IMG/VR virus record: IMGVR_UViG_3300042540_001399
Location: 186,001 to 250,000 of that record
DNA: 64,000 nucleotides
Strand: one strand, 5' to 3'
Notes under the pieces: generated by a model
What the model was told of the DNA's origin: nothing
Database searches by the model: none
Seen by the model: only the letters and a program-made list of their open reading frames with translations
Shown here: positions 1-64,000 of the stretch, piece by piece
Numbering within the stretch: position 1 is the stretch's first letter
Layout: every line of letters starts with the position of its first letter
Position numbers and translations under genes: made by a program

Positions 1-153
1 CGTTGGTCACAAAAATACAAAAGATCAATAGATTGTAATAACCCAAAGGGTTTTTCACAAAAAGCCCATTGTCAAGGTAGAAAAAAAAGATAAACCAAAC
101 CCCGCGTTAATGTGGGGTTTTATTTTTATGTAATATTTATAAAATAAAAAATT

Positions 154-1056
154 ATGAAAAAAGTATTTAAAAAAATTAGTAAGTTGTTTTCCAAAAACAA
201 AACGGTATCGGTAGATCCAAATACAATCGAAGGTGTGATTGTAAGCACACTTAACACAATTATTCAATCACCACAAGTACAGGACATGACATTCAAAGTG
301 TCTTCGTCTTGTGATAAAACATCTGTTTTAAACGACATTGAATTTTGTAACGAAGTTTATGTTCACGATAAATATACTTGGAGTGTTGTTGATGATGCTT
401 GTATTGATGCTTGTAATGTGGCATATGACATTTGTCATGGCGGATGCTCTGCGATAGATTGGACATGTAATAACTGTTGTACTAAAGAATGTAAACAAGG
501 AAGAGATGCTTGTAAAAGTCTTTGTGGTTATTTAGATATGACAGGAGGTTACGAGTTCAGACTTATGAACATAAAAGGTGTTGGTGGTATTCAAGTAACA
601 AATGTATATGATATGATACCAAAGTCTGATGTAGATAACGTATTTAGTATTACTATGGATTTAAATGTTCCAAAAGTTACCGCTCAGGCATATTATAAGA
701 TTTGGCAAGACCCTATTCCTGCTATGACTGGAACAATTCCTGTGGTTGCATCTAATGTTACAGGAAAAGCAACCGGAACTTTAATTATTTCTTGTGATGA
801 AAATAATCCTTCTGAATCAGGTTACTATTTACATATTGACACAATAGAAATTAACATACCTAAAAATGTATTTGATTCAAATATTTTATTAACTGCGGTG
901 TCTATCTTTGGAATGGACATTCAATACTTAACAGGTGGTATTGTTGATCTTGATCAAATGTTGTTAGATTTAGCGGACGGTGAGTTGGCAGATGTTGTTG
1001 TTGATGTCTTAAACGATATTTTGGATGATTATAAATTAATGGATGCAAATTGTTGA
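154..1056 (+). CDS. hypothetical protein with Cys-rich segment
   Basis: 300-aa ORF; dense Cys cluster (ACIDACN...CNNCC...CKSLC); ATATTTAT at 133-140. Confidence 0.75.
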   Translation: MKKVFKKISKLFSKNKTVSVDPNTIEGVIVSTLNTIIQSPQVQDMTFKVSSSCDKTSVLNDIEFCNEVYVHDKYTWSVVDDACIDACNVAYDICHGGCSAIDWTCNNCCTKECKQGRDACKSLCGYLDMTGGYEFRLMNIKGVGGIQVTNVYDMIPKSDVDNVFSITMDLNVPKVTAQAYYKIWQDPIPAMTGTIPVVASNVTGKATGTLIISCDENNPSESGYYLHIDTIEINIPKNVFDSNILLTAVSIFGMDIQYLTGGIVDLDQMLLDLADGELADVVVDVLNDILDDYKLMDANC

Positions 1057-1059
1057 TAA

Positions 1060-1548
1060 ATGAAATCCAAATTAGAAAGTCTAAATGATACTAGTTTATC
1101 AAGATATCTTAATTATGTAAAAAACGCATTATCTAATGTTGTTGATATTGAAACGATAGAATTCACTGAATTTTATGAAAAATTAACTTATGATCTTGAT
1201 TTAGAAAGAAAAATTTTTTCCCCAATAAGAGGTGGTGATAGGTATGATGTAGAATACATCTTTGCATGTTTTTCATTAAATAATTACGGAAATAATAATT
1301 TCGACCCGAATGATTTAATGAGACCTGATCAGAAAGGGTTTACAGTTAACTATATGCTAGATGAAAGAGAATTAACTAGACGAACCTACAGGATAAAGAT
1401 GGAAACTTATCTTACGCGAAGAGATTTTGACACATCATATCTTTGGCAACTTAAAAATGAAGACGAAATCGATCCATGGTCATGGGAACATGTTGACACA
1501 GATTATTTGGATAGTGATTTTGTGGATGATGATTTTGATATACATTAA
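1060..1548 (+). CDS. hypothetical acidic protein
   Basis: 162-aa ORF, 3 nt after the previous stop. Confidence 0.7.
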   Translation: MKSKLESLNDTSLSRYLNYVKNALSNVVDIETIEFTEFYEKLTYDLDLERKIFSPIRGGDRYDVEYIFACFSLNNYGNNNFDPNDLMRPDQKGFTVNYMLDERELTRRTYRIKMETYLTRRDFDTSYLWQLKNEDEIDPWSWEHVDTDYLDSDFVDDDFDIH

Positions 1549-1559
1549 AATTTTATATT

Positions 1560-2111
1560 ATGAAGTTTATTATAAATGAAAACCAATTTGCCGGATTAAG
1601 ACAGAAACTTAGAAATTCAATTGAAACGGTAGGTGTATACGAAACTTTGAGAAGGTATAATATTACATTAAATATTTTATCGGTAATCTTCGATGGGAAC
1701 ATGCCTGACACATCTTGTTATGATTTGTATGAATTAATTAGAGTATATCTAAGACAAAAAAAGTTCAAAGAAAAAACTTATAAAAATTTGACATTTAAGT
1801 TTAGCTTCGATTCTATGGGTGGGGTTTTAGAATTTGAATGTGAAGATAAAATAAAAAATGATTTTGTAACAGCGTTTGCTACACCATATTGGGATGGAGA
1901 GTGTCACCTTCCAATAGATTTTCAATATTTTGGTTTTATTGGTGGAGGACCAGAATCCGAATTTGAAATAAGTGGTGATTATTTCTACATTGAAGATTTA
2001 CCAAATAAATTTAACAGTTTCAACGATGTAATAAAATGGCTAAATGAAGACTATTTAATAATACTTTACGATAAGTGTAAAGAAGTTTTTGAATATATGA
2101 GAGAACAATGA
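1560..2111 (+). CDS. hypothetical protein, N-terminal MKFIINENQF leader
   Basis: 183-aa ORF; shares the (I/L)-x-E N-terminal motif. Confidence 0.75.
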   Translation: MKFIINENQFAGLRQKLRNSIETVGVYETLRRYNITLNILSVIFDGNMPDTSCYDLYELIRVYLRQKKFKEKTYKNLTFKFSFDSMGGVLEFECEDKIKNDFVTAFATPYWDGECHLPIDFQYFGFIGGGPESEFEISGDYFYIEDLPNKFNSFNDVIKWLNEDYLIILYDKCKEVFEYMREQ

Positions 2112-2965
2112 AAATAATAATTTCTGAAAAACAATATAGAGCACTTAAGAGTAAATTTCTAAACGAAAATGAAGAACTCAATCAGTATGGATTAACTGAC
2201 AGTGAAATGCGTGAAGTTGAAAAGGTTGCCGAAGAAGAAACTAATGATAGTATTGAAAGATTAAAAAATAATATAAAAGAGTTGGAGGATGAGGTTAAAT
2301 TCTATTCAAATTATGACTTTTCTAATATTGATGATGAAAAAGTTAAAGAACATATTATTAAAAACTGGATTGAGCCAAAGAAAAAAGAGTTAGTAAAATT
2401 AAAAAAGAGTCTTGATGAATTTAATTTTGAAGATTGGAAACAAAGAGTTATGCAGTGGCATTTATATAGTGCTGGAGGTGTGGGATATTCTTTTAGATAT
2501 GAAAGATATAAGAACGAGGCTTTAAATAGAAATTTAACTAAAGAAGATATAATTGATCTATTTGTTACCGCATTAGAAGGTGGATCTAACTATTGGTATT
2601 ATATGGACTTACCTGACAACATAAAAAGTTATGGTCAGTATATATCTGAAGCCGTAGGTGAATACATTCTACAGGGAGGTAAAATATATTTTTACGATGA
2701 TGAATTAAGGTCTGAAGTAATGTATAACTTAAGAAAGGGCGAGTATAAGATAGAAGGAGATATAATTGACCAAAAAAGATTTGATGAAGACATAGAAGAA
2801 ACATATTTAGGATATGTTGATATGGATAAAATTTTAGATGCAATATCTCTAATAAAAAAAGAATATCCAAACATTTGGGAAAATATATTATTAGAACAAA
2901 GTGATGCGGGTGACGCTGACGTTTTTTTACAACTTAGTGTTATGGGTGAAGTGGTTTTTGGGTGA
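2108..2965 (+). CDS. hypothetical protein, N-terminal MKIIISEKQY leader
   Basis: 285-aa ORF; 4-nt overlap with upstream stop. Confidence 0.75.
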   Translation: MKIIISEKQYRALKSKFLNENEELNQYGLTDSEMREVEKVAEEETNDSIERLKNNIKELEDEVKFYSNYDFSNIDDEKVKEHIIKNWIEPKKKELVKLKKSLDEFNFEDWKQRVMQWHLYSAGGVGYSFRYERYKNEALNRNLTKEDIIDLFVTALEGGSNYWYYMDLPDNIKSYGQYISEAVGEYILQGGKIYFYDDELRSEVMYNLRKGEYKIEGDIIDQKRFDEDIEETYLGYVDMDKILDAISLIKKEYPNIWENILLEQSDAGDADVFLQLSVMGEVVFG

Positions 2966-3041
2966 TAAAAACCATTAAAAAATTAATTTGTGTTTGAAAT
3001 TATTTTATTTTAAACATTCAATATTTATAAATAAAACATCT

Positions 3042-4073
3042 ATGAAAAGATTACTGATAAACGAACAGGAAAAACTAAGGATATTAAATCTTTATGGTAC
3101 ATCAAAAAATATAATAAAAGAAGAAGTTGTAATCCCATTTTCACAACAATCTGTTTATGATTCAGGTTCATCCGATCCTGCAAAATTTATAAATGACTTT
3201 GTAACAAACTTAATAAAAAAAATTGACGCAGACCCAACGGCAAAAACAATGAGATTAAGTGGTCAAATGGTATTAAGTCGAGGTACTTTTGCCGCAGGTG
3301 CAAGTAATTCTTGGGGTAAGTCCGCAACGGGTTTTGATAGAACGAATGACATGAAACCGGCAAAACCAAGTGAAACGGTTTTGTATCAAAAAAATTATGA
3401 TTTGGCATTAGAAAGGGCTAATAAATTTGAAGAAGCTTTATGGCCAATATTAGACAAATATAAAATAAAAAAATCAACCGATCTTTCTGAAGTTAAAACA
3501 CTGGCATATGTTGTTGACACTGGAGGAAAAAGTGATTCTGCTAGAGACACCACCAAATACCCAAATCCAGGTCAAAAAATAAATGTAAACTTAGTTTTTG
3601 AATATTCACAAAAACTTGAAGAAAATAAAGACGCAACTAAGATCACATCTTTGAATCAATTTAGAAAAAACTTTGTTTTAACTGGTTCTTACTACTGTAA
3701 TGGTAAAAATGGTCTTGGTGTTAGTGCAAATGTTGATACTTATTCTAACCAATGTGCCAAACTACCAGCAAACCTAAAAGATGGGAACCACATTTCCGCA
3801 TGGGAAATAAAATGGAATCCAAACGTAATGAAAAATCCATATACTGTACCTCTATATCGATGGAATTTTTATTGGGGTGCTGACGGAAAAATAAAATCTA
3901 TAGTTGGACAACAATTCAATAACGAAGCAAAATATCCGGTAAATAAAATATTTCCACCATCACAAAATGTTTCTAAAGATGACAAAACACTATTATATAT
4001 GATGGGACTAAATGATAATCAAACGGCGACTGGCGGTGCTTTATATACTAAATTGATAAAACCTTACATTTAA
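3042..4073 (+). CDS. hypothetical protein with possible OmpA-C-like segment
   Basis: ATG 3042 after ATATTTAT 3021-3028; AGAS...NYDLALERA resembles the OmpA-like N..LS..RA motif. Confidence 0.65.
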   Translation: MKRLLINEQEKLRILNLYGTSKNIIKEEVVIPFSQQSVYDSGSSDPAKFINDFVTNLIKKIDADPTAKTMRLSGQMVLSRGTFAAGASNSWGKSATGFDRTNDMKPAKPSETVLYQKNYDLALERANKFEEALWPILDKYKIKKSTDLSEVKTLAYVVDTGGKSDSARDTTKYPNPGQKINVNLVFEYSQKLEENKDATKITSLNQFRKNFVLTGSYYCNGKNGLGVSANVDTYSNQCAKLPANLKDGNHISAWEIKWNPNVMKNPYTVPLYRWNFYWGADGKIKSIVGQQFNNEAKYPVNKIFPPSQNVSKDDKTLLYMMGLNDNQTATGGALYTKLIKPYI

Positions 4074-4636
4074 AAGTAACCTACAGTAACAAAATTTACT
4101 GTTGTGTATATTTTATTTGATTTAGACTTTTTTACTGAACAACTTATCATACCTGAAAATCCATTCGGATCTTTAAACATTGATTCGATTGTTAATTTGT
4201 GATTCTTTGAGGATAACCAACCGTTAAAAATTGATTTTGACAAATCATCATAAGTCAAAAAATTACCTTCGGCCATTGAAATTATTTCTGCCGATTGATC
4301 GATGAAAAGTATACTCGGATTTTTTGAACCACATTTCCCATTTGTAAAATTAAATAATTCTGAGTACAACATTGTGTTCAATCCTTCGTTATTCACATCC
4401 ATTTCCAAATGAAAGGGACTATCTTGTTTAGAATTCAAAGTTGAAGTTTTATCAGAAACACTGTCTCTAAGAGTTTTGGATGAATAAAGTTCACAAAGAC
4501 CAAGTGATTTTCTATATGTATTAATTTGATAAAGTACTTTTGTTTCTAACAAGGTGAAATTGAAATTATTGTAGTCAATTTTTTGTGATAAAGTTGTAAA
4601 TGATAATAAAAAACAAAATAACAAGATCGACTTCAT
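4070..4636 (-). CDS. secreted CAP (SCP-like) domain protein
   Basis: hydrophobic signal peptide; INTYRKSLG and GWLSSKNH motifs typical of CAP domains. Confidence 0.7.
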   Translation of the reverse strand: MKSILLFCFLLSFTTLSQKIDYNNFNFTLLETKVLYQINTYRKSLGLCELYSSKTLRDSVSDKTSTLNSKQDSPFHLEMDVNNEGLNTMLYSELFNFTNGKCGSKNPSILFIDQSAEIISMAEGNFLTYDDLSKSIFNGWLSSKNHKLTIESMFKDPNGFSGMISCSVKKSKSNKIYTTVNFVTVGYF

Positions 4637-4748
4637 AACAATTTTAATATATACAAAGATAGTGTTTTTTAATATCGCTAACTAATTATAACTAAAAAAA
4701 TATACAGATTTTTTTCTGTTGGTTGATATTTATAATAAAAATAATTTT

Positions 4749-6665
4749 ATGAACAAAAGTTATAGCAAGATTAGGCACATCCAAGAATTAAACCGAAGAC
4801 TGGATGAAAGTCGTAATGAAAAAAATGAAGAAAAATATTTGTTTGAAAGTTTTGGAACAAAAAACGAAAAAAACATATATCTTGATCTAATAGAAAAACA
4901 AAGAATTTTGGAAGAAAATTTAAAATTTGGTAATAAAAATTTTTTATTTGAAGCCGAAGAAGAAATTGATGTCGAAGATGAAAATTTAGATGACGAGTCT
5001 GGTTTGGAAACTGAAGCAGATTATGACGAAATGATTAAATTATATCCTAATGAATTTAAAGAGTTTTTACAAGATTTTATAAAACAAGTTGAAGCTTCGC
5101 CTGAAGCTAATGAACCAGAATCTTTGTCTGAATCATTACTCGATGATAATCAAGCTTTATTAATTTTGGAAAGGTGTTGTGCGTTTGGTGATAACTGTTA
5201 TTTGGCAGACTGTTTCAAAAAAAATACCAAATTCAAAAGATGGATGAGAAGGCAAAAAAGTGATCTAAGACAATTTAACACGAGACTCAAAAGAAAATTC
5301 AGAGATTGGATGCGTAATATTAAAGACATAGACTTAGATATTGAATTCAAAAAACATAAAAAAAGAAAGAAAAAGAAATCCCGAATACAAAGTAAGAGAC
5401 CAAAAAGTTTACAAAAAACATGGGCAAAAAACAAAAGAGGTACCATCAAAATAGGAAGGGCCAGATGGTTAACATTTGGTAAAGGAAAAGGTTCTGAATA
5501 TGAAGAATTTGATTCTGAAGAAAGTCAAGAACCATCAATTCCTGAAGAACAATGGGCAAGCTATTTACAAGAAAATGACGGAAAAATGGTAAGTCTTATG
5601 ACAAAAGTTTCGAAACAAAATTGGAATACATTAAAAACTGATCCTGATGATATTGGATATGCAGTTGCCGTTTTAGAAAGATTCAATGACACTTATGAAG
5701 AAAAGAAATGGAAAAAAGTAGGGGTTGGTTTGGATGTAAATACTTTCAAACAAGAAATTGAACAGGATCCAATAATAAGTGATATTGAAGGTGAAACACA
5801 AGATTATCCTTACCAAACTTTTGACTTTCCATTTGATATGGCTGCAGAACCAAATTTATTTGTTAATAACCAATGGACAGAACAATATGCCACAGTATTT
5901 TCACAACAAGTTGATACATTAGTTAGTCAGGTTAGTGAAGTATTAAAAGGTTTGAACCCACCAGAAGGTAAACCTAAAGGTTATATTAAGGCATTATATT
6001 TAGAGTCTTCAGCGTCAAGATTCAGAAATGGTGGTTTGGCTAGTGATCTTTCTTTTTTAGAGTTATCAAATAAAAGATTAGATACCGCAAAACAAATCAT
6101 TTATAATAAATTGAATGCAGTTGGTGTTGGGTCAGATGCCCAAACATTAGTAAGTTTCAAACCGGAAGGTGCTAATGGGGATGGTTCATCTGGACCAAAT
6201 CCACCATTGAAATATGGTTATGTACCTAAAGGAAATGTAAAAATGGAACCTTTTTGTGCTAGTGGAAAACAAGAATGTACAATAGGTGGAAAGGTTGTTA
6301 AAAGAAATGAACTTGGAGAACCACACGCCACCGAAAAAGAGTACGATAAATACAAATATATCAGAGGTACTATCGTAATAGTCTTTAACGATACGGTTAA
6401 AAAAGATCCTGATGTCACGCCACCAAAACAAGATCCGAAGGAATTTGAGCCTGATTTTGAAATAATTGAAACAGATACTTATCCAATTTATTTCTACGCA
6501 CCTGGTAAAAAACCTTTTAGGATACCAATTCCAGGTATCAGAATTAAATGGAAGAAGTTATTTGAAAAAAGATCATTCGTGAGACGTGGTATACCAACTT
6601 ACGGACCACCTAATAAAAAACCAGGATCAACGAAATGTGAATTTTTTGGTGAAAACGGAAGATAA
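4749..6665 (+). CDS. large protein with acidic and basic tracts, possible OmpA-C-like segment
   Basis: ATG 4749 after ATATTTAT 4726-4733; ESSAS...LELSNKRL motif. Confidence 0.65.
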   Translation: MNKSYSKIRHIQELNRRLDESRNEKNEEKYLFESFGTKNEKNIYLDLIEKQRILEENLKFGNKNFLFEAEEEIDVEDENLDDESGLETEADYDEMIKLYPNEFKEFLQDFIKQVEASPEANEPESLSESLLDDNQALLILERCCAFGDNCYLADCFKKNTKFKRWMRRQKSDLRQFNTRLKRKFRDWMRNIKDIDLDIEFKKHKKRKKKKSRIQSKRPKSLQKTWAKNKRGTIKIGRARWLTFGKGKGSEYEEFDSEESQEPSIPEEQWASYLQENDGKMVSLMTKVSKQNWNTLKTDPDDIGYAVAVLERFNDTYEEKKWKKVGVGLDVNTFKQEIEQDPIISDIEGETQDYPYQTFDFPFDMAAEPNLFVNNQWTEQYATVFSQQVDTLVSQVSEVLKGLNPPEGKPKGYIKALYLESSASRFRNGGLASDLSFLELSNKRLDTAKQIIYNKLNAVGVGSDAQTLVSFKPEGANGDGSSGPNPPLKYGYVPKGNVKMEPFCASGKQECTIGGKVVKRNELGEPHATEKEYDKYKYIRGTIVIVFNDTVKKDPDVTPPKQDPKEFEPDFEIIETDTYPIYFYAPGKKPFRIPIPGIRIKWKKLFEKRSFVRRGIPTYGPPNKKPGSTKCEFFGENGR

Positions 6666-6670
6666 AAAAT

Positions 6671-6695
6671 AAAAGGGGACTAAGTCCCCTTTTTT
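6671..6695. terminator. bidirectional intrinsic terminator
   Basis: AAAAGGGGAC-TAA-GTCCCCTTTT between convergent genes. Confidence 0.85.
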
Positions 6696-7245
6696 ATTTA
6701 GTAGATCTAATACAGATATTAAATGAAGATTTATTTTGATAAACCCCAAATCCGTAAGTTGTATGTTCACTATTTAACAACATATTCATGTGGGAATCAG
6801 AACTAATAAAGATATCAAAAATACAATCAGCGATTACTTTGTTTACATCGGTACTATTGTAGTCAATTTTACTAATTAAAATAAAATTAATAGTTGCAAT
6901 TACCTCATCTTCGTTTTCTGATAAATTCACATCATGACAAAAACTTTCAGAAAGTTTTTTTGCGTAAGATTTTGATTGTTTTGTCATTTCTTTATTTTCA
7001 GTAACAGATGGCTTACCATAATCAGATCTGAAATTATTAAATGATGTCAAAAGATAACCATTAATTTTTAATGTATCAATTTTAGATAACATTTCTGATG
7101 ATGGGTAAGAAAAATTTCCACCATTTATTGGTGTTATTCTTTTTGTGGTTTTTGAAAAAGACCAAACATTAGAATACAAATCAAATGTTTGTGAAAAACA
7201 GTTAAAGTAAAAAATTAAGGAAAATAAAATAGAAAAAAATTTCAT
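6694..7245 (-). CDS. secreted CAP (SCP-like) domain protein
   Basis: signal peptide; FNNFRSDYG and SDSHMNMLLN...YGFGV motifs. Confidence 0.7.
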   Translation of the reverse strand: MKFFSILFSLIFYFNCFSQTFDLYSNVWSFSKTTKRITPINGGNFSYPSSEMLSKIDTLKINGYLLTSFNNFRSDYGKPSVTENKEMTKQSKSYAKKLSESFCHDVNLSENEDEVIATINFILISKIDYNSTDVNKVIADCIFDIFISSDSHMNMLLNSEHTTYGFGVYQNKSSFNICIRSTK

Positions 7246-7315
7246 TTTGTTTTTTTTTGGTTATAACACAAATATACAAGATTTTATGATATTTATAATA
7301 AAAAACAAAAAAATT

Positions 7316-7636
7316 ATGAAAAGAATAGTTAGATTGACAGAATCAGACCTTACAAGAATTGTAAGAAGAGTGATTTCAGAACAAGAAGAAGCCTTTATCG
7401 AACAAATTGATTCGGAATTAGATTCTGTTCCTGAAGAAGGGGAAGATCCTGGTTTATTAGAAAGAATTATAAATAAAATTCAAGATGCCGGTCACGATGT
7501 GGAAATGATTATTAGAAGATTGAAAAGAAACGGTAGAAAATTCAAAAAACACATTTCTAGACATTTCCAACAAGAAATGATACAAGGTAAAAAAATGTGG
7601 AGAAGAATCAGAAAGAAATTAAATAGAATGTTTTAA
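7316..7636 (+). CDS. small protein with LTESDL leader
   Basis: MKRIVRLTESDLTRIVRRVISEQ start; ATATTTAT 7289-7296. Confidence 0.8.
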   Translation: MKRIVRLTESDLTRIVRRVISEQEEAFIEQIDSELDSVPEEGEDPGLLERIINKIQDAGHDVEMIIRRLKRNGRKFKKHISRHFQQEMIQGKKMWRRIRKKLNRMF

Positions 7637-7671
7637 GTTCCGAAGTATAATTCCATTATACATCCACTACT

Positions 7672-7698
7672 AAACCCCAATTTTTTTGGGGTTTTTTT
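7672..7698 (+). terminator. intrinsic terminator
   Basis: AAACCCCAA/TTGGGGTTT stem plus T tract. Confidence 0.75.
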
Positions 7699-7721
7699 GT
7701 TTAATTTATATTTATAAGAAT

Positions 7722-8381
7722 ATGGAAAAAAGAATTTCAGATAAAAAAAGTAGAAACTTTATATTCAGAAGATATGGGTACATTAGACCAATAATCGATA
7801 GGGAAAAAAAAGACCAAGAACCTTGTTATTATAAAGATAAATATGGTGAGTTTGAAGGGTTCAAATACTACATGGAAACCGTTTCCACATCGGTTGTTGA
7901 GTTTATAATGTATTCTTTACCTGACTTTCATGATATGGATTCTGATGAAGAAGAAAATATGGTTGATAGTCTTTTAGGAGCCTTTGACGATATGTTTTTT
8001 AATGAAATCGAAGAATATTATTTTAATTTTGATTGTGGTGAATATTTTCAAAACTTGTCCACAATATACGAATCGGTTTCACATCAAGTTTTAAGAAGAC
8101 TTAGAAGGATCCAAGAAGTTAGAGACACAATAGAATTCCAAATGGAAATCCAAGACCCGTGTGATTTTGAAGATAGTGAAGAATTTGCCGATTTTTGTAT
8201 TGGTGAAGGCCTAAGTTTTTTTTATGGTGATGAAAACTATGAAAGAGAAGATGATATATTTGCAGATGAAAATGATAATGAAGATAGTGGTAGGGAAGAA
8301 ATAGAACAAATGATGTATGAAGAATATTTTGACAAATTAGTTAAGTTTTGGGATGAAATTGTTAAATACGGTAACTGTTAA
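7722..8381 (+). CDS. acidic hypothetical protein with two internally similar halves
   Basis: ATG 7722; both halves end in EEYYF/EEYF-like helices. Confidence 0.7.
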   Translation: MEKRISDKKSRNFIFRRYGYIRPIIDREKKDQEPCYYKDKYGEFEGFKYYMETVSTSVVEFIMYSLPDFHDMDSDEEENMVDSLLGAFDDMFFNEIEEYYFNFDCGEYFQNLSTIYESVSHQVLRRLRRIQEVRDTIEFQMEIQDPCDFEDSEEFADFCIGEGLSFFYGDENYEREDDIFADENDNEDSGREEIEQMMYEEYFDKLVKFWDEIVKYGNC

Positions 8382-8383
8382 TT

Positions 8384-8668
8384 ATGAAAATGGATCCACA
8401 ACTTTTACGAAGATATGTTTTGATTAAAGAATTAATTGATAATTCATATGATGTCTTAAGATCCGAAGTTTGTGATTATGCTTTTTCTGATTTTTTAGAA
8501 GAAGTTTGTTGGCAAGTTTCAGACCATTTGGATTTAGAAACTGTTGACTCAATTGAAAAAATACATAGATGGGTTAGAAATAATTTTAACGACTACATTA
8601 GAGAAAATTTCAATAATTTATTAAATGAAGAAAATTGTGATGATGATTTCTATGATGATGTAGATTGA
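8384..8668 (+). CDS. hypothetical protein resembling the repeat unit of the upstream ORF
   Basis: LRRY..IKELID...EVCD...FLEEVC parallels LRRI.EVRDTIE...DPCD...FADFC. Confidence 0.65.
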   Translation: MKMDPQLLRRYVLIKELIDNSYDVLRSEVCDYAFSDFLEEVCWQVSDHLDLETVDSIEKIHRWVRNNFNDYIRENFNNLLNEENCDDDFYDDVD

Positions 8669-8781
8669 TTATTCATCATTATTTTTTTTTGTATTTAAAA
8701 AACAAAAACCAATTATCAACCAACCAACAACTAAAGTAAAAACTAATTTGAATATCATCATCTAAGTATATTTATAAGTAT

Positions 8782-9237
8782 ATGTTAACAAAAAAACAAA
8801 TTCAAGGATTCAAAATTCTCAATAATATTGTATGTACTGAATTTCCATACATAAAAAAAGTTGAGCCAGTACTTTCAGAAATTGATAGATATCAATTTTC
8901 TTTAAATGTTTTAGTGCATGTTGATGTTTTTGAAGTCAAAGATACTTTGAATTTAGAATTTAGATCGGACTTATCAGATAAAAAAAAGGAAAATCTTGTA
9001 GAATATATTTTAAGTATGAATGATTGGGGATATAATTATTTATTTACTATTTTTGATAAAAAGTTTGAAGAAAAAACCAATCGAAACTTCAATATCAAAA
9101 TTGAAACCTTTATGAATAGAGTGTACCATCAATTACCAAAAGATATGGTAGTTTTGGAAGACTATGAGTCTCTATTAAAAATTAAAGAACCTAAAGATCT
9201 TGAAATTAAAACTCTTATTTTTGTAGTCAAAAAATAA
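8782..9237 (+). CDS. hypothetical protein
   Basis: 151-aa ORF with TATTTAT just upstream. Confidence 0.7.
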   Translation: MLTKKQIQGFKILNNIVCTEFPYIKKVEPVLSEIDRYQFSLNVLVHVDVFEVKDTLNLEFRSDLSDKKKENLVEYILSMNDWGYNYLFTIFDKKFEEKTNRNFNIKIETFMNRVYHQLPKDMVVLEDYESLLKIKEPKDLEIKTLIFVVKK

Positions 9238-9277
9238 TTTTATTCTTTTTTTGATATTTATAAAGAAACATTTTTAT

Positions 9278-10015
9278 ATGAAAAGAATTATTATTTCTGA
9301 AGAAGAAAGAAATCATATTTTAAAATCCCATGGTTTGAACGAATCATTGCCAGAACTTGATGTTTTTCCAATTCAGGGTGGTAAGTATAATATTGGATAC
9401 GACCCAAAATGGGACGACTTCAACAACCCTATGGGTACCGCAAACAGTGACTACTCAAGACAAGCAACCCATGCTGGCGCTGGTGGACATTTACATGGTC
9501 ATATAGGGGTAGATATTTTTGGACCCAAAGGTACACCTATTTTAGCGCCTGTTGATGGTAAAGTTAAATATGGTGGTAACGGTTTAACTGTGATAATAGA
9601 AGATCCCGAAACAGGATATTCACATTGGTTAGGTCACTTGGATACACGTACAGTAAATGAAGGTGATTTTGTATTTGCAGGTCAACAAGTGGGTACTTTA
9701 GGTAATACAGGAAACGCACAGGGAACAGCACCTCACCTACATTACAATATTTACAGTACTAACGCAGGATTTTATTCAGGCGAAGATCCTTTAAACATAT
9801 TAAAAGGGGCGATCAATAAGACACCCAAAAAACCACAAGAAGTAGAGTATGAAGATTTAGGTACGAAATTTAAAAGCGCCTTCAAAAAAATATTTGGATC
9901 CGAAGAAAAAGATGAAAAAGGAAACGTCAAAGCTGAAGATGAACATGATCTTTGGGATAAAATGAAAATTGCTGGAAGTGTTTTCTTTGATAAAATTAAA
10001 AATATCTTTGATTAG
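9278..10015 (+). CDS. M23 family metallopeptidase
   Basis: HIGVDIF, GTPILAPVDG, GHLD, GNTG...PHLHY motifs. Confidence 0.9.
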   Translation: MKRIIISEEERNHILKSHGLNESLPELDVFPIQGGKYNIGYDPKWDDFNNPMGTANSDYSRQATHAGAGGHLHGHIGVDIFGPKGTPILAPVDGKVKYGGNGLTVIIEDPETGYSHWLGHLDTRTVNEGDFVFAGQQVGTLGNTGNAQGTAPHLHYNIYSTNAGFYSGEDPLNILKGAINKTPKKPQEVEYEDLGTKFKSAFKKIFGSEEKDEKGNVKAEDEHDLWDKMKIAGSVFFDKIKNIFD

Positions 10016-10016
10016 T

Positions 10017-10304
10017 ATGGGACATATTAGAATTTCTGAAAGAGAACTTATAAATACAATCAAAAAAATTATAAATGAAAATAGTGATTTTGTTACAGGT
10101 ATTTCTGCATCAGAAAGAGCTGAATTAGTTGACGATGTTATAAACAGAATAAATGAATTTGGGGACGAGTATATTATTGCGTTGAATAAATTGAATTATG
10201 AATTTCAACCAAAAAGAATTAAAAGAATGGAAAGACCTAGATCTATGGACGATGTAGAACTACCTAAAGGAATAAAAATTAGTAAAAGTATTTTTCCACG
10301 GTGA
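10017..10304 (+). CDS. small protein with ISERE leader
   Basis: ATG 10017; MGHIRISERELINTIKKIINE. Confidence 0.7.
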   Translation: MGHIRISERELINTIKKIINENSDFVTGISASERAELVDDVINRINEFGDEYIIALNKLNYEFQPKRIKRMERPRSMDDVELPKGIKISKSIFPR

Positions 10305-10984
10305 AAAAAGAACAATTCAACATATTAGAAATTGAAAAAAGAAGGATTCTTGAAATGCATAATTTCAAAGGGAGTTACATTTCTGAAGAAAAAAAACCTA
10401 CTTTTTTGGTTTTGGAACAAGAAGAAGAAAATCCTGTTACAACTAACACAACAAGTATACCACCCGAAGTAAATCTCAACTCAAACAATGAAGATTTACC
10501 TACTATGGAGCCACTTAAACCTGAAAAAATAGATGTCACTCTACCATCACCGGAAATTGTGGAAATTGGTAAACAGTATTTAGGTAAACCATATGTCTAT
10601 GGTGCCCAAGGACCAAATAAATTTGATTGTAGTGGTTATGTAAGATATTTACTATCCAAAACGGGTTTATTGACAGATATAAACGACACATCTAAACTTC
10701 CTAGAACTGCTTCAGGAATGTATTCATCACCATCATTAACCAAAGTTAGTATGGAGGAAATAAAACCCGGTGACTTAGTTTTTTTTAAATCAGGATCAAA
10801 AATTAGTCACGTAGGTTTGATTTCCAAAGTCGATCAGGATGAAAAAAATGAAAAAATATTTCATATGTTACACGCGTCTTCATCATCGGGAACCCAAGAT
10901 ACAGAACAAACTCAATATACAAAAAAAGGTGTAAATAAAACCCCATATTGGGCACCAAAGATCGCCGGTTTCGGAAGAGTTTAA
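10301..10984 (+). CDS. NlpC/P60 (C40) peptidase
   Basis: GKPYVYGAQGPNKFDCSG, LPRTA, PGDLVFF, SHVGL, HASS. Confidence 0.9.
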   Translation: MKKEQFNILEIEKRRILEMHNFKGSYISEEKKPTFLVLEQEEENPVTTNTTSIPPEVNLNSNNEDLPTMEPLKPEKIDVTLPSPEIVEIGKQYLGKPYVYGAQGPNKFDCSGYVRYLLSKTGLLTDINDTSKLPRTASGMYSSPSLTKVSMEEIKPGDLVFFKSGSKISHVGLISKVDQDEKNEKIFHMLHASSSSGTQDTEQTQYTKKGVNKTPYWAPKIAGFGRV

Positions 10985-10987
10985 ACT

Positions 10988-11302
10988 ATGAAAAAATTGT
11001 TTATAAATAGAATTTTAAAAGAGTATGTAATGACCGAGTCATTAATTTACGATGATAATTCGTTTATTGATGAAATTGATCAGATAAAAAGACTTTCTGA
11101 ACAAGATCCTGAATTTGAAAACAAACTTGATAAAATTTGGAACACTTTAGAAATTAAAGTTAAAAAAAGTGGTGGTGATATGTCAAACATTAAAACAAGC
11201 GTGAATACTTTGTTAAAAATGTTCGTTGAAAAACTAAAAGATAAAAGTAAAAATCCAGCTGTTTGGATAAGGAGATATAATGTTTGTAAATTATGGAAAT
11301 GA
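10988..11302 (+). CDS. hypothetical protein
   Basis: 104-aa ORF in operon-like spacing. Confidence 0.6.
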   Translation: MKKLFINRILKEYVMTESLIYDDNSFIDEIDQIKRLSEQDPEFENKLDKIWNTLEIKVKKSGGDMSNIKTSVNTLLKMFVEKLKDKSKNPAVWIRRYNVCKLWK

Positions 11303-11814
11303 CCAAAAATGTAAATGTTGATAATATTTATTCTGACAGTTTGGAAAGAATCAAATTGTTGTATTCTGAATTCAAGAACTCTAAGGCAATAGTGTATGAA
11401 TATTATCGTAGATTACACTTAGACATAACAAATAGTACTTTTGGTAAAGTTAGAAAAGAACTTATAGAAATTATAGATAACGCCAAATCAGGAATTGTTG
11501 ATTTAAAAACTGAAATAGTTAAGTACTTTAAAAAAAATAAAAGTTTAGTAACTAAATATTCTTTTGAAAGTGCATTTTCATTCGTAAAAAAAATTGATTA
11601 TATAAAAAACCAAAATGCTAAAACCTTGTTACCATCAATAAACAAGGTTATAGTTAGATTAACTAATTTAGAATTTGCAGATAAAAACAAATTTAAAAAA
11701 CTGATAAATAAATTTTATTTTATTTTGAATAACTATATCAAAATATTAGTACCATCAGATAAAAGTGATTTTTTGATGGGATGGGTACTTGGAAAAGTTA
11801 ATCCCCAAAATTAA
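11293..11814 (+). CDS. hypothetical protein
   Basis: 173-aa ORF ending in the terminator. Confidence 0.6.
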   Translation: MEMTKNVNVDNIYSDSLERIKLLYSEFKNSKAIVYEYYRRLHLDITNSTFGKVRKELIEIIDNAKSGIVDLKTEIVKYFKKNKSLVTKYSFESAFSFVKKIDYIKNQNAKTLLPSINKVIVRLTNLEFADKNKFKKLINKFYFILNNYIKILVPSDKSDFLMGWVLGKVNPQN

Positions 11815-11828
11815 TTGGGGATTTTTTT
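11800..11828. terminator. intrinsic terminator between convergent genes
   Basis: AATCCCCAA/TTGGGGATT plus T tract. Confidence 0.7.
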
Positions 11829-12252
11829 AATTAACTTCCAAAACTTCAAGATCAAAGATTAATTTTTTACCCGCTAATGGGTGATTACCATCCAATTTAA
11901 CATTTTCATCACCAACCTCAATAACTCTAAAATTTATTGGACCCATTGGTGTATTTGCTTGTAACATGTGACCAACAACAACACCTTCAGGGACTTTGTC
12001 TTTAGGAACTTCTTGAATCATATTTTCGTTGTATTGACCATAAGCCATATCGGACTCAATTTCAATTGTTTTCTTGTGACCAACTTCCATGTCGATCAAA
12101 CCGTCTTCGAACCCTTTTATAAGTTGTCCTTGACCTAAAGTGACCGTCAATGGATCTCTTCCTTCATTTAAAGAAGAATCGAATACGGTACCGTCTTCTA
12201 ATTTACCCGTGTAGTTTACAGTCACGGTGCTGTTGTTTGTAATTTTTACCAT
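11827..12252 (-). CDS. FKBP-type peptidyl-prolyl isomerase (short SlyD/FkpB-like)
   Basis: VNYTGKLEDGTVFDSS, GQGQLIKGFE, DGNHPLAGKKLIFDLEV. Confidence 0.95.
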   Translation of the reverse strand: MVKITNNSTVTVNYTGKLEDGTVFDSSLNEGRDPLTVTLGQGQLIKGFEDGLIDMEVGHKKTIEIESDMAYGQYNENMIQEVPKDKVPEGVVVGHMLQANTPMGPINFRVIEVGDENVKLDGNHPLAGKKLIFDLEVLEVN

Positions 12253-12297
12253 AATTTTTTTCTTTTAAAAATAATTAAATGAAATCGAAATGTAAAA

Positions 12298-12468
12298 TCA
12301 AAAAAACAGCAACAATATAAAAAACACGATATTTACTAAAATTCTTATTATATATAACCAAAGAAATAACCCCATAAACTTGAATATGATGTCTTCTTTT
12401 TTAAATTTTAATAGGTCAAATAAAAAATTTTTTATTGACGGCCAATATGACTTGATTAAGTTTAACAT
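12298..12468 (-). CDS. small membrane protein (56 aa, not in ORF track)
   Basis: translated by hand: MLNLIKSYW...ILVNIVFFILLLFF. Confidence 0.45.
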   Translation of the reverse strand: MLNLIKSYWPSIKNFLFDLLKFKKEDIIFKFMGLFLWLYIIRILVNIVFFILLLFF

Positions 12469-12518
12469 AACCAAATTATATTATTTTTTTTTTATTAATC
12501 AATATATTTATAAGTAAT

Positions 12519-13154
12519 ATGAAAAAAGTTATCTCAGAAGAATTGAATTATATCAAATATTTGTTTGATTATAAAAAAGGTGTTGTTATTTCAGAACAAT
12601 CGGTAGTCACTGATACTACAACTTTAGACCCAAGTAATAAAACTAAATCAACGATAAATCAAACAAAATCTGCTAATTTACCTGTGGTTGACGAGCCAGA
12701 ACCAAGTCCTTCAAAACCAACAATTTCAACAACACAAACAGTTTCAACTACTAATGTTAATACTGTTGAACTTGAATCACAAAAAAAACAATTAGAAACG
12801 CAACTAAGTAGTATCCAATCAAGTTTGGACGTACTTAATAGAAAAAATGAAACTGAAGAAAGACAAAGAATAGAATCTTCAATTATTAAAAAAATAGAAG
12901 ACTTAGACACTTATCTTAGATCAAACTGTGGAAAGAAAATGACAAAACTCTGTAAAGAATACTTGAAAGAAAAAAATTCATATAACCAACAAATGGCAAC
13001 CCTTAGAAATCTTACAACAAAAGAAGGTCCAGGTATGGAAAAAAATGAAAAGGATGCCGCGGACAAAACACAAAAATGGATTACAGTAGTTAACAATATC
13101 ATTGGGTTATTTACAAGTGCAATCGCAGCAACAAAATTGACTAAAACACAGTAA
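12519..13154 (+). CDS. coiled-coil protein with ISEE leader
   Basis: MKKVISEELNYIKYLF; Thr/Pro linker, coiled coil, hydrophobic C-terminus. Confidence 0.7.
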   Translation: MKKVISEELNYIKYLFDYKKGVVISEQSVVTDTTTLDPSNKTKSTINQTKSANLPVVDEPEPSPSKPTISTTQTVSTTNVNTVELESQKKQLETQLSSIQSSLDVLNRKNETEERQRIESSIIKKIEDLDTYLRSNCGKKMTKLCKEYLKEKNSYNQQMATLRNLTTKEGPGMEKNEKDAADKTQKWITVVNNIIGLFTSAIAATKLTKTQ

Positions 13155-13157
13155 ATT

Positions 13158-13370
13158 ATGAAATTTCTTAAGTTTCTAATAATTGAGCTTATGAATAAGT
13201 ATGGTTCGTTTATGTGGTTTGGAACTCATTTATCTATGACTCAAACAGATTGGCACTATCTACTTGAAACTTTTTTATGTCTTTTAGTTAACCTTTTAGT
13301 TATTTTTTCCTTATATTTGCAATACAAAGAAAAGGAAGATGAAAAATTACAAAAAACTAATAATACCTAA
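13158..13370 (+). CDS. small membrane protein
   Basis: 70 aa with hydrophobic segment. Confidence 0.6.
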   Translation: MKFLKFLIIELMNKYGSFMWFGTHLSMTQTDWHYLLETFLCLLVNLLVIFSLYLQYKEKEDEKLQKTNNT

Positions 13371-13929
13371 AGATTCTGCATGGAATAGGAAAGGAATCTT
13401 ACCATTATTATGGCGAAACACACATTGGAGATTAAGATACTTTCTTGGAGGTATTAAAAACATTTTCAGATGGATGCCAACTTTATATAAAGATAAAGAT
13501 TGGGATGATTGGTACATATTCACAATTCTTCAGAAAAAAATAGAATTTCAGCGTAAGGAAATAATCTACGCTAATCGCCATATGGAGGTTGATCGTGATA
13601 ATCGTGATATGACTATAGTTTTAAATTTAATAGAAAGAGTTAAAGAAGAATATTATGGTACTGAATATCTTGACTATTCAGAAACTAAATTCAGGTTTGA
13701 ACCTATTGAGGGGGATGATGATCATTATTCATTAGAACAAGATTTAATTTCAGAAAATTACGATGAGTATCTAAGAAAGTACCCGTCAAGTGTTCGTAAA
13801 GTATCAAAAGAAAAACCTGATTTAAATAAAAGAGATTTATGTTTTTGGGTTGCAAAACATAACGAAGAAAAGGCACATAATTTATTGTTCAGAATTTTAA
13901 AAGAAAGAATGAGATGGTGGTGGGATTAA
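13339..13929 (+). CDS. hypothetical protein
   Basis: 196-aa ORF, Trp-rich. Confidence 0.7.
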   Translation: MKNYKKLIIPKDSAWNRKGILPLLWRNTHWRLRYFLGGIKNIFRWMPTLYKDKDWDDWYIFTILQKKIEFQRKEIIYANRHMEVDRDNRDMTIVLNLIERVKEEYYGTEYLDYSETKFRFEPIEGDDDHYSLEQDLISENYDEYLRKYPSSVRKVSKEKPDLNKRDLCFWVAKHNEEKAHNLLFRILKERMRWWWD

Positions 13930-14108
13930 AAGTCTATAAAGTAAAAGATAAAGAAACGTATAATCACTTACATACTGTTCTTTCTGGTTGGTGTTTTTTT
14001 AGAAATGAAAATCAAAATTATTATATCAAAGCTCCCGTTAACAAAACAATTCTTAATTTGATTGAAATGGGGCTTATTCAGGAAGAAGATCAAAAGAAGA
14101 TTGAATAA
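13914..14108 (+). CDS. hypothetical protein
   Basis: 64-aa ORF overlapping upstream stop. Confidence 0.5.
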   Translation: MVVGLKVYKVKDKETYNHLHTVLSGWCFFRNENQNYYIKAPVNKTILNLIEMGLIQEEDQKKIE

Positions 14109-14355
14109 TAATTTCTTTTCTTGAACCAACAACACTCCAAGCCATTTTTATCAATGAATTCAATGAAGTGGGGTACAAAATTTCAAAATCATCAAGACTA
14201 GATACAAACAAAGTAACGTTCAATAAATAGGAGTCTTTACTTCTAATGTAACTTATATTGTTTATTGATATTTTACTATTTTTTCCAAACATTTCAGATA
14301 AGTCTTTTTTTAGTTGGGTGTCTAAAAACATTTGTAAAATTTCCTTTCTGTTCAT
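14074..14355 (-). CDS. hypothetical protein
   Basis: probable ATG at 14355 (MNRKEILQMFL). Confidence 0.55.
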   Translation of the reverse strand: MNRKEILQMFLDTQLKKDLSEMFGKNSKISINNISYIRSKDSYLLNVTLFVSSLDDFEILYPTSLNSLIKMAWSVVGSRKEIIIQSSFDLLPE

Positions 14356-14435
14356 ACGATAAAAAATAGTTATTGTATACTCATTTGACAAGTCAAAGTA
14401 TAGACATAACCAATAATTATTACTATTTATTTTAT

Positions 14436-16892
14436 ATGAAAAAAATATTTTTAATTTTTATACTTTTAGTTAACTTTGTGTATTCACAATATTGTCCTTA
14501 TATTGGACCGGATTTAACCTTACCTTGTGGTGTCAACTCAACAACTTTGACCGCTGATCTATCACAATGTGGTCAAGGAGCACTTCCTCAAGGAACCTCT
14601 AATTATGGAGTTACTAACATACCTTATGTTGCTCAAGTAAATAACGGAACATTGGTTCAACTTGGGGACGATTCACAATCTGGTGTATTTAATATTGGTT
14701 TTACTTTTTGTTATTACGGATCAACTTACACACAGTTTCGTATAGGATCTAACGGATGGGTTTCGTTAGGTGCAGGTGCTCAACCAACAACGTTCACATC
14801 TGCGGCAATTCCAAATGCAGGATTTAACATACCTAAAAATTGTATTATGGGCCCATGGCAAGATTGGAACCCTGGAATTGGAGGTCAAATTAGATATCAA
14901 GTACAAGGAACAGCTCCGTGTCGTAAATTAGTAGTTAGTTGGATAGGTGTTCCTATGTTTTCTTGTACAAACCTTCAGGGCACTTTTCATATTATACTTT
15001 ATGAATCCACAAATGTTATAGAAAATCATATTGCAAATAAACCAAACTGTCTTCAATGGGCTGGAGGAACTGCAGTACAGGGTATACATAACCTTTTAGG
15101 AAACGCTGCCGTAACAGTTGTAGGACGAAACTCAACTCAATGGACTACTGTTAACAATGCTTATCGTTGGACACCAAACGGTGGAGTGATCCAACCAACT
15201 TGGACATGGTATCAGGTAGGAAATCCAAACCCAATTGGTACAGGATTGAGTATCACTGTCAATCCCCCCATCGGAGGAGCCTATTATACCTGTCAACCAG
15301 TATTCCCTTCTTGTAACGCAGGATGGGCAACATGTAATATTGGTGGTGGTAATTTAGGTCCCGACACCATTTTAGTAACACCAACACCAAATTTACCACC
15401 ACCCACAGTTACTCCAACAGATCCTTTATGTAATAATGGTTGTAATGGATCAATAGTTGTGACTCCTGTTGGTGGATTAGCCCCTTATGTTATTAATTGG
15501 GCTAATGGATCAAACACTCTAACTTTAAATAACTTGTGTTCAGGGACATATAATTTTTCTTTAACCGATGCAAATGGGTGTGTGTACAATGGAACTTCCA
15601 CTTTATTGAACCCACCACCATTACAATTACCAATAGTAACGTCAACTAACCCAACTTGTTTTGGTTATTGTGACGGATCATCAATTGTCAATCCTATAGA
15701 TGGACTTGCACCATACACATACCTTTGGAATGATGGTCAAACCACTCAAACGGCAACTAATTTATGTTCGGGAAACTATTCTGTAACTGTTACAGACGCA
15801 AATAACTGTCCTGCAACTCAAACTACAACGTTAGTTGATCCTCCACTTGTAACAATCAACCCGATTACAGGATCAGACACAGTTTGTTTTAACTCTACAG
15901 GTAATTTATACAATGTTTCAAGTGTTTTTCCTAACCTAAACTACGTATGGACTAATACGATAGGAAATATCTCGTCAGGACAAGGTACAAATCAAATAAA
16001 CTTGGACGTAACTGGCGTGAATAATGGTCTTTACACTAATACTTTATCGGTTATTGGTGTAAATCAGGTAGGTTGTCAGTCACAACCTCAAACTTTTTCT
16101 ATAGTTGTGTTAAATATTTTTCCTGTGATCACACCAGTTGGACCTTTTTGCGAATACGACAACTGTATCAACCTAATTGCGACTCCTCCTAACGGTAGTT
16201 TTAGTGGATCTAACGTAATTGGTGATCAATATTGTCCAAGTAATGGTTATATTGGTCTTGATGAGGTTACGTATACTTATATTCAGTCAGGATGTTTGTT
16301 TGATACCTCAATATTTGTTCAAACTTACTCAAGACCATCAATAATTCCTGTCACAAATGGTATTGTAGGTGAAAATACTGAGTATCATCAGATATGTGAA
16401 GGAGATACGGTACAAGATTCCTTCACGTTGAACACACCGAGTGGTGGTTTTAACGAATGGTATGTGTTTGGTGACACAACACAGACACAAAACCTGTCAA
16501 TTACATGGAATATTGATGGAATCTACACATTTCAAGGGGTAAGATGGGACAATGGATGTGTTTCTAACCCCCAAACGTTCACTGTAACGTTAGAATTGTG
16601 TCCAAATGACATATTTTACATACCAAACGCCTTTACACCCGATGGAGACGAAAAAAACAACGTATTTAAACCCATAATTACATCAGGAGTTGACATTTTT
16701 AACTACAGTTTTGTTATATTCAACCGTTGGGGACAGATAATATGGGAATCAATGAACACAAATACAGGTTGGGACGGTACATATGACAACAAACCATGTC
16801 AAGATGGAGTTTATACGTGGAAATTGAAGTATAAAAATCCTAAAAATGATGAAATTCGTGAGTTTTATGGAAATTTCTCATTAATTAAGTAA
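14436..16892 (+). CDS. T9SS type-B sorting (gliding-motility C-terminal, CHU_C-like) domain adhesin with SprB-like repeats
   Basis: signal peptide MKKIFLIFILL; C..GCNGSI.V...GG.APY...W repeats; C-terminal YIPNAFTPDGD..N..FKP...IFNRWG...GWDG. Confidence 0.9.
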   Translation: MKKIFLIFILLVNFVYSQYCPYIGPDLTLPCGVNSTTLTADLSQCGQGALPQGTSNYGVTNIPYVAQVNNGTLVQLGDDSQSGVFNIGFTFCYYGSTYTQFRIGSNGWVSLGAGAQPTTFTSAAIPNAGFNIPKNCIMGPWQDWNPGIGGQIRYQVQGTAPCRKLVVSWIGVPMFSCTNLQGTFHIILYESTNVIENHIANKPNCLQWAGGTAVQGIHNLLGNAAVTVVGRNSTQWTTVNNAYRWTPNGGVIQPTWTWYQVGNPNPIGTGLSITVNPPIGGAYYTCQPVFPSCNAGWATCNIGGGNLGPDTILVTPTPNLPPPTVTPTDPLCNNGCNGSIVVTPVGGLAPYVINWANGSNTLTLNNLCSGTYNFSLTDANGCVYNGTSTLLNPPPLQLPIVTSTNPTCFGYCDGSSIVNPIDGLAPYTYLWNDGQTTQTATNLCSGNYSVTVTDANNCPATQTTTLVDPPLVTINPITGSDTVCFNSTGNLYNVSSVFPNLNYVWTNTIGNISSGQGTNQINLDVTGVNNGLYTNTLSVIGVNQVGCQSQPQTFSIVVLNIFPVITPVGPFCEYDNCINLIATPPNGSFSGSNVIGDQYCPSNGYIGLDEVTYTYIQSGCLFDTSIFVQTYSRPSIIPVTNGIVGENTEYHQICEGDTVQDSFTLNTPSGGFNEWYVFGDTTQTQNLSITWNIDGIYTFQGVRWDNGCVSNPQTFTVTLELCPNDIFYIPNAFTPDGDEKNNVFKPIITSGVDIFNYSFVIFNRWGQIIWESMNTNTGWDGTYDNKPCQDGVYTWKLKYKNPKNDEIREFYGNFSLIK

Positions 16893-16948
16893 ATAAATTG
16901 ACTTTTTTAAAAAAAAATAGTATTAATTAGTATAAAATTATAAAAATT

Positions 16949-17179
16949 ATGTTATTAAACGCACTTTTAATCATTTTTACACTAGTTTTGATCGTAATTG
17001 CGGTCGGAATGGTCATTTGGTGGAAAAAATTTGGTAAATCTTTCTTTGAAATGTCAAAAAATCTTTCAAAAATGAACCAAAACATGTTAAAAAACCAAAA
17101 AATAGGTAATTTGGGGGATTTTACCAAAGATTTTGATGAACAAATGAAGATAATTCAACAATTTATGAAGAAAAAATAA
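16949..17179 (+). CDS. small single-pass membrane protein
   Basis: N-terminal TM helix followed by KKFGK. Confidence 0.65.
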   Translation: MLLNALLIIFTLVLIVIAVGMVIWWKKFGKSFFEMSKNLSKMNQNMLKNQKIGNLGDFTKDFDEQMKIIQQFMKKK

Positions 17180-17201
17180 CAAATTACTATCAAAAATGCG
17201 A

Positions 17202-17230
17202 CAAAAAAGGGTATTATTTACCCTTTTTTT
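17202..17230. terminator. bidirectional terminator
   Basis: AAAAAAAGGGTA/TACCCTTTTTTT. Confidence 0.75.
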
Positions 17231-17366
17231 GTTTAATTTCGACTTCATATGGACCTGTAGTTGTCTTATGGTTATCGTATTTCCATATTACAATACAATC
17301 TTCATGATCAACAATTCTTTCATATTTCTTTCGTTCTGGTAGTTTTTTTTCTTTTTTACTTGACAT
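17214..17366 (-). CDS. small hypothetical protein (50 aa, not in ORF track)
   Basis: translated by hand: MSSKKEKKLPERKKYERIVDHEDCIVIWKYD... Confidence 0.45.
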   Translation of the reverse strand: MSSKKEKKLPERKKYERIVDHEDCIVIWKYDNHKTTTGPYEVEIKQKKGK

Positions 17367-17519
17367 ATTTTACAAATATAGTCTTTTTATCAGTAATTTA
17401 CAAATTTTTTTATCTAACTATCAAAAATAATTACACAAATTACTAAAAAGTTATTTTGATATTAAATAAAAACCCCACTTTTCAAGGTGGGGCTAGTAAA
17501 AAATTTAAAAAAATGAAAA

Positions 17520-17783
17520 TTAACCTTCTGTAATTTCTTCAGAATCTGAACCGTGTTTTTTGTGAATAAATTTATCAACAGAACCTATCGCGAATGACCC
17601 TAAAACCAATATTAAAAATGAATTGAATATAAATTCATTAATTACTAATGGTGCCCCCATAAATCCTGTTACAATATCCGCACAAGCAAATATACACATC
17701 ATAATAAATGCGATAAAACCAACAACAGATTTTTCATTGATAGAATTGTTGTCACAAAATAGTTCTTTTAAAAATTTTTTCAT
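17520..17783 (-). CDS. two-TM membrane protein (possible holin-like)
   Basis: two hydrophobic helices, acidic C-tail; ATATTTAT upstream on - strand. Confidence 0.65.
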   Translation of the reverse strand: MKKFLKELFCDNNSINEKSVVGFIAFIMMCIFACADIVTGFMGAPLVINEFIFNSFLILVLGSFAIGSVDKFIHKKHGSDSEEITEG

Positions 17784-17876
17784 AATTAATTGTTTTTTAT
17801 ATAAATATTTAATAAAAAGTAAAAAAACTATTTACTTTTTTTATTTGTATACATTGTGTTTGTAGACCAAAAAAAA

Positions 17877-17903
17877 AAAGGGACAGTAGCGAATTGTCCC
17901 TTT
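17877..17903 (-). terminator. intrinsic terminator
   Basis: AAAGGGACA/TGTCCCTTT; U tract on - strand from the A run 17869-17879. Confidence 0.75.
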
Positions 17904-17941
17904 CATTGTTACCAATAACGGTAACGATCCTAAGCAAAAAT

Positions 17942-18472
17942 TTATTGGCCCTTAACCAAATTAATACATTGTTTTAGATATTCTTTAGCTCTTGGTGACG
18001 GAGTATATTCGTCTTCCCTAGTTTGAAGATTTAAAACTCTTTCGATATCTTTGACAAGTTCCGTACCATGTTCATTTTCTTTATATAATTCTATTATTTT
18101 GTCCATAGCTCGGTGACAATCACCAGTAGTTTCATCGTAATAGTTTTTGTTTCGAAACCTATTCAAATTGTTCATCATTTCATATGCCAAATGTGAACCA
18201 CCATCTTTGATATCTTTAAAAAGTCTCAGATTATTTAATATACCTAAAGTATCTACCATAGAGTTAACCCCTGATTGTCTTTTTGTAATACCAGGTGAAT
18301 ATTTTCCATATTCTTCAGCTCTACCTACTATTTCATCAAGAGGGATCATATTTTCTCGAACACATCTTGGTTTCACTTCACCTTTTTTTCTTTTTGTTTC
18401 TGAATCCTCCTCATTTAAAACTTTTCTTGCAATTCTTCTAATGTCTGATTCTGAAATTTTAAACACTTTCAT
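17942..18472 (-). CDS. hypothetical protein with ISESD leader
   Basis: MKVFKISESDIRRIARKVLNEE. Confidence 0.75.
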   Translation of the reverse strand: MKVFKISESDIRRIARKVLNEEDSETKRKKGEVKPRCVRENMIPLDEIVGRAEEYGKYSPGITKRQSGVNSMVDTLGILNNLRLFKDIKDGGSHLAYEMMNNLNRFRNKNYYDETTGDCHRAMDKIIELYKENEHGTELVKDIERVLNLQTREDEYTPSPRAKEYLKQCINLVKGQ

Positions 18473-18546
18473 ATTTTTTATTTTTTAGATAAATATATTA
18501 AAATAAGTGAATTTTCACATATTTATACTAATAAATATCAACTACC

Positions 18547-18921
18547 ATGATCAACGAATCAACTATAAAAAAATTAATACATAAAATTATAAATGAAGAG
18601 TTTAATAATTTTATATATCGTGACATTTATGGATCAGTAGAAAATGCTGATTTTATATTAGAAGCAGAATATCAAGGACGAAAAGTCCAACTTGGTAAAA
18701 TAATGCAAGGTGATATTAAAAAATTTAAAGTTTATGTTAAAAATGACAAAGGAAAGGTTGTTAAAGTAAACTTTGGTTTTGGTGGAAAATCTGCAAAAGG
18801 TAAAAGGATGGTTATAAAGAAAAATAACCCCGAAAGAAGAAGATCTTTCAGGGCAAGACATAATTGTGACAATCCTGGCCCAAGATGGAAACCGAGATAT
18901 TGGGCTTGTAGAACTTGGTAA
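18547..18921 (+). CDS. conserved phage-type basic protein (FRARHNC...RYWAC motif)
   Basis: EAEYQGRKV, KVNFG, RRSFRARHNC, RYWACRTW. Confidence 0.7.
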   Translation: MINESTIKKLIHKIINEEFNNFIYRDIYGSVENADFILEAEYQGRKVQLGKIMQGDIKKFKVYVKNDKGKVVKVNFGFGGKSAKGKRMVIKKNNPERRRSFRARHNCDNPGPRWKPRYWACRTW

Positions 18922-19887
18922 TTATTTGATAACAAATTTAACGGAATTCAAACAATTTAAATTACTCGGGTTAGAACCTGCGTATGATATTGCACTTTGT
19001 AAAGATTCTTCTATTTCAACAAGTTTCGAAAAAATTGACAAATCCTTGTATTCAACTAATTTTTTAATACCCTCAATTCGGTTTGTTTTTCCTGATTGAG
19101 ATGAAGATGCACTTCCCCAAAATTCCTTGTACCAAGAATTGTCTATCATGTTTTTAACCTTTTTACCTGGAGATTCCTGATAACCCGATAACATACCGCC
19201 AACCATAACCATCGAAGCTCCTAAAACTAAACTTTTTACAATATCACAATGTTGTTTAATTGATCCATCGGCAATTATAGGTACTTTTGAAACTTCAACA
19301 CAGTTTCTTATCATAGACGCCTGCCAACCCCTATTACCAAAACCTGTTGAGTGATATGTAGTACAGGCAGATCCACCGCCAATACCACATTTGATTGCAT
19401 CACATCCCCATTCAGTTAGATCGGTTACCGCTTCAGGTGTACAAACATTACCTCCAATTAAAAAAACATCTGGCATTCTGTTTTTAACGTAATTAACCAT
19501 TTTTTTCATTTTGATTGAATGTCCGTGAGCAATATCTATTGTGATAAAGTTAGGGATGTAGTTTTTTGTCACCAACTCGTCTATAAGTTGGTATGAATCT
19601 TCGTTAACTCCGATTGAAATTGACAACATTAGGTCCAAATCAATTATTTTTTTACAGAAATTAATTATGTCAATGTTAAATCTGTGCATAATATAAAAAT
19701 AACCTTTTTCTGCCAACTTGATTGCAAGATCTTCGTCAATAATACTTTCCATGTTGGCGGGTACAATTGGTAGGTTGAATTTAAATTTACCAAATTTACA
19801 AGATGCGTCACATTCAGACCTACTATTAGCGTAACTAAAAGTTGGTAAAAGAGTTATATCGTCAAAATCAAAAACTTTATTGTTCAT
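18922..19887 (-). CDS. guaC: GMP reductase
   Basis: FDFDDITLLP, PANM, MHRF, DIAHGHS, KCGIGGGSACTT catalytic loop; no CBS domains. Confidence 0.9.
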   Translation of the reverse strand: MNNKVFDFDDITLLPTFSYANSRSECDASCKFGKFKFNLPIVPANMESIIDEDLAIKLAEKGYFYIMHRFNIDIINFCKKIIDLDLMLSISIGVNEDSYQLIDELVTKNYIPNFITIDIAHGHSIKMKKMVNYVKNRMPDVFLIGGNVCTPEAVTDLTEWGCDAIKCGIGGGSACTTYHSTGFGNRGWQASMIRNCVEVSKVPIIADGSIKQHCDIVKSLVLGASMVMVGGMLSGYQESPGKKVKNMIDNSWYKEFWGSASSSQSGKTNRIEGIKKLVEYKDLSIFSKLVEIEESLQSAISYAGSNPSNLNCLNSVKFVIK

Positions 19888-20290
19888 ATTCTATTGTTTC
19901 TATTAGTGTTGTTATTCTACGTTTAGCTTTTTCACCTAAAGGTATTGGATTTCCTCCTTCATCGATTTGTACAAATGTGATTTGGGTTTTTAATACCAAG
20001 TCTTGTTTTCCAGTATAAACATTATGAGCTCGAGCTTCCATATATAAAGTCATTGATGTGTTCCCAACTTTTGTTGGTTTACCATAAATTTTTAATAACT
20101 GACTTTCTTTTGCCGGTCTTTCAAAATTACATTTATCTATTGATACTGTAACCATTCTTGGTGTATCACATAATTGCATTGAATATCCGGCCGCTGAAGC
20201 ATCTATCCATGCAAGTAATTTACCACCAAATAAATTACCGTGGAAACCTAAATCAGATTTTTTGATTGGGTGGGTATTTAATAAATCCAT
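19877..20290 (-). CDS. acyl-CoA thioesterase (hotdog fold, YciA-like)
   Basis: DLGFHGNLFGGKLLAWID, VTVSID, VGNTSM, FVQID. Confidence 0.9.
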   Translation of the reverse strand: MDLLNTHPIKKSDLGFHGNLFGGKLLAWIDASAAGYSMQLCDTPRMVTVSIDKCNFERPAKESQLLKIYGKPTKVGNTSMTLYMEARAHNVYTGKQDLVLKTQITFVQIDEGGNPIPLGEKAKRRITTLIETIEYEQ

Positions 20291-20354
20291 TTCTTTAACT
20301 TTTTAAAAAAAATACATATTATTGAAAATACAATCAATACTAATATTTATCATT

Positions 20355-20954
20355 ATGGATTTTGAGCAAATTTTGTTAGAAGACGGTAGAAGAAGACAAG
20401 TAATAAGAGCTATTGTTAGGGATATAATAACAGTTTATAAAAAAGAAGATGAAGGGGAATTTTATTTACCAAATCACATTGAAAAAGATGATGACTATTA
20501 TAATTTTACGAATTTTGACCATAATTTAATTGTAGAATTAATAATAATTGAAAACTATGACATAGAAGACTTTATTGTTGACGCTAACTATTGGAGAGAC
20601 GAAGAAATAATTGAAATTATAATTGATTACAATCCTGATCGTAAATTCGAAACTTTATACGATTTAGTTGGTGAACTTAACCAAATTGTCGCCCACGAAA
20701 TCAGACATATTGACCAAAAACATAAAGGTACACACGATCTTGATCAAGAAGAAGAGTATGACCCATTTAAGTATTACAGTCAACCACATGAAGTTGACGC
20801 TCAAGTCTTTGGTTTTAATCGACTTTCCAAACTTACAAAAAAACCGTATGAAGCCGTGGTACGAAGTTGGTTTGAAAAAAATAAAGATATTCATAGACTT
20901 AATGAAAAAGAAAAAGAAGAAATTATAAAAATTTTACTTAATTATAAAAATTAA
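20355..20954 (+). CDS. putative zincin-like metallopeptidase
   Basis: HEIRH (HExxH) with downstream PHEVDA. Confidence 0.6.
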   Translation: MDFEQILLEDGRRRQVIRAIVRDIITVYKKEDEGEFYLPNHIEKDDDYYNFTNFDHNLIVELIIIENYDIEDFIVDANYWRDEEIIEIIIDYNPDRKFETLYDLVGELNQIVAHEIRHIDQKHKGTHDLDQEEEYDPFKYYSQPHEVDAQVFGFNRLSKLTKKPYEAVVRSWFEKNKDIHRLNEKEKEEIIKILLNYKN

Positions 20955-20955
20955 T

Positions 20956-21360
20956 ATGGCTAAAAGGTACCCACAAAAGTATGAAGAAAAATTATTAGTA
21001 ATAAAAAAGTTAATTTCATTAAAAAGTAAGTTACTTTCGGAATACAATAGAGATTTTACAATCGAACTTGATGATTATGATTATAGTGAACAAGATGACG
21101 AATTCAACGAATTAGTTTTTGAAATCAGAATAAAAAATGTTGAATGTCCTGATTGTGATTTTGAAATCGATGGTCTGAGCCATGATTTACAAACAATAAA
21201 AGATAAAATATTGAATGGATCGTCGTTCAATTTATCCAAAAAATTAAATATAACTGCTGGTAACTCAACTACAAGGGGTGTACTATTAGGTGAACTTGAT
21301 TACAGATTTAGTTACATCCAATCAGTAGTTTTTCATCTATTTATAGATCCAGAAGGTTAA
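20956..21360 (+). CDS. hypothetical protein
   Basis: 134-aa ORF, CPDC motif. Confidence 0.65.
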   Translation: MAKRYPQKYEEKLLVIKKLISLKSKLLSEYNRDFTIELDDYDYSEQDDEFNELVFEIRIKNVECPDCDFEIDGLSHDLQTIKDKILNGSSFNLSKKLNITAGNSTTRGVLLGELDYRFSYIQSVVFHLFIDPEG

Positions 21361-21977
21361 GATCTAAACCTGTCAACAATTTTTCTTACCAATTCTTTTA
21401 CCATAACACCCGAAACAGTCAACGCACCAAAAGAAATTATTCTTTTAACAACATCATCTAACGCAACTTCCGAAAAATCCTTTGTGGCAATTTTGTAAAT
21501 TTCAGGAAGAACTGGTATTAAAAAGGCATATGCTATCATATTACTTACTTTGTGTGTCGTAATACCTAAACTATCAATGAAAGAAAGAAATGTTTTTTCT
21601 AATTTTTCAGTTTTGGTTAAAACTTCGTCAAAAATTTTAACTAAACCTTTTTCTTTAATCATAACCAATATTTTATGTAAAAACTTTTTGTTTGATGTAA
21701 AATAAGTTAAAATTATTCCAGTTAGAATCAAATCTATTTCTGTACCACTAATTTTTATGGGTTGGTTTTCAATAAAGTCAGAAATAGGTCCGATGAATCC
21801 CCCTATTGTTGTTCCCCAGGTTAATAAAAAAGTTAAGTCCAAACCGGCTTGTGTTTTTGCCGATTTAATTATTCTAGTTACAATTGAAGATTGATCTTCT
21901 AAAGTTTTAGAAATACTTTTTTTAGATTCTTCTAATAGAATATATTTATATTGTGATTCTGTAATTATTATATTCAT
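21357..21977 (-). CDS. membrane protein with ITESQY leader
   Basis: MNIIITESQYKYILLEE; several hydrophobic segments. Confidence 0.7.
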   Translation of the reverse strand: MNIIITESQYKYILLEESKKSISKTLEDQSSIVTRIIKSAKTQAGLDLTFLLTWGTTIGGFIGPISDFIENQPIKISGTEIDLILTGIILTYFTSNKKFLHKILVMIKEKGLVKIFDEVLTKTEKLEKTFLSFIDSLGITTHKVSNMIAYAFLIPVLPEIYKIATKDFSEVALDDVVKRIISFGALTVSGVMVKELVRKIVDRFRS

Positions 21978-22012
21978 GATCAATTAATAAATATATTGTA
22001 ATATTTATTTAT

Positions 22013-22717
22013 ATGGGAAAGAAAAGATTATTAAACGCTCCTTTAAAAAAGGGTGATACCGTACAATTAATAAGTATGTCAGATCGTGATAAAGTTAGTT
22101 CCGGTATGTTTGGGACTGTAACATCTGTAAACAACATACAAGGTACAGTTTTATATGGTGTGGAATGGAGAACACCTGGTGGTAATAAGTTACGTGATTT
22201 AGCCCTGATAGATGGTATAGACCCTGAAACTAACAAAAGATTGGATCAATGGTTTAAAATTGTGGACGAAGATATGGATGATTCGGAAAATATGATGGAA
22301 AATAAATTTTTAACACTCACTAAAGGACAAATTTTAAGTGAATCTAAAAAAAAAACTCCTGAGGAATTCACAAGACTTTCAGACCTATATGATATCGCAG
22401 AAATATACAAATATTTAGAAGCTTTAAGATTATCAGGAATCATTAACATGTTTGGAGCTTCACCTTACCTTTATATGGGTAGAGATAGAATTTACCACCA
22501 ACATTATTACGAAGACTTTGGGGACGAAGAAAGGGAATCTAATTATAACTATGTTTTGGATAATGCTGAAAAAATAAAAAACATTATGATAAGTGGGGCT
22601 TATTCTTCATTAGGTGGTGATAATATGAGATCCTTAGAAAGAAAAATACAAAAAGACGCAACTGATTTACTGATGTTATTTACCAAAATGAAGGGTGGTA
22701 GTAAATTTATGCGTTGA
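22013..22717 (+). CDS. hypothetical two-domain protein
   Basis: SH3-like N-half and LEALRLSGIINMFGASPYL C-half; ATATTTAT 22001-22008. Confidence 0.7.
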   Translation: MGKKRLLNAPLKKGDTVQLISMSDRDKVSSGMFGTVTSVNNIQGTVLYGVEWRTPGGNKLRDLALIDGIDPETNKRLDQWFKIVDEDMDDSENMMENKFLTLTKGQILSESKKKTPEEFTRLSDLYDIAEIYKYLEALRLSGIINMFGASPYLYMGRDRIYHQHYYEDFGDEERESNYNYVLDNAEKIKNIMISGAYSSLGGDNMRSLERKIQKDATDLLMLFTKMKGGSKFMR

Positions 22718-22744
22718 TAAACTATTTATAAAAAAAATAAAAAA

Positions 22745-23194
22745 ATGGCAAATTACTTTTTAAACATCACAAAACAAGATAAAGAAAACATTCTTAATAA
22801 ACATCGTACCGTTTATGATGGATTTGTCACACAATACGGACAATCTATCAATAATCAACCACTTTATGTACAAGACTTTGCAAATGACAAAAATGGGATC
22901 ACAGTATCCAATAAAGGAGTGGTTAAAAATTATACAAATGTTAATATCAACGAATCTATGATACCTATTGACAATATTAATAGTTCAAATAAAATTACAT
23001 TAGATATTAAACCTGAAAAAAAAATAGAAAGGGGTGATTGGGTAGATGAATTGATGTCAAATCAAGAAGAAGTTGACGAAATTTATAATGAGCAAGAATT
23101 TTTTGAAGGGATGGACCAAGATGATGTTTTGAATTTAGAAAATAAGTTACAAGAGTCTTTAGATATGTTCAAAAGATTTAAAAAATACAATTAA
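22745..23194 (+). CDS. hypothetical protein
   Basis: 149-aa ORF with upstream TATTTAT. Confidence 0.7.
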   Translation: MANYFLNITKQDKENILNKHRTVYDGFVTQYGQSINNQPLYVQDFANDKNGITVSNKGVVKNYTNVNINESMIPIDNINSSNKITLDIKPEKKIERGDWVDELMSNQEEVDEIYNEQEFFEGMDQDDVLNLENKLQESLDMFKRFKKYN

Positions 23195-23499
23195 TGGAAA
23201 TAAAAGAAATTATATCGTACTACTTTGATCAAGACACAAAACGAATAGATGTTTCATTTAGATTAACAATTGATTCTGACGATGAAGTCAGAAGTGATAT
23301 CGTTAAAGTTGAAGAAGCTAAAGAATTTGGTTATGATATAATTACTGAAGAAATTGATATTTTTGATTTTAGTGACGATGAAGATTATGAAGATGATGAC
23401 GATGATTTTGTTACCGTTGATGAAGATATTTTACTTTCATATCTAAATGAATATTATATCGTTTATCCAAATAAATTACCAAAGTCAGATGTGTTTTGA
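23194..23499 (+). CDS. acidic hypothetical protein
   Basis: 101 aa, TAATG coupling. Confidence 0.7.
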   Translation: MEIKEIISYYFDQDTKRIDVSFRLTIDSDDEVRSDIVKVEEAKEFGYDIITEEIDIFDFSDDEDYEDDDDDFVTVDEDILLSYLNEYYIVYPNKLPKSDVF

Positions 23500-23735
23500 A
23501 CGAATATAATCACATAATAAAACTTATGTCAGATTTTACATTTGAAGACACAAGTAATGAAGAACTTGGTGAACAAGACGCACCTGCTGGTGGGGGGTCC
23601 GCAGCAGCACCTTACCCTACAGTGACAAAGTGGGAAACAGGACTTACTAGAAGCGTTGCTAATCAAATTGATAGTAAAGCAAAGTGGAAGGAATTATATA
23701 AAATAACAAGAGGAAAGGCTAACACACTTATATGA
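23496..23735 (+). CDS. hypothetical protein
   Basis: 79 aa, TTG start; WETGLTR...RGKAN. Confidence 0.6.
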   Translation: MNEYNHIIKLMSDFTFEDTSNEELGEQDAPAGGGSAAAPYPTVTKWETGLTRSVANQIDSKAKWKELYKITRGKANTLI

Positions 23736-25930
23736 AAGATATTGATAATATAATTCTTAAATCGCTAAATCTAATCAGTTATGATAGGTCAAAACATGTA
23801 ACAGAACAGGTTGTCCCAAAACAACCTGGATTAAACACATTTACATTTAACCCAAAAACCGGTCGTTTTGAACCACCAAAATCCCCATTTGATACTATTA
23901 TTAAGACACCATCAATAGACGATTTTATAAAGAGTCAACAACCTAAAAGGGAAAAAATAAATGATGAAGATGCAATTCCATATTCAACATTTAAAAGTGT
24001 GGTGAATAATAAAAATATTTATTTACCAAGTAGGATAGTAAAACAAAAAGGTAAGACTAAATTTGTCACACCAAACATAATTAAAAAAGTAACTACAAGT
24101 GAGTCATATGACCCCAAATTAGCAGAAGAATATTTTGGTTCACAATGTTCTAAATTATCAGGAAATCACCCAAAATATAACGTTGGGTACTATAAACAAT
24201 TAGATTATTATATTGATGATTCAGGAAATCAATGTACTCCTATACCCTACAAAGTAATATCAAAAGAAGTTGTTAAAAAAGGTCAAAAAACACCAAGCGT
24301 CATAGAGACAGACGTTTGGCAAAATGATTTATCTAAACCGATAACTTTAAAAAATGGTAGTACCATTCAAAAAAGTAAGTATAAATATCCTCAAGGTTGT
24401 AAACCAATACCTTATGATACCTGTCTTAGATATTCTTGGAAAAATTTACATTCATTTGGAGCACAAAATGATGGAATTTTAGAGTTTGAAAAAGAAACTT
24501 ATGATGGAGGTTCATCTAAAGGATCTGTTGGAGGTTTTGAGCCAACAAGAACAAATACAACCAAAATAAGTTATGGTGCTTGTTTAAGTGATGATTGGTT
24601 TCCGTGGTTATCAAATTTTGTCGGGTACTTACCAAAGACCCAAATAAAAGTACAGACAGATTCTGCCGGTAAAAAACAGATTACTAAATGTATTAGAAGA
24701 AATTATTCAACAACCGGAGTTGATTTAGTTGAAAATAATTTAAAATCATATAATTTAAGTTCGGGGGTTGGTACTCTTTTACCTGTTCCATACGATAATG
24801 TTCTTCAATTTCCATTAGATTTAGCAGTAAAAGAATCTACAGGTTCGGCATACAAAATAAATGCTAACTACATAGACTACACGATAGATTTAAATCAATG
24901 GTTTGTTTGGGGTAACGCCGACTATAAAACATATAAAGTAGATGCTAACATAGATTTCCAAGAATACTTGAATAAAGGTGGTAGTGAAAAAGATATATAT
25001 GATGATTATTTGAAAGATTTATATGGGGATAGTAAAACTTACAAATTCTTTGGAAAAGAATTTAATCTATTTGGTAAAGAAGAACTTGGTATTGACGGAT
25101 TGGAAAAAATGATCAATGATGAAAAAACTGTCGATGGTTTAGAGTCAAAATACAAAGATGTATCGGAAAGATTTATAGGTAAAGAAGATTATGTCGGGTA
25201 TTTGGTGCAATTGTCCACAGATTACAATACTGAAAAGGCAAAACCAAGACCAAATGAAGTTGTAACATCTTTTTTAGAATTACAATGGAACACAACATTA
25301 TCGATAATAAGAATGTCTTTAGTTTATCCAATTTACAAAAGATTGGTCCCCGATGCAACAATAGATGAATTTACGATTTCTTACCTTTCATATTTATTTG
25401 GCATAATATCCGATGATAATGCGGCGAAAGAAAGTGTTAAAACATCACGAACCACCCCAAGTTTTCTAAGTAAAACGGCTATTGGAATAAACAAACAATT
25501 GAATCCTTCGAATGATTCTGAAACGGCAAAAACTAATGATTATTACGCGTCTTTTTTGATGAACGAAAAAGGAATATGGGAAACTATTAAAAAGTATCCA
25601 CTTATGGTCCCAAGTGATTATGCACAATACAACAAAAAAAATGTTAAACCTGTCACAATTCTTGACGCCAAAGACAGGGCAAAATCTGACGGTAAAACTA
25701 ATGGTTATTTATGGAATACACAAACTGTACAAGACGTACAAGCGGGAACTCCGGTTGAAATGAATAATTTTTTATATAAAAGTTTATACTCAGATGGATC
25801 TCAATCTCAGTCAAGTGGTAGTGGTGAATTAAGTGACGCGGACATTCAAACCATGATAGATGCTTATGAATCTTTTGACAAACAAATAGAATCTATAATA
25901 AAAAATACAATTGTTTTAATGGGTAGATAA
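23732..25930 (+). CDS. large hypothetical (candidate virion) protein
   Basis: 732-aa ORF, coupled to neighbours. Confidence 0.7.
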   Translation: MKDIDNIILKSLNLISYDRSKHVTEQVVPKQPGLNTFTFNPKTGRFEPPKSPFDTIIKTPSIDDFIKSQQPKREKINDEDAIPYSTFKSVVNNKNIYLPSRIVKQKGKTKFVTPNIIKKVTTSESYDPKLAEEYFGSQCSKLSGNHPKYNVGYYKQLDYYIDDSGNQCTPIPYKVISKEVVKKGQKTPSVIETDVWQNDLSKPITLKNGSTIQKSKYKYPQGCKPIPYDTCLRYSWKNLHSFGAQNDGILEFEKETYDGGSSKGSVGGFEPTRTNTTKISYGACLSDDWFPWLSNFVGYLPKTQIKVQTDSAGKKQITKCIRRNYSTTGVDLVENNLKSYNLSSGVGTLLPVPYDNVLQFPLDLAVKESTGSAYKINANYIDYTIDLNQWFVWGNADYKTYKVDANIDFQEYLNKGGSEKDIYDDYLKDLYGDSKTYKFFGKEFNLFGKEELGIDGLEKMINDEKTVDGLESKYKDVSERFIGKEDYVGYLVQLSTDYNTEKAKPRPNEVVTSFLELQWNTTLSIIRMSLVYPIYKRLVPDATIDEFTISYLSYLFGIISDDNAAKESVKTSRTTPSFLSKTAIGINKQLNPSNDSETAKTNDYYASFLMNEKGIWETIKKYPLMVPSDYAQYNKKNVKPVTILDAKDRAKSDGKTNGYLWNTQTVQDVQAGTPVEMNNFLYKSLYSDGSQSQSSGSGELSDADIQTMIDAYESFDKQIESIIKNTIVLMGR

Positions 25931-25931
25931 A

Positions 25932-28439
25932 ATGAAGAATAGTTTAGAACTAAAAATATTGAAAGAAAATAAACAAGCCATCAACGAAATTGCTCCATTA
26001 GTTTGGGGCGCAATAGTTGTAGGTGGCGCATTGGCGAGTTATTTGGGATATAATGCGGCGACAAAAAGTCATGAAGATCAGGAAATGATAAAAAATGACA
26101 AAGGTTTTTTTGTTGATGAAATGTGGGTTGGTGAAAATTTTAAGATAACATATTATACAGGAAGTGAAGAACCATATCAGTTAATGAGTTTCCCACCAAA
26201 CGTTAAGGGTTGGGAAGTTTTTGGTGATGATTATGGGACTTATATAAAGATAAAAGGTAGTTCACCAAATGCGGAGAATGATCTAAGAGTATATCTTCCA
26301 AAAAAAGAATGGTTTAATCAATTTAAGGGTAAAATTAAAACTATTACAGATTACAAAGCAGGATCAGAAGAATCAAACACTTACAGTCTTTGTTTTTATC
26401 TGAAGAACCCACAAAAAGCAATTAAAACCAAGGTTTTGAGACCAGATGGGTCAACATTTTTTGGTCCACCTGACGAAGCTTTAAATATTAGTAAAACAGA
26501 AAGTATTGACGATCCAAGTCGTGGTTGGGCGGTATTAGAAACATATAAACAAAGTGGTTACTTTTCTATGAAAGGTGATGTTTTTTCTGATTTGGCAGAA
26601 TCAAAAACCCCTCCCAACAATTTAGTGACTGAATCAAATATTTTTGAAGAAACTGGTTCTGTCTCATATTATTCCGCCTTTCCAGAAAAATATCAAGAAA
26701 AGAAAGATAAAGAAGCACGTGAATCTTATTCGAATTCTTTAAAACAAAAACTTACTGATTTGTCGGCTAATCCACCAAGTGGACTACAGGAATATCAATG
26801 GAATACATATGGTCAAAAATACGCTGGAAGTGAATTTGATAATTGGTATGATAGTTCATCAGGCACTTTTGTTGTAATTGGTATGCAAATTTGTGCTTCT
26901 ATCGCATTTGCCCCATTGGCCGAATATTTTGCCTTAAGAGCAACAAGTGCTGCGGCATATGCCGCTTGGAACATAGGTGTTCAAGTGGCCGGTGAATTAA
27001 TATTTAGTGTGTGGGAAGCGATATATCTGTACAATCGTGGTTTAACAAGTCAAGCGGGGCTGATCATGTTTTGTTGTTTACTTCCCGTTTTTTCAGAAAG
27101 CATGATGTTTGGTAAATTAATAGGAAGACCACCAGGATTTGATGACGCTATAAAAGATTTGGCCTATAAATTTGGATCAGGTTCTTTTAGTAGTCCAGCA
27201 GACTTCAAAAGGTGGTTCAAAGCTTTAGATCCGGCTTTACAGAAAGAATTACAAATGTCTATGACATTAGCGTCACAATATTATAGTAAAGCAAGTACTA
27301 AAAGTATTGCAAAACAACTTGGTGAATCCATGGCTAAGGCGATTGACGACATTGAAAAAACAGGTATAAAAGGGGAAGTAGATTTAATGAAAAATTGGGA
27401 CATAGGTCTTAGTGGTGTTGAGTTATTAAAAAAGAACCCAACTATAAAAAAATATTTAGTAGCAAAATCATCATTGAAGGATCTTAAGAATTTAGCCGCT
27501 ATAGTTGGAGGATATTCAAAAGGAAAAAATTTATTATTAAAAGGTTTAGGTTTGAACTTATTAATGGTTGGTGGTGTTATATTTCCAATATGTACATTTG
27601 CAATAAAAGACAATGAAGAATTTATAAAAGATCCACAAGGTATATTAAATGGTGCTGAAATGGGTATTGCGTCTTTCAAGAATCAAAGCCCTAAAAACGC
27701 TAAGAAATTTGAAGATCAAGTCACTGCATTTGTTAATAAAATGAAAGATGAAAAAGATGTTGACAAGGCTTTACAATACGCAAAAGAATACATCCAAATT
27801 TTGGTAGAATTAGATTTCATAAGTAAAAACGGTAGTTGGGGTGATAAAAAGAAACAATATCACAAATTTATTGAAAATTATAAAAAGGTTGTTTTGGCTG
27901 AAAATCAGGCATTATACTACCAAGGTTTACAAGAAAATAATCGTGATAAAACAGTTAATTCATTAAAGGTTTTAGAAAATATTAGTGTTGACACAAAAAA
28001 TAAAACTGTTCTTGCAATAATTAATGGAACACCAAGTTCTTATAAAAAAGTACAAAGTGGTTATATAGATTCAGAAGGTGTAAATCACGTACCAAACAAT
28101 GATGAACTTATAAAGTTTTTTGAATGGTTTTCAGGGTACAATATTAAAACCAAATCAATAACTAATTCAAACCCATATCAAGTTTCAAACAACGTAACAT
28201 TTACTGCAAAATTCACTTTTCAAAAACCTGACGGTACTCCCATGGAAAAAACAAGGGAATTCAATAACCAACTTCTGATCAATATGTGTCAGTCGTCATT
28301 TAATAACCCAACCCCTGGTTTTAATTTAGATGTGAACTTTGGTGATCCAGCGTCTAGTAATTATTGGGGTAATATATATTTTGTTAGAAAAATTTTTACA
28401 GACTATTATGATGATTATTTGTTAAGTAAAAAAAAGTAG
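25932..28439 (+). CDS. large protein with hydrophobic Ala/Gly-rich helices (candidate virion/ejection protein)
   Basis: 835 aa; LVWGAIVVGGALASYLG and several internal hydrophobic segments. Confidence 0.7.
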   Translation: MKNSLELKILKENKQAINEIAPLVWGAIVVGGALASYLGYNAATKSHEDQEMIKNDKGFFVDEMWVGENFKITYYTGSEEPYQLMSFPPNVKGWEVFGDDYGTYIKIKGSSPNAENDLRVYLPKKEWFNQFKGKIKTITDYKAGSEESNTYSLCFYLKNPQKAIKTKVLRPDGSTFFGPPDEALNISKTESIDDPSRGWAVLETYKQSGYFSMKGDVFSDLAESKTPPNNLVTESNIFEETGSVSYYSAFPEKYQEKKDKEARESYSNSLKQKLTDLSANPPSGLQEYQWNTYGQKYAGSEFDNWYDSSSGTFVVIGMQICASIAFAPLAEYFALRATSAAAYAAWNIGVQVAGELIFSVWEAIYLYNRGLTSQAGLIMFCCLLPVFSESMMFGKLIGRPPGFDDAIKDLAYKFGSGSFSSPADFKRWFKALDPALQKELQMSMTLASQYYSKASTKSIAKQLGESMAKAIDDIEKTGIKGEVDLMKNWDIGLSGVELLKKNPTIKKYLVAKSSLKDLKNLAAIVGGYSKGKNLLLKGLGLNLLMVGGVIFPICTFAIKDNEEFIKDPQGILNGAEMGIASFKNQSPKNAKKFEDQVTAFVNKMKDEKDVDKALQYAKEYIQILVELDFISKNGSWGDKKKQYHKFIENYKKVVLAENQALYYQGLQENNRDKTVNSLKVLENISVDTKNKTVLAIINGTPSSYKKVQSGYIDSEGVNHVPNNDELIKFFEWFSGYNIKTKSITNSNPYQVSNNVTFTAKFTFQKPDGTPMEKTREFNNQLLINMCQSSFNNPTPGFNLDVNFGDPASSNYWGNIYFVRKIFTDYYDDYLLSKKK

Positions 28440-28485
28440 CCTACAAATAAACCATATTTAAGATATATTTATTTAAAAAAAAAAG

Positions 28486-30579
28486 ATGGAAAACAAAGCT
28501 TTAGAAATTTTAAAAATTAAAAAACTGATGGGTCTTACATCGAAACTAAATGAAGGTTTTTATGGGACCAACAAATTACTATTGATGGAAGAAACTGGTT
28601 ATGGTGAAGCCATGGATATATATAAAAGATTACTTAGAAAAACCACACAAGCACTTTCAGAAGAAGAAAAAAGATATCTAAAATCACTTATAGATGAATA
28701 TAACGCAAGATTTGCAGATGAAGCCGGAAGTATCAATTTCGAAGGTAAAATGACACCTGACATCAGACTAAGATTAAATGGGTTTTTGGCTGCTGAAACT
28801 TCAGACATGATTACAAATGTGTTTGATGGTGCCATAAGAAGAGCTGAAAGACAACTTGTAAGTCAAAATGCTATTGATCAGATGAAACTAGCAAATGATT
28901 TTTACGAAGACATTATGGGAAGACCGATAAGTGACGATGTATTGAATGCTGATGGATCACCAATAAGCATATTAGATACTTTAAAATTTATTTATCAAAA
29001 AGGTGGGGTTAGAAACTCATCGCTACCCTTAGACTTTCAAACAATACTAAGAAATGAATTGGCAGCAATTTCCCCTATGTTGGATGAAGTTACGCCTGTA
29101 AGAAAGTATGTCGATGATGTAATTGATCAAATTGATGAAATAGAAGATCCATCAACTGTAAGATTGGCTCCGGCAGAAGAAATTGCCGTTATTACTAATA
29201 ACATAAGCGGAATCAAAAACTCATTAGAAAATCCAATTGAGCAAGTTACATTAGATTTAACAGATGATTGGAGAATATCGTTTGACGAGGATGACCTTGG
29301 TTTAGGAAGAACACCTAACGAAGTAAGGAAACAAGCAATTGATGCTGTCATGAGAGACATGGAATCCAAATGTAAAGTAGGATTTTGTAAAACTATGGTC
29401 GCTTATTATAAAAAAGACAGTAAAAAATTTAATGATATGTGGGCTTACATATATCAAAAACTTGAGAGTGGGATTAAACCAGTTGCAAGAGCGGAATTCG
29501 AAGCGGGTGCACCTGCGGCTTTGATAAACGAATATGAACTTATTTTAAAACAATTCGAAAAACTTGACACACCTTTAACACCTAATGATTATATTAAGTT
29601 AGGTGAAGAAATTTATACTAAAATGAAAGAGACTGGACAGTTGGGTGTTTTCGGTGGTACTTTTTCACCTCTAACATCAGATATAAGGGTTTTTACGAGT
29701 AAAGACATGTTATATCGAACTCTTGGATATGTTACATTAGGATCAGACCCATTTAAGGGTGGGTGGACTTTCCAAGGGATGTGGTCCAGATGGTGGAAAA
29801 TGAACCTTATATGGTTCCCAATAATATTTACAAAAAATTTAATCGATGCTGGTAAAGGTAGTGATGATCCTACAGAAACTGCGTTAGAACAGTTTGGTGA
29901 ATTACTTTTGAATACCGCCAAAAACACGGCATTATTAGGTTTAGCACCAGGACCAAGAGTATTTTTTGAAGGCACAATATATTTCTTAAATCAAAAAATG
30001 AAGGGTTCAAAATACGTTGATTACCCAACTCTTGTTGATTATTTAAACAAACAACATGGTTGGACTGAAAATCAAGTTTATGATAATTTAATTAATAAAG
30101 GGTTAGTTAGGACATTCAGAGATAGAACTCCAGCTTACACACAAATTAGTGGGGCAACGGATGTATATGCTGTTGCTAATGGGAAATATGAAATTGTTAA
30201 TGAAACATATGTTGGCGGAATCATAAATCCAAAAATTGTATTTACACCTGAAGGTCAATTAACACCAAAAAAAGAAGAAAAAACCGCAAAAATTGATAGA
30301 GAGGCAAGAACAGAAATAAAAGAACTAATTGCAAATGAATCATTCATATCTGATTCCATAGGTTTAACATTACTTAAAAAGAAAAATATAGATTTTGATC
30401 GTCAAGAAACTGTTGATGATGGAGGAACCAAAGTAACAATTTTAGTTTATAAAGCGGTAAACACCCAAGATGCAAAGGCAGAAATTAGTATCAATTATGA
30501 TGCTTGGATTGCAGCTCAAAAACCAGAAATTAAAACTGAAGAAAATTTCAATAAATACGTCAAGATAAAATTAATATAA
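28486..30579 (+). CDS. large hypothetical (candidate virion) protein
   Basis: 697 aa; N-terminal EILKIKKLMG motif. Confidence 0.7.
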   Translation: MENKALEILKIKKLMGLTSKLNEGFYGTNKLLLMEETGYGEAMDIYKRLLRKTTQALSEEEKRYLKSLIDEYNARFADEAGSINFEGKMTPDIRLRLNGFLAAETSDMITNVFDGAIRRAERQLVSQNAIDQMKLANDFYEDIMGRPISDDVLNADGSPISILDTLKFIYQKGGVRNSSLPLDFQTILRNELAAISPMLDEVTPVRKYVDDVIDQIDEIEDPSTVRLAPAEEIAVITNNISGIKNSLENPIEQVTLDLTDDWRISFDEDDLGLGRTPNEVRKQAIDAVMRDMESKCKVGFCKTMVAYYKKDSKKFNDMWAYIYQKLESGIKPVARAEFEAGAPAALINEYELILKQFEKLDTPLTPNDYIKLGEEIYTKMKETGQLGVFGGTFSPLTSDIRVFTSKDMLYRTLGYVTLGSDPFKGGWTFQGMWSRWWKMNLIWFPIIFTKNLIDAGKGSDDPTETALEQFGELLLNTAKNTALLGLAPGPRVFFEGTIYFLNQKMKGSKYVDYPTLVDYLNKQHGWTENQVYDNLINKGLVRTFRDRTPAYTQISGATDVYAVANGKYEIVNETYVGGIINPKIVFTPEGQLTPKKEEKTAKIDREARTEIKELIANESFISDSIGLTLLKKKNIDFDRQETVDDGGTKVTILVYKAVNTQDAKAEISINYDAWIAAQKPEIKTEENFNKYVKIKLI

Positions 30580-32105
30580 TGTCATCATTTAAACTTTCCA
30601 AATTGATACTCGAAAGAGATGCTAAACAAAAACCAAGTACTTGTGGATCAAATGCTGCCGTAGAAACCAATCAGACAAATTTTGGTACTTACCAGATGAA
30701 ATCAACAGAGTATATTACATGGAAAGAAAATGAAGGATTTACTGTTTATTACTATTATTGTAAAAAACCATCAGGTTCTAATCCACCTGTAGTACCACCT
30801 GTAGTACCACCTGCGGGTGAAAAATGTCCAGAAGACGAAGGTTATGTTACAAAAGAATTTCAAGAATGGGTATGGAAAGTTAAAAATGGATTTTTAGAAA
30901 CTGATAAAAAAAAGACAAAACTTTGTGGAGGCGCAAAATGTGACTATAAAACTGCGGTTGATGGTGATTGTGGTCCTAGTACAAAAACACTATGGAAAGA
31001 TGAAACGTTAAAACAGGAATTTATTTCTTACAAAAAACAAAATCCTGTCATAACACCTGACCCAATCGTACAACCAAATACTGAAGAACAAAAAATCGCC
31101 GCATGTAAAACTAAAAATTTAGAATACGATAAAGCAACCGATCAATGTGTTGTCCCAAAACAAGAATTAGATCCTGATGCACAACTATTAAAAGATCAGA
31201 TGCAAATTTATAGAAATATTCTTAATAGATTTACTGACTCAAAAGGATGGACTAATGTGGATTCTTTATCACCGGGAAAATATATACCGGCTAATTTAGA
31301 TATTAACATGTTGGAACAAATAACAAACCAAATTGTTTCATTAATCAAAAGAAAATCACGGTCAAAAGATTATGGTTTGTTTAAAAAATTAATGTCATCT
31401 CTATCAACGGCTTATAATGTTGAAAAGTACAAAGATTTCTTTTCAAAACAAATTGATCCTGAATCAACAGGTGATGTTTTTGAAAAAATTAAAGGATTTA
31501 TCGCTAAAATTGATACACAAGCTCAAGAAACCCAAGACGCATATAATTTTGATCCATTAACAAATCCTGAAGAAGTTGATGTTAGAAATTTTATTTATAC
31601 AGGACAATTTTTAAGCGTTTACAAAGTTGGATCATTAAATCTTATGATGATGGTTTATTTCTATAATAGCGATCAACGTGTAAAAGGTAGTAAGGTCGGT
31701 TTTGACAAACTGTGGCAACCAAAAGAAGATTATTGGAATGAAAAACCTGAAGTTTTGAAAAAGGTTTATGATATTTATAAAACAGTACATGGTAGTTATA
31801 CTTTTGATAATTGTAAAAAAATATTGGGGGCTTACAAAGATACTATAAACAGTATTGAAGATAGAAAATTATATTCTGAATCACCAAGACTAAAAGAACA
31901 TGTTAAATATGAAATTCAAAAATGTTGGTGTGCGGATCAGTACAAAGAATTAGGTAAATTGGGTGTAAAAAACATGTTTGACGTTGAAATGAAAAAAGAT
32001 AGAAAAGAACTTATAAAATTTTTGAATTCGTTAGGTGGAGCAACATGGGGAGATTTTGGTATAGATTTTTCAACTGCCTGTGGTGAGTTTGAAGATTACA
32101 AGTAA
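30579..32105 (+). CDS. large protein with PPVV linker and peptidoglycan-binding-like DGDCGPST motif
   Basis: 508 aa; FQEWV...VDGDCGPSTK. Confidence 0.65.
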   Translation: MSSFKLSKLILERDAKQKPSTCGSNAAVETNQTNFGTYQMKSTEYITWKENEGFTVYYYYCKKPSGSNPPVVPPVVPPAGEKCPEDEGYVTKEFQEWVWKVKNGFLETDKKKTKLCGGAKCDYKTAVDGDCGPSTKTLWKDETLKQEFISYKKQNPVITPDPIVQPNTEEQKIAACKTKNLEYDKATDQCVVPKQELDPDAQLLKDQMQIYRNILNRFTDSKGWTNVDSLSPGKYIPANLDINMLEQITNQIVSLIKRKSRSKDYGLFKKLMSSLSTAYNVEKYKDFFSKQIDPESTGDVFEKIKGFIAKIDTQAQETQDAYNFDPLTNPEEVDVRNFIYTGQFLSVYKVGSLNLMMMVYFYNSDQRVKGSKVGFDKLWQPKEDYWNEKPEVLKKVYDIYKTVHGSYTFDNCKKILGAYKDTINSIEDRKLYSESPRLKEHVKYEIQKCWCADQYKELGKLGVKNMFDVEMKKDRKELIKFLNSLGGATWGDFGIDFSTACGEFEDYK

Positions 32106-32180
32106 TGAAGATACTTATCGATCGTAGTTGATCGGTAGGGATAAACCATCTAAAGAAAGGGGAGGTGTTCATTATCTAGC

Positions 32181-32211
32181 AAAATGGGAACTTAGGTTCC
32201 CATTTTGTTTT
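32181..32211 (+). terminator. intrinsic terminator
   Basis: AAAATGGGAAC/GTTCCCATTTT plus T tract. Confidence 0.8.
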
Positions 32212-32239
32212 GTTGTATATTTATAATTAAATAATTTTT

Positions 32240-32920
32240 ATGAAACACATCATTGTTACAAGATGTAAATTTGGAAATGACGAAAGTTTTCAAAAATATT
32301 TCCAAGTTATGAAAAAAACCTATATTCCATCTATAAATTCACAAACAAACAAGAACTTTTCAATTGCTCTTATAGTCAATCCCAAACACTATGATTTAAT
32401 TAGAAATGAAATAAACAAGGATATTGAAATTGTTAAATTTACAAGTCAAAATGAAGAATATAAAGATTTGGAAATAAGACAAAAAATAGATTTAATTCCA
32501 TTTTCAGATACAAAAAAAGATTACAGGGATTATGTAATTAAAAACAATATTACAATACAAACAAGACATGATTGTGATGATATAATGTTACCAAATTACG
32601 TCAATAAAATTCAAAAGCTTTATTCTGAAAATAAAAACAAACATGACGATTTTATTTTAAATTTTCACCCAACCAAACTTATTGTAGAATCAGGTAAAGA
32701 GTATACCCATAGTAGAGATTATAGTAGAGTATGTTCTATGTTTTCAACATTAGTACAAAAAAAAGTAAAACATGGGATCATGGATGTTATGCATGATCAT
32801 TTAGTAAGAATAACAAAAAATGTGATTTATATTCCTGAAACATTTGTTAAATTAGGAATACATGGTAATAACACAACATCTAAACTTAGGGAAACTGATA
32901 AATTAATAAGAAATTCATGA
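32240..32920 (+). CDS. putative glycosyltransferase (GT-A-like, rhamnosyltransferase-like)
   Basis: IPSINSQTNKNF and TRHDCDD motifs. Confidence 0.65.
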   Translation: MKHIIVTRCKFGNDESFQKYFQVMKKTYIPSINSQTNKNFSIALIVNPKHYDLIRNEINKDIEIVKFTSQNEEYKDLEIRQKIDLIPFSDTKKDYRDYVIKNNITIQTRHDCDDIMLPNYVNKIQKLYSENKNKHDDFILNFHPTKLIVESGKEYTHSRDYSRVCSMFSTLVQKKVKHGIMDVMHDHLVRITKNVIYIPETFVKLGIHGNNTTSKLRETDKLIRNS

Positions 32921-33669
32921 TCAAAAATTATACTTTAAAAGAAATTCAACAGGAAATAAAAAAAAACTACAAGTTTGGTGATACCATAGACATTTGTATT
33001 GTAACATTCAATAGATTGGAATACTTAAAAAAATGTGTTACAAGTATTATTGCATCCACATCAATTAAATTTCGAATTTTTGTAATTGATGATGGATCAA
33101 CTGACGGAACTAAGGAATGGTTACAGAAACAAAAAAAAAGAGGATTAATTTTTGATATAATACTAAATAAAAAAAATTTAGGAACGGCAACAAACTTTAA
33201 TCTTGTAATTGACAAGAGTGATAGTCCATTTTTTGTGATGTGTAATGACGATATGTATTTTCACAGATATTGGGACTTTGCAATTATGGATATTATAAAT
33301 AAATTTGACGATTGCGGTATAGTTTCATTTTATGATTACACAAGATATGGTCTTGACGAAGGTGTTTCAACTATTGACGATACAACAATTAAAGTTCCAA
33401 GAACTGGTTTGGGAGCTGCGGCGATTAACAGAGAACTATTCAATTTATCAGGAAAATTTATACTACCTGAAGGTGCAAAGATGGGATTTTTTGCGACCCC
33501 ATTTTGTTCAAGATGTTATAACACAAATATAAAAAGAAATACACATTATGCGACAGTACCCAATTATGTTACAAATATGGATGTGTCTTATTGTAAATTA
33601 AACGAGAATGACAATTTACAAGAATATGGGTTAATGAGGAAAAAAGAAAAACGAGGCTGGGGTAAATAA
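32917..33669 (+). CDS. glycosyltransferase family 2
   Basis: ICIVTFNR, VIDDGSTDGT, NLGTATNFN, CNDDMY. Confidence 0.9.
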   Translation: MIKNYTLKEIQQEIKKNYKFGDTIDICIVTFNRLEYLKKCVTSIIASTSIKFRIFVIDDGSTDGTKEWLQKQKKRGLIFDIILNKKNLGTATNFNLVIDKSDSPFFVMCNDDMYFHRYWDFAIMDIINKFDDCGIVSFYDYTRYGLDEGVSTIDDTTIKVPRTGLGAAAINRELFNLSGKFILPEGAKMGFFATPFCSRCYNTNIKRNTHYATVPNYVTNMDVSYCKLNENDNLQEYGLMRKKEKRGWGK

Positions 33670-33687
33670 ATTAAAAAAAAAATAATT

Positions 33688-34281
33688 ATGTTGTTAAACG
33701 AGCTGGCAAAAAAATATGGTACAGATAAAAAAATTCCAGATGGTATAAAATGTCAAAATGGTCTTTTAGGTCATGGATACACCGTACACTACGAAAAAAT
33801 ATTAAAAAACAGAAACATCAAAACTATGTTAGAAATAGGGGTTTCTTTTGGTGGATCTATTAAAATGTGGAATGAATACTTCAAAGGGAAATGTCACATT
33901 ACAGGAATTGATATTAACGAGAAAAGATTTAGAAAAAAAGACTTAGAAAATAAGAACATAAGGATCAAACTTGGTAGTCAAAACGATGTTAAATTTTTGA
34001 AGTCGTTATGTGATATTAAATATGATTTTATAGTTGATGATGGAAGTCATAAAAGTGGGGATCAAATAATATCCTTTAATAATTTATTTAACAATATGAA
34101 TAGTGGTGGTGTCTATATTATCGAAGATCTTCATGTTGCAAAAAAAACGGAACATATTTTTGAATCTATTAACACTAACGATGAATTTTATAAATTACAT
34201 TTAGATGAAACAGTAATAAAAAATATTAAATCTGTTGAATTTTATGAATCAAATAAATTGTGTGTTATTTATAGGAAATGA
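33688..34281 (+). CDS. class I SAM-dependent methyltransferase (sugar O-methyltransferase-like)
   Basis: MLEIGVSFGGS, GIDI, GSQND, IVDDGSH, GGVYIIEDL. Confidence 0.85.
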   Translation: MLLNELAKKYGTDKKIPDGIKCQNGLLGHGYTVHYEKILKNRNIKTMLEIGVSFGGSIKMWNEYFKGKCHITGIDINEKRFRKKDLENKNIRIKLGSQNDVKFLKSLCDIKYDFIVDDGSHKSGDQIISFNNLFNNMNSGGVYIIEDLHVAKKTEHIFESINTNDEFYKLHLDETVIKNIKSVEFYESNKLCVIYRK

Positions 34282-35339
34282 TATCAATAATAGTCACCGC
34301 ATATAATAATAAAAATTACATTCATGAATGTTTACAAAGCATTATAGAATCTTGTGGTGATGTAGATTTTGAAATTTTGTTGGGTATTGATAATTGTACA
34401 TCAACTTTGAAATCCGTGTTTCAAAAACACAAAAAATACAAAAATTTAAAAATACTCTTTTTCAAAAATAGAGTCGGAACTTACATTATAAGAAATAGTC
34501 TTGTGCCAATTTCAAAGTATGATAATATTTTATTTTTTGATTCTGATGACATCATGAAAAAAAATATGATTAATGATTTATTGTATAATATAAAAAAATA
34601 TGACTGTGTTAAACCTATGTTTTCTGGATTTAAAGATGGAGATGATATTACTTTACCCAAATTTAACACACAAAAAAACACATTTGGTGAAGGGGTATTT
34701 GCAATAAAGAAAAATGTTTTTAACGAAATGAACGGGTTTGAGCCATGGGTCTGTGCGGCAGATTCAGAGTTCAATTGGAGGTTGAGAATGAACAACAAAA
34801 CTTTTAAATACATAGAAAGGGTTTGTTTTTATTATAGAAGACATTCTACAAGTTTAACAACAAATCAAGAAACTGGAATGAGATCTAAATTGAGAATGAA
34901 ATATCATATTTTAACTAAAAACAAAAAAAATACTAAATCATTCTCACCATTGGATGAGATGGTTGTTTCGAAATTCATAGAAATAACTAACCATAATATT
35001 GATAATTTTTTAATAGACCAATTAAACCCTTCATTTGAAATACCTGAAGATAAAGGTCCCTTAGATGTTAACAATAATGAAAATGTAATTTCATTGATTT
35101 TTAATAAAACACCCAAGAAAGTTGTAGAACCAAATAAAAAACCAAAAGTTCAAATAGTTTCTAATAATCCAATAAATAATATATTAGTTAGAAAACCGAA
35201 AGTTGTTGATAAAGATAAAATCACTAAACAAAGACAAAATATTATTAACATAAAACAAAAAACTAATAGAGAAGTTTTTAACGAAATACACCCATCAAAA
35301 CCAAACCGAAGATTGGATCTTCCAAATATTAGGTTATAA
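34278..35339 (+). CDS. glycosyltransferase family 2 with basic C-terminal tail
   Basis: SIIVTAYN, GTYIIRN, FFDSDD, AADSEF. Confidence 0.85.
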   Translation: MISIIVTAYNNKNYIHECLQSIIESCGDVDFEILLGIDNCTSTLKSVFQKHKKYKNLKILFFKNRVGTYIIRNSLVPISKYDNILFFDSDDIMKKNMINDLLYNIKKYDCVKPMFSGFKDGDDITLPKFNTQKNTFGEGVFAIKKNVFNEMNGFEPWVCAADSEFNWRLRMNNKTFKYIERVCFYYRRHSTSLTTNQETGMRSKLRMKYHILTKNKKNTKSFSPLDEMVVSKFIEITNHNIDNFLIDQLNPSFEIPEDKGPLDVNNNENVISLIFNKTPKKVVEPNKKPKVQIVSNNPINNILVRKPKVVDKDKITKQRQNIINIKQKTNREVFNEIHPSKPNRRLDLPNIRL

Positions 35340-35381
35340 ATTTACATTTTGATTTTTATTTTTTATTTTTAAAATAAAAAA

Positions 35382-35561
35382 ATGTACGTTATAATCAAAC
35401 ATGTTAAAATGTCCGATAATAAAAAAAGGATACCTGTGATAATTCTTGATAGCCAAAATGAAATTTGGGAGTTTGAAGATTATGAAGAAGCTAAAAAAAT
35501 GAAAGATATTTTTGAAACTAATTCTGATTCTGGTCACATATATGAAGTAAAAAAAATATAA
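35382..35561 (+). CDS. small hypothetical protein (59 aa, not in ORF track)
   Basis: translated by hand: MYVIIKHVKM...IWEFEDYEEA...YEVKKI. Confidence 0.6.
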   Translation: MYVIIKHVKMSDNKKRIPVIILDSQNEIWEFEDYEEAKKMKDIFETNSDSGHIYEVKKI

Positions 35562-35562
35562 A

Positions 35563-35679
35563 ATGGAAGATATTCTATATGAAATACATAATGAATTTGT
35601 AAATTCTGAAGATTTTGACAAAATGTTATATGAAATGTTAATTTATTCAGAAAAGTATTGTCAATTAAAAAAAGATTAG
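35563..35679 (+). CDS. small hypothetical protein (38 aa)
   Basis: MEDILYEIHNEF...; 1 nt after upstream stop. Confidence 0.5.
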   Translation: MEDILYEIHNEFVNSEDFDKMLYEMLIYSEKYCQLKKD

Positions 35680-35687
35680 TATATTTG
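35680..35687 (+). promoter_or_regulatory. Bacteroidota sigma-A -7 promoter element upstream of leader 1
   Basis: TATATTTG with TTG at 35658-35660. Confidence 0.7.
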
Positions 35688-35732
35688 TAAAGGAATTAGA
35701 ACTTTTTAAAAAAACTGTATAATTATAATAAA

Positions 35733-35840
35733 ATGAAAAATACACTCAGACATATGGTCATTTGTAACAAGCCGAGCAATCAGTGGTCGTTTAGCTATAT
35801 TACGCGTAATCAGTCAAGGGTATTTTCACTTATGAGTTAA
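35733..35840 (+). CDS. attenuator leader peptide 1 (35 aa)
   Basis: MKNTLRHMVICNKPSNQWSFSYITRNQSRVFSLMS; codons match tRNA array 1. Confidence 0.85.
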   Translation: MKNTLRHMVICNKPSNQWSFSYITRNQSRVFSLMS

Positions 35841-35871
35841 AAACGTTTAACTAACATAATAGAAGGAATGT

Positions 35872-35908
35872 AAAACCCGAGACTTAAAAATCTCGGGTTT
35901 TTTGTTTT
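35872..35908 (+). terminator. attenuator terminator 1
   Basis: AAAACCCGAGA/TCTCGGGTTTT stem plus T tract ending 6 nt before tRNA-Thr. Confidence 0.9.
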
Positions 35909-35914
35909 ATATTA

Positions 35915-35986
35915 GCTCTGTAAGCATTGTTGGAGATGCGCCTGACTTGTAATCAGGAGAAATCAGTTCGATTCTGGTACGGAGCT
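35915..35986 (+). tRNA. tRNA-Thr(TGT)
   Basis: GCTCTGT/ACGGAGC; CCTGA-CTTGTAA-TCAGG; TTCGA. Confidence 0.9.
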
Positions 35987-35993
35987 CAAAAAG

Positions 35994-36002
35994 GTTCTTT
36001 GA
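35994..36002 (+). promoter_or_regulatory. boxA-like antitermination motif
   Basis: GTTCTTTGA; also at 39507, 39981 and 53468, all in RNA-gene leaders. Confidence 0.55.
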
Positions 36003-36019
36003 CATATTGGTCTTTATAG

Positions 36020-36090
36020 TGTTCCCTCGTCTAATGGCAGGACACGCGGTTTTGGTCCGTGGAATTGGGGTTCGAGTCCCTGGGGAACAA
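36020..36090 (+). tRNA. tRNA-Gln(TTG)
   Basis: TGTTCCC/GGGAACA; CGCGG-TTTTGGT-CCGTG. Confidence 0.92.
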
Positions 36091-36096
36091 CAATAA

Positions 36097-36180
36097 GGAA
36101 GAGTAATCACAACGGCTTGTGACTCCGTCTTGAAAACGGCAGGTACTGAAAGGTATGGGGATCGACACCTCACTCTTCCT
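36097..36180 (+). tRNA. tRNA-Ser(TGA)
   Basis: GGAAGAG/CTCTTCC; loop CTTGAAA; long variable arm; T loop ATCGACA. Confidence 0.88.
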
Positions 36181-36189
36181 CAACAATAA

Positions 36190-36262
36190 CTAGGTGTAGC
36201 TCAGATGGTAGAGCGGGTGGTTTGGGACCATCAGGCCGCAGGTTCGATCCCTGTCACTTAGA
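36190..36262 (+). tRNA. tRNA-Pro(TGG)
   Basis: CTAGGTG/CACTTAG; GGTGG-TTTGGGA-CCATC. Confidence 0.93.
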
Positions 36263-36266
36263 CAAC

Positions 36267-36342
36267 GTCTTCGTAGCTCAGTTGGTTTTAGAGCACCTCA
36301 CTTTTAATGAGGGGGTCACAGGTTCGAGCCCTGTCGGGGACA
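36267..36342 (+). tRNA. tRNA-Lys(TTT)
   Basis: GTCTTCG/CGGGGAC; CCTCA-CTTTTAA-TGAGG. Confidence 0.95.
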
Positions 36343-36384
36343 CAAAAATTTAGTAAAACTGAGCGATTTATACCAAAAAATGGT

Positions 36385-36392
36385 TATATTTG
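36385..36392 (+). promoter_or_regulatory. internal Bacteroidota -7 promoter element
   Basis: TATATTTG 17 nt before tRNA-Val. Confidence 0.6.
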
Positions 36393-36409
36393 CGTAAATA
36401 AACTAAAAA

Positions 36410-36483
36410 ACACTCTTAGCTCAGATGGTAGTAGCGGTTGTCTTACATACAACAGGTCACAGGTTCGATCCCTGTAGGGTGTA
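36410..36483 (+). tRNA. tRNA-Val(TAC)
   Basis: ACACTCT/AGGGTGT; GTTGT-CTTACAT-ACAAC. Confidence 0.92.
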
Positions 36484-36489
36484 CAATAA

Positions 36490-36575
36490 GGGAGAGTTGA
36501 GCAATTGGTTGGCTCAGCAGACTGTAAATCTGTCGTCGTAAGACCTTGGGGGTTCGAGTCCCTCCTCTCCCACCA
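36490..36575 (+). tRNA. tRNA-Tyr(GTA)
   Basis: GGGAGAG/CTCTCCC-A-CCA; loop CTGTAAA; variable arm. Confidence 0.95.
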
Positions 36576-36581
36576 CAAAAA

Positions 36582-36654
36582 GGACAAGTAGCTCAATTGG
36601 TAGAGCACCGCACTGTTAATGCGGGGGTTACAGGATCGTACCCTGTCTTGTCCG
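36582..36654 (+). tRNA. tRNA-Asn(GTT)
   Basis: GGACAAG/CTTGTCC; loop CTGTTAA; T loop ATCGTAC. Confidence 0.92.
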
Positions 36655-36660
36655 CAATAA

Positions 36661-36733
36661 GTTCACGTAGCTCAATTGGTAGAGCGCCGATCTGATACGT
36701 CGGAGGTAATGGGATCGTAACCCGTCGTGAACA
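36661..36733 (+). tRNA. tRNA-Ile(GAT)
   Basis: GTTCACG/CGTGAAC; loop CTGATAC; T loop ATCGTAA. Confidence 0.92.
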
Positions 36734-36737
36734 CTAC

Positions 36738-36821
36738 GGAAGATAAACCTTGATGGCGATAGGGTCCGCCTGCTAAGCGAGATGTACCTTTGGGTATTTG
36801 GTTCGATTCCAATGTCTTCCG
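36738..36821 (+). tRNA. tRNA-Ser(GCT)
   Basis: GGAAGA/TCTTCC; loop CTGCTAA; variable arm. Confidence 0.88.
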
Positions 36822-36827
36822 CAAAAC

Positions 36828-36897
36828 GCCGATAGGAAAGGTTTCCGATCCGGGCTCATATCCTGGATGTCATTGGGTTCGATACCCTTTATCGGTA
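36828..36897 (+). tRNA. atypical tRNA(CAT), probable elongator Met with shrunken D arm
   Basis: GCCGATA/TATCGGT; CCGGG-CTCATAT-CCTGG; D region only GGAA-AGGT-TTCC. Confidence 0.7.
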
Positions 36898-36903
36898 CTA
36901 CAT

Positions 36904-36977
36904 GGTGTATGTAGCTCAGTTGGCAGAGTGCTTGATTGTGGTTCAAGAGGTCATGGGTTCGACCCCCATCATACACA
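36904..36977 (+). tRNA. tRNA-His(GTG)
   Basis: encoded G-1, GTGTATG/CATACAC; loop TTGTGGT. Confidence 0.93.
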
Positions 36978-36978
36978 C

Positions 36979-37075
36979 AAATAGTTCACAACGGACAAGG
37001 CTTAGGCTCAAAGTGTGAGGTTATAATTCCTTATATTCCCTGAGGTGGGTGGCGAGTGGTTGACCAGAACTATTT
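36979..37075 (+). ncRNA. candidate structured RNA A
   Basis: 9-bp closing stem AAATAGTTC/GAACTATTT; no ORF. Confidence 0.45.
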
Positions 37076-37077
37076 AT

Positions 37078-37149
37078 ACCTTCGTAGCTTAATGGAAAAG
37101 CCTCAGAATACGAATCTGATGATTGGGAGTTCGACCCTCTCCGAAGGTA
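37078..37149 (+). tRNA. tRNA-Arg(ACG)
   Basis: ACCTTCG/CGAAGGT; TCAGA-ATACGAA-TCTGA. Confidence 0.92.
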
Positions 37150-37150
37150 C

Positions 37151-37283
37151 AAAAGATGATAGGAAGCGTAGAACAACGGACACGGAGGGGTGTTCGCAAG
37201 GGTACACACTAAGAATATATTTCTCTCTAAGGGTGTGTGAAGTCATACGATGGGATTCCTGATAAAGTTGTTCATCATCTTTT
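37151..37283 (+). ncRNA. candidate structured RNA B
   Basis: AAAAGATGAT/ATCATCTTTT and GAACAAC/GTTGTTC stems, internal hairpins. Confidence 0.55.
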
Positions 37284-37287
37284 ATTT

Positions 37288-37359
37288 ACCCCTTTCGTAT
37301 AATGGAAGTACAACACTCTTCTAAGGTGTCAGGTTGGAGTTCGAATCTCTGAGGGGGTA
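37288..37359 (+). tRNA. tRNA-Arg(TCT)
   Basis: ACCCCTT/AGGGGGT; ACACT-CTTCTAA-GGTGT. Confidence 0.9.
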
Positions 37360-37370
37360 CAACAAAATAC

Positions 37371-37441
37371 GCGTCTCTGGTGTAATGGTAGCATGATGGA
37401 TTCCAAACCCATCGGTCAGGGTTCGAGCCCTTGGGGACGCG
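37371..37441 (+). tRNA. tRNA-Trp(CCA)
   Basis: GCGTCTC/GGGACGC; ATGGA-TTCCAAA-CCCAT. Confidence 0.88.
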
Positions 37442-37449
37442 CTAATTAA

Positions 37450-37522
37450 GGACAGGTAGCTCAGTTGGTAGAGCGTTGGACTGAAGATCCAAGCGTCGGG
37501 GGTTCAATTCCCTCCCTGTCCA
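37450..37522 (+). tRNA. tRNA-Phe(GAA)
   Basis: GGACAGG/CCTGTCC; TTGGA-CTGAAGA-TCCAA. Confidence 0.95.
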
Positions 37523-37568
37523 CAAAATAAAATTTGTAATTTCTAACAAAAACCATTATCTTTGTATA

Positions 37569-38063
37569 ATGAAACATTTACCATACGAAGCTACAGGAAA
37601 GGCAATTAAGGGATATTCTGAATCAGAAACCGCTAGACGTGAAACAAATGACTGTGTGGTTAGAGCATTTGCATCGTCATTTGAAGTGTCTTATGATTAT
37701 GCCCATAAGTTTGTTGCGGATGAATTTGGTAGAAGACCAAGAAAAGGAACTTACGGAACTGTATCAAAACTTGTCAAAATGGCCGACAGTTTATTTAAAG
37801 TTAATGGTAAAAAAGTTTGTCCTGTTGGTATTAGACACAACGATAATATGTTAAGATCTTTGATGTATGATGTTAAAGTGAAAGGGGAAATTAAAAAAAG
37901 AAATATGACTGTTGGGACATTTGTTAAACAAAATCCAAAAGGAACTTTTTTTGTTTTGGTTAGACGACACGCATTTACAATCAAAGATGGTGTTGTAATT
38001 GGTAATTGGGATGACGCTATAAAAACAAAAAGACCAATGAGATGTGCCTTCAGAATTAAATAA
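37569..38063 (+). CDS. phage protein with NDCVVRA...HAF.I.DG motif (possible Cys-His-Asp peptidase fold)
   Basis: TATCTTTG -7 element at 37557-37564; Cys, His and Asp motif residues. Confidence 0.65.
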   Translation: MKHLPYEATGKAIKGYSESETARRETNDCVVRAFASSFEVSYDYAHKFVADEFGRRPRKGTYGTVSKLVKMADSLFKVNGKKVCPVGIRHNDNMLRSLMYDVKVKGEIKKRNMTVGTFVKQNPKGTFFVLVRRHAFTIKDGVVIGNWDDAIKTKRPMRCAFRIK

Positions 38064-38075
38064 AAAAATAAAAAA

Positions 38076-38531
38076 ATGAACCGTGTATTTAGAACGGTGG
38101 AAGGGGTTTCTATACCTGATATTGTAAAACATACTATTGATATTCTTAAAGAATGTCCATATGCTGAAATACACATTGGTACAGACTCACAAAACCATAG
38201 AAGATCAACCGTGTATGTTACGGCAATAGCATATAGATATGGTAACCGTGGGGTTCACTACATTTATCATAAACAAAAAATTAAAAAAATTCGTGATAAG
38301 TGGACAAGATTATGGAATGAAGCTGATTATTCGATCGAAGTTGCAAATTGGTTGACAAATAAAATAAAGGTTCAAGTTGAAATAGACCTTGATTACAATT
38401 ATCAAGAAAAGTACTTCAGTTCGAAGTTAGTTGGTCCAGCGGTTGGGTGGGTACAATCGTTAGGTTATAAGGCAAATATAAAACCAAATAATCAAATTGC
38501 AACAAGAGCGGCAGACCACCACTGTCGTTAA
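38076..38531 (+). CDS. RNase H-like YkuK family protein
   Basis: IGTDSQ, RLWNEA, DLDYN, IKP...AADH. Confidence 0.8.
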   Translation: MNRVFRTVEGVSIPDIVKHTIDILKECPYAEIHIGTDSQNHRRSTVYVTAIAYRYGNRGVHYIYHKQKIKKIRDKWTRLWNEADYSIEVANWLTNKIKVQVEIDLDYNYQEKYFSSKLVGPAVGWVQSLGYKANIKPNNQIATRAADHHCR

Positions 38532-38533
38532 TT

Positions 38534-38605
38534 GGTCGGGTGTCTGATGGGTAAAGTCTCGGTCTGCAAAACCGTAGTATGTGGGTTCGAATCCCACCCC
38601 GACCT
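38534..38605 (+). tRNA. tRNA-Cys(GCA)
   Basis: GGTCGGG/CCCGACC, U73; loop CTGCAAA. Confidence 0.9.
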
Positions 38606-38614
38606 CAACAAAAT

Positions 38615-38688
38615 GCCCCTATGGCGGAATTGGTATACGCGTGTGACTTAGGATCACAATCTTGCAGGTTCGAGTCCTGCTGGGGGTA
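38615..38688 (+). tRNA. tRNA-Leu(TAG), short variable loop
   Basis: GCCCCTA/TGGGGGT; TGTGA-CTTAGGA-TCACA; variable region ATCTT. Confidence 0.9.
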
Positions 38689-38727
38689 CAAATATTTTTA
38701 TTAGTATATTTATACTAAAAGATTATT

Positions 38728-39318
38728 ATGAAAAAGATTATAAGACTTACTGAATCAGATCTCGCTCGTATAGTTGGACGAGTTATTAAAGAAGAATATG
38801 ATGAAGATGATGAAGTGGAGGTTACACCTGAAATGATTATCAAAATGCTTATGGATAGTGCCGAATCAACCCCACAAGAAAATTATGATGACCTATATGA
38901 TTGGATGCAAGATGTATTTTCACCGGTTGAAAGTGAACTTGAGGATATGGGGTATGATATTGACGACCTTCGTATGACATATGATGATGTTATAATGAGT
39001 TTATGGGATGATAATGATGAAGATGATGAGGAATCATTATATGAATCAGATCTCGCTCGTATCGTTAAACAAGTTATTAGTGAATCTAAAAAGAATCTTA
39101 GTAAATCTGAAATATTGAAGATGTCAAAAGATGAGCTAAAAGATGTTTATGGTGAATTGGAAGTAAAAGGTGAGTATCACGGAAACAAAGGAACATTCCA
39201 CCACTTCAAAAGAACTGCAATCGGAGATATTGTCTGTAGTTTTAGAACTGATGACTCAACACCATCAGGATTGAAAAGAAATACTCAAGGAATTAAAGTC
39301 AAAAATTTAGATTTTTAA
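38728..39318 (+). CDS. protein with two LxESDL motifs
   Basis: MKKIIRLTESDLARIV and internal LYESDLARIV; ATATTTAT 38706-38713. Confidence 0.8.
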   Translation: MKKIIRLTESDLARIVGRVIKEEYDEDDEVEVTPEMIIKMLMDSAESTPQENYDDLYDWMQDVFSPVESELEDMGYDIDDLRMTYDDVIMSLWDDNDEDDEESLYESDLARIVKQVISESKKNLSKSEILKMSKDELKDVYGELEVKGEYHGNKGTFHHFKRTAIGDIVCSFRTDDSTPSGLKRNTQGIKVKNLDF

Positions 39319-39324
39319 TAAAAC

Positions 39325-39356
39325 TTGACACTTTTGAAATTATTAGTATATTTATA
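39325..39356 (+). promoter_or_regulatory. promoter upstream of leader 2
   Basis: TTGACA 39325-39330 and TATATTTATA 39347-39356. Confidence 0.6.
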
Positions 39357-39377
39357 AAACAAATTAAAAAACCGCAA

Positions 39378-39446
39378 ATGAAAAATTTACACATATTATT
39401 GATAGGGGGCGATTTAGCTGAAGCAACTTTCAAGAAGAGGGTGTAA
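39378..39446 (+). CDS. attenuator leader peptide 2 (22 aa)
   Basis: MKNLHILLIGGDLAEATFKKRV; codons match tRNA array 2. Confidence 0.85.
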   Translation: MKNLHILLIGGDLAEATFKKRV

Positions 39447-39469
39447 TATTTTATACATTTAATATTTAG

Positions 39470-39504
39470 AACCCCTCTTCCAAAAAAGAGGGGTTTTTTG
39501 TTTT
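39470..39504 (+). terminator. attenuator terminator 2
   Basis: AACCCCTCTT/AAGAGGGGTT plus T tract; boxA-like motif and tRNA-Leu follow. Confidence 0.9.
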
Positions 39505-39530
39505 AGGTTCTTTGAAATAATGGTAATAAT

Positions 39531-39615
39531 GGTTCGGTGGTGGAATTGGCAATACACGACAGGTTTAAGCCCTGTTTCCCATTGAGGATTGTGGGTTCGA
39601 GTCCCACCCGGACTA
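39531..39615 (+). tRNA. tRNA-Leu(TAA)
   Basis: GGTTCGG/CCGGACT; ACAGG-TTTAAGC-CCTGT; variable arm. Confidence 0.93.
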
Positions 39616-39620
39616 CAACA

Positions 39621-39716
39621 AAAACACATAAACTTTGGTTCCCACACAGCGGTGAGACGGGGTAAGTTATATACAATTTCTCGGGGCTGGAAGTAGAAAG
39701 CCAAAGAATGTGTTTT
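39621..39716 (+). ncRNA. candidate rod-like structured RNA C (6S-like?)
   Basis: AAAACACAT/ATGTGTTTT, CTTTGGTT/AGCCAAAG, CAGC/GCTG, GAGA/TCTC nested stems. Confidence 0.55.
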
Positions 39717-39777
39717 TTTAAAAAAAACTTTACAAAGTATTTGGTAGAACAAAATAAAAAATTTAATTTTGTAATAA

Positions 39778-39894
39778 ATGAAGACAATTGAAGTTACATA
39801 TCAAGAAATCAAAATGGCAACAAGGCCAAATGTGTATAAAAATAAAAAAAAATACACAAGAAAAGAAAAACATAAAAAAGATTTGGTAGATTAA
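39778..39894 (+). CDS. small basic protein, ArfA-like motif (38 aa)
   Basis: MKTIEVTYQEIKMATRPNVYKNKKKYTRKEKHKKDLVD; TAATTTTG at 39764-39771. Confidence 0.6.
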   Translation: MKTIEVTYQEIKMATRPNVYKNKKKYTRKEKHKKDLVD

Positions 39895-39905
39895 AAAAAA
39901 TCTTA

Positions 39906-39989
39906 TATCTTTGTTAAACAAATGACGGGGGTAGGAAAATTAGTGTTGTGGATTCCTACTCCCGTGTAAAAGGGAAGAAAGTTCTTTGA
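39906..39989 (+). promoter_or_regulatory. -7 promoter, 13-bp hairpin and boxA-like motif (rrn-leader-like)
   Basis: TATCTTTG 39906-39913; ACGGGGGTAGGAA/TTCCTACTCCCGT 39925-39965; GTTCTTTGA 39981-39989. Confidence 0.6.
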
Positions 39990-40000
39990 TTTAAAATATT

Positions 40001-40081
40001 GTGGTTGTAAGCAATGGGAAACTCGTTAAGTACATCAACCAGTTGGCTCAAGATGGTGAAACGAGAGTGTGAGTCAACTAC
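40001..40081 (+). ncRNA. candidate structured RNA D
   Basis: GTGGTTG/CAACTAC, CTCGTT/AACGAG, CATC/GATG nested stems. Confidence 0.45.
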
Positions 40082-40103
40082 TAAATCACAAAAAAAATGA
40101 AAT

Positions 40104-40228
40104 AGGCAAGTGGCGGAATTTATGGCAGACGCTTAGGTTGATTCCCCGTAAGAAGTCACCGAGATATAGCTGGGGATGTCTCTTGAAAAGGGAACTATAT
40201 CGTACAGGTTCGAATCCTGTTTTGCCTA
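40104..40228 (+). ncRNA. tRNA-like RNA with expanded anticodon/variable region and pseudoknot
   Basis: AGGCAAG/TTTGCCT acceptor, Leu-type D arm, ACAGG-TTCGAAT-CCTGT T arm, ~70-nt insert. Confidence 0.75.
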
Positions 40229-40233
40229 CACAT

Positions 40234-40306
40234 CGCGGGATGTGGAAGATGGTTATCCGCTCGGTCTCATAAGCCGAGATCGCCGGTTCGAGTCCGGCTC
40301 CCGCAA
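40234..40306 (+). tRNA. initiator tRNA-fMet(CAT)
   Basis: C1:A72 mismatch, CGCGGGA/TCCCGCA; loop CTCATAA. Confidence 0.9.
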
Positions 40307-40311
40307 CTTAA

Positions 40312-40371
40312 AGGGTGGATAGGTGGAAGGGCCTTTCCTGAAAGACGGTTTACTAGGCCCGTGTCCACCCT
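40312..40371 (+). ncRNA. candidate small structured RNA E
   Basis: AGGGTGGATA/TGTCCACCCT and GGGCCT/AGGCCC stems. Confidence 0.45.
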
Positions 40372-40382
40372 ACTGAATTTAT

Positions 40383-40463
40383 GCTGACGTACCAGTGGAT
40401 GCTTATATCATCTATACCTGTAGCGGTAAGTTGAAAACGTTGGTTCGAATCCAACCGTCAGTA
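40383..40463 (+). tRNA. D-armless tRNA-like RNA with TAT anticodon-like loop
   Basis: GCTGACG/CGTCAGT; GGATG-CTTATAT-CATCT; GTTGG-TTCGAAT-CCAAC; 7-nt D replacement. Confidence 0.6.
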
Positions 40464-40466
40464 CGG

Positions 40467-40610
40467 GAGTGTATGCAGTAGAGATCTGCTTATGATGGTA
40501 GGGACAAACACTTTAAAAAAGGGTCCCAAAGAGATAAGCCGTTTAGTAGTTTTGGTCGATAAAAACTAACGGATTTTATAGTAATGGTTCACCGATCGAA
40601 ACCAATACTC
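40467..40610 (+). ncRNA. candidate multibranched RNA F
   Basis: GAGTGT/ATACTC closing stem with four internal hairpins. Confidence 0.5.
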
Positions 40611-40681
40611 ATGATGTCAGAAAGGTTGATCACCTAATTCATGTAAACACCGTGACAACACCCCAAAGTTGTCACACTTTT

Positions 40682-40757
40682 GCGGGAGTAGCTCAATTGG
40701 TAGAGTTCCAGCCTTCCAAGCTGGCTGTTGAGGGTTCGAATCCCTTCTCCCGCTCCA
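40682..40757 (+). tRNA. tRNA-Gly(TCC)
   Basis: GCGGGAG/CTCCCGC-T-CCA; loop CTTCCAA. Confidence 0.95.
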
Positions 40758-40761
40758 AGTT

Positions 40762-40834
40762 GGGCCTGATGCCGACGGCAGGTCGAGTGGTTTGCAACCA
40801 CATCGTTTGGGTTCGATTCCCACAGTGTCCACCA
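40762..40834 (+). tRNA. atypical tRNA-Ala(TGC)
   Basis: G3:U70, A73, encoded CCA; GTGG-TTTGCAA-CCAC; bulged acceptor stem. Confidence 0.75.
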
Positions 40835-41007
40835 AATAAACAAAAAAACAAAGTAGTGATGAAGGAAGTTTTGTCAGGAACTTTAAAATCAAGAAAAGTT
40901 AATTTTGTTCAGATTGAAAATAACAGTGATTTTTTAAGTTCTTTAAGAAAAAAAATAAAAAAAAGAATAAGTAATTTAAAAAAAACAATTAAATTTGTAA
41001 AAAAAAG

Positions 41008-41087
41008 AAGATGAGTTTCCCTACATCCCGGATTAGTGAGAAACTTAAAGAGGGACAAAAGTGGTACACAAGTCCACGACTCATCTT
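41008..41087 (+). ncRNA. candidate structured RNA G
   Basis: AAGATGAGT/ACTCATCTT closing stem, two hairpins; TAAATTTG at 40990-40997. Confidence 0.45.
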
Positions 41088-41092
41088 AATTT

Positions 41093-41164
41093 GGTCGGTT
41101 CATCTAGGGGTCAGGATACAAGGTTTTCATCCTTGTCACACGGGTTCGAATCCCGTACCGACTA
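41093..41164 (+). tRNA. tRNA-Glu(TTC)
   Basis: GGTCGGT/ACCGACT; CAAGG-TTTTCAT-CCTTG. Confidence 0.93.
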
Positions 41165-41189
41165 CAAACCTGTCAAGGTAGTACAGGAA

Positions 41190-41305
41190 GGTCAGGAGTG
41201 TAATGAGGCACGGTGCCAAGTCCTAAAGACACCACGGTCCAAGAGCAATTTGGACGCGAGAAGTTATAAGGTTGCTCATTGTAGGTTCGAATCCTACCCT
41301 GACTT
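41190..41305 (+). ncRNA. tRNA-like RNA: acceptor plus T arm with novel 84-nt body
   Basis: GGTCAGG/CCTGACT; GTAGG-TTCGAAT-CCTAC; AATGAG/CTCATT and GTCCAA/TTGGAC stems. Confidence 0.7.
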
Positions 41306-41307
41306 CA

Positions 41308-41455
41308 CGGTTCGGATCATCACCGAATAGTATGCCCAATACGATGAGAAATGAGGTGATACCTCATATGGGACTTCTGATAGATAAAGGATCTATTCGG
41401 TTTGACTAACCGCGGGAAATATCAAAGAGGGTTGAAGAACTACGTACCCTCGAGT
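41308..41455 (+). ncRNA. candidate multi-hairpin RNA H
   Basis: CCGAATAG/CTATTCGG, ATGAGG/CCTCAT, CGGTT/AACCG, GAGGG/CCCTC. Confidence 0.4.
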
Positions 41456-41461
41456 CCAATT

Positions 41462-41536
41462 GGTCCATTGGTGTAGTGGCTAACATTCATCCCTGTCACG
41501 GATGAGCCGCGAGTTCGATTCTCGCATGGACCGCCA
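41462..41536 (+). tRNA. tRNA-Asp(GTC)
   Basis: GGTCCAT/ATGGACC-G-CCA; CATCC-CTGTCAC-GGATG. Confidence 0.95.
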
Positions 41537-41558
41537 AACTTATTAAAAATTAACCATT

Positions 41559-41828
41559 ATGAAAACTTTTCAAGACTTGGAATTTATAAAAATAAATGAT
41601 GCACCGTTTATGGTTGGTAAAAAATCCCGTATGCATTTTGATAATGGGTTCGGTGTATCTGTTGTATCACACTCTTATTCATATGGGGGTCGTGATGGTC
41701 TTTATGAAGTCGCGGTCCTTGACTCTGACGACAATCTTACCTACGATACTCCAATAACCAATGATGTAATGGGTTACTTAACTGAACAAGATGTTACTAA
41801 TGTCATGAAACAAGTTCAAGAGCTATAA
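41559..41828 (+). CDS. hypothetical phage protein
   Basis: 89 aa; FDNGFGVSVV...GGRDGLYEVAVL. Confidence 0.75.
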   Translation: MKTFQDLEFIKINDAPFMVGKKSRMHFDNGFGVSVVSHSYSYGGRDGLYEVAVLDSDDNLTYDTPITNDVMGYLTEQDVTNVMKQVQEL

Positions 41829-41913
41829 AAGATGACAGTTTTTTTATTCATAACATTTTTAACGACACTTTTTTTGTTGAGAAAAAAAAGAAAGTTTTAA
41901 GTAGATAAAAAAA

Positions 41914-41987
41914 GGTCTCTTAGCTCATTAGGTTAGAGCAACTGACTCATAATCAGTAGGTGGTTGGTTCGATCCCAACAGGGACCA
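41914..41987 (+). tRNA. tRNA(CAT), Ile2 (lysidine)-type
   Basis: GGTCTCT/AGGGACC; GACTCATAATC anticodon arm as in bacterial tRNA-Ile2 (recalled, not searched). Confidence 0.8.
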
Positions 41988-42032
41988 CAAAAGTATTGAA
42001 TATTTTAAAACAGAAATTATTATTTATAATAT

Positions 42033-42106
42033 GCACCCGTAGCTCAGCTGGATAGAGCAACTGCCTTCTAAGCAGTAGGTCAATGGTTCGAATCCATTCG
42101 GGTGTA
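42033..42106 (+). tRNA. tRNA-Arg(TCT), second copy
   Basis: GCACCCG/CGGGTGT; ACTGC-CTTCTAA-GCAGT. Confidence 0.95.
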
Positions 42107-42178
42107 CTTTTTTTTTATTTTTTTTTTGGAAATCAAAAAGTTTCCTGTATCTTTGTTGAAATAAATAACGATAAAGAT

Positions 42179-42928
42179 ATGACAACAGACATCACAGCAC
42201 AGGTAAAAAATTACAACGGTAAAAATTCATTCATTTTGAAAATGAAAGACGCAATTAGTAAATATGGATCACTTACTGTGAACCAAAAATCTGCAGTAGA
42301 AAAAATTTTTAAGAATGTTGATGAAGTAAAGTCAGTTGAAATGACTGAAGATCTTAAGAAAATTGCATCCTATGACGGGCCAAATTCTTTTGTTTTGGAT
42401 ATTAAAAATAAACTTACTCAATATGGTAAACTTTCTGAAAAACAAATTTCGGCTGGTTTGAAGCAAATCGACAAAGAACAAAACAAAACTGTTGTTCGTA
42501 AAGTTAATGTACCAGCAATTGGTGATACTATCAAAGTTGGTAGAAAAATTGGTCAACAACTTAAAGAAAAATACGGTCTTAATTTTAACCCAATTTTGTT
42601 GGACATCACAAAAGTTTTATCGTTTTCTGCTAAAGCTGTAAAATTTTCAGGTAAAATGACCGTAAAACGTGGTGACGTTTGTGTGTGTTGTGCAAAAACT
42701 CTTACCGATGAGTTTTCAATGTTAACTAAAATGGGTAAGACATGTGCGAAACACATGGGTGTTGAGTACATCACAGACGCAAGTGAGGCGGATAAATTCC
42801 GTGAAGAGTACCTACGTCGTGTTGAAGAAATTGGTGAAATGGAATTTTGGGTTCCAAATTCCCAAATTAAATCTTGGGAAGGAGACACTAATGTTCTTCA
42901 AAAAATGTCACACCTTTGGTTCAAATAA
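42179..42928 (+). CDS. protein with two N-terminal repeats and a Zn-finger (DUF6011-like)
   Basis: YNGKNSF...YGSLT..Q repeated; CVCCAKTLTD..S...MGKTCA. Confidence 0.7.
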   Translation: MTTDITAQVKNYNGKNSFILKMKDAISKYGSLTVNQKSAVEKIFKNVDEVKSVEMTEDLKKIASYDGPNSFVLDIKNKLTQYGKLSEKQISAGLKQIDKEQNKTVVRKVNVPAIGDTIKVGRKIGQQLKEKYGLNFNPILLDITKVLSFSAKAVKFSGKMTVKRGDVCVCCAKTLTDEFSMLTKMGKTCAKHMGVEYITDASEADKFREEYLRRVEEIGEMEFWVPNSQIKSWEGDTNVLQKMSHLWFK

Positions 42929-43023
42929 AAAAAAAGTGGGGTTTGTTCATCAATAGAACGGCCCCACTCATTTTGTATTTTTTTGTTAAAATTTTTTATT
43001 ATTTATATTATAAACATCATCAC

Positions 43024-43113
43024 ATGGACAACTCAATCATAGCGGCAATATTAACACCAATAGTTCTATTTGGTATTTTTCTTTATTTCTACTTTACAGA
43101 TAAAGAATACTAA
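43024..43113 (+). CDS. small membrane peptide (29 aa)
   Basis: MDNSIIAAILTPIVLFGIFLYFYFTDKEY after TATTTAT. Confidence 0.5.
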   Translation: MDNSIIAAILTPIVLFGIFLYFYFTDKEY

Positions 43114-43117
43114 AGTT

Positions 43118-43726
43118 TTATTTTATATCGGTAGACTCTAAAAGTGTGTAAGAAAATTTGTTACCATGGATTTTTGCCGCTTTTTTACATATTGACATAA
43201 ATTCATCAAAATCTTTAACTCTTTTAAATACCTGACATCCTTCGGACCAATTTTCAACCCAAGTCGAGTCCTGACCGGCTTTGTGTATGTTAATACCAAA
43301 CATTCCTGTGTCTGTTTTAGTTTCTTCAAAAATTAAATCTTTATTAGAATCTCTCCAAACTGTTACATTACCTAATCTTTGGCAAAGAGCGTCGTATTTC
43401 CCTTGATGTTTATCAATTTTCCAAACACCTCGATACTGGCCGGGTACTAATCTTGCAACGCCATTTTTGTTGTGAAATTCCATGACCCCTTTTTTACCAG
43501 GATCACATGTTGCCATCCAACAATGAAATTTCCAACTGCCTGTTTCGTCTTTATAAGTTATCGTTAGACAATCATCAAAAACATTTGTGACTTTGTCAGC
43601 AACACTTGGTTCATTATTTCTAACACCAACAATATTTACATCATAACCTTTGTTAGATGCGTCGTCAAACCATTTAAAATTTTTTGATTTGACAGTAGTT
43701 TCTATTTGTTCTTTTGTATAACACAT
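43118..43726 (-). CDS. YkuD/L,D-transpeptidase-like cell-wall enzyme
   Basis: GINIH...NWSEGCQVF His/Cys motif. Confidence 0.65.
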   Translation of the reverse strand: MCYTKEQIETTVKSKNFKWFDDASNKGYDVNIVGVRNNEPSVADKVTNVFDDCLTITYKDETGSWKFHCWMATCDPGKKGVMEFHNKNGVARLVPGQYRGVWKIDKHQGKYDALCQRLGNVTVWRDSNKDLIFEETKTDTGMFGINIHKAGQDSTWVENWSEGCQVFKRVKDFDEFMSICKKAAKIHGNKFSYTLLESTDIK

Positions 43727-43791
43727 AATATATTTTTTTTTATAAATATAAAGTTTTTCAAAAAGTAAATAGTTTGATAATATTTATTAAT

Positions 43792-45549
43792 ATGTCAAAA
43801 TTGTCTAAAGTATCTTTTTTTATTTCGATAGTGATTATGTCAATTTATTTTGTGACACAATCTTTACTTGTGACAGGAAACATAAGTTATAGTAAAAATA
43901 TCGGTTATGCTGGATATATATGTTTTTTACTTTTTGTATCTTTTTTTGGGATTTACATTTATGAATATTTGAAAAAAAACAAAAAAATAAAAAAAAGAAG
44001 TGATTACGTTAAAAAATTAAATGAAACATTAATATATCAATCATTAAATTCTTCTTTTTTCGAAGGTAACACGTCAGAAGGCGCTAAAGTTCTAACTAAA
44101 GAAGTCAGTAATTCAATCAATGCTGACAGATGCTCAGTTTGGTTGTACAATACAGACAGAACTTCAATTATTTGTCAACAATTGTATTCCAAAAAAACTG
44201 ACAGCTGGGAACAAAATTATGAATTATTAAAAGAAGATTATAAACCTTATTTTTTATCTCTTTTATTAAATCCTATCATAGTTGCAAATGATGCAAGAAA
44301 TCATAGTGCAACATCATGTTTTAAAGACACTTATCTTGACCCATTGGGTATTAAATCTATGCTTGATGTTCCCATTTCCTACAAGGGAGACACTATTGGG
44401 GTAATATGTATTGAAAATTTTGATTTTAGAATTTGGGACCAAGTTGAAATTGATTTTGCTCAAATGTTATCAGCATTATATTCATTTGCATATTCAATAA
44501 AAGAAAATAATAATGTTAATAAGACAATTGATGATATTGAAGGATTTATAGATCATTCGGTATTAGTAAGTAAAACGGATTCTAAGGGTAAGATAGTTTA
44601 TGTGAATAAAAAGTTTGAAGATGTTTCTGGTTGGAAACTTAGTCAGGTAATAGGAAAAGATCATAACATTGTTAATTCAGGAAAACATACCAAAAATTTT
44701 TGGAAAGACATGTATAAAACAACAGTAGAAAAAAGAAAGATTTGGAACCAAATAGTTACAAATAAAACAAAAAAAGGTGAACTTTATTGGGTTGATTCTT
44801 ATATAATGGCAGAATTTGACGAACAAGATTGTTTAAAAGGGTTTATGTCTATAAGGTATGATGTTACAGATTTGATAAAAAAAACTGAAGAAATAGCGAA
44901 GAAAAATGTTTATTTGGAACATGCCGCAAAAATATTAAGACATGATATGCATTCAGGAATTAATACTTACATACCAAGAGGGATAAGTTCGTTAGAAAGA
45001 AGATTGAGTGATAACCAAATTCAAGAATATAAATTGGAAGCCCCTTTGAAAATGTTGAAAGAAGGTCTCAAACACGCTCAGAAAGTTTATAAAGGTGTTT
45101 ATGAATTTACTAATTTAGTAAAAAAAGATTCAGTGCTCAACAAAACTAAAGTAAACTTAAAAGAAATATTAGAAAGTTACCTATCAACAACATCATATAA
45201 ATCACAAGTTGTAATTGATACTTTAGAAGACCATGAAGTTAATGAACCTTTATTTTGTACCGCCATCGATAATTTAATTAGAAATGGCCTCAAATATAAT
45301 GACAATGATAACAAATTTGTACATTTATATATGGAAGATTTTCAGTTGGTAATTCAGGATAATGGAAGGGGGCTGTCACAAGAAGAATTTGACAATTTAT
45401 CGAAACCATACGTAAGAAAAGAAAACCAAAAAGAAAGTGGTAGTGGTTTAGGTTTAAATATATGTTTAGCAATACTCAAAGAACACGGATTCAGCGTTTC
45501 TTGTGAAAAAAACCATATAGGCACTAAAATTAAAATTAAATTCAAATGA
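43792..45549 (+). CDS. sensor histidine kinase (2 TM, GAF, PAS/PAC, HisKA, HATPase)
   Basis: H box RHDMH, N box NLIRNGLKYN, G1 QDNGRG, G2 GSGLGL; PAC KTKKGELYWV. Confidence 0.92.
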   Translation: MSKLSKVSFFISIVIMSIYFVTQSLLVTGNISYSKNIGYAGYICFLLFVSFFGIYIYEYLKKNKKIKKRSDYVKKLNETLIYQSLNSSFFEGNTSEGAKVLTKEVSNSINADRCSVWLYNTDRTSIICQQLYSKKTDSWEQNYELLKEDYKPYFLSLLLNPIIVANDARNHSATSCFKDTYLDPLGIKSMLDVPISYKGDTIGVICIENFDFRIWDQVEIDFAQMLSALYSFAYSIKENNNVNKTIDDIEGFIDHSVLVSKTDSKGKIVYVNKKFEDVSGWKLSQVIGKDHNIVNSGKHTKNFWKDMYKTTVEKRKIWNQIVTNKTKKGELYWVDSYIMAEFDEQDCLKGFMSIRYDVTDLIKKTEEIAKKNVYLEHAAKILRHDMHSGINTYIPRGISSLERRLSDNQIQEYKLEAPLKMLKEGLKHAQKVYKGVYEFTNLVKKDSVLNKTKVNLKEILESYLSTTSYKSQVVIDTLEDHEVNEPLFCTAIDNLIRNGLKYNDNDNKFVHLYMEDFQLVIQDNGRGLSQEEFDNLSKPYVRKENQKESGSGLGLNICLAILKEHGFSVSCEKNHIGTKIKIKFK

Positions 45550-46148
45550 AAAAAATTTTTTTATTATTCAACTTTTTATTTATAACTTTTTTGTTACACG
45601 GACAAAATTCTTACCCAATCCAAACAATTTTAAAGGGTGATTCAGTTGTAATTTATACCACAGATCAATCAAATGATTTGAATTTGACAATAGAAAATCA
45701 AAGATTCTTATCATCTACTTATAAAACTAAACTTGAAGACTATAGTAAAAAAATTGACAGTTTAGAAAAAAACATAAATAATAAACAGATGGTAATAGAT
45801 AGTTTATATTTAACACATAAAAATCAAGACAGTTTACAACAAAGATTATACGTACTTGAAAATTGGTTAATAAAAGCATCAATTGACAACTCTTACATTT
45901 ATATGTCATGGCCAGATCATACTATTAAATTTGTGGATTTAACATTATATACAGTTCATTGTAGTATGCAAAATGGTACTTTAAGAATGATTAGAAGAGG
46001 ACCAAATGATGAATTTGAAATTTGGAAAGGATTAAATTATATTAGAAAAGAAAGTCCAGAAATTGGTTGGGAAATGAAATATACTGAAGACGAACGACCA
46101 ATAGTAAAAAATCTACCAATAAACATAAAAATTAACGACTACAAATAA
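45546..46148 (+). CDS. exported protein with coiled coil
   Basis: signal peptide MKKIFLLFNFLFITFLLHG. Confidence 0.75.
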   Translation: MKKIFLLFNFLFITFLLHGQNSYPIQTILKGDSVVIYTTDQSNDLNLTIENQRFLSSTYKTKLEDYSKKIDSLEKNINNKQMVIDSLYLTHKNQDSLQQRLYVLENWLIKASIDNSYIYMSWPDHTIKFVDLTLYTVHCSMQNGTLRMIRRGPNDEFEIWKGLNYIRKESPEIGWEMKYTEDERPIVKNLPINIKINDYK

Positions 46149-46149
46149 G

Positions 46150-47604
46150 ATGAAAAAAATAATTTTTATTCTTTTAATATTGTTTTCATTCTACAATATA
46201 ACAATCGCACAAGGACTTATCAAAAATAAAAAAGAAATTACCGAGTCTATGTGGGATCAAGGAGTGCCTGTCTTACCTGAAGATGAATATATTTCATCTT
46301 TAATTGATAAAGTTGGATTCGATAACTTAAGACAAAGAAATAAAGCCGTTAACAAAGAAGAAGCTAAATTGTGTAGAGAAATTGGTATTGCTTTTTACAA
46401 TAGAGAAATGTATGAAGCTGCTGATTGGTATTTGGAAAGAGTACGAGGTTTTGTTGAAGTTGTTGAACTTGAACCTGAAATAGTTTTTGAAACTAAAAAA
46501 GAAGAAACCGAAGAACCTTCAGAAGATTTATCTGTGGAAGATTTGAAAAGTCTACAGTCAGACAAGGTTTTTTTACAAAACCTACCAAAAAGTTATGAAA
46601 ATGTTTCACCTACAGATATGAAAAAATTGGCAGAAGAAATTGAAGGTCAAATAGAAAAACTTATTAAAGAAAAGGAAGAATTACTAAAAAGACACGCTCC
46701 TAAAGAAGTGATAGATGCTAAAGATGCGACTATAGGGTCATTAGGAAAAGAAAAAAAAATCATAGACCTATCAATAGATAAAGACAAACTTAAAAATGAA
46801 ACAAAAGTTTTGGGTATTGAAAAAAGAAATTTGAAATTTTATTTAAATTGGGCAATAGCTATAGGTTTGATATTAATATTAATAATATTTGTTTTAATAC
46901 AGAGAAAAACTATCAAAGGACAGGATAAAGAAATTGATAAACAACTAAATGACATAAATACTAAAAACACGTATTTAGAACATGCGGCAAGAATAATCAG
47001 ACATGATATGCATTCTGGTATAAACACATATATTCCAAGGGGTATATCTTCTTTGGAAAAAAGGCTGACTGTCGACGACATGAAAAATCTTAAGATCGAA
47101 GGTCCAATAAAGATGATTCGTGAAGGTTTAAATCACACCCAAAAAGTTTATAAAAATGTTTATGAATTTACAAATTTAGTTAAACAAAATGTTGTTTTAG
47201 AAAAAACCAAACAAAATATAAAAAATACTTTAGAACAGTTTTTTGTAAAAACATCATACTATAATCAAATCAAAATAAAGAATCTCCCGACTTTAGAAAT
47301 TAATGAAGTTCTTTTTTGTGGGGCAATTGAAAACTTTGTGAAAAATGGTCTAAAATACAATAATAACGAAAATAAAGAAGTTTTAATTTTTGAAGAAGAT
47401 AATTATATAGTAGTACAAGATAATGGTATTGGTATGACATCAACTGAATTTGAAAAACAAATTAAAATAGTTTCTAAAGAAGATATTGGTGAAATCGGTT
47501 TAGGCTTAAATATTTCAATTGCCATTTTAAAAGAACACGGATTTAGTGTTGAATGTGAAAAAAATGAAATTGGAACTAAAATAAAAATTAAATTTAAAAG
47601 TTAA
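46150..47604 (+). CDS. sensor histidine kinase with periplasmic coiled-coil sensor
   Basis: signal peptide, single TM, RHDMH, NFVKNGLKYN, QDNGIG, GLGLNI. Confidence 0.9.
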   Translation: MKKIIFILLILFSFYNITIAQGLIKNKKEITESMWDQGVPVLPEDEYISSLIDKVGFDNLRQRNKAVNKEEAKLCREIGIAFYNREMYEAADWYLERVRGFVEVVELEPEIVFETKKEETEEPSEDLSVEDLKSLQSDKVFLQNLPKSYENVSPTDMKKLAEEIEGQIEKLIKEKEELLKRHAPKEVIDAKDATIGSLGKEKKIIDLSIDKDKLKNETKVLGIEKRNLKFYLNWAIAIGLILILIIFVLIQRKTIKGQDKEIDKQLNDINTKNTYLEHAARIIRHDMHSGINTYIPRGISSLEKRLTVDDMKNLKIEGPIKMIREGLNHTQKVYKNVYEFTNLVKQNVVLEKTKQNIKNTLEQFFVKTSYYNQIKIKNLPTLEINEVLFCGAIENFVKNGLKYNNNENKEVLIFEEDNYIVVQDNGIGMTSTEFEKQIKIVSKEDIGEIGLGLNISIAILKEHGFSVECEKNEIGTKIKIKFKS

Positions 47605-47608
47605 AAAA

Positions 47609-48046
47609 ATGATTGATTCTATTTTATTAGTTGATGATGAGGATTTATTCCACTTGGTGTTTGAAGACGCTTGTTCTTTATTGGACATAAGTTTATCTTT
47701 AAAATCTATAAATAGTGCAGATGAAGCGGCATCAATGTTTAAAAAATGGTTAGAAGAAAAAACACCAGAAAGTAGACCTGAATGTGTTTTTGTTGATCTT
47801 AATATAATTGGTAGTTCATTTGATGGTATTGAACTTATAAGAAAAATAAATTTCGAATACGGAAATCATGTTGTAATAGGAATTATTTCATCATCTAACG
47901 AACCAGAAGAACAAGCTAAAGCACTACAAGCAGGTGCACAATTTTGGATTATAAAATCTGATGAAATTGAACCTAGACTTGAAGAATTCAAAAAAGATTA
48001 TGATCAGTATAAAAACAGAACCGCACCATTTAAAGTATACAAATGA
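47609..48046 (+). CDS. single-domain response regulator (receiver)
   Basis: LVDDED, FVDLN phospho-Asp, IISSS, IIKS. Confidence 0.92.
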   Translation: MIDSILLVDDEDLFHLVFEDACSLLDISLSLKSINSADEAASMFKKWLEEKTPESRPECVFVDLNIIGSSFDGIELIRKINFEYGNHVVIGIISSSNEPEEQAKALQAGAQFWIIKSDEIEPRLEEFKKDYDQYKNRTAPFKVYK

Positions 48047-48720
48047 TTAAAATAGATAGTAATACTAAAAAAACTTTAATTGATCTTTATAACAAAAAGG
48101 GTATAGGTCTTGAAGGTAATATTACTAAACTTATAGATGTTGAAAACGACGAAGAGTTCAAAACGTATTTAAAAGAATGTAAGGCTAAAGACGAAGAAAA
48201 AAGAAAAAAACGTCTTGACATGACAAAAAAAATACAAAAACAAAATGAAGATTTGGTTGTTGCAAACACAGAAAACAATAGAATTATGGAGGAACTTCAA
48301 CAAAGTTTACTTGAAGTTGAAGAATCCAAAACAATTTTTGAAAACCAAAACAAAGAACTCAACGATTGGAAAAAAGAAAATTTAGAACTGACTGAAAAAT
48401 TACAAATTGAAATGTCAAACGCTGAAATGGCTAAGTTAGAAGCCTTGAAGGCTAAGGAAATGGCGGAAAATGATTTAGACTTGTTACAGAAAAAAAATCA
48501 AACAGAACTTATTTCTACTATAGTCAGAGTTGCTTTATGGGTAATTGTTGGTGTTGGTATAATTACTACTGGTGTTTATATGTTCACTTTATTATTAGGT
48601 AAAGACACACAGGTTATTAGTGCTGCGTGGTCAAATATTTTTGGTATTTTACTTACCAATGCATTTTCAATAGTGGGTACTATTATGGGGATTAAATATG
48701 CAACTGAAAATAAACAATAA
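48043..48720 (+). CDS. coiled-coil protein with two C-terminal TM helices
   Basis: long E/K heptad region then two hydrophobic helices. Confidence 0.75.
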   Translation: MIKIDSNTKKTLIDLYNKKGIGLEGNITKLIDVENDEEFKTYLKECKAKDEEKRKKRLDMTKKIQKQNEDLVVANTENNRIMEELQQSLLEVEESKTIFENQNKELNDWKKENLELTEKLQIEMSNAEMAKLEALKAKEMAENDLDLLQKKNQTELISTIVRVALWVIVGVGIITTGVYMFTLLLGKDTQVISAAWSNIFGILLTNAFSIVGTIMGIKYATENKQ

Positions 48721-48730
48721 AAAATAGATT

Positions 48731-49567
48731 ATGTTACTTAAAGTAGGATCAGAAGGGGCTGATGTAAAAAAACTCCAAGAAAAATTAGGTGTTGAAACAA
48801 TAGGAAAGTTTGGACCTAAAACCGAAGCTGCGGTAAAAGCATGGCAAAAAGCAAATGGATTAAAAGATGATGGTATTGTTGGTGATGCAACTTGGAGCAA
48901 AATGTTTGGGGAATCTACCCCAAAAACAAATGTTATTAAAGAAGATGTTGTTATACCAAGTGGTGGTCCTTTAAATATTGAAAAGTTAAAAGGACACATA
49001 CCTGATTCTGTTTTGGCCCAAATTCCGGAAACCGCAAAAAAATTTAATATTACAAACAATTTAAGATTAGCACACTTTTTATCACAATGTGGTCATGAAT
49101 CTGGTGGATTCAAAGCTGTCAGTGAAAATTTAAATTATTCAGCCGATGGTTTAAAAAAGATTTTTGGAAAATACTTTCCGGGTAACCTGAATGAATCTTA
49201 CGCTCGTAAACCCGAAAAAATTGCGTCCCGTGTTTATGGTAACAGGATGGGAAATGGTGATGAGGCGTCAGGCGAAGGATATAAATTCAGAGGTAGGGGT
49301 TACATCCAACTTACAGGAAAAAGTAACTATACAAATTTTTCTAAATTTATAGGTGAAGATTGTGTTTCAAATCCTGATTTAGTTGCAACAAAATATCCTT
49401 TAGCGTCTGCGGCATTCTTTTTTGATTCAAATAAATTGTGGTCTATTTGTGACAAGGGAGCCGATGATGCCACTGTTACATCTGTAACCAAAAGAGTTAA
49501 TGGGGGAATTTTAGGTTTATCAGACAGAATTAAACACTTTAAAGAGTATTATAACCTTATTAAGTGA
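48731..49567 (+). CDS. endolysin: PG-binding domain plus glycoside hydrolase 19
   Basis: VKKLQEKLG...TEAAVKAWQ...DGIVG; HFLSQCGHESGG, RGRGYIQLTGKSNY, RVNGG. Confidence 0.93.
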   Translation: MLLKVGSEGADVKKLQEKLGVETIGKFGPKTEAAVKAWQKANGLKDDGIVGDATWSKMFGESTPKTNVIKEDVVIPSGGPLNIEKLKGHIPDSVLAQIPETAKKFNITNNLRLAHFLSQCGHESGGFKAVSENLNYSADGLKKIFGKYFPGNLNESYARKPEKIASRVYGNRMGNGDEASGEGYKFRGRGYIQLTGKSNYTNFSKFIGEDCVSNPDLVATKYPLASAAFFFDSNKLWSICDKGADDATVTSVTKRVNGGILGLSDRIKHFKEYYNLIK

Positions 49568-49603
49568 TATTTATAATAAAATAAACCATAAAAAACAAAT
49601 TTT

Positions 49604-49771
49604 ATGAAATTAACTAAAGAACAAATTATGGGAATTATCAGACACGGACTAACATTCGTAGGTGGTATTCTTATAATGAAAGGGCTTGTTACTGAGTCAG
49701 TCGTTGCAGACATAACTGGTGCACTTATGACTTTAACAGGTGCTATTTGGTCTATTGTTGATAAAAAATAA
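49604..49771 (+). CDS. small two-TM protein, putative holin (55 aa, not in ORF track)
   Basis: MKLTKEQIMGIIRHGLTFVGGILIMKG...GAIWSIVDKK right after the endolysin. Confidence 0.7.
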   Translation: MKLTKEQIMGIIRHGLTFVGGILIMKGLVTESVVADITGALMTLTGAIWSIVDKK

Positions 49772-49789
49772 ATTGTGTAAATAGACTTA

Positions 49790-49817
49790 AAAACCCTCGA
49801 TAATTTCGGGGGTTTTT
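49790..49817 (+). terminator. intrinsic terminator
   Basis: AAACCCTCGA/TCGGGGGTTT plus T tract. Confidence 0.75.
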
Positions 49818-49854
49818 ATTTTTGTAACATATTTATTATATAAAAATTAAATTT

Positions 49855-50511
49855 ATGAAAAAGTTGATAACTGAAAACGAAAAAAATAGAATTAGAAAAA
49901 TGAATTCTATTGATGAAAGTTTATTTTCAGATGTGTTGGCATCAATACAAAAATCAGAAACTTTTCAGGATCTTAAAAAGAAATTCAAGGAATTAACGGG
50001 TGTTGACTTTGAAGAAAAAGAAAAGTCGGGAGATGTAAGCAAAGATTTCAAAAATTATAAAATTACCGAACCTAATGATGATGACATCAAGTTTTATAAA
50101 AAAATACTTGAAAAATTGGACGCACCTAATACTAAAGAAAATTTAGCGTTTCTTTACGCGTGGAGACAAGCGGAGGGTGCAAAATCCGCCTTTAACCCTT
50201 TTAATACCACACAAGAAATGGATAGTTCAACATTTATGAACTGTCTGAAGAAAAAAGATAATAAGTGTATTGGGGGAGTTAGAAATTATAAATCTGAAAA
50301 AGATGGAATAGATGCTACAGTCAAAACTTTGAAAAATGGTAGATATGATTGTATTGTTAATGGTTTACAAAAAAATAAAGGGTCAAAAGATATCGCCAAA
50401 TGTAGTTCTTTAGATACTTGGGGAACAAAAGACGGTATTTTAAGAGTTTTAGATGGTGGTAAAATAAATCCACCTGAAATATCAAGATCCACAATAAAAA
50501 AAGTTGATTAA
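49855..50511 (+). CDS. lysozyme/glucosaminidase-like protein with ITENE leader
   Basis: AWRQAEG...NPFNTT...NY.S...GIDATVKTL..GRY. Confidence 0.6.
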   Translation: MKKLITENEKNRIRKMNSIDESLFSDVLASIQKSETFQDLKKKFKELTGVDFEEKEKSGDVSKDFKNYKITEPNDDDIKFYKKILEKLDAPNTKENLAFLYAWRQAEGAKSAFNPFNTTQEMDSSTFMNCLKKKDNKCIGGVRNYKSEKDGIDATVKTLKNGRYDCIVNGLQKNKGSKDIAKCSSLDTWGTKDGILRVLDGGKINPPEISRSTIKKVD

Positions 50512-50512
50512 T

Positions 50513-51121
50513 ATGGAAGAATACGTAGGGATTATTATTGCGTTTATAACAGGTGTGTTGGGACCAATATTACTTTTATACTTGAAAAACAAATTAGAAA
50601 AAAAAGAAAAGCCAGACATGGTCAAAGACACTCTGAGAGTTGCTGAGTTGGTAAATAATAAAATTGAACATATTCGTGAAGAATTTAATGCCGATCGTGT
50701 TTGGGTTACACAATTTCATAATGGTGGTAATTTTTATCCTACAGGTAAATCAATGGCAAAATTTTCAATAATGTATGAAACAGTAAATTCTGGCGTTTCT
50801 TCAGTTCAAACTAATTTTCATAATATACCTGTTAACCTTTTTTCTAAGTCTATAAATCAATTATTAAATAACGATACTATTGAAATTGCCGACTACAAAG
50901 ATGAAACAATAGCAACTTACGGACTAAAATATATTGCTGAAGATACAGGTTGTAAATCAAGTTACTTATTTGCAATAAAAACAATTGATGAAAAGTTTAT
51001 TGGTACATTAGGTTTAGATTATACCAAAAGAAAAACTAAATTAGATATTGAATCTATAAATCATTTATTGGTTCACGCAACGTCTTTAGGTGGTGTTTTG
51101 ATGACACACTTGTCTGAATAA
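50513..51121 (+). CDS. single-TM GAF-domain protein (T4 holin T-like architecture)
   Basis: N-terminal TM; ADRVWVTQFHNGG...IGTLGLDY. Confidence 0.65.
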   Translation: MEEYVGIIIAFITGVLGPILLLYLKNKLEKKEKPDMVKDTLRVAELVNNKIEHIREEFNADRVWVTQFHNGGNFYPTGKSMAKFSIMYETVNSGVSSVQTNFHNIPVNLFSKSINQLLNNDTIEIADYKDETIATYGLKYIAEDTGCKSSYLFAIKTIDEKFIGTLGLDYTKRKTKLDIESINHLLVHATSLGGVLMTHLSE

Positions 51122-51156
51122 TTTTTTATTACAAAAAAATTTATTATTTTTGTAGT

Positions 51157-51645
51157 ATGAATATTTTTTTTCTTGACTACGATACCCAAAAATGTGCACA
51201 ATATCATTGCGATAAACATGTGGTCAAGATGGTATTAGAAACTGCACAACTTTTATGTGGGGTTCATCATACAACCCCCCAAGTTACCCCCCAAGTTCCC
51301 TACAAGTTATCCCACAAAAATCACCCATGCGCAATATGGACTCGTGAAAGTTTATCAAACTACTTATATCTTTGTGATCTTGGTTTAGAATTATGTAATG
51401 AATATAGTTTTAGATATGGTAAAACACATAAGTCACAACAAGTAATCGAGTGGTGTCTTGATAATAAACCAAACATAGTTGATAAAGGTTTTACCACACC
51501 ACCAAAAGCAATGCCCGATGAATATAAAGTTTTTGACGTTATTGAATCTTATAGAAACTACTATCGTGGGGCAAAAAAAAGTTTTGCTTCATGGAAAAAT
51601 AGACAAATACCCGATTGGTTTCAAACTGATGAAGTATTTATATGA
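51157..51645 (+). CDS. pyrimidine-dimer DNA glycosylase (endonuclease V-like)
   Basis: MNIFFLD, HCDKHVVKM.LE.AQLL, H.NHPC..W. Confidence 0.8.
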   Translation: MNIFFLDYDTQKCAQYHCDKHVVKMVLETAQLLCGVHHTTPQVTPQVPYKLSHKNHPCAIWTRESLSNYLYLCDLGLELCNEYSFRYGKTHKSQQVIEWCLDNKPNIVDKGFTTPPKAMPDEYKVFDVIESYRNYYRGAKKSFASWKNRQIPDWFQTDEVFI

Positions 51646-53183
51646 TAAAATCATATATGAAAGGTTTATTAAATGAACATTTGACTAGAATAAGATCATT
51701 GATGTCTATCAATGAATCTTTAGTTGATGCATACCCAAAATTTTCGAAAAAAATATTTGATGAAGTAGACCCTACTTGGGGTGGTGGGCCAAATTCGCAT
51801 TCATCAAGACACCCTGATGCATCCGGCAAAGATTGGTTTAGTAATAACGCATACGACATCATGGCACCTGAAGGGACACCAATATATTCAATATCGGAAG
51901 GTTATGTTGATAAAATTACCGACAATCCACCAGGTTTAAGATCAGTTGGTGGTAAGAGAATTTATGGGGACAGTTTAACCATTAGAGGAACAGGGGGTGA
52001 TCCCGATGTTTTCTACACACATGTAACAAAAATTGTTGTTGAAGAGGGACAATACGTTGATAGGGGTCAATTATTAGCATTCATAATCAAAGGGGAGTTG
52101 GGTATACCTGAACACGTTCATGTTGCAGTAAAAGTTGGTGATGTGAAAGATTTCTTAGATGTTGATGGAAACATAAACAGAGTCAATATTGATTTAGTGG
52201 ATAGACTAAAAATCTTACCAACAAACAAGGAACTTGAAGTGACAACCGACCCAAAAACAATAATGGGCGCTGCGGCCGGTCTTACCGCATCAGCTATAAG
52301 TTCTTTAAATATTAATAGACCTGAGTCTGACATCAGTGGCATTGCAACAAGATTCGGTATTAAAGATACTGATGTTAACATGGATTCGGTATCAGGTGTT
52401 TTGAATAAAATAATATTATCTTCTGAAGGTCTTGGTACTGATGAAACTGGAATTCATGATGCAATAAAGAAATTAAAAAGTTGTTATGAACTTGATGAAA
52501 TTAACAAAATTGTAGAAAGAAAAGAAATCGACGGAAAAAAATACAAAGACATTTATGATTATATAAATAGTGAAATGAATTATGGTGATGAGCTGTTTGT
52601 AAAAAGTTTAGTAAAAACCATAAATAATATATGTCCTGATACCGTAACTGATAAAGGTACTCAAATAGTGAAAGTAACAAGATCATCATCTTTAGGATCT
52701 GGAATCGATAGAGTCAGTCCTATAAAATTATTAAATGATCTAAAATCATATGGATTATCTGATAAGGCCGCCAAAGGTGTTGTTGCGAATGCTTTTGGTG
52801 AAAGTGGGTTTAACGTTAAGGCTAAAGGAGATTCTGGACCCAACGCCGAAAACAACACAAGATCAATAAATATAGATGGTAAAAAATACTGTTCGTTTGG
52901 ATTGTGGCAATATAATGTCTGTGGTGGTATGGGGGTTTCTTATTTGAAGAACTATAATATAGATGTTGACAGATCAACAGACGCTGAAAAAATCAGGGTT
53001 CTATTTGATTATAATAAACAAATTGAATTTATGTCTAAAAGAATTAAAGAAGAACAATCCAAAAGCGAAAAAGATGTTAGAACATGGATTGATTGGATTG
53101 TTGATAATGTAGAAAGACCATCAGATAGATACGGTGCAAAAATGAAAAGACAAGAATTTGCAAAACAACAAGGTTGGTCTTAA
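51642..53183 (+). CDS. multidomain wall hydrolase: M23-like, annexin-like repeat, phage tail lysozyme
   Basis: AYDIMAPEGTP..FYTH..HVH; GLGTDETGI; GVVANAFGESG..FGLWQY. Confidence 0.75.
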   Translation: MIKSYMKGLLNEHLTRIRSLMSINESLVDAYPKFSKKIFDEVDPTWGGGPNSHSSRHPDASGKDWFSNNAYDIMAPEGTPIYSISEGYVDKITDNPPGLRSVGGKRIYGDSLTIRGTGGDPDVFYTHVTKIVVEEGQYVDRGQLLAFIIKGELGIPEHVHVAVKVGDVKDFLDVDGNINRVNIDLVDRLKILPTNKELEVTTDPKTIMGAAAGLTASAISSLNINRPESDISGIATRFGIKDTDVNMDSVSGVLNKIILSSEGLGTDETGIHDAIKKLKSCYELDEINKIVERKEIDGKKYKDIYDYINSEMNYGDELFVKSLVKTINNICPDTVTDKGTQIVKVTRSSSLGSGIDRVSPIKLLNDLKSYGLSDKAAKGVVANAFGESGFNVKAKGDSGPNAENNTRSINIDGKKYCSFGLWQYNVCGGMGVSYLKNYNIDVDRSTDAEKIRVLFDYNKQIEFMSKRIKEEQSKSEKDVRTWIDWIVDNVERPSDRYGAKMKRQEFAKQQGWS

Positions 53184-53245
53184 TTTTTTTTTAGTACCTA
53201 TTGTTTTATAGTTTTATTATTTATATAATTAAAAAAAAAGAAAAA

Positions 53246-53389
53246 ATGGAAGATATCAATCAATTAGAAAATGAAATTTTTGCCTACATCAATGATAAAG
53301 GTCAAGAAGTTTTTACACCTAATTTTGAATTTGCGAACATCATGGCAAAAAAATATGGTACTTTAAAAGTTTTTGTACAAAAATTTTAA
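53246..53389 (+). CDS. small hypothetical protein
   Basis: ATG 53246 after TATTTAT; MEDINQLENEIFAY. Confidence 0.55.
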   Translation: MEDINQLENEIFAYINDKGQEVFTPNFEFANIMAKKYGTLKVFVQKF

Positions 53390-53408
53390 AAAAAAAATTA
53401 CAAAGTAC

Positions 53409-53476
53409 TTGACAGATACAAATAAATGTAGTAACTTTGTAAAACAAATCAGGAAAAGACCTGAAACGTTCTTTGA
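53409..53476 (+). promoter_or_regulatory. Bacteroidota-type promoter plus boxA-like motif
   Basis: TTGACA 53409-53414, TAACTTTG 53432-53439, GTTCTTTGA 53468-53476. Confidence 0.7.
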
Positions 53477-53479
53477 AAA

Positions 53480-54376
53480 ATAGATTATCCGTTCAGGAAA
53501 AGTTTTGTCAGATTCTATGACAAGTAATTGGAATGAAATTTCCATCTTTGAATGATAAAGATATTGGGCCGTGTATAGTCCATAAAATAAACTACGAAAG
53601 TAGGATAAAGTGAACCCTTAAGTGTGTTGGGTTTGCGGCTTCTTCGGGAGCTTGAGTACACAAGCGGGATACCATTTTGGCTTTAGTATTGAGGGCAACG
53701 CTGTAAAGAATAAGGCAAAATGATTTGGCGATGTGGGTCGTCTGATTGAGGTGGGAACACCAATAGGAATAACCCGTAGGAATATTGCAAGACTCAAAGT
53801 CATCCAACTTTAATATTGCGTTTTCCAATATAATAGGTTACTTAAAACCAAGTGGAAGGACCACAAGGTAAGATGTAGAACGAGTGGTGTCGCTAACATC
53901 CTTCACTCAGGTTTACCAAAACCCGGTGATGAAGTAGTCTAAAAATATGGAGGTAGGGATATCTCACGGAGTAGTTGAGTATCGACTCGTTCAAAAGATG
54001 GGTTGGCTCGGTTGGCGGACCACTACTTCGACAATCCACGACACAAAACTTATGACTATTGAATTAAGTCCATTAATTAATACATTAAGGAAAAGTGTCC
54101 GTCAGGTTTGGATGAAAGGTGACTACATAGTAATGAGCCGTTCATTGCACACAGAGATCCCAAGTCGATGTGTAATTATCCGAAAAACCTTTAGTCCCGC
54201 AAGGACGAGTTGGGAAGGCATTCTCGAAAAGAGTAGATTAGGATGAGAGTAATTCAAACCTTAAGGAGTGGTAAACCTAAAAGACCGTCACTGAGAAATA
54301 CTTCTCAAAAGGAAGTGGATAAGAGTAGAAACAATAATGACTCTAAAGGTTCTCACACAAACGTGTAATCTCAGCG
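53480..54376 (+). ncRNA. large ornate ncRNA, GOLLD-like
   Basis: ~0.9 kb, visibly GC-richer than flanks, many GNRA/UUCG-type hairpins, CTGAGA/TCTCAG terminal stem, own promoter and terminator. Confidence 0.7.
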
Positions 54377-54410
54377 TTTTATTTTAATGGAGCCACCGGT
54401 AAAGAACATT

Positions 54411-54437
54411 AGGGACTGATAGTCCCTTTTTTGTTTT
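54411..54437 (+). terminator. intrinsic terminator
   Basis: AGGGACT-GAT-AGTCCCT plus T tract. Confidence 0.8.
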
Positions 54438-54452
54438 ATAATATTTATATAT

Positions 54453-54662
54453 ATGACAACAATTCACGAAGTCCAACAAGTTCTAACAGTAAACACTCCT
54501 TTTGGCGAAGCTCAAGTTTTATTTATTATTGATTATGGAATCCATAGAAATTCAATATGGGTATGTTCATCATTTGATGATGGTAAAATAAGACATTTTG
54601 ATACCAATCAGATATCTGTTACAATAAATCATACATTAAATTTCAATATGAAAGATAAATAA
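54453..54662 (+). CDS. small hypothetical protein
   Basis: 69 aa; ATATTTAT immediately upstream. Confidence 0.7.
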   Translation: MTTIHEVQQVLTVNTPFGEAQVLFIIDYGIHRNSIWVCSSFDDGKIRHFDTNQISVTINHTLNFNMKDK

Positions 54663-54735
54663 TTGCTTTTTCTGATTTATCATATATTTATTATTAAAAA
54701 TATAATAAAATAATAAAAAAAACAAAATTAAAATT

Positions 54736-55197
54736 ATGAAAAGAATTGTTAGATTAACTGAGTCAGATCTTACTAGAATAGTAAGAAGAGTTATTAGCGA
54801 ACAAACAAAACCATCGGCTAAGGATTATTTTGTCAACGAAAATCAAACTTCAATGCCAGGAGGGACAAACTTTTTTGCCGTAACTTCGGTTGGAGCTCCT
54901 ACACCAATTAAAGATGGAAATTACAAAAGTTTCCAAGTAACTGTTTCAGGTGTCCAATATTATAAAAGTACTAGTGGTGAAGGATGGAAAAAAACAAGAA
55001 ATTTTACAGAAAAACTACAACACAGATGTGGAGCTAAAGCTAACTTTTGGGCCGCAGAGTGGAATGGTGGTATTCCTGAAGTAGATACGGGTTCTGCGGG
55101 ATATGTATCAAAAATGGGAGGTGGATTAGAGTCGACTTCAAATACGTACTGTAATTCAAAAGGAGCTAAGAACCAATCAAGTATTGGACTTATGTAA
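54736..55197 (+). CDS. protein with LTESDL leader
   Basis: first 23 aa identical to ORF 7316 with synonymous changes. Confidence 0.8.
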   Translation: MKRIVRLTESDLTRIVRRVISEQTKPSAKDYFVNENQTSMPGGTNFFAVTSVGAPTPIKDGNYKSFQVTVSGVQYYKSTSGEGWKKTRNFTEKLQHRCGAKANFWAAEWNGGIPEVDTGSAGYVSKMGGGLESTSNTYCNSKGAKNQSSIGLM

Positions 55198-55214
55198 TCA
55201 AAATACAAACAAAT

Positions 55215-55242
55215 AAAAAAACCCTCAATTGAGGGTTTTTTT
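55215..55242. terminator. bidirectional terminator
   Basis: AAAAAAACCCTC/GAGGGTTTTTTT between convergent genes. Confidence 0.85.
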
Positions 55243-55264
55243 ATTTTATTAATATAGTTCTTGA

Positions 55265-55816
55265 TTATTTGTCAAAAACATTTGTATCACTATCGGTGAA
55301 CATTTCATTAAAATCCCTAGTATCTACAGAATATACCCCTTTGTAGTCATCACCATCCTTCCAAATAATTTGTAACTTAGGGTAGTTAGGATTATCTTTC
55401 AAATTGATGATCATTAATTTTTCTGTAATATCATTGTAATACCCTGTTTTATCTGTTACTGAAAAAAATGCAAAATCGGCGTTAGATTTAATCATTTTAA
55501 TATCTAAAGTGTATGTTTTATCAACGATAGAGTCATTTTGGTCGTAATCATAAAAATGATGACTTAATACGTTTTTATCAAAATCAAAAGTATAAATTTG
55601 AAATCCTTCAGTGATAGAATCACTAATTTTATTTTTGAATGAACCTACAGACATTGGGAAATCGGTATAATCAATCTGTTTTGTTGAATTAACAAAGATT
55701 TGTTTGGTCCCATCCAAAGGTTGTGATTTTGTCCCTGTGAATACTTCTTTAGTAACAAAAGATGAAAAAAGTACTATTGATAAAAGTACGAAGATGGATT
55801 TGAAGATTGTTTTCAT
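55265..55816 (-). CDS. exported protein
   Basis: signal peptide MKTIFKSIFVLLSIVLFSSF. Confidence 0.75.
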   Translation of the reverse strand: MKTIFKSIFVLLSIVLFSSFVTKEVFTGTKSQPLDGTKQIFVNSTKQIDYTDFPMSVGSFKNKISDSITEGFQIYTFDFDKNVLSHHFYDYDQNDSIVDKTYTLDIKMIKSNADFAFFSVTDKTGYYNDITEKLMIINLKDNPNYPKLQIIWKDGDDYKGVYSVDTRDFNEMFTDSDTNVFDK

Positions 55817-55938
55817 GGGTTTTTATTTTTTAGTTATTAAATTATTAATAATACAAATATATGTGGTTTTTTTTAATTTACAAACACAAAATTTGTTTTT
55901 TTTCTTTTTTCCCCATCAAATATGATGGGGATTTCAGA

Positions 55939-56329
55939 TGGTGGAGGCGGAGGGACTCGAACCCTCGTCCATAATATCCTGTCAGATAAGGACTACATGT
56001 TTAGGTTGATATTTTCTAATATCCCAAAATAGTTGATTTGTTCTTCACCATCGTAAATCAACAACCAATGGTCCCGAATCGGATTTAGAGAGCCATCCGG
56101 TGTGCTCTATCAAACTACGACTTCTGTTGCTAGGTTATATGTCTGCCGACCCCCCGTTTCCGTAAACTTCTTAAGCTACAGTAACTTCAGAACCTCTTAC
56201 TAATCCAAGAGTTTCCATTTTGTTTAGCACATTGCCAGTTGTTTTCTAAGTCAGTTTTTAAAGAGATTAACTCAGTCCCTACATGCCCTTATTCTTCAGC
56301 CAATACCTGTCAAATCCAAAAACGCCCCC
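55939..56329 (-). ncRNA. ssrA: tmRNA
   Basis: 5' GGGGGCG...GGATTTGACAGG; 3' GGACGAGGGTTCGAGTCCCTCCGCCTCCACCA; G3:U70; tag ORF 56236-56171. Confidence 0.95.
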
Positions 56330-56351
56330 ATATTTTCAATGAACTTTTAAT

Positions 56352-56359
56352 ATAAATAT
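56352..56359 (-). promoter_or_regulatory. ATATTTAT phage promoter-like motif upstream of tmRNA
   Basis: + strand ATAAATAT; 22 nt upstream of the mature 5' end. Confidence 0.6.
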
Positions 56360-56421
56360 TATAAGTACAAATATAAGTACTATTTTAATTATATCCAAAT
56401 TTGGGTATATTTATTTTTAAG

Positions 56422-57501
56422 ATGTCTGAACACAGTGAAATATACGATTTTTTGAAAAAAGTTTCCAAAGGTGACACATCATTTATGCCATATAGTAGAT
56501 GGAATTTACCTTACCCAATTTATGATATAAAGTATAACAGCCAATCACCAGCGTCAAGTGTTATTTGGATTGAATTTGAAAATACCGAAAAATATTTAAA
56601 TGCCTTAGGGATCGATGATGATGAAGATATATTTGTTTGGAATAGATTTATGGAAAATTACTATTATGACGATTATGATTACTACCGTTATGAAGAAGAT
56701 TGGAAAGAAGGTTATATTATAAAAGATTTCAATCCTGAAAACATCCGATTAGTTGAAAATATACTTATGTTATCTAATCCTTCATTAAGTCTAGATATTA
56801 ATAATGATGAAAGTTGTTCTAATGTTTCCTTGTATTTGTCAAGAAGATTTGATGATATTGATTACATTATTAGTGAATTTGGTAATCTAAATGAAGATTG
56901 TAAACGAAGAGCGGTAGTTGACGTTTTAGATAATGAAACTAAAAATCCATTTCGTAAATTTGGTATCACTGAAATTTATAAAAGACACAGATTCAAAACT
57001 ACTGTTAATGTGTTATTACATTGGTATAACGTAATTGACAATAAAGAATTAGACCTAATTGAATTATTACAAGAACTACTGAAAAAATTTGATAATGAAA
57101 GTAGAGGTAATTGGTATGAGTTAGAATATAATGTTTGGTGTGATGATTTTGACAATGAATCGTTTCAAAAGGAAACAAAAAGAAACTTAGAAAAAATTAT
57201 AGAAAATTTGGAAGAAAGTATTGAAGGAAAGGTTGATCTTGAAACAATAAATTCCTTATATAATAAAGTCATAAGTTTGGGTGGGTTTGGTAGATGGATT
57301 AATATTAAAGAAAAGAAAGCTGAAGTTAACTTTAGAGATTTGGATACTAAAAAAGGGATACTAAAATTTTACTATAGAAGCCCACAAACCGGAAAGGCAA
57401 CTGAAGAAAGGTCTGTCAAAAATTTGGAAGAACTCAACTTATCACTTTATCAACCTGAGCTTTTTGAGCATGTAAAAAAAATCAAGAAAATTATATTGTA
57501 A
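56422..57501 (+). CDS. acidic hypothetical protein
   Basis: ATG 56422 after ATATTTAT. Confidence 0.75.
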   Translation: MSEHSEIYDFLKKVSKGDTSFMPYSRWNLPYPIYDIKYNSQSPASSVIWIEFENTEKYLNALGIDDDEDIFVWNRFMENYYYDDYDYYRYEEDWKEGYIIKDFNPENIRLVENILMLSNPSLSLDINNDESCSNVSLYLSRRFDDIDYIISEFGNLNEDCKRRAVVDVLDNETKNPFRKFGITEIYKRHRFKTTVNVLLHWYNVIDNKELDLIELLQELLKKFDNESRGNWYELEYNVWCDDFDNESFQKETKRNLEKIIENLEESIEGKVDLETINSLYNKVISLGGFGRWINIKEKKAEVNFRDLDTKKGILKFYYRSPQTGKATEERSVKNLEELNLSLYQPELFEHVKKIKKIIL

Positions 57502-57530
57502 TTGTTAATTAATTTTCATAAATTTGTATA

Positions 57531-58316
57531 ATGGAAAGAAATTATAATTTACTCAAAGAAGTTTTGTCGGTGCCGTCTAAGACTTATCAAGAAGATTTGT
57601 TAATACAATTTATTTGTGATTGGTTGGACCAAAACAATTTTGATTACTTTGTTGATGATTTATATAATATTTATGTAACTAAACAAACTGATGAATCTGT
57701 TGAGTTTTTTCCTTGTGTAGTTGCACACACAGATACTGTACACAACATAGATAAAATAAATGTAAAAGAAGAAATGTTACCTGACGCCCAAGGTAATGTA
57801 AAACTTTCTTTAAAAGCTTATAATGACGAAGGTAATCCTACAGGTATTGGTGGTGATGATAAGTGTGGTGTTTATGCTTGTTTAGAATTATTGAAAGAAA
57901 TACCCAATTTAAAAGCTGCTTTTTTTGTGGCTGAAGAAACGGGATGTAAAGGGTCTTTCAATGCGGATCCAAATTTCTTTTCAAATGTTGGTTATGTAAT
58001 TCAATTTGATGCTCCCGAAAACAACATGATTTCAGAATTCCTTATGAACAGACCAATGTTTGATAGAAATAGTGAATTTTTTAATGTTGGTGGTAAATTA
58101 ATTACTGAACATTTTCCAAGTGACACAAAATATCACAAACATCCTTACACGGACATTTATCCTTTGAACCAAAAATTTGGTATGTCATGTTTTAATGTTT
58201 CCATAGGTTACTACAATTACCACACAAAAAACGAATATGTTGTCGTAGATGACACCTATAATGGAATCAAGGTTGGTAAGTTAATGATTGAAGAATTAGG
58301 TTGTACTAAACATTAA
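57531..58316 (+). CDS. M28/M20 family metallopeptidase
   Basis: AHTDTV, GGDDKCG, AEETGC, QFD, GYYNYH. Confidence 0.88.
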   Translation: MERNYNLLKEVLSVPSKTYQEDLLIQFICDWLDQNNFDYFVDDLYNIYVTKQTDESVEFFPCVVAHTDTVHNIDKINVKEEMLPDAQGNVKLSLKAYNDEGNPTGIGGDDKCGVYACLELLKEIPNLKAAFFVAEETGCKGSFNADPNFFSNVGYVIQFDAPENNMISEFLMNRPMFDRNSEFFNVGGKLITEHFPSDTKYHKHPYTDIYPLNQKFGMSCFNVSIGYYNYHTKNEYVVVDDTYNGIKVGKLMIEELGCTKH

Positions 58317-58344
58317 AAAAGGAGGACTTTTAATCCTCCTTTTT
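58316..58344. terminator. bidirectional terminator
   Basis: AAAAAGGAGGA/TCCTCCTTTTT. Confidence 0.85.
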
Positions 58345-60390
58345 CTTTCTACCTTTTTTCTTGGGTTCAGGTTTAGATCTATCTTCTATACTTATTGTTT
58401 GTGTTTCTCCTTCTCCCTCAACAAATAACATATAATCAGTTCCTTCGACAACTTCGTTTGTTAGAATTTTTTCAGAAATAAGATCTTCTATTTTATCTTG
58501 TATTGCTCTTTTTATTGGTCTTGCACCATATTGGTCATCAAACCCAACTTTTGATATGAAATCAATGACAGAATTTTCATATGAAACTTTGTATTTCATA
58601 GATGATAATCTAGAAATGAGTTTATCAATTTCTAATTTAACAATTTTATCTATGTGATCTTTTTTAAGTGAATTAAAAATAATAACGTCATCAATTCTAT
58701 TTAAAAATTCAGGTGCAAAAAACTTACTTAATTCTTTTTTAAGAATGTCTCTTTTATATTCTTCTTGGATTGCATCACTATTATTATTTGTTTTAAAACC
58801 AACACCACTACCAAAATCCTGTAATTTCTTTACCCCAATATTTGATGTCATAATTATTAGGCAATTTTTGAAATTTATTTTTCTGCCTAATCCGTCAGTT
58901 AAATGGCCATCATCCAACAATTGAAGTAATGTGGAAAAAACATCTTTATTTGCCTTTTCAATTTCATCAAACAAAATTACAGAATAAGGTTTGTTCTTTA
59001 CTTGCTCTGTTAATTGACCCCCTTCTTCATGACCAACGTATCCTGGTGGTGATCCTATCAAACGTGAAATGGTATGTTTTTCTTGAAACTCACTCATATC
59101 TACCCTAATTAAACTATCTTCACTACCAAATATTTCTTTTGCCAATTGTTTTGCTAAAAAAGTTTTACCAACACCTGTTGATCCTAAAAATATAAAAGAA
59201 CCAATTGGTCTATTTGGATCTTTTATACCTACCCTATTTCTTCTTATAGATTTAGAAATTTTACCTACAGCTTCTTCCTGTCCAATTACATTTTTATTTA
59301 ATGTTGTTTCAAGATTGACTAAAGAATTTTTTTCATCAATGTTTATTTTACTAACAGGAATTTTAGTCATGTTGGACACAACTTCGTAAATTAGTTCTTC
59401 AGGTATACCCCTTTTACTATTTTTAAGGTCTTCTTCAAATTTCTTTTTTTCTTCTTCAAGTTTTAAGAGAATACTTCTTTCACGATCCCTAAGTTCTGCC
59501 GCTTGTTCATAATTTTGTTTTTTTATGACATTAAGTTTTTCTTGTTTAATTTCTTGGGCTTCTATTTTCAATTTTTCAATTGACTCGGGTAGTTTAATAT
59601 CTATTTGCATTCGTGACCCAACCTCATCTAAAATATCAAAAGCTTTATCTGGAAATTCCCGATCGGTAATATATCTATCCGCTAGCTCAACACATAACCA
59701 AAGTGAATCATCAGTGTAATTAACTTTGTGATGTTCTTCATACTTCGATTTACTTTGTTTCAGAATTTCAAAAGTTTCTTCTTTTGTTGATGGATCTACA
59801 ATAATTTTTTGAAACCGTCTTTCTAAAGCCCCATCTTTTTCGAAATGTTTTCTATACTCATCTAAAGTGGTTGCTCCAATACACTGTATTTCACCTCTTG
59901 AAAGTGCTGGTTTAAATATGTTTGATGCATCCAAAGAACCCGAGCTATTACCGGCACCAACCATAGTGTGAATTTCGTCGATAAAAAGAATAATGTTAGG
60001 CGTGTTTTGAAGTTCTTCTATTATAACTTTCATTCTTTCTTCAAACTGACCTCTATATTTTGTTCCAGCAACAATAGAATTTATATCTAAGGAAACTATC
60101 CTTTTATCTACTAAATTTTTTGGACAATCGCCACTATAAATCATCATTGCCAAACCTTCTGCAATTGCCGTTTTACCTGCACCTGGTTCTCCAATAATAA
60201 TAGGATTATTTTTCTTTCTTCTTGAAAGAACTTGAGCAATCCTAAAAATTTCTTTTTCTCTACCAATTACTGGATCTAATTTACCTTGTTCGGCAAGTTT
60301 AATTAAATCTTTACTAAAATTGTCTAAAACAGGCGTTCCACCATCTGTCTTTTTTTTGTTTTTTTCATTATCATCTACAAAATCTAACAT
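58330..60390 (-). CDS. clpC: ClpC-like AAA+ ATPase lacking the N-terminal Clp-repeat domain
   Basis: GEPGAGKT, FIDEIH, UVR-like NYEQAAELRDRE, GSTGVGKT, FDEIEK, VGF ClpP-docking loop. Confidence 0.88.
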   Translation of the reverse strand: MLDFVDDNEKNKKKTDGGTPVLDNFSKDLIKLAEQGKLDPVIGREKEIFRIAQVLSRRKKNNPIIIGEPGAGKTAIAEGLAMMIYSGDCPKNLVDKRIVSLDINSIVAGTKYRGQFEERMKVIIEELQNTPNIILFIDEIHTMVGAGNSSGSLDASNIFKPALSRGEIQCIGATTLDEYRKHFEKDGALERRFQKIIVDPSTKEETFEILKQSKSKYEEHHKVNYTDDSLWLCVELADRYITDREFPDKAFDILDEVGSRMQIDIKLPESIEKLKIEAQEIKQEKLNVIKKQNYEQAAELRDRERSILLKLEEEKKKFEEDLKNSKRGIPEELIYEVVSNMTKIPVSKINIDEKNSLVNLETTLNKNVIGQEEAVGKISKSIRRNRVGIKDPNRPIGSFIFLGSTGVGKTFLAKQLAKEIFGSEDSLIRVDMSEFQEKHTISRLIGSPPGYVGHEEGGQLTEQVKNKPYSVILFDEIEKANKDVFSTLLQLLDDGHLTDGLGRKINFKNCLIIMTSNIGVKKLQDFGSGVGFKTNNNSDAIQEEYKRDILKKELSKFFAPEFLNRIDDVIIFNSLKKDHIDKIVKLEIDKLISRLSSMKYKVSYENSVIDFISKVGFDDQYGARPIKRAIQDKIEDLISEKILTNEVVEGTDYMLFVEGEGETQTISIEDRSKPEPKKKGRKKKED

Positions 60391-60549
60391 ATATAAAATT
60401 TTATTTTAAAAGTAATTATAAGAAAAGTACTAGTCAATACTTGTCTTTTTGTCAGGTTCTTTTAGTATTATATGACAAAATGTCATAGTTTAAACTTTGG
60501 CATATTTTTAATGTTAAAAAAATAAAATAAACTTATAAAAAATAAAAAA

Positions 60550-60927
60550 ATGTTTAATTGGAATAAATTTGACAAACTTTTTAATGAAATGTTTAATTCT
60601 TCTTTTGATGGGTTTTCTTTTGATGAAAATAAATGGCAAAAAAGAACCTATAAATCACCAGATGGAAGTATTTCTATGACTTACTTCACTCATTCACCTA
60701 AAGTAAGTAATCAATCTAATGAAATAGAATTACTTAAACAAAAACTTGATTTGGCGGTTGAAGAACAAAACTTTGAAGATGCCGTAAAATTACGTGATGA
60801 AATTAAAAATTTGGAAATTAATCAAGAAAAAATTTCAGAACTAAAAAATAAATTAGATGAATGTGTAAAAAATCAAGATTTTGAAAGTGCTATAGAATAT
60901 AGGGATCAAATAAAAAGCTTGAAATAA
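60550..60927 (+). CDS. tandem UVR (UvrB/C) domain protein
   Basis: AVEEQNFEDAVKLRDEIK and CVKNQDFESAIEYRDQIK. Confidence 0.85.
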   Translation: MFNWNKFDKLFNEMFNSSFDGFSFDENKWQKRTYKSPDGSISMTYFTHSPKVSNQSNEIELLKQKLDLAVEEQNFEDAVKLRDEIKNLEINQEKISELKNKLDECVKNQDFESAIEYRDQIKSLK

Positions 60928-60930
60928 ATT

Positions 60931-60953
60931 ATCCACCGAAAGGTGGATTTTTT
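60931..60953 (+). terminator. intrinsic terminator
   Basis: ATCCACC-GAAA-GGTGGAT plus T tract. Confidence 0.85.
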
Positions 60954-60985
60954 ATTTATATCAATTATTTTAATTAAAAAAAATT

Positions 60986-61228
60986 ATGGCAATACTAAAA
61001 GAAGAAATAATAGGAACAAAAATCATAAATGAAATCCAATCATCAAATTTAGTTAAAACAGAGTATGATGTTGAGACTAAAAAATTAATTGCTGAATTCA
61101 AAAACGGTATTAAGTATGTTTATGAAGATGTACCACATCAAAAATATACAGAATTCAGAATGGCGCCATCCCAAGGAACTTACTTTAACAAAAACATTTC
61201 AAAGGTTTTCAAATATTCAAAAGTGTAA
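60986..61228 (+). CDS. KTSC domain protein
   Basis: SSNL....YD.....L..EF..G..Y.Y.DVP.......APSQGTYFN..I. Confidence 0.88.
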   Translation: MAILKEEIIGTKIINEIQSSNLVKTEYDVETKKLIAEFKNGIKYVYEDVPHQKYTEFRMAPSQGTYFNKNISKVFKYSKV

Positions 61229-61247
61229 GTTCAAAGTATTTATTAGT

Positions 61248-61985
61248 ATGGATACTCAAGATATTATTAAAAGTTTTGATGCACAGGAAGAGCTTAATCC
61301 AAAAATTTGGGAAAAAAAAGGTAATGACTATACCATGAATCCTGAAGTTAGAACTAAACTTTTAGAAATCGCAGAACTTTTCATTGATTTTTTAGGGATT
61401 GATGTTTTAATAACTGACATTATAATGATCGGTTCATTGGTTAATTATAATTGGTCTAAATATTCAGATGTTGATCTTCACATTGTTGTAAATTATGGCC
61501 AGTTCCCTGACAATACAAAAGAACTCTACGTAGAATTTTTTGATTTAAAAAAGGTAGTTTTTAATGATAGACACGATATAAAAATATTTGGTTATGATGT
61601 CGAATGTTTTGTACAAGATGAAGTAGAAACAACTTTTAGTAGTGGTATATATTCATTATACTATGATATGTGGGTTAATGAACCAAAAAAAATAAGTACT
61701 AAAAATGTAGATTTAGATTTAGTAAAAGAAAAATCGGAACAATGGATGCGAGTAATTGATGGTGTTGTTGATAATTTAAAAGATGAAACACCTGATACTA
61801 TAAAATCATTAGTAAAAAAATACAAACAAAAACTAAAAAAATTTAGGAATTGTGGGTTAGAAAAAGGTGGAGAATTATCTGTAGAAAATTTAGTGTTTAA
61901 ACTTTTAAGAAGAAATGGATATATTAGTAAACTTTACGATATACCAACCGAAGTTGTTGATAAAAAATTATCCATGAATCAATAA
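61248..61985 (+). CDS. pol-beta-superfamily nucleotidyltransferase
   Basis: IGSLVNYNWSKYSDVDLHI (GS..DxD) and DVECFV. Confidence 0.75.
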   Translation: MDTQDIIKSFDAQEELNPKIWEKKGNDYTMNPEVRTKLLEIAELFIDFLGIDVLITDIIMIGSLVNYNWSKYSDVDLHIVVNYGQFPDNTKELYVEFFDLKKVVFNDRHDIKIFGYDVECFVQDEVETTFSSGIYSLYYDMWVNEPKKISTKNVDLDLVKEKSEQWMRVIDGVVDNLKDETPDTIKSLVKKYKQKLKKFRNCGLEKGGELSVENLVFKLLRRNGYISKLYDIPTEVVDKKLSMNQ

Positions 61986-62061
61986 ATATTATTAAAACAA
62001 AACAATATCAAATATCGATATATTTATTTAATAAAAATAATTTAATCAAAAAAAGTATACT

Positions 62062-63378
62062 ATGGGAGGACTAAAACCTATTGGAAGCGAAAAATTAGGT
62101 GGTATGGATAAAATCCGCAGAATTATGGAAATTGCTAACTACAATCATCAACTACCTAATAATAATGTTGAATTGAAATCTACTGAATATAGACTAGGTT
62201 TAGCTGATGGTAATTCTTATGAAATTGTAAAAGAAAGACAAGGATATATCATTAAAAGAAATATTACTGAATCATATTCTGATTATATGGAACCTATGAA
62301 AAATAGAAGATATTATAGGTCATATTCTGAAGCTCTTAAGAAATTAAATTTGATGGCCAAGGAATTTAATGCTATTTATGAAAATGAAGAAGGTACGAAC
62401 TTATTTAGTGAACAAAAAAAGTTCAAATTAAAAGTTCCAAAACCTAAGTCAGATGTTGCTCCTGAAGCAGCACCAACATTACCTGAACCAGCGCCGGCAG
62501 AACCTGCTCCAGCAACACCCGCAACACCATCGGAACCGACAACTCCAAGTGCAGAAAGTCCTGAAGGTTCAACAGATGCGTCAATGGGACCTGAATCAGG
62601 TGGCGAATTAGATGATTTATTAGGTTCCACAGGTGATGAAGAGCCAACAGGTGATGAAGAACCAACAGGTGATGAAGAACCAACAGGTGATGAAAAAGAA
62701 TCTGGTGTATCTTTCAAATTAATTCAAAAACTTACAGGTAAACTATCACAAAAGATAAGAAAATATCTCAATAATGAAGAAATGGATTCTGATGATGTAA
62801 AATATGTTTTGAATTCAATTTTGTCCGCTTTAGATTTGTCTGTTTTAAATGATGAAGATGTTGAAGAAATAATTGATAGATTAGAAGGTGACGATGAAGA
62901 AGAAGGTGATGAAGATATGGGTGATGAAGATATGGGTGATGAAGGTGACGAGTCAACTGAACCTCCTGTTGAAAGTCCTGAACCACCTACAGGCGAAGAA
63001 GGTGAAGTGACAGAATATGGATATAGAAACAGAAATAGGATTAAAGTAGGACCTTTGGGTGTAAGAACAGAAAATATGTTTTCAGAATCCAAAGTGGATA
63101 GAATAATTGGAAATTATTTCAATGTTAGCGAAGAAGAAGAAAAAGAGTTAAAAATAAAAAAATCAATAAACGAAGAACTTATTAGAGAAAATGTTATGGT
63201 AAACGAAATGGAAATCAAAAGACTTTCATCAAGTATAGAACAACAAAGATCGGCTTTGAGGTTTTTGGAAAAAAACCCAAACGCAACTTTAATAGGGTCA
63301 ACTAACAAGAAAAATTTACTTTTCAAAGTAGGGTTAAAAGAACATAAGATTTCGGTTCACGGTAAAAGAATTTTATGA
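62062..63378 (+). CDS. acidic, Pro-rich low-complexity protein (candidate head scaffold/core)
   Basis: 438 aa; P/E/A-rich linkers and GDEE repeats. Confidence 0.7.
   Translation: MGGLKPIGSEKLGGMDKIRRIMEIANYNHQLPNNNVELKSTEYRLGLADGNSYEIVKERQGYIIKRNITESYSDYMEPMKNRRYYRSYSEALKKLNLMAKEFNAIYENEEGTNLFSEQKKFKLKVPKPKSDVAPEAAPTLPEPAPAEPAPATPATPSEPTTPSAESPEGSTDASMGPESGGELDDLLGSTGDEEPTGDEEPTGDEEPTGDEKESGVSFKLIQKLTGKLSQKIRKYLNNEEMDSDDVKYVLNSILSALDLSVLNDEDVEEIIDRLEGDDEEEGDEDMGDEDMGDEGDESTEPPVESPEPPTGEEGEVTEYGYRNRNRIKVGPLGVRTENMFSESKVDRIIGNYFNVSEEEEKELKIKKSINEELIRENVMVNEMEIKRLSSSIEQQRSALRFLEKNPNATLIGSTNKKNLLFKVGLKEHKISVHGKRIL
62632..62694 (+). repeat. 18-bp coding tandem repeat (GDEEPT x3.5)
   Basis: GGTGATGAAGA(G/A)CCAACA x3 plus partial copy. 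Confidence 0.9.
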
Positions 63379-63782
63379 ATTATTTAATTTACATAAATGG
63401 AATGGGGCCAAACTACAAAGGTGACAACATTTATGAATTTATTTTTTCTGACACCATAGAAGTATGGGGTGAAAATTGGGAATCAAAACCTGCAAATGGT
63501 TATCCTTCTCCCCCTGATTTTGAATATGTTAAAAAAGTTGGTACTCTCACCAATGGAGAAATTATATTAGAATTGGTTCAAGATTCTGATGTTTTTTCAA
63601 TGATAGACACGATGGACGGAGTTATATCGTTAGGTTGGGAAAAAGAAACTGAAGAAATTGATTTTTCTTTAATAAAAAGATTAGTTTTCAAATTTGGGGA
63701 AACTGAACAAGAAGTAAAAGATAAACTATATGAACGTGACATCGTTCTTGAATTTGATAAAAAAGTAGTCTATGAGAACTAA
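63375..63782 (+). CDS. hypothetical protein
   Basis: 135-aa ORF overlapping upstream stop. Confidence 0.7.
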   Translation: MNYLIYINGMGPNYKGDNIYEFIFSDTIEVWGENWESKPANGYPSPPDFEYVKKVGTLTNGEIILELVQDSDVFSMIDTMDGVISLGWEKETEEIDFSLIKRLVFKFGETEQEVKDKLYERDIVLEFDKKVVYEN

Positions 63783-64000
63783 AAATCACATTTTAACGTT
63801 ACTTGAAAGTGGGTTATCATTTAGTACTATCAGTACTATGAACGATAAACAAATCAAAGTTTTATCTGAAAAATTTTCCAAAAAAAATGAAACCAAAGAA
63901 GCTCAAGACATACAAACTAAAATTAGAAGATTTAGTGCTTCCGAAGTTTCCAACGCAAAAACTAAAGGTGAATCATTACCTGGAGGTAGAGCATTCAAAT
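63772..64000 (+). CDS. partial ORF running off the window
   Basis: MRTKNHILTLLESG... open to position 64000. Confidence 0.6.
   Translation, partial: MRTKNHILTLLESGLSFSTISTMNDKQIKVLSEKFSKKNETKEAQDIQTKIRRFSASEVSNAKTKGESLPGGRAFK

Follow-up and report, generated by a model that had tools for sequence, protein, structure and literature searches.

Transfer RNA arrays of phages are usually viewed as codon-supply devices. The closest functional precedent for the element described here is species 1 RNA (rnaC) of phage T4, which lies on the tRNA strand of the phage tRNA cluster and is annotated as a small stable RNA. It is 139 nt long, with a 5' extension outside its tRNA-like part; in its 3' part, a perfect T arm (CCGGG-UUCGAAU-CCCGG) directly adjoins an acceptor-like stem of 8 bp, and there is a GG-containing hairpin but no normal anticodon arm. 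In other domains of life, mascRNA and the TMER modules of gammaherpesvirus 68 are tRNA-shaped, non-decoding RNAs that are cut by RNase P/Z and bear CCA; they are cloverleafs with an anticodon-arm remnant and are unrelated in sequence to our element. YrlA (RF02553) is a noncoding RNA that contains an internal tRNA-like module with a T arm, and its ends form the Ro-binding stem. The tRNA-like domain (TLD) of tmRNA combines an acceptor stem and a T arm without an anticodon arm, with a helix joining the strands beside the T arm, and mycobacteriophage DS6A encodes a TLD-only ssrA, i.e., a relative of tmRNA that consists of this domain only (PMC4131195).

The window analyzed here is a 64-kb stretch (bases 186001 to 250000) of a 290,887-bp IMG/VR jumbo phage record rated 99% complete. 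ARAGORN called 22 tRNAs, all on the plus strand between window positions 35915 and 42107 and none elsewhere in the genome, which represent 18 amino acids and leave out Ser and Ala. One of them, tRNA-Leu(tag) (38615-38689, +), is only 75 nt long and lacks the long variable arm, which is unusual for a bacterial-type tRNA-Leu. The element is embedded in this array (Table 1). No convincing ORF overlapped it, and no promoter-like or terminator-like site private to it was found. In Pfam and PHROGs searches, the neighboring ORFs showed no partner related to tRNA; an RNase H-like DUF and proteins without assigned function were all that was identified. An RNase H-like (PF04308) gene inside the array (38076-38531, +), which is 58 to 100% identical in 61 related viral loci, is possibly an array-associated nuclease. 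Farther along, a 591-aa ORF (43774-45549, +) with GAF, PAS, and histidine-kinase ATPase domains resembles a sensor kinase, which is unusual for a phage, and a full-length GOLLD RNA (53967-54377, +; Rfam, 320 bits) and a phage tmRNA (55939-56329, −; Rfam, 114 bits) lie together 12 to 15 kb downstream of the array. Genes for SmpB and for a CCA-adding enzyme were not found in the phage; a search for a Ro/TROVE gene gave no match in the 99%-complete record, whereas control genomes did match.

The whole 64 kb was searched for perfect T arms whose 3' neighbor is a strand able to pair with a 7-mer located 25 to 170 nt upstream. Combinations of a T arm with a 7-bp acceptor stem fell almost only within the tRNA array, and three of them had been missed by ARAGORN (40104-40227, 40383-40462, and 41190-41305). 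Since such pairs are almost confined to the array, the acceptor stem and T arm of the element are real and not a chance occurrence. A preceding sequence-only reading, which had proposed a GGTCAGG/CCTGACT acceptor and a GTAGG-TTCGAAT-CCTAC T arm, was borne out in this respect, including the direct contact between the T arm and the acceptor 3' strand. Canonical tRNAs (RF00005) share this arrangement, in which a 7-bp acceptor stem adjoins a T stem of 5 bp capped by a 7-nt UUCRANY loop; the element differs from them by lacking an anticodon arm and by a rewired core (a clamp helix, Pa, and a short-looped D arm). Across the family, acceptor positions 2 to 7 were nearly invariant, position 1 was U, A, or G, and pair 1-72 was U-A, A-U, G.U, or a G/A mismatch, while T stem pair 3 covaried from G-C to A-U. 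In one diverged relative (L003), the flanks could not be aligned with those of the window, and the element was conserved from the first through the last acceptor base. This conservation inside unrelated flanks indicated that the boundaries of the element are fixed. Among the phage's own tRNAs, tRNA-Cys (38534-38606) in particular resembled it: the acceptor is one pair off (GGUCGGG versus GGUCAGG), the T arm is identical to that of most family members, U73 and the 3' trailer type are shared, and this gene was the best nonfamily match of the covariance model R1 (34.4 bits).

Table 1. Architecture of the tRNA-like element, in window coordinates
Feature	Position	Strand	Remarks
tRNA-like element	41190-41305	+	Between tRNA-Glu (41093-41165) and tRNA-Asp (41462-41536), within the 22-tRNA array
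Acceptor stem, 5' strand GGUCAGG	41190-41196	+	Pairs with 41298-41304; 7 bp; pair 1 is G.U
Clamp helix Pa, 5' strand AGUG	41197-41200	+	Pairs with 41273-41276
Joining segment UAAUGA	41201-41206	+	Conserved; U-A-A invariant
P2 hairpin GGCA/UGCC, loop CGG	41207-41217	+	4 bp; GG (41212-41213) invariant; D-arm homologue
Joining segment AAGU	41218-41221	+	GARU across the family
P3 variable arm	41222-41271	+	Closed by invariant CC (41222-41223) and GG (41270-41271); occupies the anticodon-arm place
46-nt type A insert	41224-41269	+	Inside P3; helix GAC/GUU (41228-41230 with 41263-41265) and hairpin GUCCAA-GAGCAAU-UUGGAC (41237-41255)
Clamp helix Pa, 3' strand UGCU	41273-41276	+	Within near-invariant UUGCUCAUU (41272-41280)
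T arm GUAGG-UUCGAAU-CCUAC	41281-41297	+	Canonical; directly abuts the acceptor 3' strand
Acceptor stem, 3' strand CCUGACU	41298-41304	+	Pairs with GGUCAGG (41190-41196)
Discriminator U, then C	41305-41306	+	In the family always A/U, then C; CCA not encoded

Relatives were gathered by pattern scans of IMG/VR and by a protein-anchored fetch of related arrays, which yielded 33 distinct versions on about 55 IMG/VR viral contigs, from samples that look freshwater derived. Two near-complete relatives of the phage (G001 and G002; 272 and 304 kb) do not have the element, which is therefore accessory and dispensable in this clade. Outside these viruses, the conserved 19-mer had four matches in a set of one genome per prokaryote species, about as many as expected by chance according to our own estimate, and none of them fits the R1 model. 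A curated phage collection contained no relative of the element and gave only tRNA-Gly and tRNA-Asp matches to the region; no description of the family was found in the literature. In Rfam 15, no family reached its threshold on the element, and no YrlA or tmRNA match was obtained on 41190-41305 at E values up to 10. Like rnaC, which is likewise absent from Rfam, the element sits on the tRNA strand of a phage tRNA cluster; however, the two share no sequence similarity, their bodies are unrelated, no T-even match was found in the phage collection, and rnaC shows no sign of a clamp helix or a modular variable arm. Because precedents exist in T4 species 1 RNA and in the tmRNA-like domain of DS6A, this is a new family, not a new principle. 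Of the earlier proposal of a "new tRNA-mimic ncRNA class," the conserved tRNA-like RNA gene outside Rfam thus stood, and the words "new class" were overstated.

Alternatives for the core fold were tested on a MAFFT alignment of the 33 sequences. The 4-bp clamp helix Pa was paired in 99% of the alignment cells, with U.G to C-G changes. It was also seen in more distant sister copies found with R1, where pair 1 is A-U, U-A, or G-C, pair 2 is G-C, G.U, or A-U, and pair 3 is U.G, C-G, or U-A; the alignment of these copies was fitted to R1 and so is biased towards its structure, while the letters themselves are directly readable. In the P2 hairpin, three of four pairs change on both sides (G-C to A-U seven times and C-G to U-A three times), and RNAalifold predicted P2 independently. 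A canonical D arm directly follows positions 8 and 9 and presents G18-G19 in a loop of 7 to 11 nt. P2 begins 10 nt past the acceptor stem and has a loop of only 3 to 4 nt, whereas the sister copies carry a normal 8-nt D loop, AAAUGGUA, at the same site. Because of this 8-nt loop in the distant copies, we regard P2 as the homologue of the D arm, P3 as standing where an anticodon arm would be, and Pa as a clamp acquired in addition, which shuts off P2 and P3 from the acceptor/T-arm stack. Covariation was found in the acceptor, Pa, P2, P3b, and T helices, with 16 pairs changed on both sides. Overall, 94% of the cells in the model helices were paired, compared to 27 to 47% when the partners were slid, and none of 500 shuffles reached the observed value. 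The unpaired parts of the core (AGYGUAA, UUGCUCAUU, and the GG loop) were the best conserved of all.

This model departs from the sequence-only reading mainly in the body. There, an "unrelated 84-nt body" had been described, with neither a D nor an anticodon arm. The absence of an anticodon arm was correct, but the covarying GG hairpin at 41207-41217 qualifies the absence of a D arm, and the body is made up of a highly conserved core of ∼38 nt, including this D-arm homologue, and a lineage-specific insert of 46 nt. Comparison of the homologues retained the acceptor stem, the T stem, and the GUCCAA/UUGGAC helix, while two of the three proposed body helices failed. The long-range stem AATGAG/CTCATT was paired in 88% of cells, but all of its changes were on the 5' side and uncompensated, and two of its pairs were broken in 8 to 9 of the 33 sequences. 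The GTC/GAC hairpin was broken in relatives and clashes with the covarying pairs CC/GG (41222-41223/41270-41271) and GAC/GTT. In contrast, relatives carrying this insert have retained the GTCCAA/TTGGAC hairpin (41237-41255), in which a C-G pair has become U.G. Other candidate folds were also rejected. A D stem of the Rfam type (GUGU/GCAC) was paired in 84% of cells, with one pair unpaired in 13 of 33 sequences, and it clashes with the covarying P2. The minimum free energy (MFE) fold of the window sequence (−34.8 kcal/mol) differs from the covariation model (−24 to −28 kcal/mol), which weighs against the model for the window's own copy; the 9-bp helix of the MFE fold, GAGCAAUUU with AAGGUUGCUC, was rejected as a family feature, because relatives cannot form it. 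Finally, the conserved CUCAU in UUGCUCAUU is not a Met anticodon loop that has moved, since no stem closes it and it changes together with the clamp helix in the sister copies.

Family members had four sizes before the discriminator (74, 77, 82 to 83, and 115 nt), and the entire difference lay between the invariant CC and GG of P3. Depending on the member, this arm consists of a loop of 5 or 8 nt, of a 6-bp hairpin whose loop is of the GUURA type, or of a branched insert of 46 nt. Two unrelated structured inserts of this same length occur in the family, of which the window has type A; its helix GAC/GUU covaries to AGU/ACU in relatives. In 1.4 Mb of related DNA, the inserts were found only inside the family and its sister paralogues, and no copy elsewhere in this DNA pointed to a mobile element. 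An intron was likewise rejected, as insert-free forms still have no anticodon arm.

These size variants bear directly on whether the element decodes. The Rfam tRNA model (RF00005) was the best in-clan match on 41190-41305, reaching 21.5 bits against a threshold of 29 (E = 0.078), and it aligned end to end only by deleting the anticodon arm against a 60-nt unaligned stretch. The same arm was deleted in the 74- and 82-nt relatives (22.1 and 21.2 bits), so that the 115-, 82-, and 74-nt forms tested all stayed below the threshold. With default settings, ARAGORN made no call on the element; when introns were permitted or thresholds lowered, it proposed Phe(aaa) containing an intron of 23 nt and Cys(gca) starting internally, which were forced and inconsistent and were discarded. 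A working decoding tRNA, in which P3 would be a long or intron-bearing anticodon arm, would suit a phage without tRNA-Ser and tRNA-Ala, and the inner hairpin of the window copy does have a 7-nt loop with GCA at the anticodon position in the relaxed ARAGORN call. However, P3 can be as short as a 5-nt loop or as long as a 46-nt insert, its loop sequence is not conserved, and in no size class does a 7-nt loop contain both U33 and a conserved triplet. Hairpins of 17 nt in P3 have 5-nt loops (GUUAA, GUUGA, and GUUAU) with G at the place of the absent U33, and the loops of the long inserts differ from one another (GAGCAAU, UAACCAU, GAACAAU, and GACACUUG). The short forms have no candidate anticodon loop, so that the insert does not represent an intron. 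The element could be thought of as the tRNA-Ser that this phage is missing; we rejected this, because it coexists with tRNA-Ser and with complete tRNA sets. In L014 to L018, it lies beside canonical tRNAs for all 20 amino acids, including tRNA-Ser and tRNA-Ala, and other copies lie beside tRNA-Ser. Given this coexistence and its absence from the two near-complete relatives, the element is neither a replacement tRNA nor essential. A decoding function, already contradicted by the family comparison, is thus hardly credible.

Nor do the data fit a decaying, functionless tRNA pseudogene. Derivation from a tRNA, loss of the anticodon arm, and the two relatives without the element would all be compatible with decay. 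However, the core was >90% conserved across about 55 contigs with fully diverged flanks, compensatory changes occurred in five helices, the unpaired motifs were invariant, and RNA was present (see below). Covariation and conservation already contradict decay, which we therefore regard as extremely improbable. Taken together, these results make it very probable that the element is a real, structured, tRNA-derived RNA gene that does not decode.

An RNA without an anticodon might still carry an amino acid. An aminoacylated donor or acceptor working outside the ribosome and recognized by its acceptor stem alone would agree with the near-invariance of acceptor positions 2 to 7, with the resemblance of the acceptor and T arm to the phage's tRNA-Cys and U73 in the window copy, and with the constant acceptor, A73, and tRNA-Leu-type D arm of the wider paralogues. 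On the other hand, copies that are nearly identical can differ in having A or U as the discriminator, and the 1-72 pair varies; this drift argues against a strict aminoacylation identity and leaves such a donor highly improbable.

We also looked for the element in public RNA data. In the fetched loci, all 79 occurrences were co-oriented with the flanking tRNAs. The acceptor stem was followed by [A/T]C in each of 34 distinct contexts, and the tRNAs of the window have trailers of the same kind, mostly ACAA or TCAA. Element 31-mers turned up in numerous public RNA libraries of freshwater, river, and estuarine origin, and short-form relatives were also present in RNA libraries. Assembled contigs from six libraries of six studies (X16, X17, X19, X32, X33, and X35) covered part or all of the element, and contigs of at least 95% identity covered 41191-41303 in several independent studies. 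In run X19 (90% likeness), the depth was ∼255 on the element and 9 to 12 beside it; in run X35 (95% likeness), it was 48 on the element. As these data are assembled contigs that run into the flanks and may include precursor RNA or contaminating DNA, they show presence only. In the same run X35, contigs of 39 to 52 nt piled up just downstream of the element (41319-41384, +) to a depth of up to 90, with adapter letters directly before 41317 and 41319, as would be expected if a small RNA fragment had a defined end at this place. Since the contigs do not report the ends of the element, the steps of RNase P, the 3' enzyme, and CCA addition are deduced from shape, context, and trailer. On these grounds, tRNA-like maturation of the element appears likely.

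A conserved motif of ∼90 nt (…CAGCGGUGAGA…GGAGUAGAA…GAAGAGUCGUUGUU; 39630-39720, +; no Rfam match at threshold) is found in the same arrays. In the window it follows tRNA-Leu(taa), and in many relatives (e.g., L036, 13923-13966) it reaches precisely to the 5' boundary of the element. The main rival explanation takes up this arrangement: the element would be a processing mark that acts in cis only, recruiting RNase P and RNase Z to cut the array precursor and thereby setting the ends of the RNAs next to it, and the excised piece would have no function. The exact abutment of motif and element in many relatives, their occurrence in the same RNA contigs at the same depth, the several other tRNA-like pieces in the array, and the dispensability of the element are all consistent with this. 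RNase P and RNase Z minimally need an acceptor/T-arm minihelix. Nevertheless, the unpaired core is the best-conserved part of the element and the internal helices covary, which such a mark would not require, and in the window the motif does not adjoin the element and lies 1.5 kb away. We therefore consider a mere cis mark unlikely, although it is the strongest competitor of a non-decoding stable RNA.

Resemblance to the tmRNA and Y RNA systems raises the possibility that the element imitates them, titrating or redirecting SmpB, Ro, or a similar reader of tRNA shape. As in the tRNA-like domain of tmRNA and in the DS6A RNA, an acceptor stem and a T arm stand without an anticodon arm, and a helix next to the T arm ties the 5' strand to the 3' strand. 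Furthermore, the phage has a tmRNA of its own. A phage RNA made up of the TLD alone has been described, and comparable molecules act as inhibitors of tmRNA (PMC4131195). However, the element differs from these RNAs by U3-A70 (a U-A pair in 32 of the 33 sequences) in place of the G3.U70 of alanylation, by the lack of an encoded CCA and of any Rfam tmRNA score, and by its stemmed D-arm homologue. The G3.U70 pair is the identity element for alanine. With YrlA it shares a tRNA-like module with a T arm in a noncoding RNA, but the element itself ends in the acceptor stem, unlike Y RNAs, in which the tRNA-like part is internal. RF02553 gave no match in the window and only a partial one on a relative (L107; 12.9 bits versus a threshold of 69). 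Moreover, the phage has neither a Ro nor an SmpB gene, and an SmpB decoy would compete with the phage's own tmRNA. A mimic of the TLD or Y RNA type is accordingly quite improbable.

The arrays contain further tRNA-like pieces. A noncanonical tRNA-Ala(UGC)-like gene (40762-40834, +) with G3.U70 and an encoded CCA was called by ARAGORN only at a relaxed threshold; it has a weak tmRNA match (12.8 bits), is 89 to 100% conserved in about 25 related loci, and is probably either the "missing" tRNA-Ala of the phage or a TLD-like RNA. The two other combinations missed by ARAGORN both have a perfect acceptor stem and T arm with an odd body: one is 124 nt long with a tRNA-Leu-type D arm (40104-40227, +), and the other is 80 nt long and 80 to 98% identical in 34 related loci (40383-40462, +). 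An intergenic segment of ∼218 nt (40464-40681, +) can be aligned with 30 related loci at 67 to 75% identity and possibly represents a further structured RNA. In related arrays (e.g., L058, 14575-17640; L014, 7470-7823; and L070, 1662-2552), many paralogues share one frame, consisting of the acceptor AGUCAGG/CCUGACU, A73, and the T arm ACAGG/CCUGU, around hypervariable bodies. A D arm of the tRNA-Leu type is often present, and some bodies contain an internal second T-arm-like hairpin. ARAGORN assigned them inconsistently (Val, Pro, Leu, Asn, or Arg) or as "???," with anticodon loops of 6 or 8 nt (ttaa, ta, tt, ac, or ctta).

Family and paralogues might together form a phage toolkit of anticodon-less tRNA mimics, built on a constant AGUCAGG...CCUGACU-A frame with hypervariable bodies. 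In such a toolkit, the constant frame would provide for processing, CCA addition, stability, and recognition, and the clamp-closed core with its exchangeable arm would act in trans, for example by absorbing host tRNA-directed defense enzymes or translation factors. We put this forward as a rather doubtful extension of the main explanation.

The best explanation as a whole, which we favor on balance, is a non-decoding, tRNA-derived stable RNA with probably tRNA-like maturation. Two parts of a tRNA are kept, the coaxial half made of acceptor and T arm and a D-arm-like hairpin; by docking on the T loop, the invariant GG of this hairpin could form a tRNA elbow. An arm free in length and sequence replaces the anticodon arm, and a new 4-bp clamp connects the strand directly following the acceptor with the one directly preceding the T arm. 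The element would be cotranscribed with the neighboring tRNAs in a single precursor, from which RNase P would release the 5' end at 41190 and the 3' tRNA-processing enzymes the end near 41305, and a host enzyme would add CCA. A stable RNA of ∼119 nt, unable to read codons, would then accumulate. The element thus probably mimics a tRNA without decoding. Its activity could be that of a trans-acting mimic, i.e., a decoy or sponge for a protein that reads the acceptor stem, T arm, or elbow, which is the most speculative step of the proposal. Alternatively, the tRNA shape might be a scaffold that stabilizes the conserved core and the variable arm and ensures correct processing. Any one specific role in trans, be it decoy, sponge, or scaffold, is at best a tentative suggestion.

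The element is a new RNA family, suitable as a candidate for an Rfam entry, and at the same time adds a new structural variant to a type of phage RNA that is known but little understood. Finders of tRNA genes miss such elements, and relaxed settings mislabel them as Phe, Cys, Val, Pro, and others. In its design, the element is a natural counterpart of the engineered tRNA scaffold with which structured RNAs are expressed. Its natural size variants, clear structural model, and presence in environmental RNA offer a tractable entry to the 50-year-old puzzle of T4 species 1 RNA. The arrays of a widespread group of freshwater jumbo phages carry, besides their tRNAs, conserved tRNA-shaped RNAs that are unable to decode, and related arrays appear to hold many such RNAs.

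What the first reader, a model, noticed from the sequence alone, without database searches (positions are those of the whole stretch)
56171..56236. Phage tmRNA encodes a long non-canonical tag ending VTVA
Seen: after ACAACT the resume codon GGC gives (A)GNVLNKMETLGLVRGSEVTVA, 21 residues. Established: Bacteroidota tags are short, also resume at Gly and end YALAA; ClpX reads a C-terminal Ala-Ala. Inference: the tag may escape host ClpXP or redirect rescued proteins to the phage Clp ATPase 2 kb away.
Basis: partly seen in the sequence, partly recalled or inferred. Interest (0 to 1): 0.65.

Follow-up and report, generated by a model that had tools for sequence, protein, structure and literature searches.

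The report
Phage tmRNA with long conserved tag
A 291-kb lake-water phage carries its own working ribosome-rescue RNA (tmRNA), which adds a 21-residue tail unlike any sampled bacterial tag; the gene always sits next to a phage Clp unfoldase and a peptidase, which suggests, but does not prove, a phage-run protein-disposal route.

Summary
A full-length one-piece tmRNA lies on the minus strand at 55939-56329 (Rfam 114 bits). The tag frame at 56236-56171 reads GNVLNKMETLGLVRGSEVTVA plus TAA.

The frame is proven by comparison. Among 204 related phage tmRNAs (137 unique, bodies down to 42% identity) there are 50 tag peptides of 21-22 residues. They fit G-[ND]-V-[LI]-x-K-[ML]-x3-G-L-[ILV]-R-x4-5-V-A, with many synonymous changes and all three stop codons at one site. 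The frame-setting A at -4 is invariant.

RNA-library contigs from four studies lie on the tmRNA. ARAGORN misses 93 of 97 family members.

59 sampled Bacteroidota tags are 8-10 residues and end [LM]AA. A degenerate scan of 185,579 species genomes found no bacterial tag of this type.

The Clp ATPase 2 kb away is a ClpC that lacks its N-domain but keeps the ClpP-docking VGF loop. It and an M20 peptidase accompany the tmRNA in every locus that can be tested. The phage has no ClpP or SmpB.

Redirection to the phage ClpC is plausible but untested. Escape from host ClpXP has no support here. I rate this a new variant of a known kind.

The parts
55939..56329 (-). One-piece tmRNA (ssrA) gene; the mature RNA is predicted to run from 56329 (5' G) to 55939 (3' CCA).
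   Evidence: Rfam RF00023 at 114.3 bits, E 6e-44, full model. RNAalifold on 36 diverse relatives gives 40 pairs, 32 of them with compensatory changes, in helix 2, the PK1 stem, the T arm and a 3' hairpin. Exact contigs from RNA libraries lie at 55947-56207, 55978-56200 and 56205-56310.
56171..56236 (-). Tag reading frame: resume codon GGC at 56236-56234, 21 codons, stop TAA at 56173-56171. Encodes GNVLNKMETLGLVRGSEVTVA, added after the Ala carried by the tmRNA.
   Evidence: Relatives give 50 distinct peptides of 21-22 aa. Synonymous changes are frequent. pN/pS is 0.47 in this frame against 0.80 and 1.28 in the other two, and only this frame is free of stops. ARAGORN gives the same frame for 3 of the 4 relatives it calls.
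56237..56241 (-). Frame-setting element upstream of the resume codon: C(-5) A(-4) A C U(-1). The A at 56240 is the equivalent of E. coli A86.
   Evidence: A at -4 in 137/137 family members, and a pyrimidine at -5 and at -1. In E. coli, A86 is the main determinant of frame choice (PMC2481249). An in-frame TAG at 56248-56246 closes the frame 4 codons upstream.
55939..55949 (-). 3' acceptor strand CGCCUCC (55949-55943, with U70 at 55945), discriminator A and CCA (55942-55939). It pairs with GGGGGCG at 56329-56323.
   Evidence: Read from the sequence. G3:U70 is found in all 91 relatives that my parser resolved, and discriminator A in 90 of those 91. The rest, inspected by eye, show the same pair with a variant T loop.
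56368..56397 (-). Candidate promoter: TGGATA-16-TATATT, overlapping a TAnnTTTG motif at 56375-56368, 46 nt upstream of the mature 5' end. Weak.
   Evidence: Consensus scan only. TAnnTTTG is not enriched before genes in this genome.
58330..60390 (-). ClpC-like double AAA+ unfoldase (686 aa) with no N-terminal domain. It has a short UVR-type middle domain and the ClpP-docking loop GSGVGFK at residues 527-533.
   Evidence: Pfam AAA, AAA_lid_9, UVR, AAA_2 and ClpB_D2-small, with no Clp_N. It aligns to S. aureus ClpC residues 153-798, E 2e-220. G[VMI]GF is kept in 175/175 relatives. It is always upstream of the tmRNA on the same strand, 1.7-5.2 kb away.
57531..58316 (+). M20-family metallopeptidase, catalytic domain only (261 aa), lying between the ClpC-like gene and the tmRNA.
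   Evidence: Pfam Peptidase_M20, E 3e-5, just under its cut-off. PHROG 4191 'peptidase', E 4e-35. Motifs AHTDTV, GGDDKCG and EETG align with the PepD metal site in 2qyv. It sits between ClpC-like and tmRNA in 139/139 loci holding both.
56401..57501 (+). ORF of unknown function (366 aa) next to the tmRNA. It is poorly conserved.
   Evidence: No Pfam, NCBIfam or PHROG hit. A homologue with median 33% identity lies between ClpC-like and tmRNA in 92/139 loci.
60550..60927 (+). 125-aa protein with two UVR motifs, transcribed divergently from the ClpC-like gene. It is a possible partner of the ClpC middle domain, but that is speculative.
   Evidence: Pfam UVR, E 8e-21, two stretches. It resembles the C-terminal UVR part of McsA (NCBIfam, E 7e-11, far below the cut-off). 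Found in 59/139 loci, a count limited by the flank available.

Best explanation
This is a working phage-encoded tmRNA.

Shown or directly supported:
- It has the alanine identity pair G3:U70, a T arm, helix 2 and pseudoknot stems that are kept by compensatory changes, and the invariant frame-setting A at -4.
- It is present in RNA libraries from natural waters.
- Its message is under selection at the peptide level.

Follows from established knowledge: because the phage has no SmpB, the RNA must work with host SmpB, AlaRS, EF-Tu and ribosomes. On stalled ribosomes it would add Ala plus GNVLNKMETLGLVRGSEVTVA.

Inferred:
- The tail is a two-part degradation signal. The C-terminal aliphatic-Ala carboxyl end (V-A in 44 of 50 variants) would be the part threaded by a ClpP-coupled AAA+ unfoldase.
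- The invariant N-terminal module (G1, K6, G11, R14; GNV[LI]xK[ML]xxxGL[ILV]R) would be a specificity or adaptor site with no counterpart in host tags.
The prime candidate is the N-domain-less ClpC, which would dock on host ClpP through its conserved VGF loop. The neighbouring M20 exopeptidase could then finish the peptides.
- The likely benefit is ribosome recycling and amino-acid salvage in cells whose mRNA is being destroyed.

My sub-probabilities:
- Functional tmRNA read in this frame: 0.95.
- The tag is a degron: 0.65.
For: Identity and structure.

Translation of the frame.
- 50 peptides from 74 distinct tag nucleotide sequences.
- Arg14 encoded by CGT/AGA/CGC.
- All three stop codons at one site.
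- pN/pS of 0.47 against 0.80 and 1.28 in the other frames.
- No stops in this frame only.

RNA presence: exact contigs from four metatranscriptome studies lie on 55947-56310.

The tag is unlike bacterial tags:
- 59 Bacteroidota tags are 8-10 aa and end [LM]AA.
- Of the 93 matching stretches the degenerate scan returned from 185,579 species genomes, none is a tmRNA tag.

Linkage:
- ClpC-like is upstream on the same strand in 99/99 tag-found loci that contain it, and in no locus with at least 6.5 kb of upstream sequence is it missing.
- The M20 peptidase lies between them in 139/139 loci.
- G[VMI]GF is kept in 175/175 relatives.
- The ClpC-like protein is homologous to ClpC but has no N-domain.

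What the phage lacks: ClpP, SmpB, Lon, S41 and ClpS.

The N-terminal 14 residues are more conserved than the C-terminal 7.
Against: - No experiment or structure here links the tag to any protease.
- All carriers belong to one phage lineage (ClpC-like at least 74% identical among the 80 best loci fetched), so constant gene order may only reflect descent.
- The tmRNA and the ClpC-like gene are separated by genes on the opposite strand, so they are not one operon.
- A more distant phage with a 58%-identical ClpC-like gene has no tmRNA.
- The tag residues do not score as an amphipathic helix, so no binding mode is suggested.
- An aliphatic-Ala end could be read by host ClpXP, Lon or FtsH as well.
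- The RNA evidence is contigs only. It gives no strand and no ends, and DNA carry-over cannot be excluded.
- The host is unidentified.
Confidence: 0.45

Rival explanations
1. The tag is an ordinary degron read by host machinery (ClpXP, host full-length ClpCP, Lon or FtsH). The phage tmRNA only raises ribosome-rescue capacity during infection, and its position near the ClpC-like gene is inherited gene order with no functional coupling.
For: - The tag ends in an aliphatic residue plus Ala with a free carboxylate, like known tags.
- The phage has no ClpP and no SmpB, so it depends on host factors anyway.
- All 101 sampled Bacteroidota genomes have their own ClpC.
- The genes between the tmRNA and the ClpC-like gene are on the other strand.
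- All carriers are one lineage.
Against: - If host readers were enough, a host-like short YALAA tag would do. Instead, 14 N-terminal residues with no host counterpart stay nearly invariant while the tmRNA body falls to 42% identity.
- No such tag was found in bacterial genomes.
Confidence: 0.3
2. The tag is not a degradation signal. It protects rescued chains from host ClpXP (the 'escape' reading), or it marks or sequesters them for another purpose. Alternatively only ribosome release matters and the peptide is conserved for reasons tied to translation of the tmRNA itself.
For: - The C-terminus is V-A rather than the L-A-A that ClpX reads in E. coli. That ClpX reads L-A-A is from my own knowledge of ssrA recognition and was not tested here.
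- Only 2 of 50 variants end in AA.
- In E. coli the tag sequence is not needed for phage growth that depends on tmRNA (PMC2481249).
Against: - Strong peptide-level conservation with synonymous changes argues that the peptide itself has a function.
- The last two residues are still the most degron-like part, and Ala is terminal in 49 of 50 variants.
- The conserved neighbours are an unfoldase with a ClpP-docking loop and an exopeptidase.
Confidence: 0.12
3. The frame or the resume codon is wrong, or the gene is a decaying copy captured from a host and no longer makes a tag.
For: - ARAGORN does not call the gene.
- The middle of the Rfam alignment is poor.
Against: - The frame is open in 74/74 tag variants, whereas the other two frames carry stops in 60/60 and 54/60 of the 60 distinct 21-codon tags tested.
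- Synonymous codon swaps are frequent, and TAA, TAG and TGA all occur at the same stop site.
- A at -4 is invariant.
- Compensatory changes occur in 32 of 40 pairs.
- ARAGORN gives the same frame where it does call a relative.
- RNA-library contigs lie on the gene.
Confidence: 0.03

Closest known systems
Bacterial one-piece tmRNA (SsrA, Rfam RF00023), for example E. coli with tag ANDENYALAA
   Same: - tRNA-like domain with G3:U70 and ACCA, helix 2 and pseudoknots.
- Frame-setting pyrimidine-A at -5/-4 before the resume codon.
- A short internal ORF that ends in a hydrophobic residue plus Ala.
   Different: - It is encoded by a phage that has no SmpB.
- The tag is 21-22 residues rather than about 10.
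- It ends V-A rather than L-A-A.
- The most conserved part of the tag is the N-terminal 14 residues, not the C-terminus.
- ARAGORN misses it.
Bacteroidota tmRNAs (likely host phylum), with tags such as GENNYALAA, GNTQYAMAA and ANDYSYAMAA
   Same: A Gly resume codon occurs in part of the phylum. The RNA has a similar length (350-405 nt) and a similar Rfam score range.
   Different: - All 59 sampled tags are 8-10 residues and end [LM]AA.
- Apart from the tRNA-like end there is no sequence similarity to the phage RNA.
- No bacterial genome matched the tag motif.
Known phage tmRNAs: mycobacteriophages of the Bxz1 group, Bacillus phage G (PMC4131195), and two-piece tmRNAs of marine myophages such as Melnitz (PMC9004378)
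   Same: These are phage-borne ssrA genes in large genomes rich in tRNA genes. Proposed roles are keeping translation going or tagging proteins for recycling.
   Different: - This is a different lineage: lake-water jumbo phages with 31% GC.
- It is one-piece.
- It has its own conserved tag family.
- It is constantly linked to an N-domain-less ClpC and an M20 peptidase.
- I did not compare tag sequences with those phages.
Long natural tags, for example cyanobacterial ANNIVPFARKAATVAA (seen here in locus L389)
   Same: The tags are longer than 15 residues, have Asn at position 2, a basic residue in the middle and an aliphatic run before the terminal Ala.
   Different: The cyanobacterial tag ends VAA, resumes at Ala and is 16 residues long. 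The resemblance is loose and I did not test for homology.
ClpC of Firmicutes (S. aureus 6em9, B. subtilis 3j3s)
   Same: The phage protein aligns end to end with ClpC residues 153-798 (E 2e-220; the printed alignment is more than half identical). It has two AAA+ rings, a short UVR-type middle domain and the ClpP-docking loop.
   Different: The N-terminal domain of about 150 residues is missing. In Firmicutes that domain binds MecA and phospho-arginine substrates (my own knowledge). No adaptor is known for the phage protein.

Membership tests
tmRNA (SsrA, RF00023) | Scores above the curated threshold of the family covariance model over its full length. | tested here: met
   114.3 bits against a gathering score of 47, model positions 1-374, E 6e-44.
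tmRNA (SsrA, RF00023) | tRNA-like domain: 7-bp acceptor stem with G3:U70, T arm, discriminator A and CCA end. | tested here: met
   GGGGGCG/CGCCUCC followed by ACCA in the window. G3:U70 is found in 91/91 relatives that could be parsed. The T arm shows compensatory changes.
tmRNA (SsrA, RF00023) | Long-range helix 2 and the pseudoknot 1 stem are kept in evolution. | tested here: met
   RNAalifold on 36 sequences gives 32 of 40 pairs with changes on both sides. The later pseudoknots were not modelled.
tmRNA (SsrA, RF00023) | The resume codon is preceded by the frame-setting A (E. coli A86) at -4. | tested here: met
   A at -4 in 137/137, and a pyrimidine at -5 and at -1. The role of A86 is from PMC2481249.
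tmRNA (SsrA, RF00023) | An internal short ORF that is translated and under peptide-level selection. | tested here: met
   synonymous swaps, three different stop codons at one site, and pN/pS lowest in this frame. Translation itself was not observed.
tmRNA (SsrA, RF00023) | Works with SmpB. | not testable with these tools
   No SmpB gene is found in the phage. A host SmpB would be needed, and the host is unknown.
Canonical ssrA degron (ClpX-read, C-terminal L-A-A type) | The tag ends in [LM]-A-A, as in E. coli and the sampled Bacteroidota. | tested here: not met
   The window tag ends T-V-A. Among 50 variants, 44 end VA and 2 end AA, and LA, TA, IA and VS occur once each. All 59 sampled Bacteroidota tags end [LM]AA.
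Canonical ssrA degron (ClpX-read, C-terminal L-A-A type) | Tagged proteins are degraded by ClpXP. | not testable with these tools
   This needs a biochemical or in vivo degradation assay.
ClpC-type Hsp100 unfoldase | Two AAA+ modules with a short coiled-coil (UVR-type) middle domain. | tested here: met
   Pfam AAA, AAA_lid_9, UVR, AAA_2 and ClpB_D2-small. A single continuous alignment to ClpC 153-798, whereas ClpB aligns in two pieces around its longer middle domain.
ClpC-type Hsp100 unfoldase | N-terminal Clp_N double repeat domain. | tested here: not met
   There is no Clp_N hit. The protein starts at the equivalent of ClpC residue 153. Bacterial homologues are 830-920 aa against 686 aa here.
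ClpC-type Hsp100 unfoldase | ClpP-docking loop tripeptide ([IVLM]-G-[FL]) in the second AAA+ module. | tested here: met
   GSGVGFK at residues 527-533, aligned with the loop of S. aureus ClpC. G[VMI]GF is kept in 175/175 relatives. Docking itself was not tested.
M20 metallopeptidase | The His, Asp and Glu-Glu metal and catalytic motifs. | tested here: inconclusive
   AHTDTV, GGDDKCG and EETG align with PepD 2qyv. The Pfam score of 24.4 is just below the cut-off of 24.6. The lid domain and the last metal ligands were not checked.

The most novel reading that the evidence does not exclude
The tag is a degron private to the phage. Its invariant N-terminal module would be read, directly or through a small phage adaptor, by the phage's N-domain-less ClpC, which would borrow host ClpP. 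Every chain rescued from a stalled ribosome in the infected cell would then be pulled out of the host's quality-control routes and into a phage-run unfoldase-peptidase line (ClpC, then host ClpP, then the M20 exopeptidase) that returns amino acids to virion synthesis. That would make the tmRNA, unfoldase and peptidase a three-part viral proteolysis module.
Probability: 0.25. Interest if true: 0.8.

Novelty: new variant of a known kind. Interest (0 to 1): 0.55.

Why it matters
Phage tmRNAs are known, but their tags have hardly been studied, and most surveys find them with ARAGORN. ARAGORN misses about 96% of this family.

This is a large, environmentally common group: more than 200 contigs, and lake, river and aquaculture metagenomes from many studies. 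In it the tag, not the RNA body, is the most conserved part, and it differs in length and sequence from every sampled bacterial tag.

That gives a clean, testable case for a long-open question: why does a virus bring its own trans-translation RNA? The candidate answers are extra rescue capacity or control over the fate of rescued proteins.

If the tag pairs with the phage ClpC, it would be a new orthogonal degron-unfoldase pair. It would also be an example of a virus taking over the end-point of host protein quality control.

Tried and rejected
1. ARAGORN on the window finds no tmRNA. This is a shortcoming of the tool for this family: it of 97 phage tmRNAs against 59 of 60 bacterial ones.
2. 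blastn of the tmRNA against the isolate-phage collection gives no match.
3. I looked for a bacterial donor of the tag. The degenerate pattern scan of species genomes returned 93 matching stretches; none of the 93 is a tmRNA tag: each lies inside a longer open frame or is cut short by an early stop. nhmmer with the phage tmRNA profile against 60 bacterial tmRNAs matches only the generic tRNA-like end, so no donor and no host can be read from the RNA.
4. The Bacteroidota -7 promoter motif TAnnTTTG is not enriched before genes, so it is not usable as host evidence.
5. Identity of the ClpC-like protein to Bacteroidota ClpC is 52-58%. Its printed alignment to Firmicutes ClpC is conserved to a similar degree by eye (no identity figure was reported), so this carries no host signal.
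6. Amphipathic-helix idea for tag residues 2-15: the hydrophobic moment is not above shuffles. Dropped.
7. I searched the phage's six-frame translation for other copies of the tag motif. Only the tmRNA has it.
8. I looked for a tmRNA in the distant huge phage LR745206, which has the best ClpC-like match. None was found.
10. Complex prediction was not used. The tag is shorter than the 30 residues asked for, and a degron binds in the pore of a hexamer that exceeds the size limit.
11. The large protein searches, structure prediction and other genetic codes were not needed and not used.

Full report
**What is there.** The window is bases 186001-250000 of a 290,887-bp virus record that CheckV rates 99% complete. 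Rfam finds a full-length tmRNA on the minus strand at 56329-55939: RF00023, 114.3 bits against a gathering score of 47, E 6e-44. ARAGORN does not call it.

Read on the minus strand, the RNA starts GGGGGCG and ends CGCCUCC-ACCA. This gives a 7-bp acceptor stem with the alanine identity pair G3:U70, a discriminator A and an encoded CCA.

After ...AGAAAACAACU comes GGC at 56236, then 20 more sense codons, then UAA at 56173-56171. The Rfam consensus resume codon aligns with this GGC.

**Is the frame real?** I collected relatives in three ways:
- An exact 26-nt seed from the start of the tag hit 74 viral contigs.
- The neighbouring ClpC-like protein found more than 556 viral loci, of which the best 80 were fetched.

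A profile search of these loci gave 204 full-length tmRNAs, 137 of them unique. Their bodies fall to 42% identity with the window's copy. All of them nevertheless carry an open frame of 21 codons (42 peptide variants) or 22 codons (8 variants) at the same place:
- There are 74 distinct tag nucleotide sequences and 50 distinct peptides.
- They fit G-[ND]-V-[LI]-x-K-[ML]-x-x-x-G-L-[ILV]-R, then 4-5 variable and mostly acidic or small residues, then V-A.
- G1, K6, G11 and R14 never change.
- Arg14 is written CGT (43), AGA (27) or CGC (4). Gly11 is GGT, GGA or GGG. Leu12 is TTA or CTT.
- The stop is TAA (70), TAG (3) or TGA (1), always at the same site.

Pairwise pN/pS is 0.47 in this frame, against 0.80 and 1.28 in the other two. 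Among the 60 distinct 21-codon tags tested, the other frames hold stops in 60 and in 54, and this frame holds none.

Upstream of the Gly codon the codon-like pattern stops. There, one position is invariant: A at -4 in 137/137, with a pyrimidine at -5 and at -1. This is the layout of E. coli U85-A86-G87-U88-C89 before G90, where A86 is the main determinant of frame choice (PMC2481249). In the window an in-frame UAG lies four codons upstream.

ARAGORN of the 97 unique relatives on which it was run. For three of these it gives this same frame.

I regard the resume codon, frame and tag as settled short of mass spectrometry.

**Is the RNA functional and expressed?** RNAalifold on 36 diverse members predicts 40 pairs (helix 2, the pseudoknot 1 stem, the T arm and a 3' hairpin). 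Of these, 32 show compensatory double changes. G3:U70 is kept in all 91 sequences that my parser resolved. The unresolved ones that I inspected by eye have a variant T loop but the same pair.

Near-complete DNA copies of the 5.2-kb stretch occur in lake-water, aquatic, freshwater and aquaculture metagenomes from many studies.

In four metatranscriptome runs from four studies, contigs lie on the tmRNA. Exact pieces cover 55947-56207, 55978-56200 and 56205-56310, and pieces from variant relatives cover the tag region. A few short exact pieces also lie on flanking genes. These are contigs, so they give no strand and no ends. Depth is a poor measure, and DNA carry-over cannot be excluded. Still, the RNA of this phage and its kin is present in RNA libraries from natural waters.

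**How unusual is the tag?** I sampled the GTDB phylum Bacteroidota. Of 101 genomes, 97 had a tmRNA. I fetched 55 of these together with five from other phyla. ARAGORN called 59 of the 60.

All the Bacteroidota tags are 8-10 residues and end [LM]AA: GENNYALAA, GNTQYAMAA, GESNYAMAA, ANYNYALAA, ANDYSYAMAA, ADDYSYAMAA and a group read as DNNYSYRLAA.

A degenerate scan for the tag motif in one genome from each of 185,579 species returned 93 matching stretches. None is a tmRNA tag: each lies inside a longer open frame or is cut short by an early stop.

No paper in the library holds any of four tag strings. Phage tmRNAs as such are known. Examples are mycobacteriophages of the Bxz1 group and Bacillus phage G (PMC4131195), about 2% of isolate phages including two-piece forms (PMC9004378), and huge phages (PMC7162821). 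The huge-phage survey used ARAGORN, and the isolate-phage survey used it at least to class tmRNAs as one- or two-piece; ARAGORN would miss 93 of 97 members of this family.

What stands out is the pattern of conservation. In bacteria the C-terminal YALAA is the constant part of the tag. Here the first 14 residues are the constant part, and the end is only held to aliphatic-Ala: VA in 44 of 50 variants, AA in 2, and LA, TA, IA and VS once each.

**Host.** The host was not identified. Evidence that leans towards Bacteroidota:
- The genome has 31% GC.
- Only 2.8% of 285 crude ORFs have a Shine-Dalgarno-like 4-mer upstream, and the leaders are A-rich from -14 to -10.
- With the same crude measure, Bacteroidota loci give 11%, loci of other phyla 42%, and related phage loci 4%.
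- The Gly resume codon and the best isolate-collection matches of the ClpC-like gene to huge uncultured phages are weaker hints.

The promoter motif TAnnTTTG is not enriched. The tmRNA body shows no close bacterial relative.

**The neighbourhood.** The ORF at 60390-58330 (minus strand, 686 aa) aligns in one piece with S. aureus ClpC residues 153-798 (E 2e-220) and with B. subtilis ClpC. It has both AAA+ modules, a short UVR-type middle domain and the D2-small domain, but no Clp_N domain. Bacterial homologues are 830-920 aa.

It keeps GSGVGFK at the position of the ClpP-docking loop. G[VMI]GF is kept in all 175 family members, which argues that it works with a ClpP.

The phage itself has no ClpP, SmpB, Lon, S41 protease or ClpS. 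Any peptidase partner and SmpB must therefore come from the host.

Linkage to the tmRNA:
- Among 159 loci found through the tag alone, 99 contain the ClpC-like gene. It is always upstream of the tmRNA on the same strand, 1.7-5.2 kb away with a median of 2.4 kb. No locus with at least 6.5 kb of upstream sequence lacks it.
- Of the loci found through the ClpC-like gene, the 12 without a tmRNA all end 2.5 kb or less downstream.
- Between the two genes lies an M20-family peptidase (57531-58316, plus strand) in 139 of 139 loci. Its AHTDTV, GGDDKCG and EETG motifs align with the PepD metal site.
- The genes on the far side of the tmRNA are not conserved, being found in only 3 of 139 loci.

The intervening genes are on the opposite strand, so this is a conserved neighbourhood and not an operon.

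**Interpretation.** Shown: this is a functional-looking, RNA-library-supported phage tmRNA whose 21-residue message is under peptide-level selection and belongs to a tag family not seen in bacteria.

It follows from established knowledge that the RNA is charged with Ala and needs host SmpB.

Inferred: the tail is a degradation signal with two parts. One is an aliphatic-Ala end to be engaged by an AAA+ unfoldase. The other is an invariant N-terminal module that gives specificity.

Two points favour a reader that the phage brings along. First, a host-like YALAA would be enough if host ClpXP were the target. Second, the module stays fixed while the RNA body and the phages diverge. The N-domain-less ClpC (docking on host ClpP), with the M20 exopeptidase downstream, is the obvious candidate.

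I put this at about 0.3. The ordinary-degron rival, read by host proteases with the linkage explained by descent, also gets about 0.3. A non-degron or 'escape' role gets about 0.1. Nothing here tests binding or degradation.

**Verdict.** This is a new variant of a known kind: a phage tmRNA with a new, conserved, long tag family and a constant unfoldase-peptidase neighbourhood. It is of moderate-to-good interest and directly testable.

Noticed in passing
window 53967-54377 (+): A full-length GOLLD RNA (RF02032, 320 bits, E 8e-91) lies 1.6 kb from the tmRNA. Together with the tRNA array, it puts three kinds of structured RNA gene within 20 kb of each other in this phage.
   Followed up: no
window 35915-42107 (+): An array of 22 tRNA genes, all on one strand. 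It includes two Met, three Arg and two Leu. No tRNA-Ala or tRNA-Ser was called, although the tag uses Ala and Ser codons.
   Followed up: no
L276:7035-7258 (-); also L074 and L017: In three relatives the tmRNA gene is interrupted in its T loop by a group I intron of about 225 nt (RF00028, 90.2 bits, E 1.5e-23 in L276). The 3' exon (T-stem strand, acceptor strand, ACCA) follows it. The window's copy has no intron.
   Followed up: partly
whole family (97 unique tmRNAs from L008-L159): ARAGORN detects only 4 of 97 of these phage tmRNAs but 59 of 60 bacterial ones. Surveys of phage tmRNAs that rely on it will have missed this family.
   Followed up: yes
window 57531-58316 (+): A short M20-family peptidase (261 aa, catalytic domain only, metal-site motifs present) always sits between the ClpC-like gene and the tmRNA, in 139/139 loci.
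   Followed up: partly
window 60550-60927 (+): A 125-aa protein made of little more than two UVR motifs, like the C-terminal part of McsA. It is transcribed divergently from the ClpC-like gene. It could touch the UVR-type middle domain of the unfoldase.
   Followed up: no
whole genome G000 (290,887 bp): Genes almost never have a Shine-Dalgarno-like motif (2.8% of 285 crude ORFs) and have A-rich leaders peaking at -11 to -13. This is the initiation style of Bacteroidota. GC is 31%.
   Followed up: partly
window 51642-53183 (+) and 51157-51645 (+): A 513-aa protein combines an M23 peptidase domain with a phage tail lysozyme domain, so it is likely a tail-associated lysin. It follows a pyrimidine-dimer DNA glycosylase homologue.
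   Followed up: no
window 55900-55938 (-), just 3' of the tmRNA: A perfect 8-bp hairpin (CCCCAUCA-UAUU-UGAUGGGG) follows the CCA end. It is followed by an A-run, not a U-run, so the scan does not count it as an intrinsic terminator. Its role is unknown.
   Followed up: no
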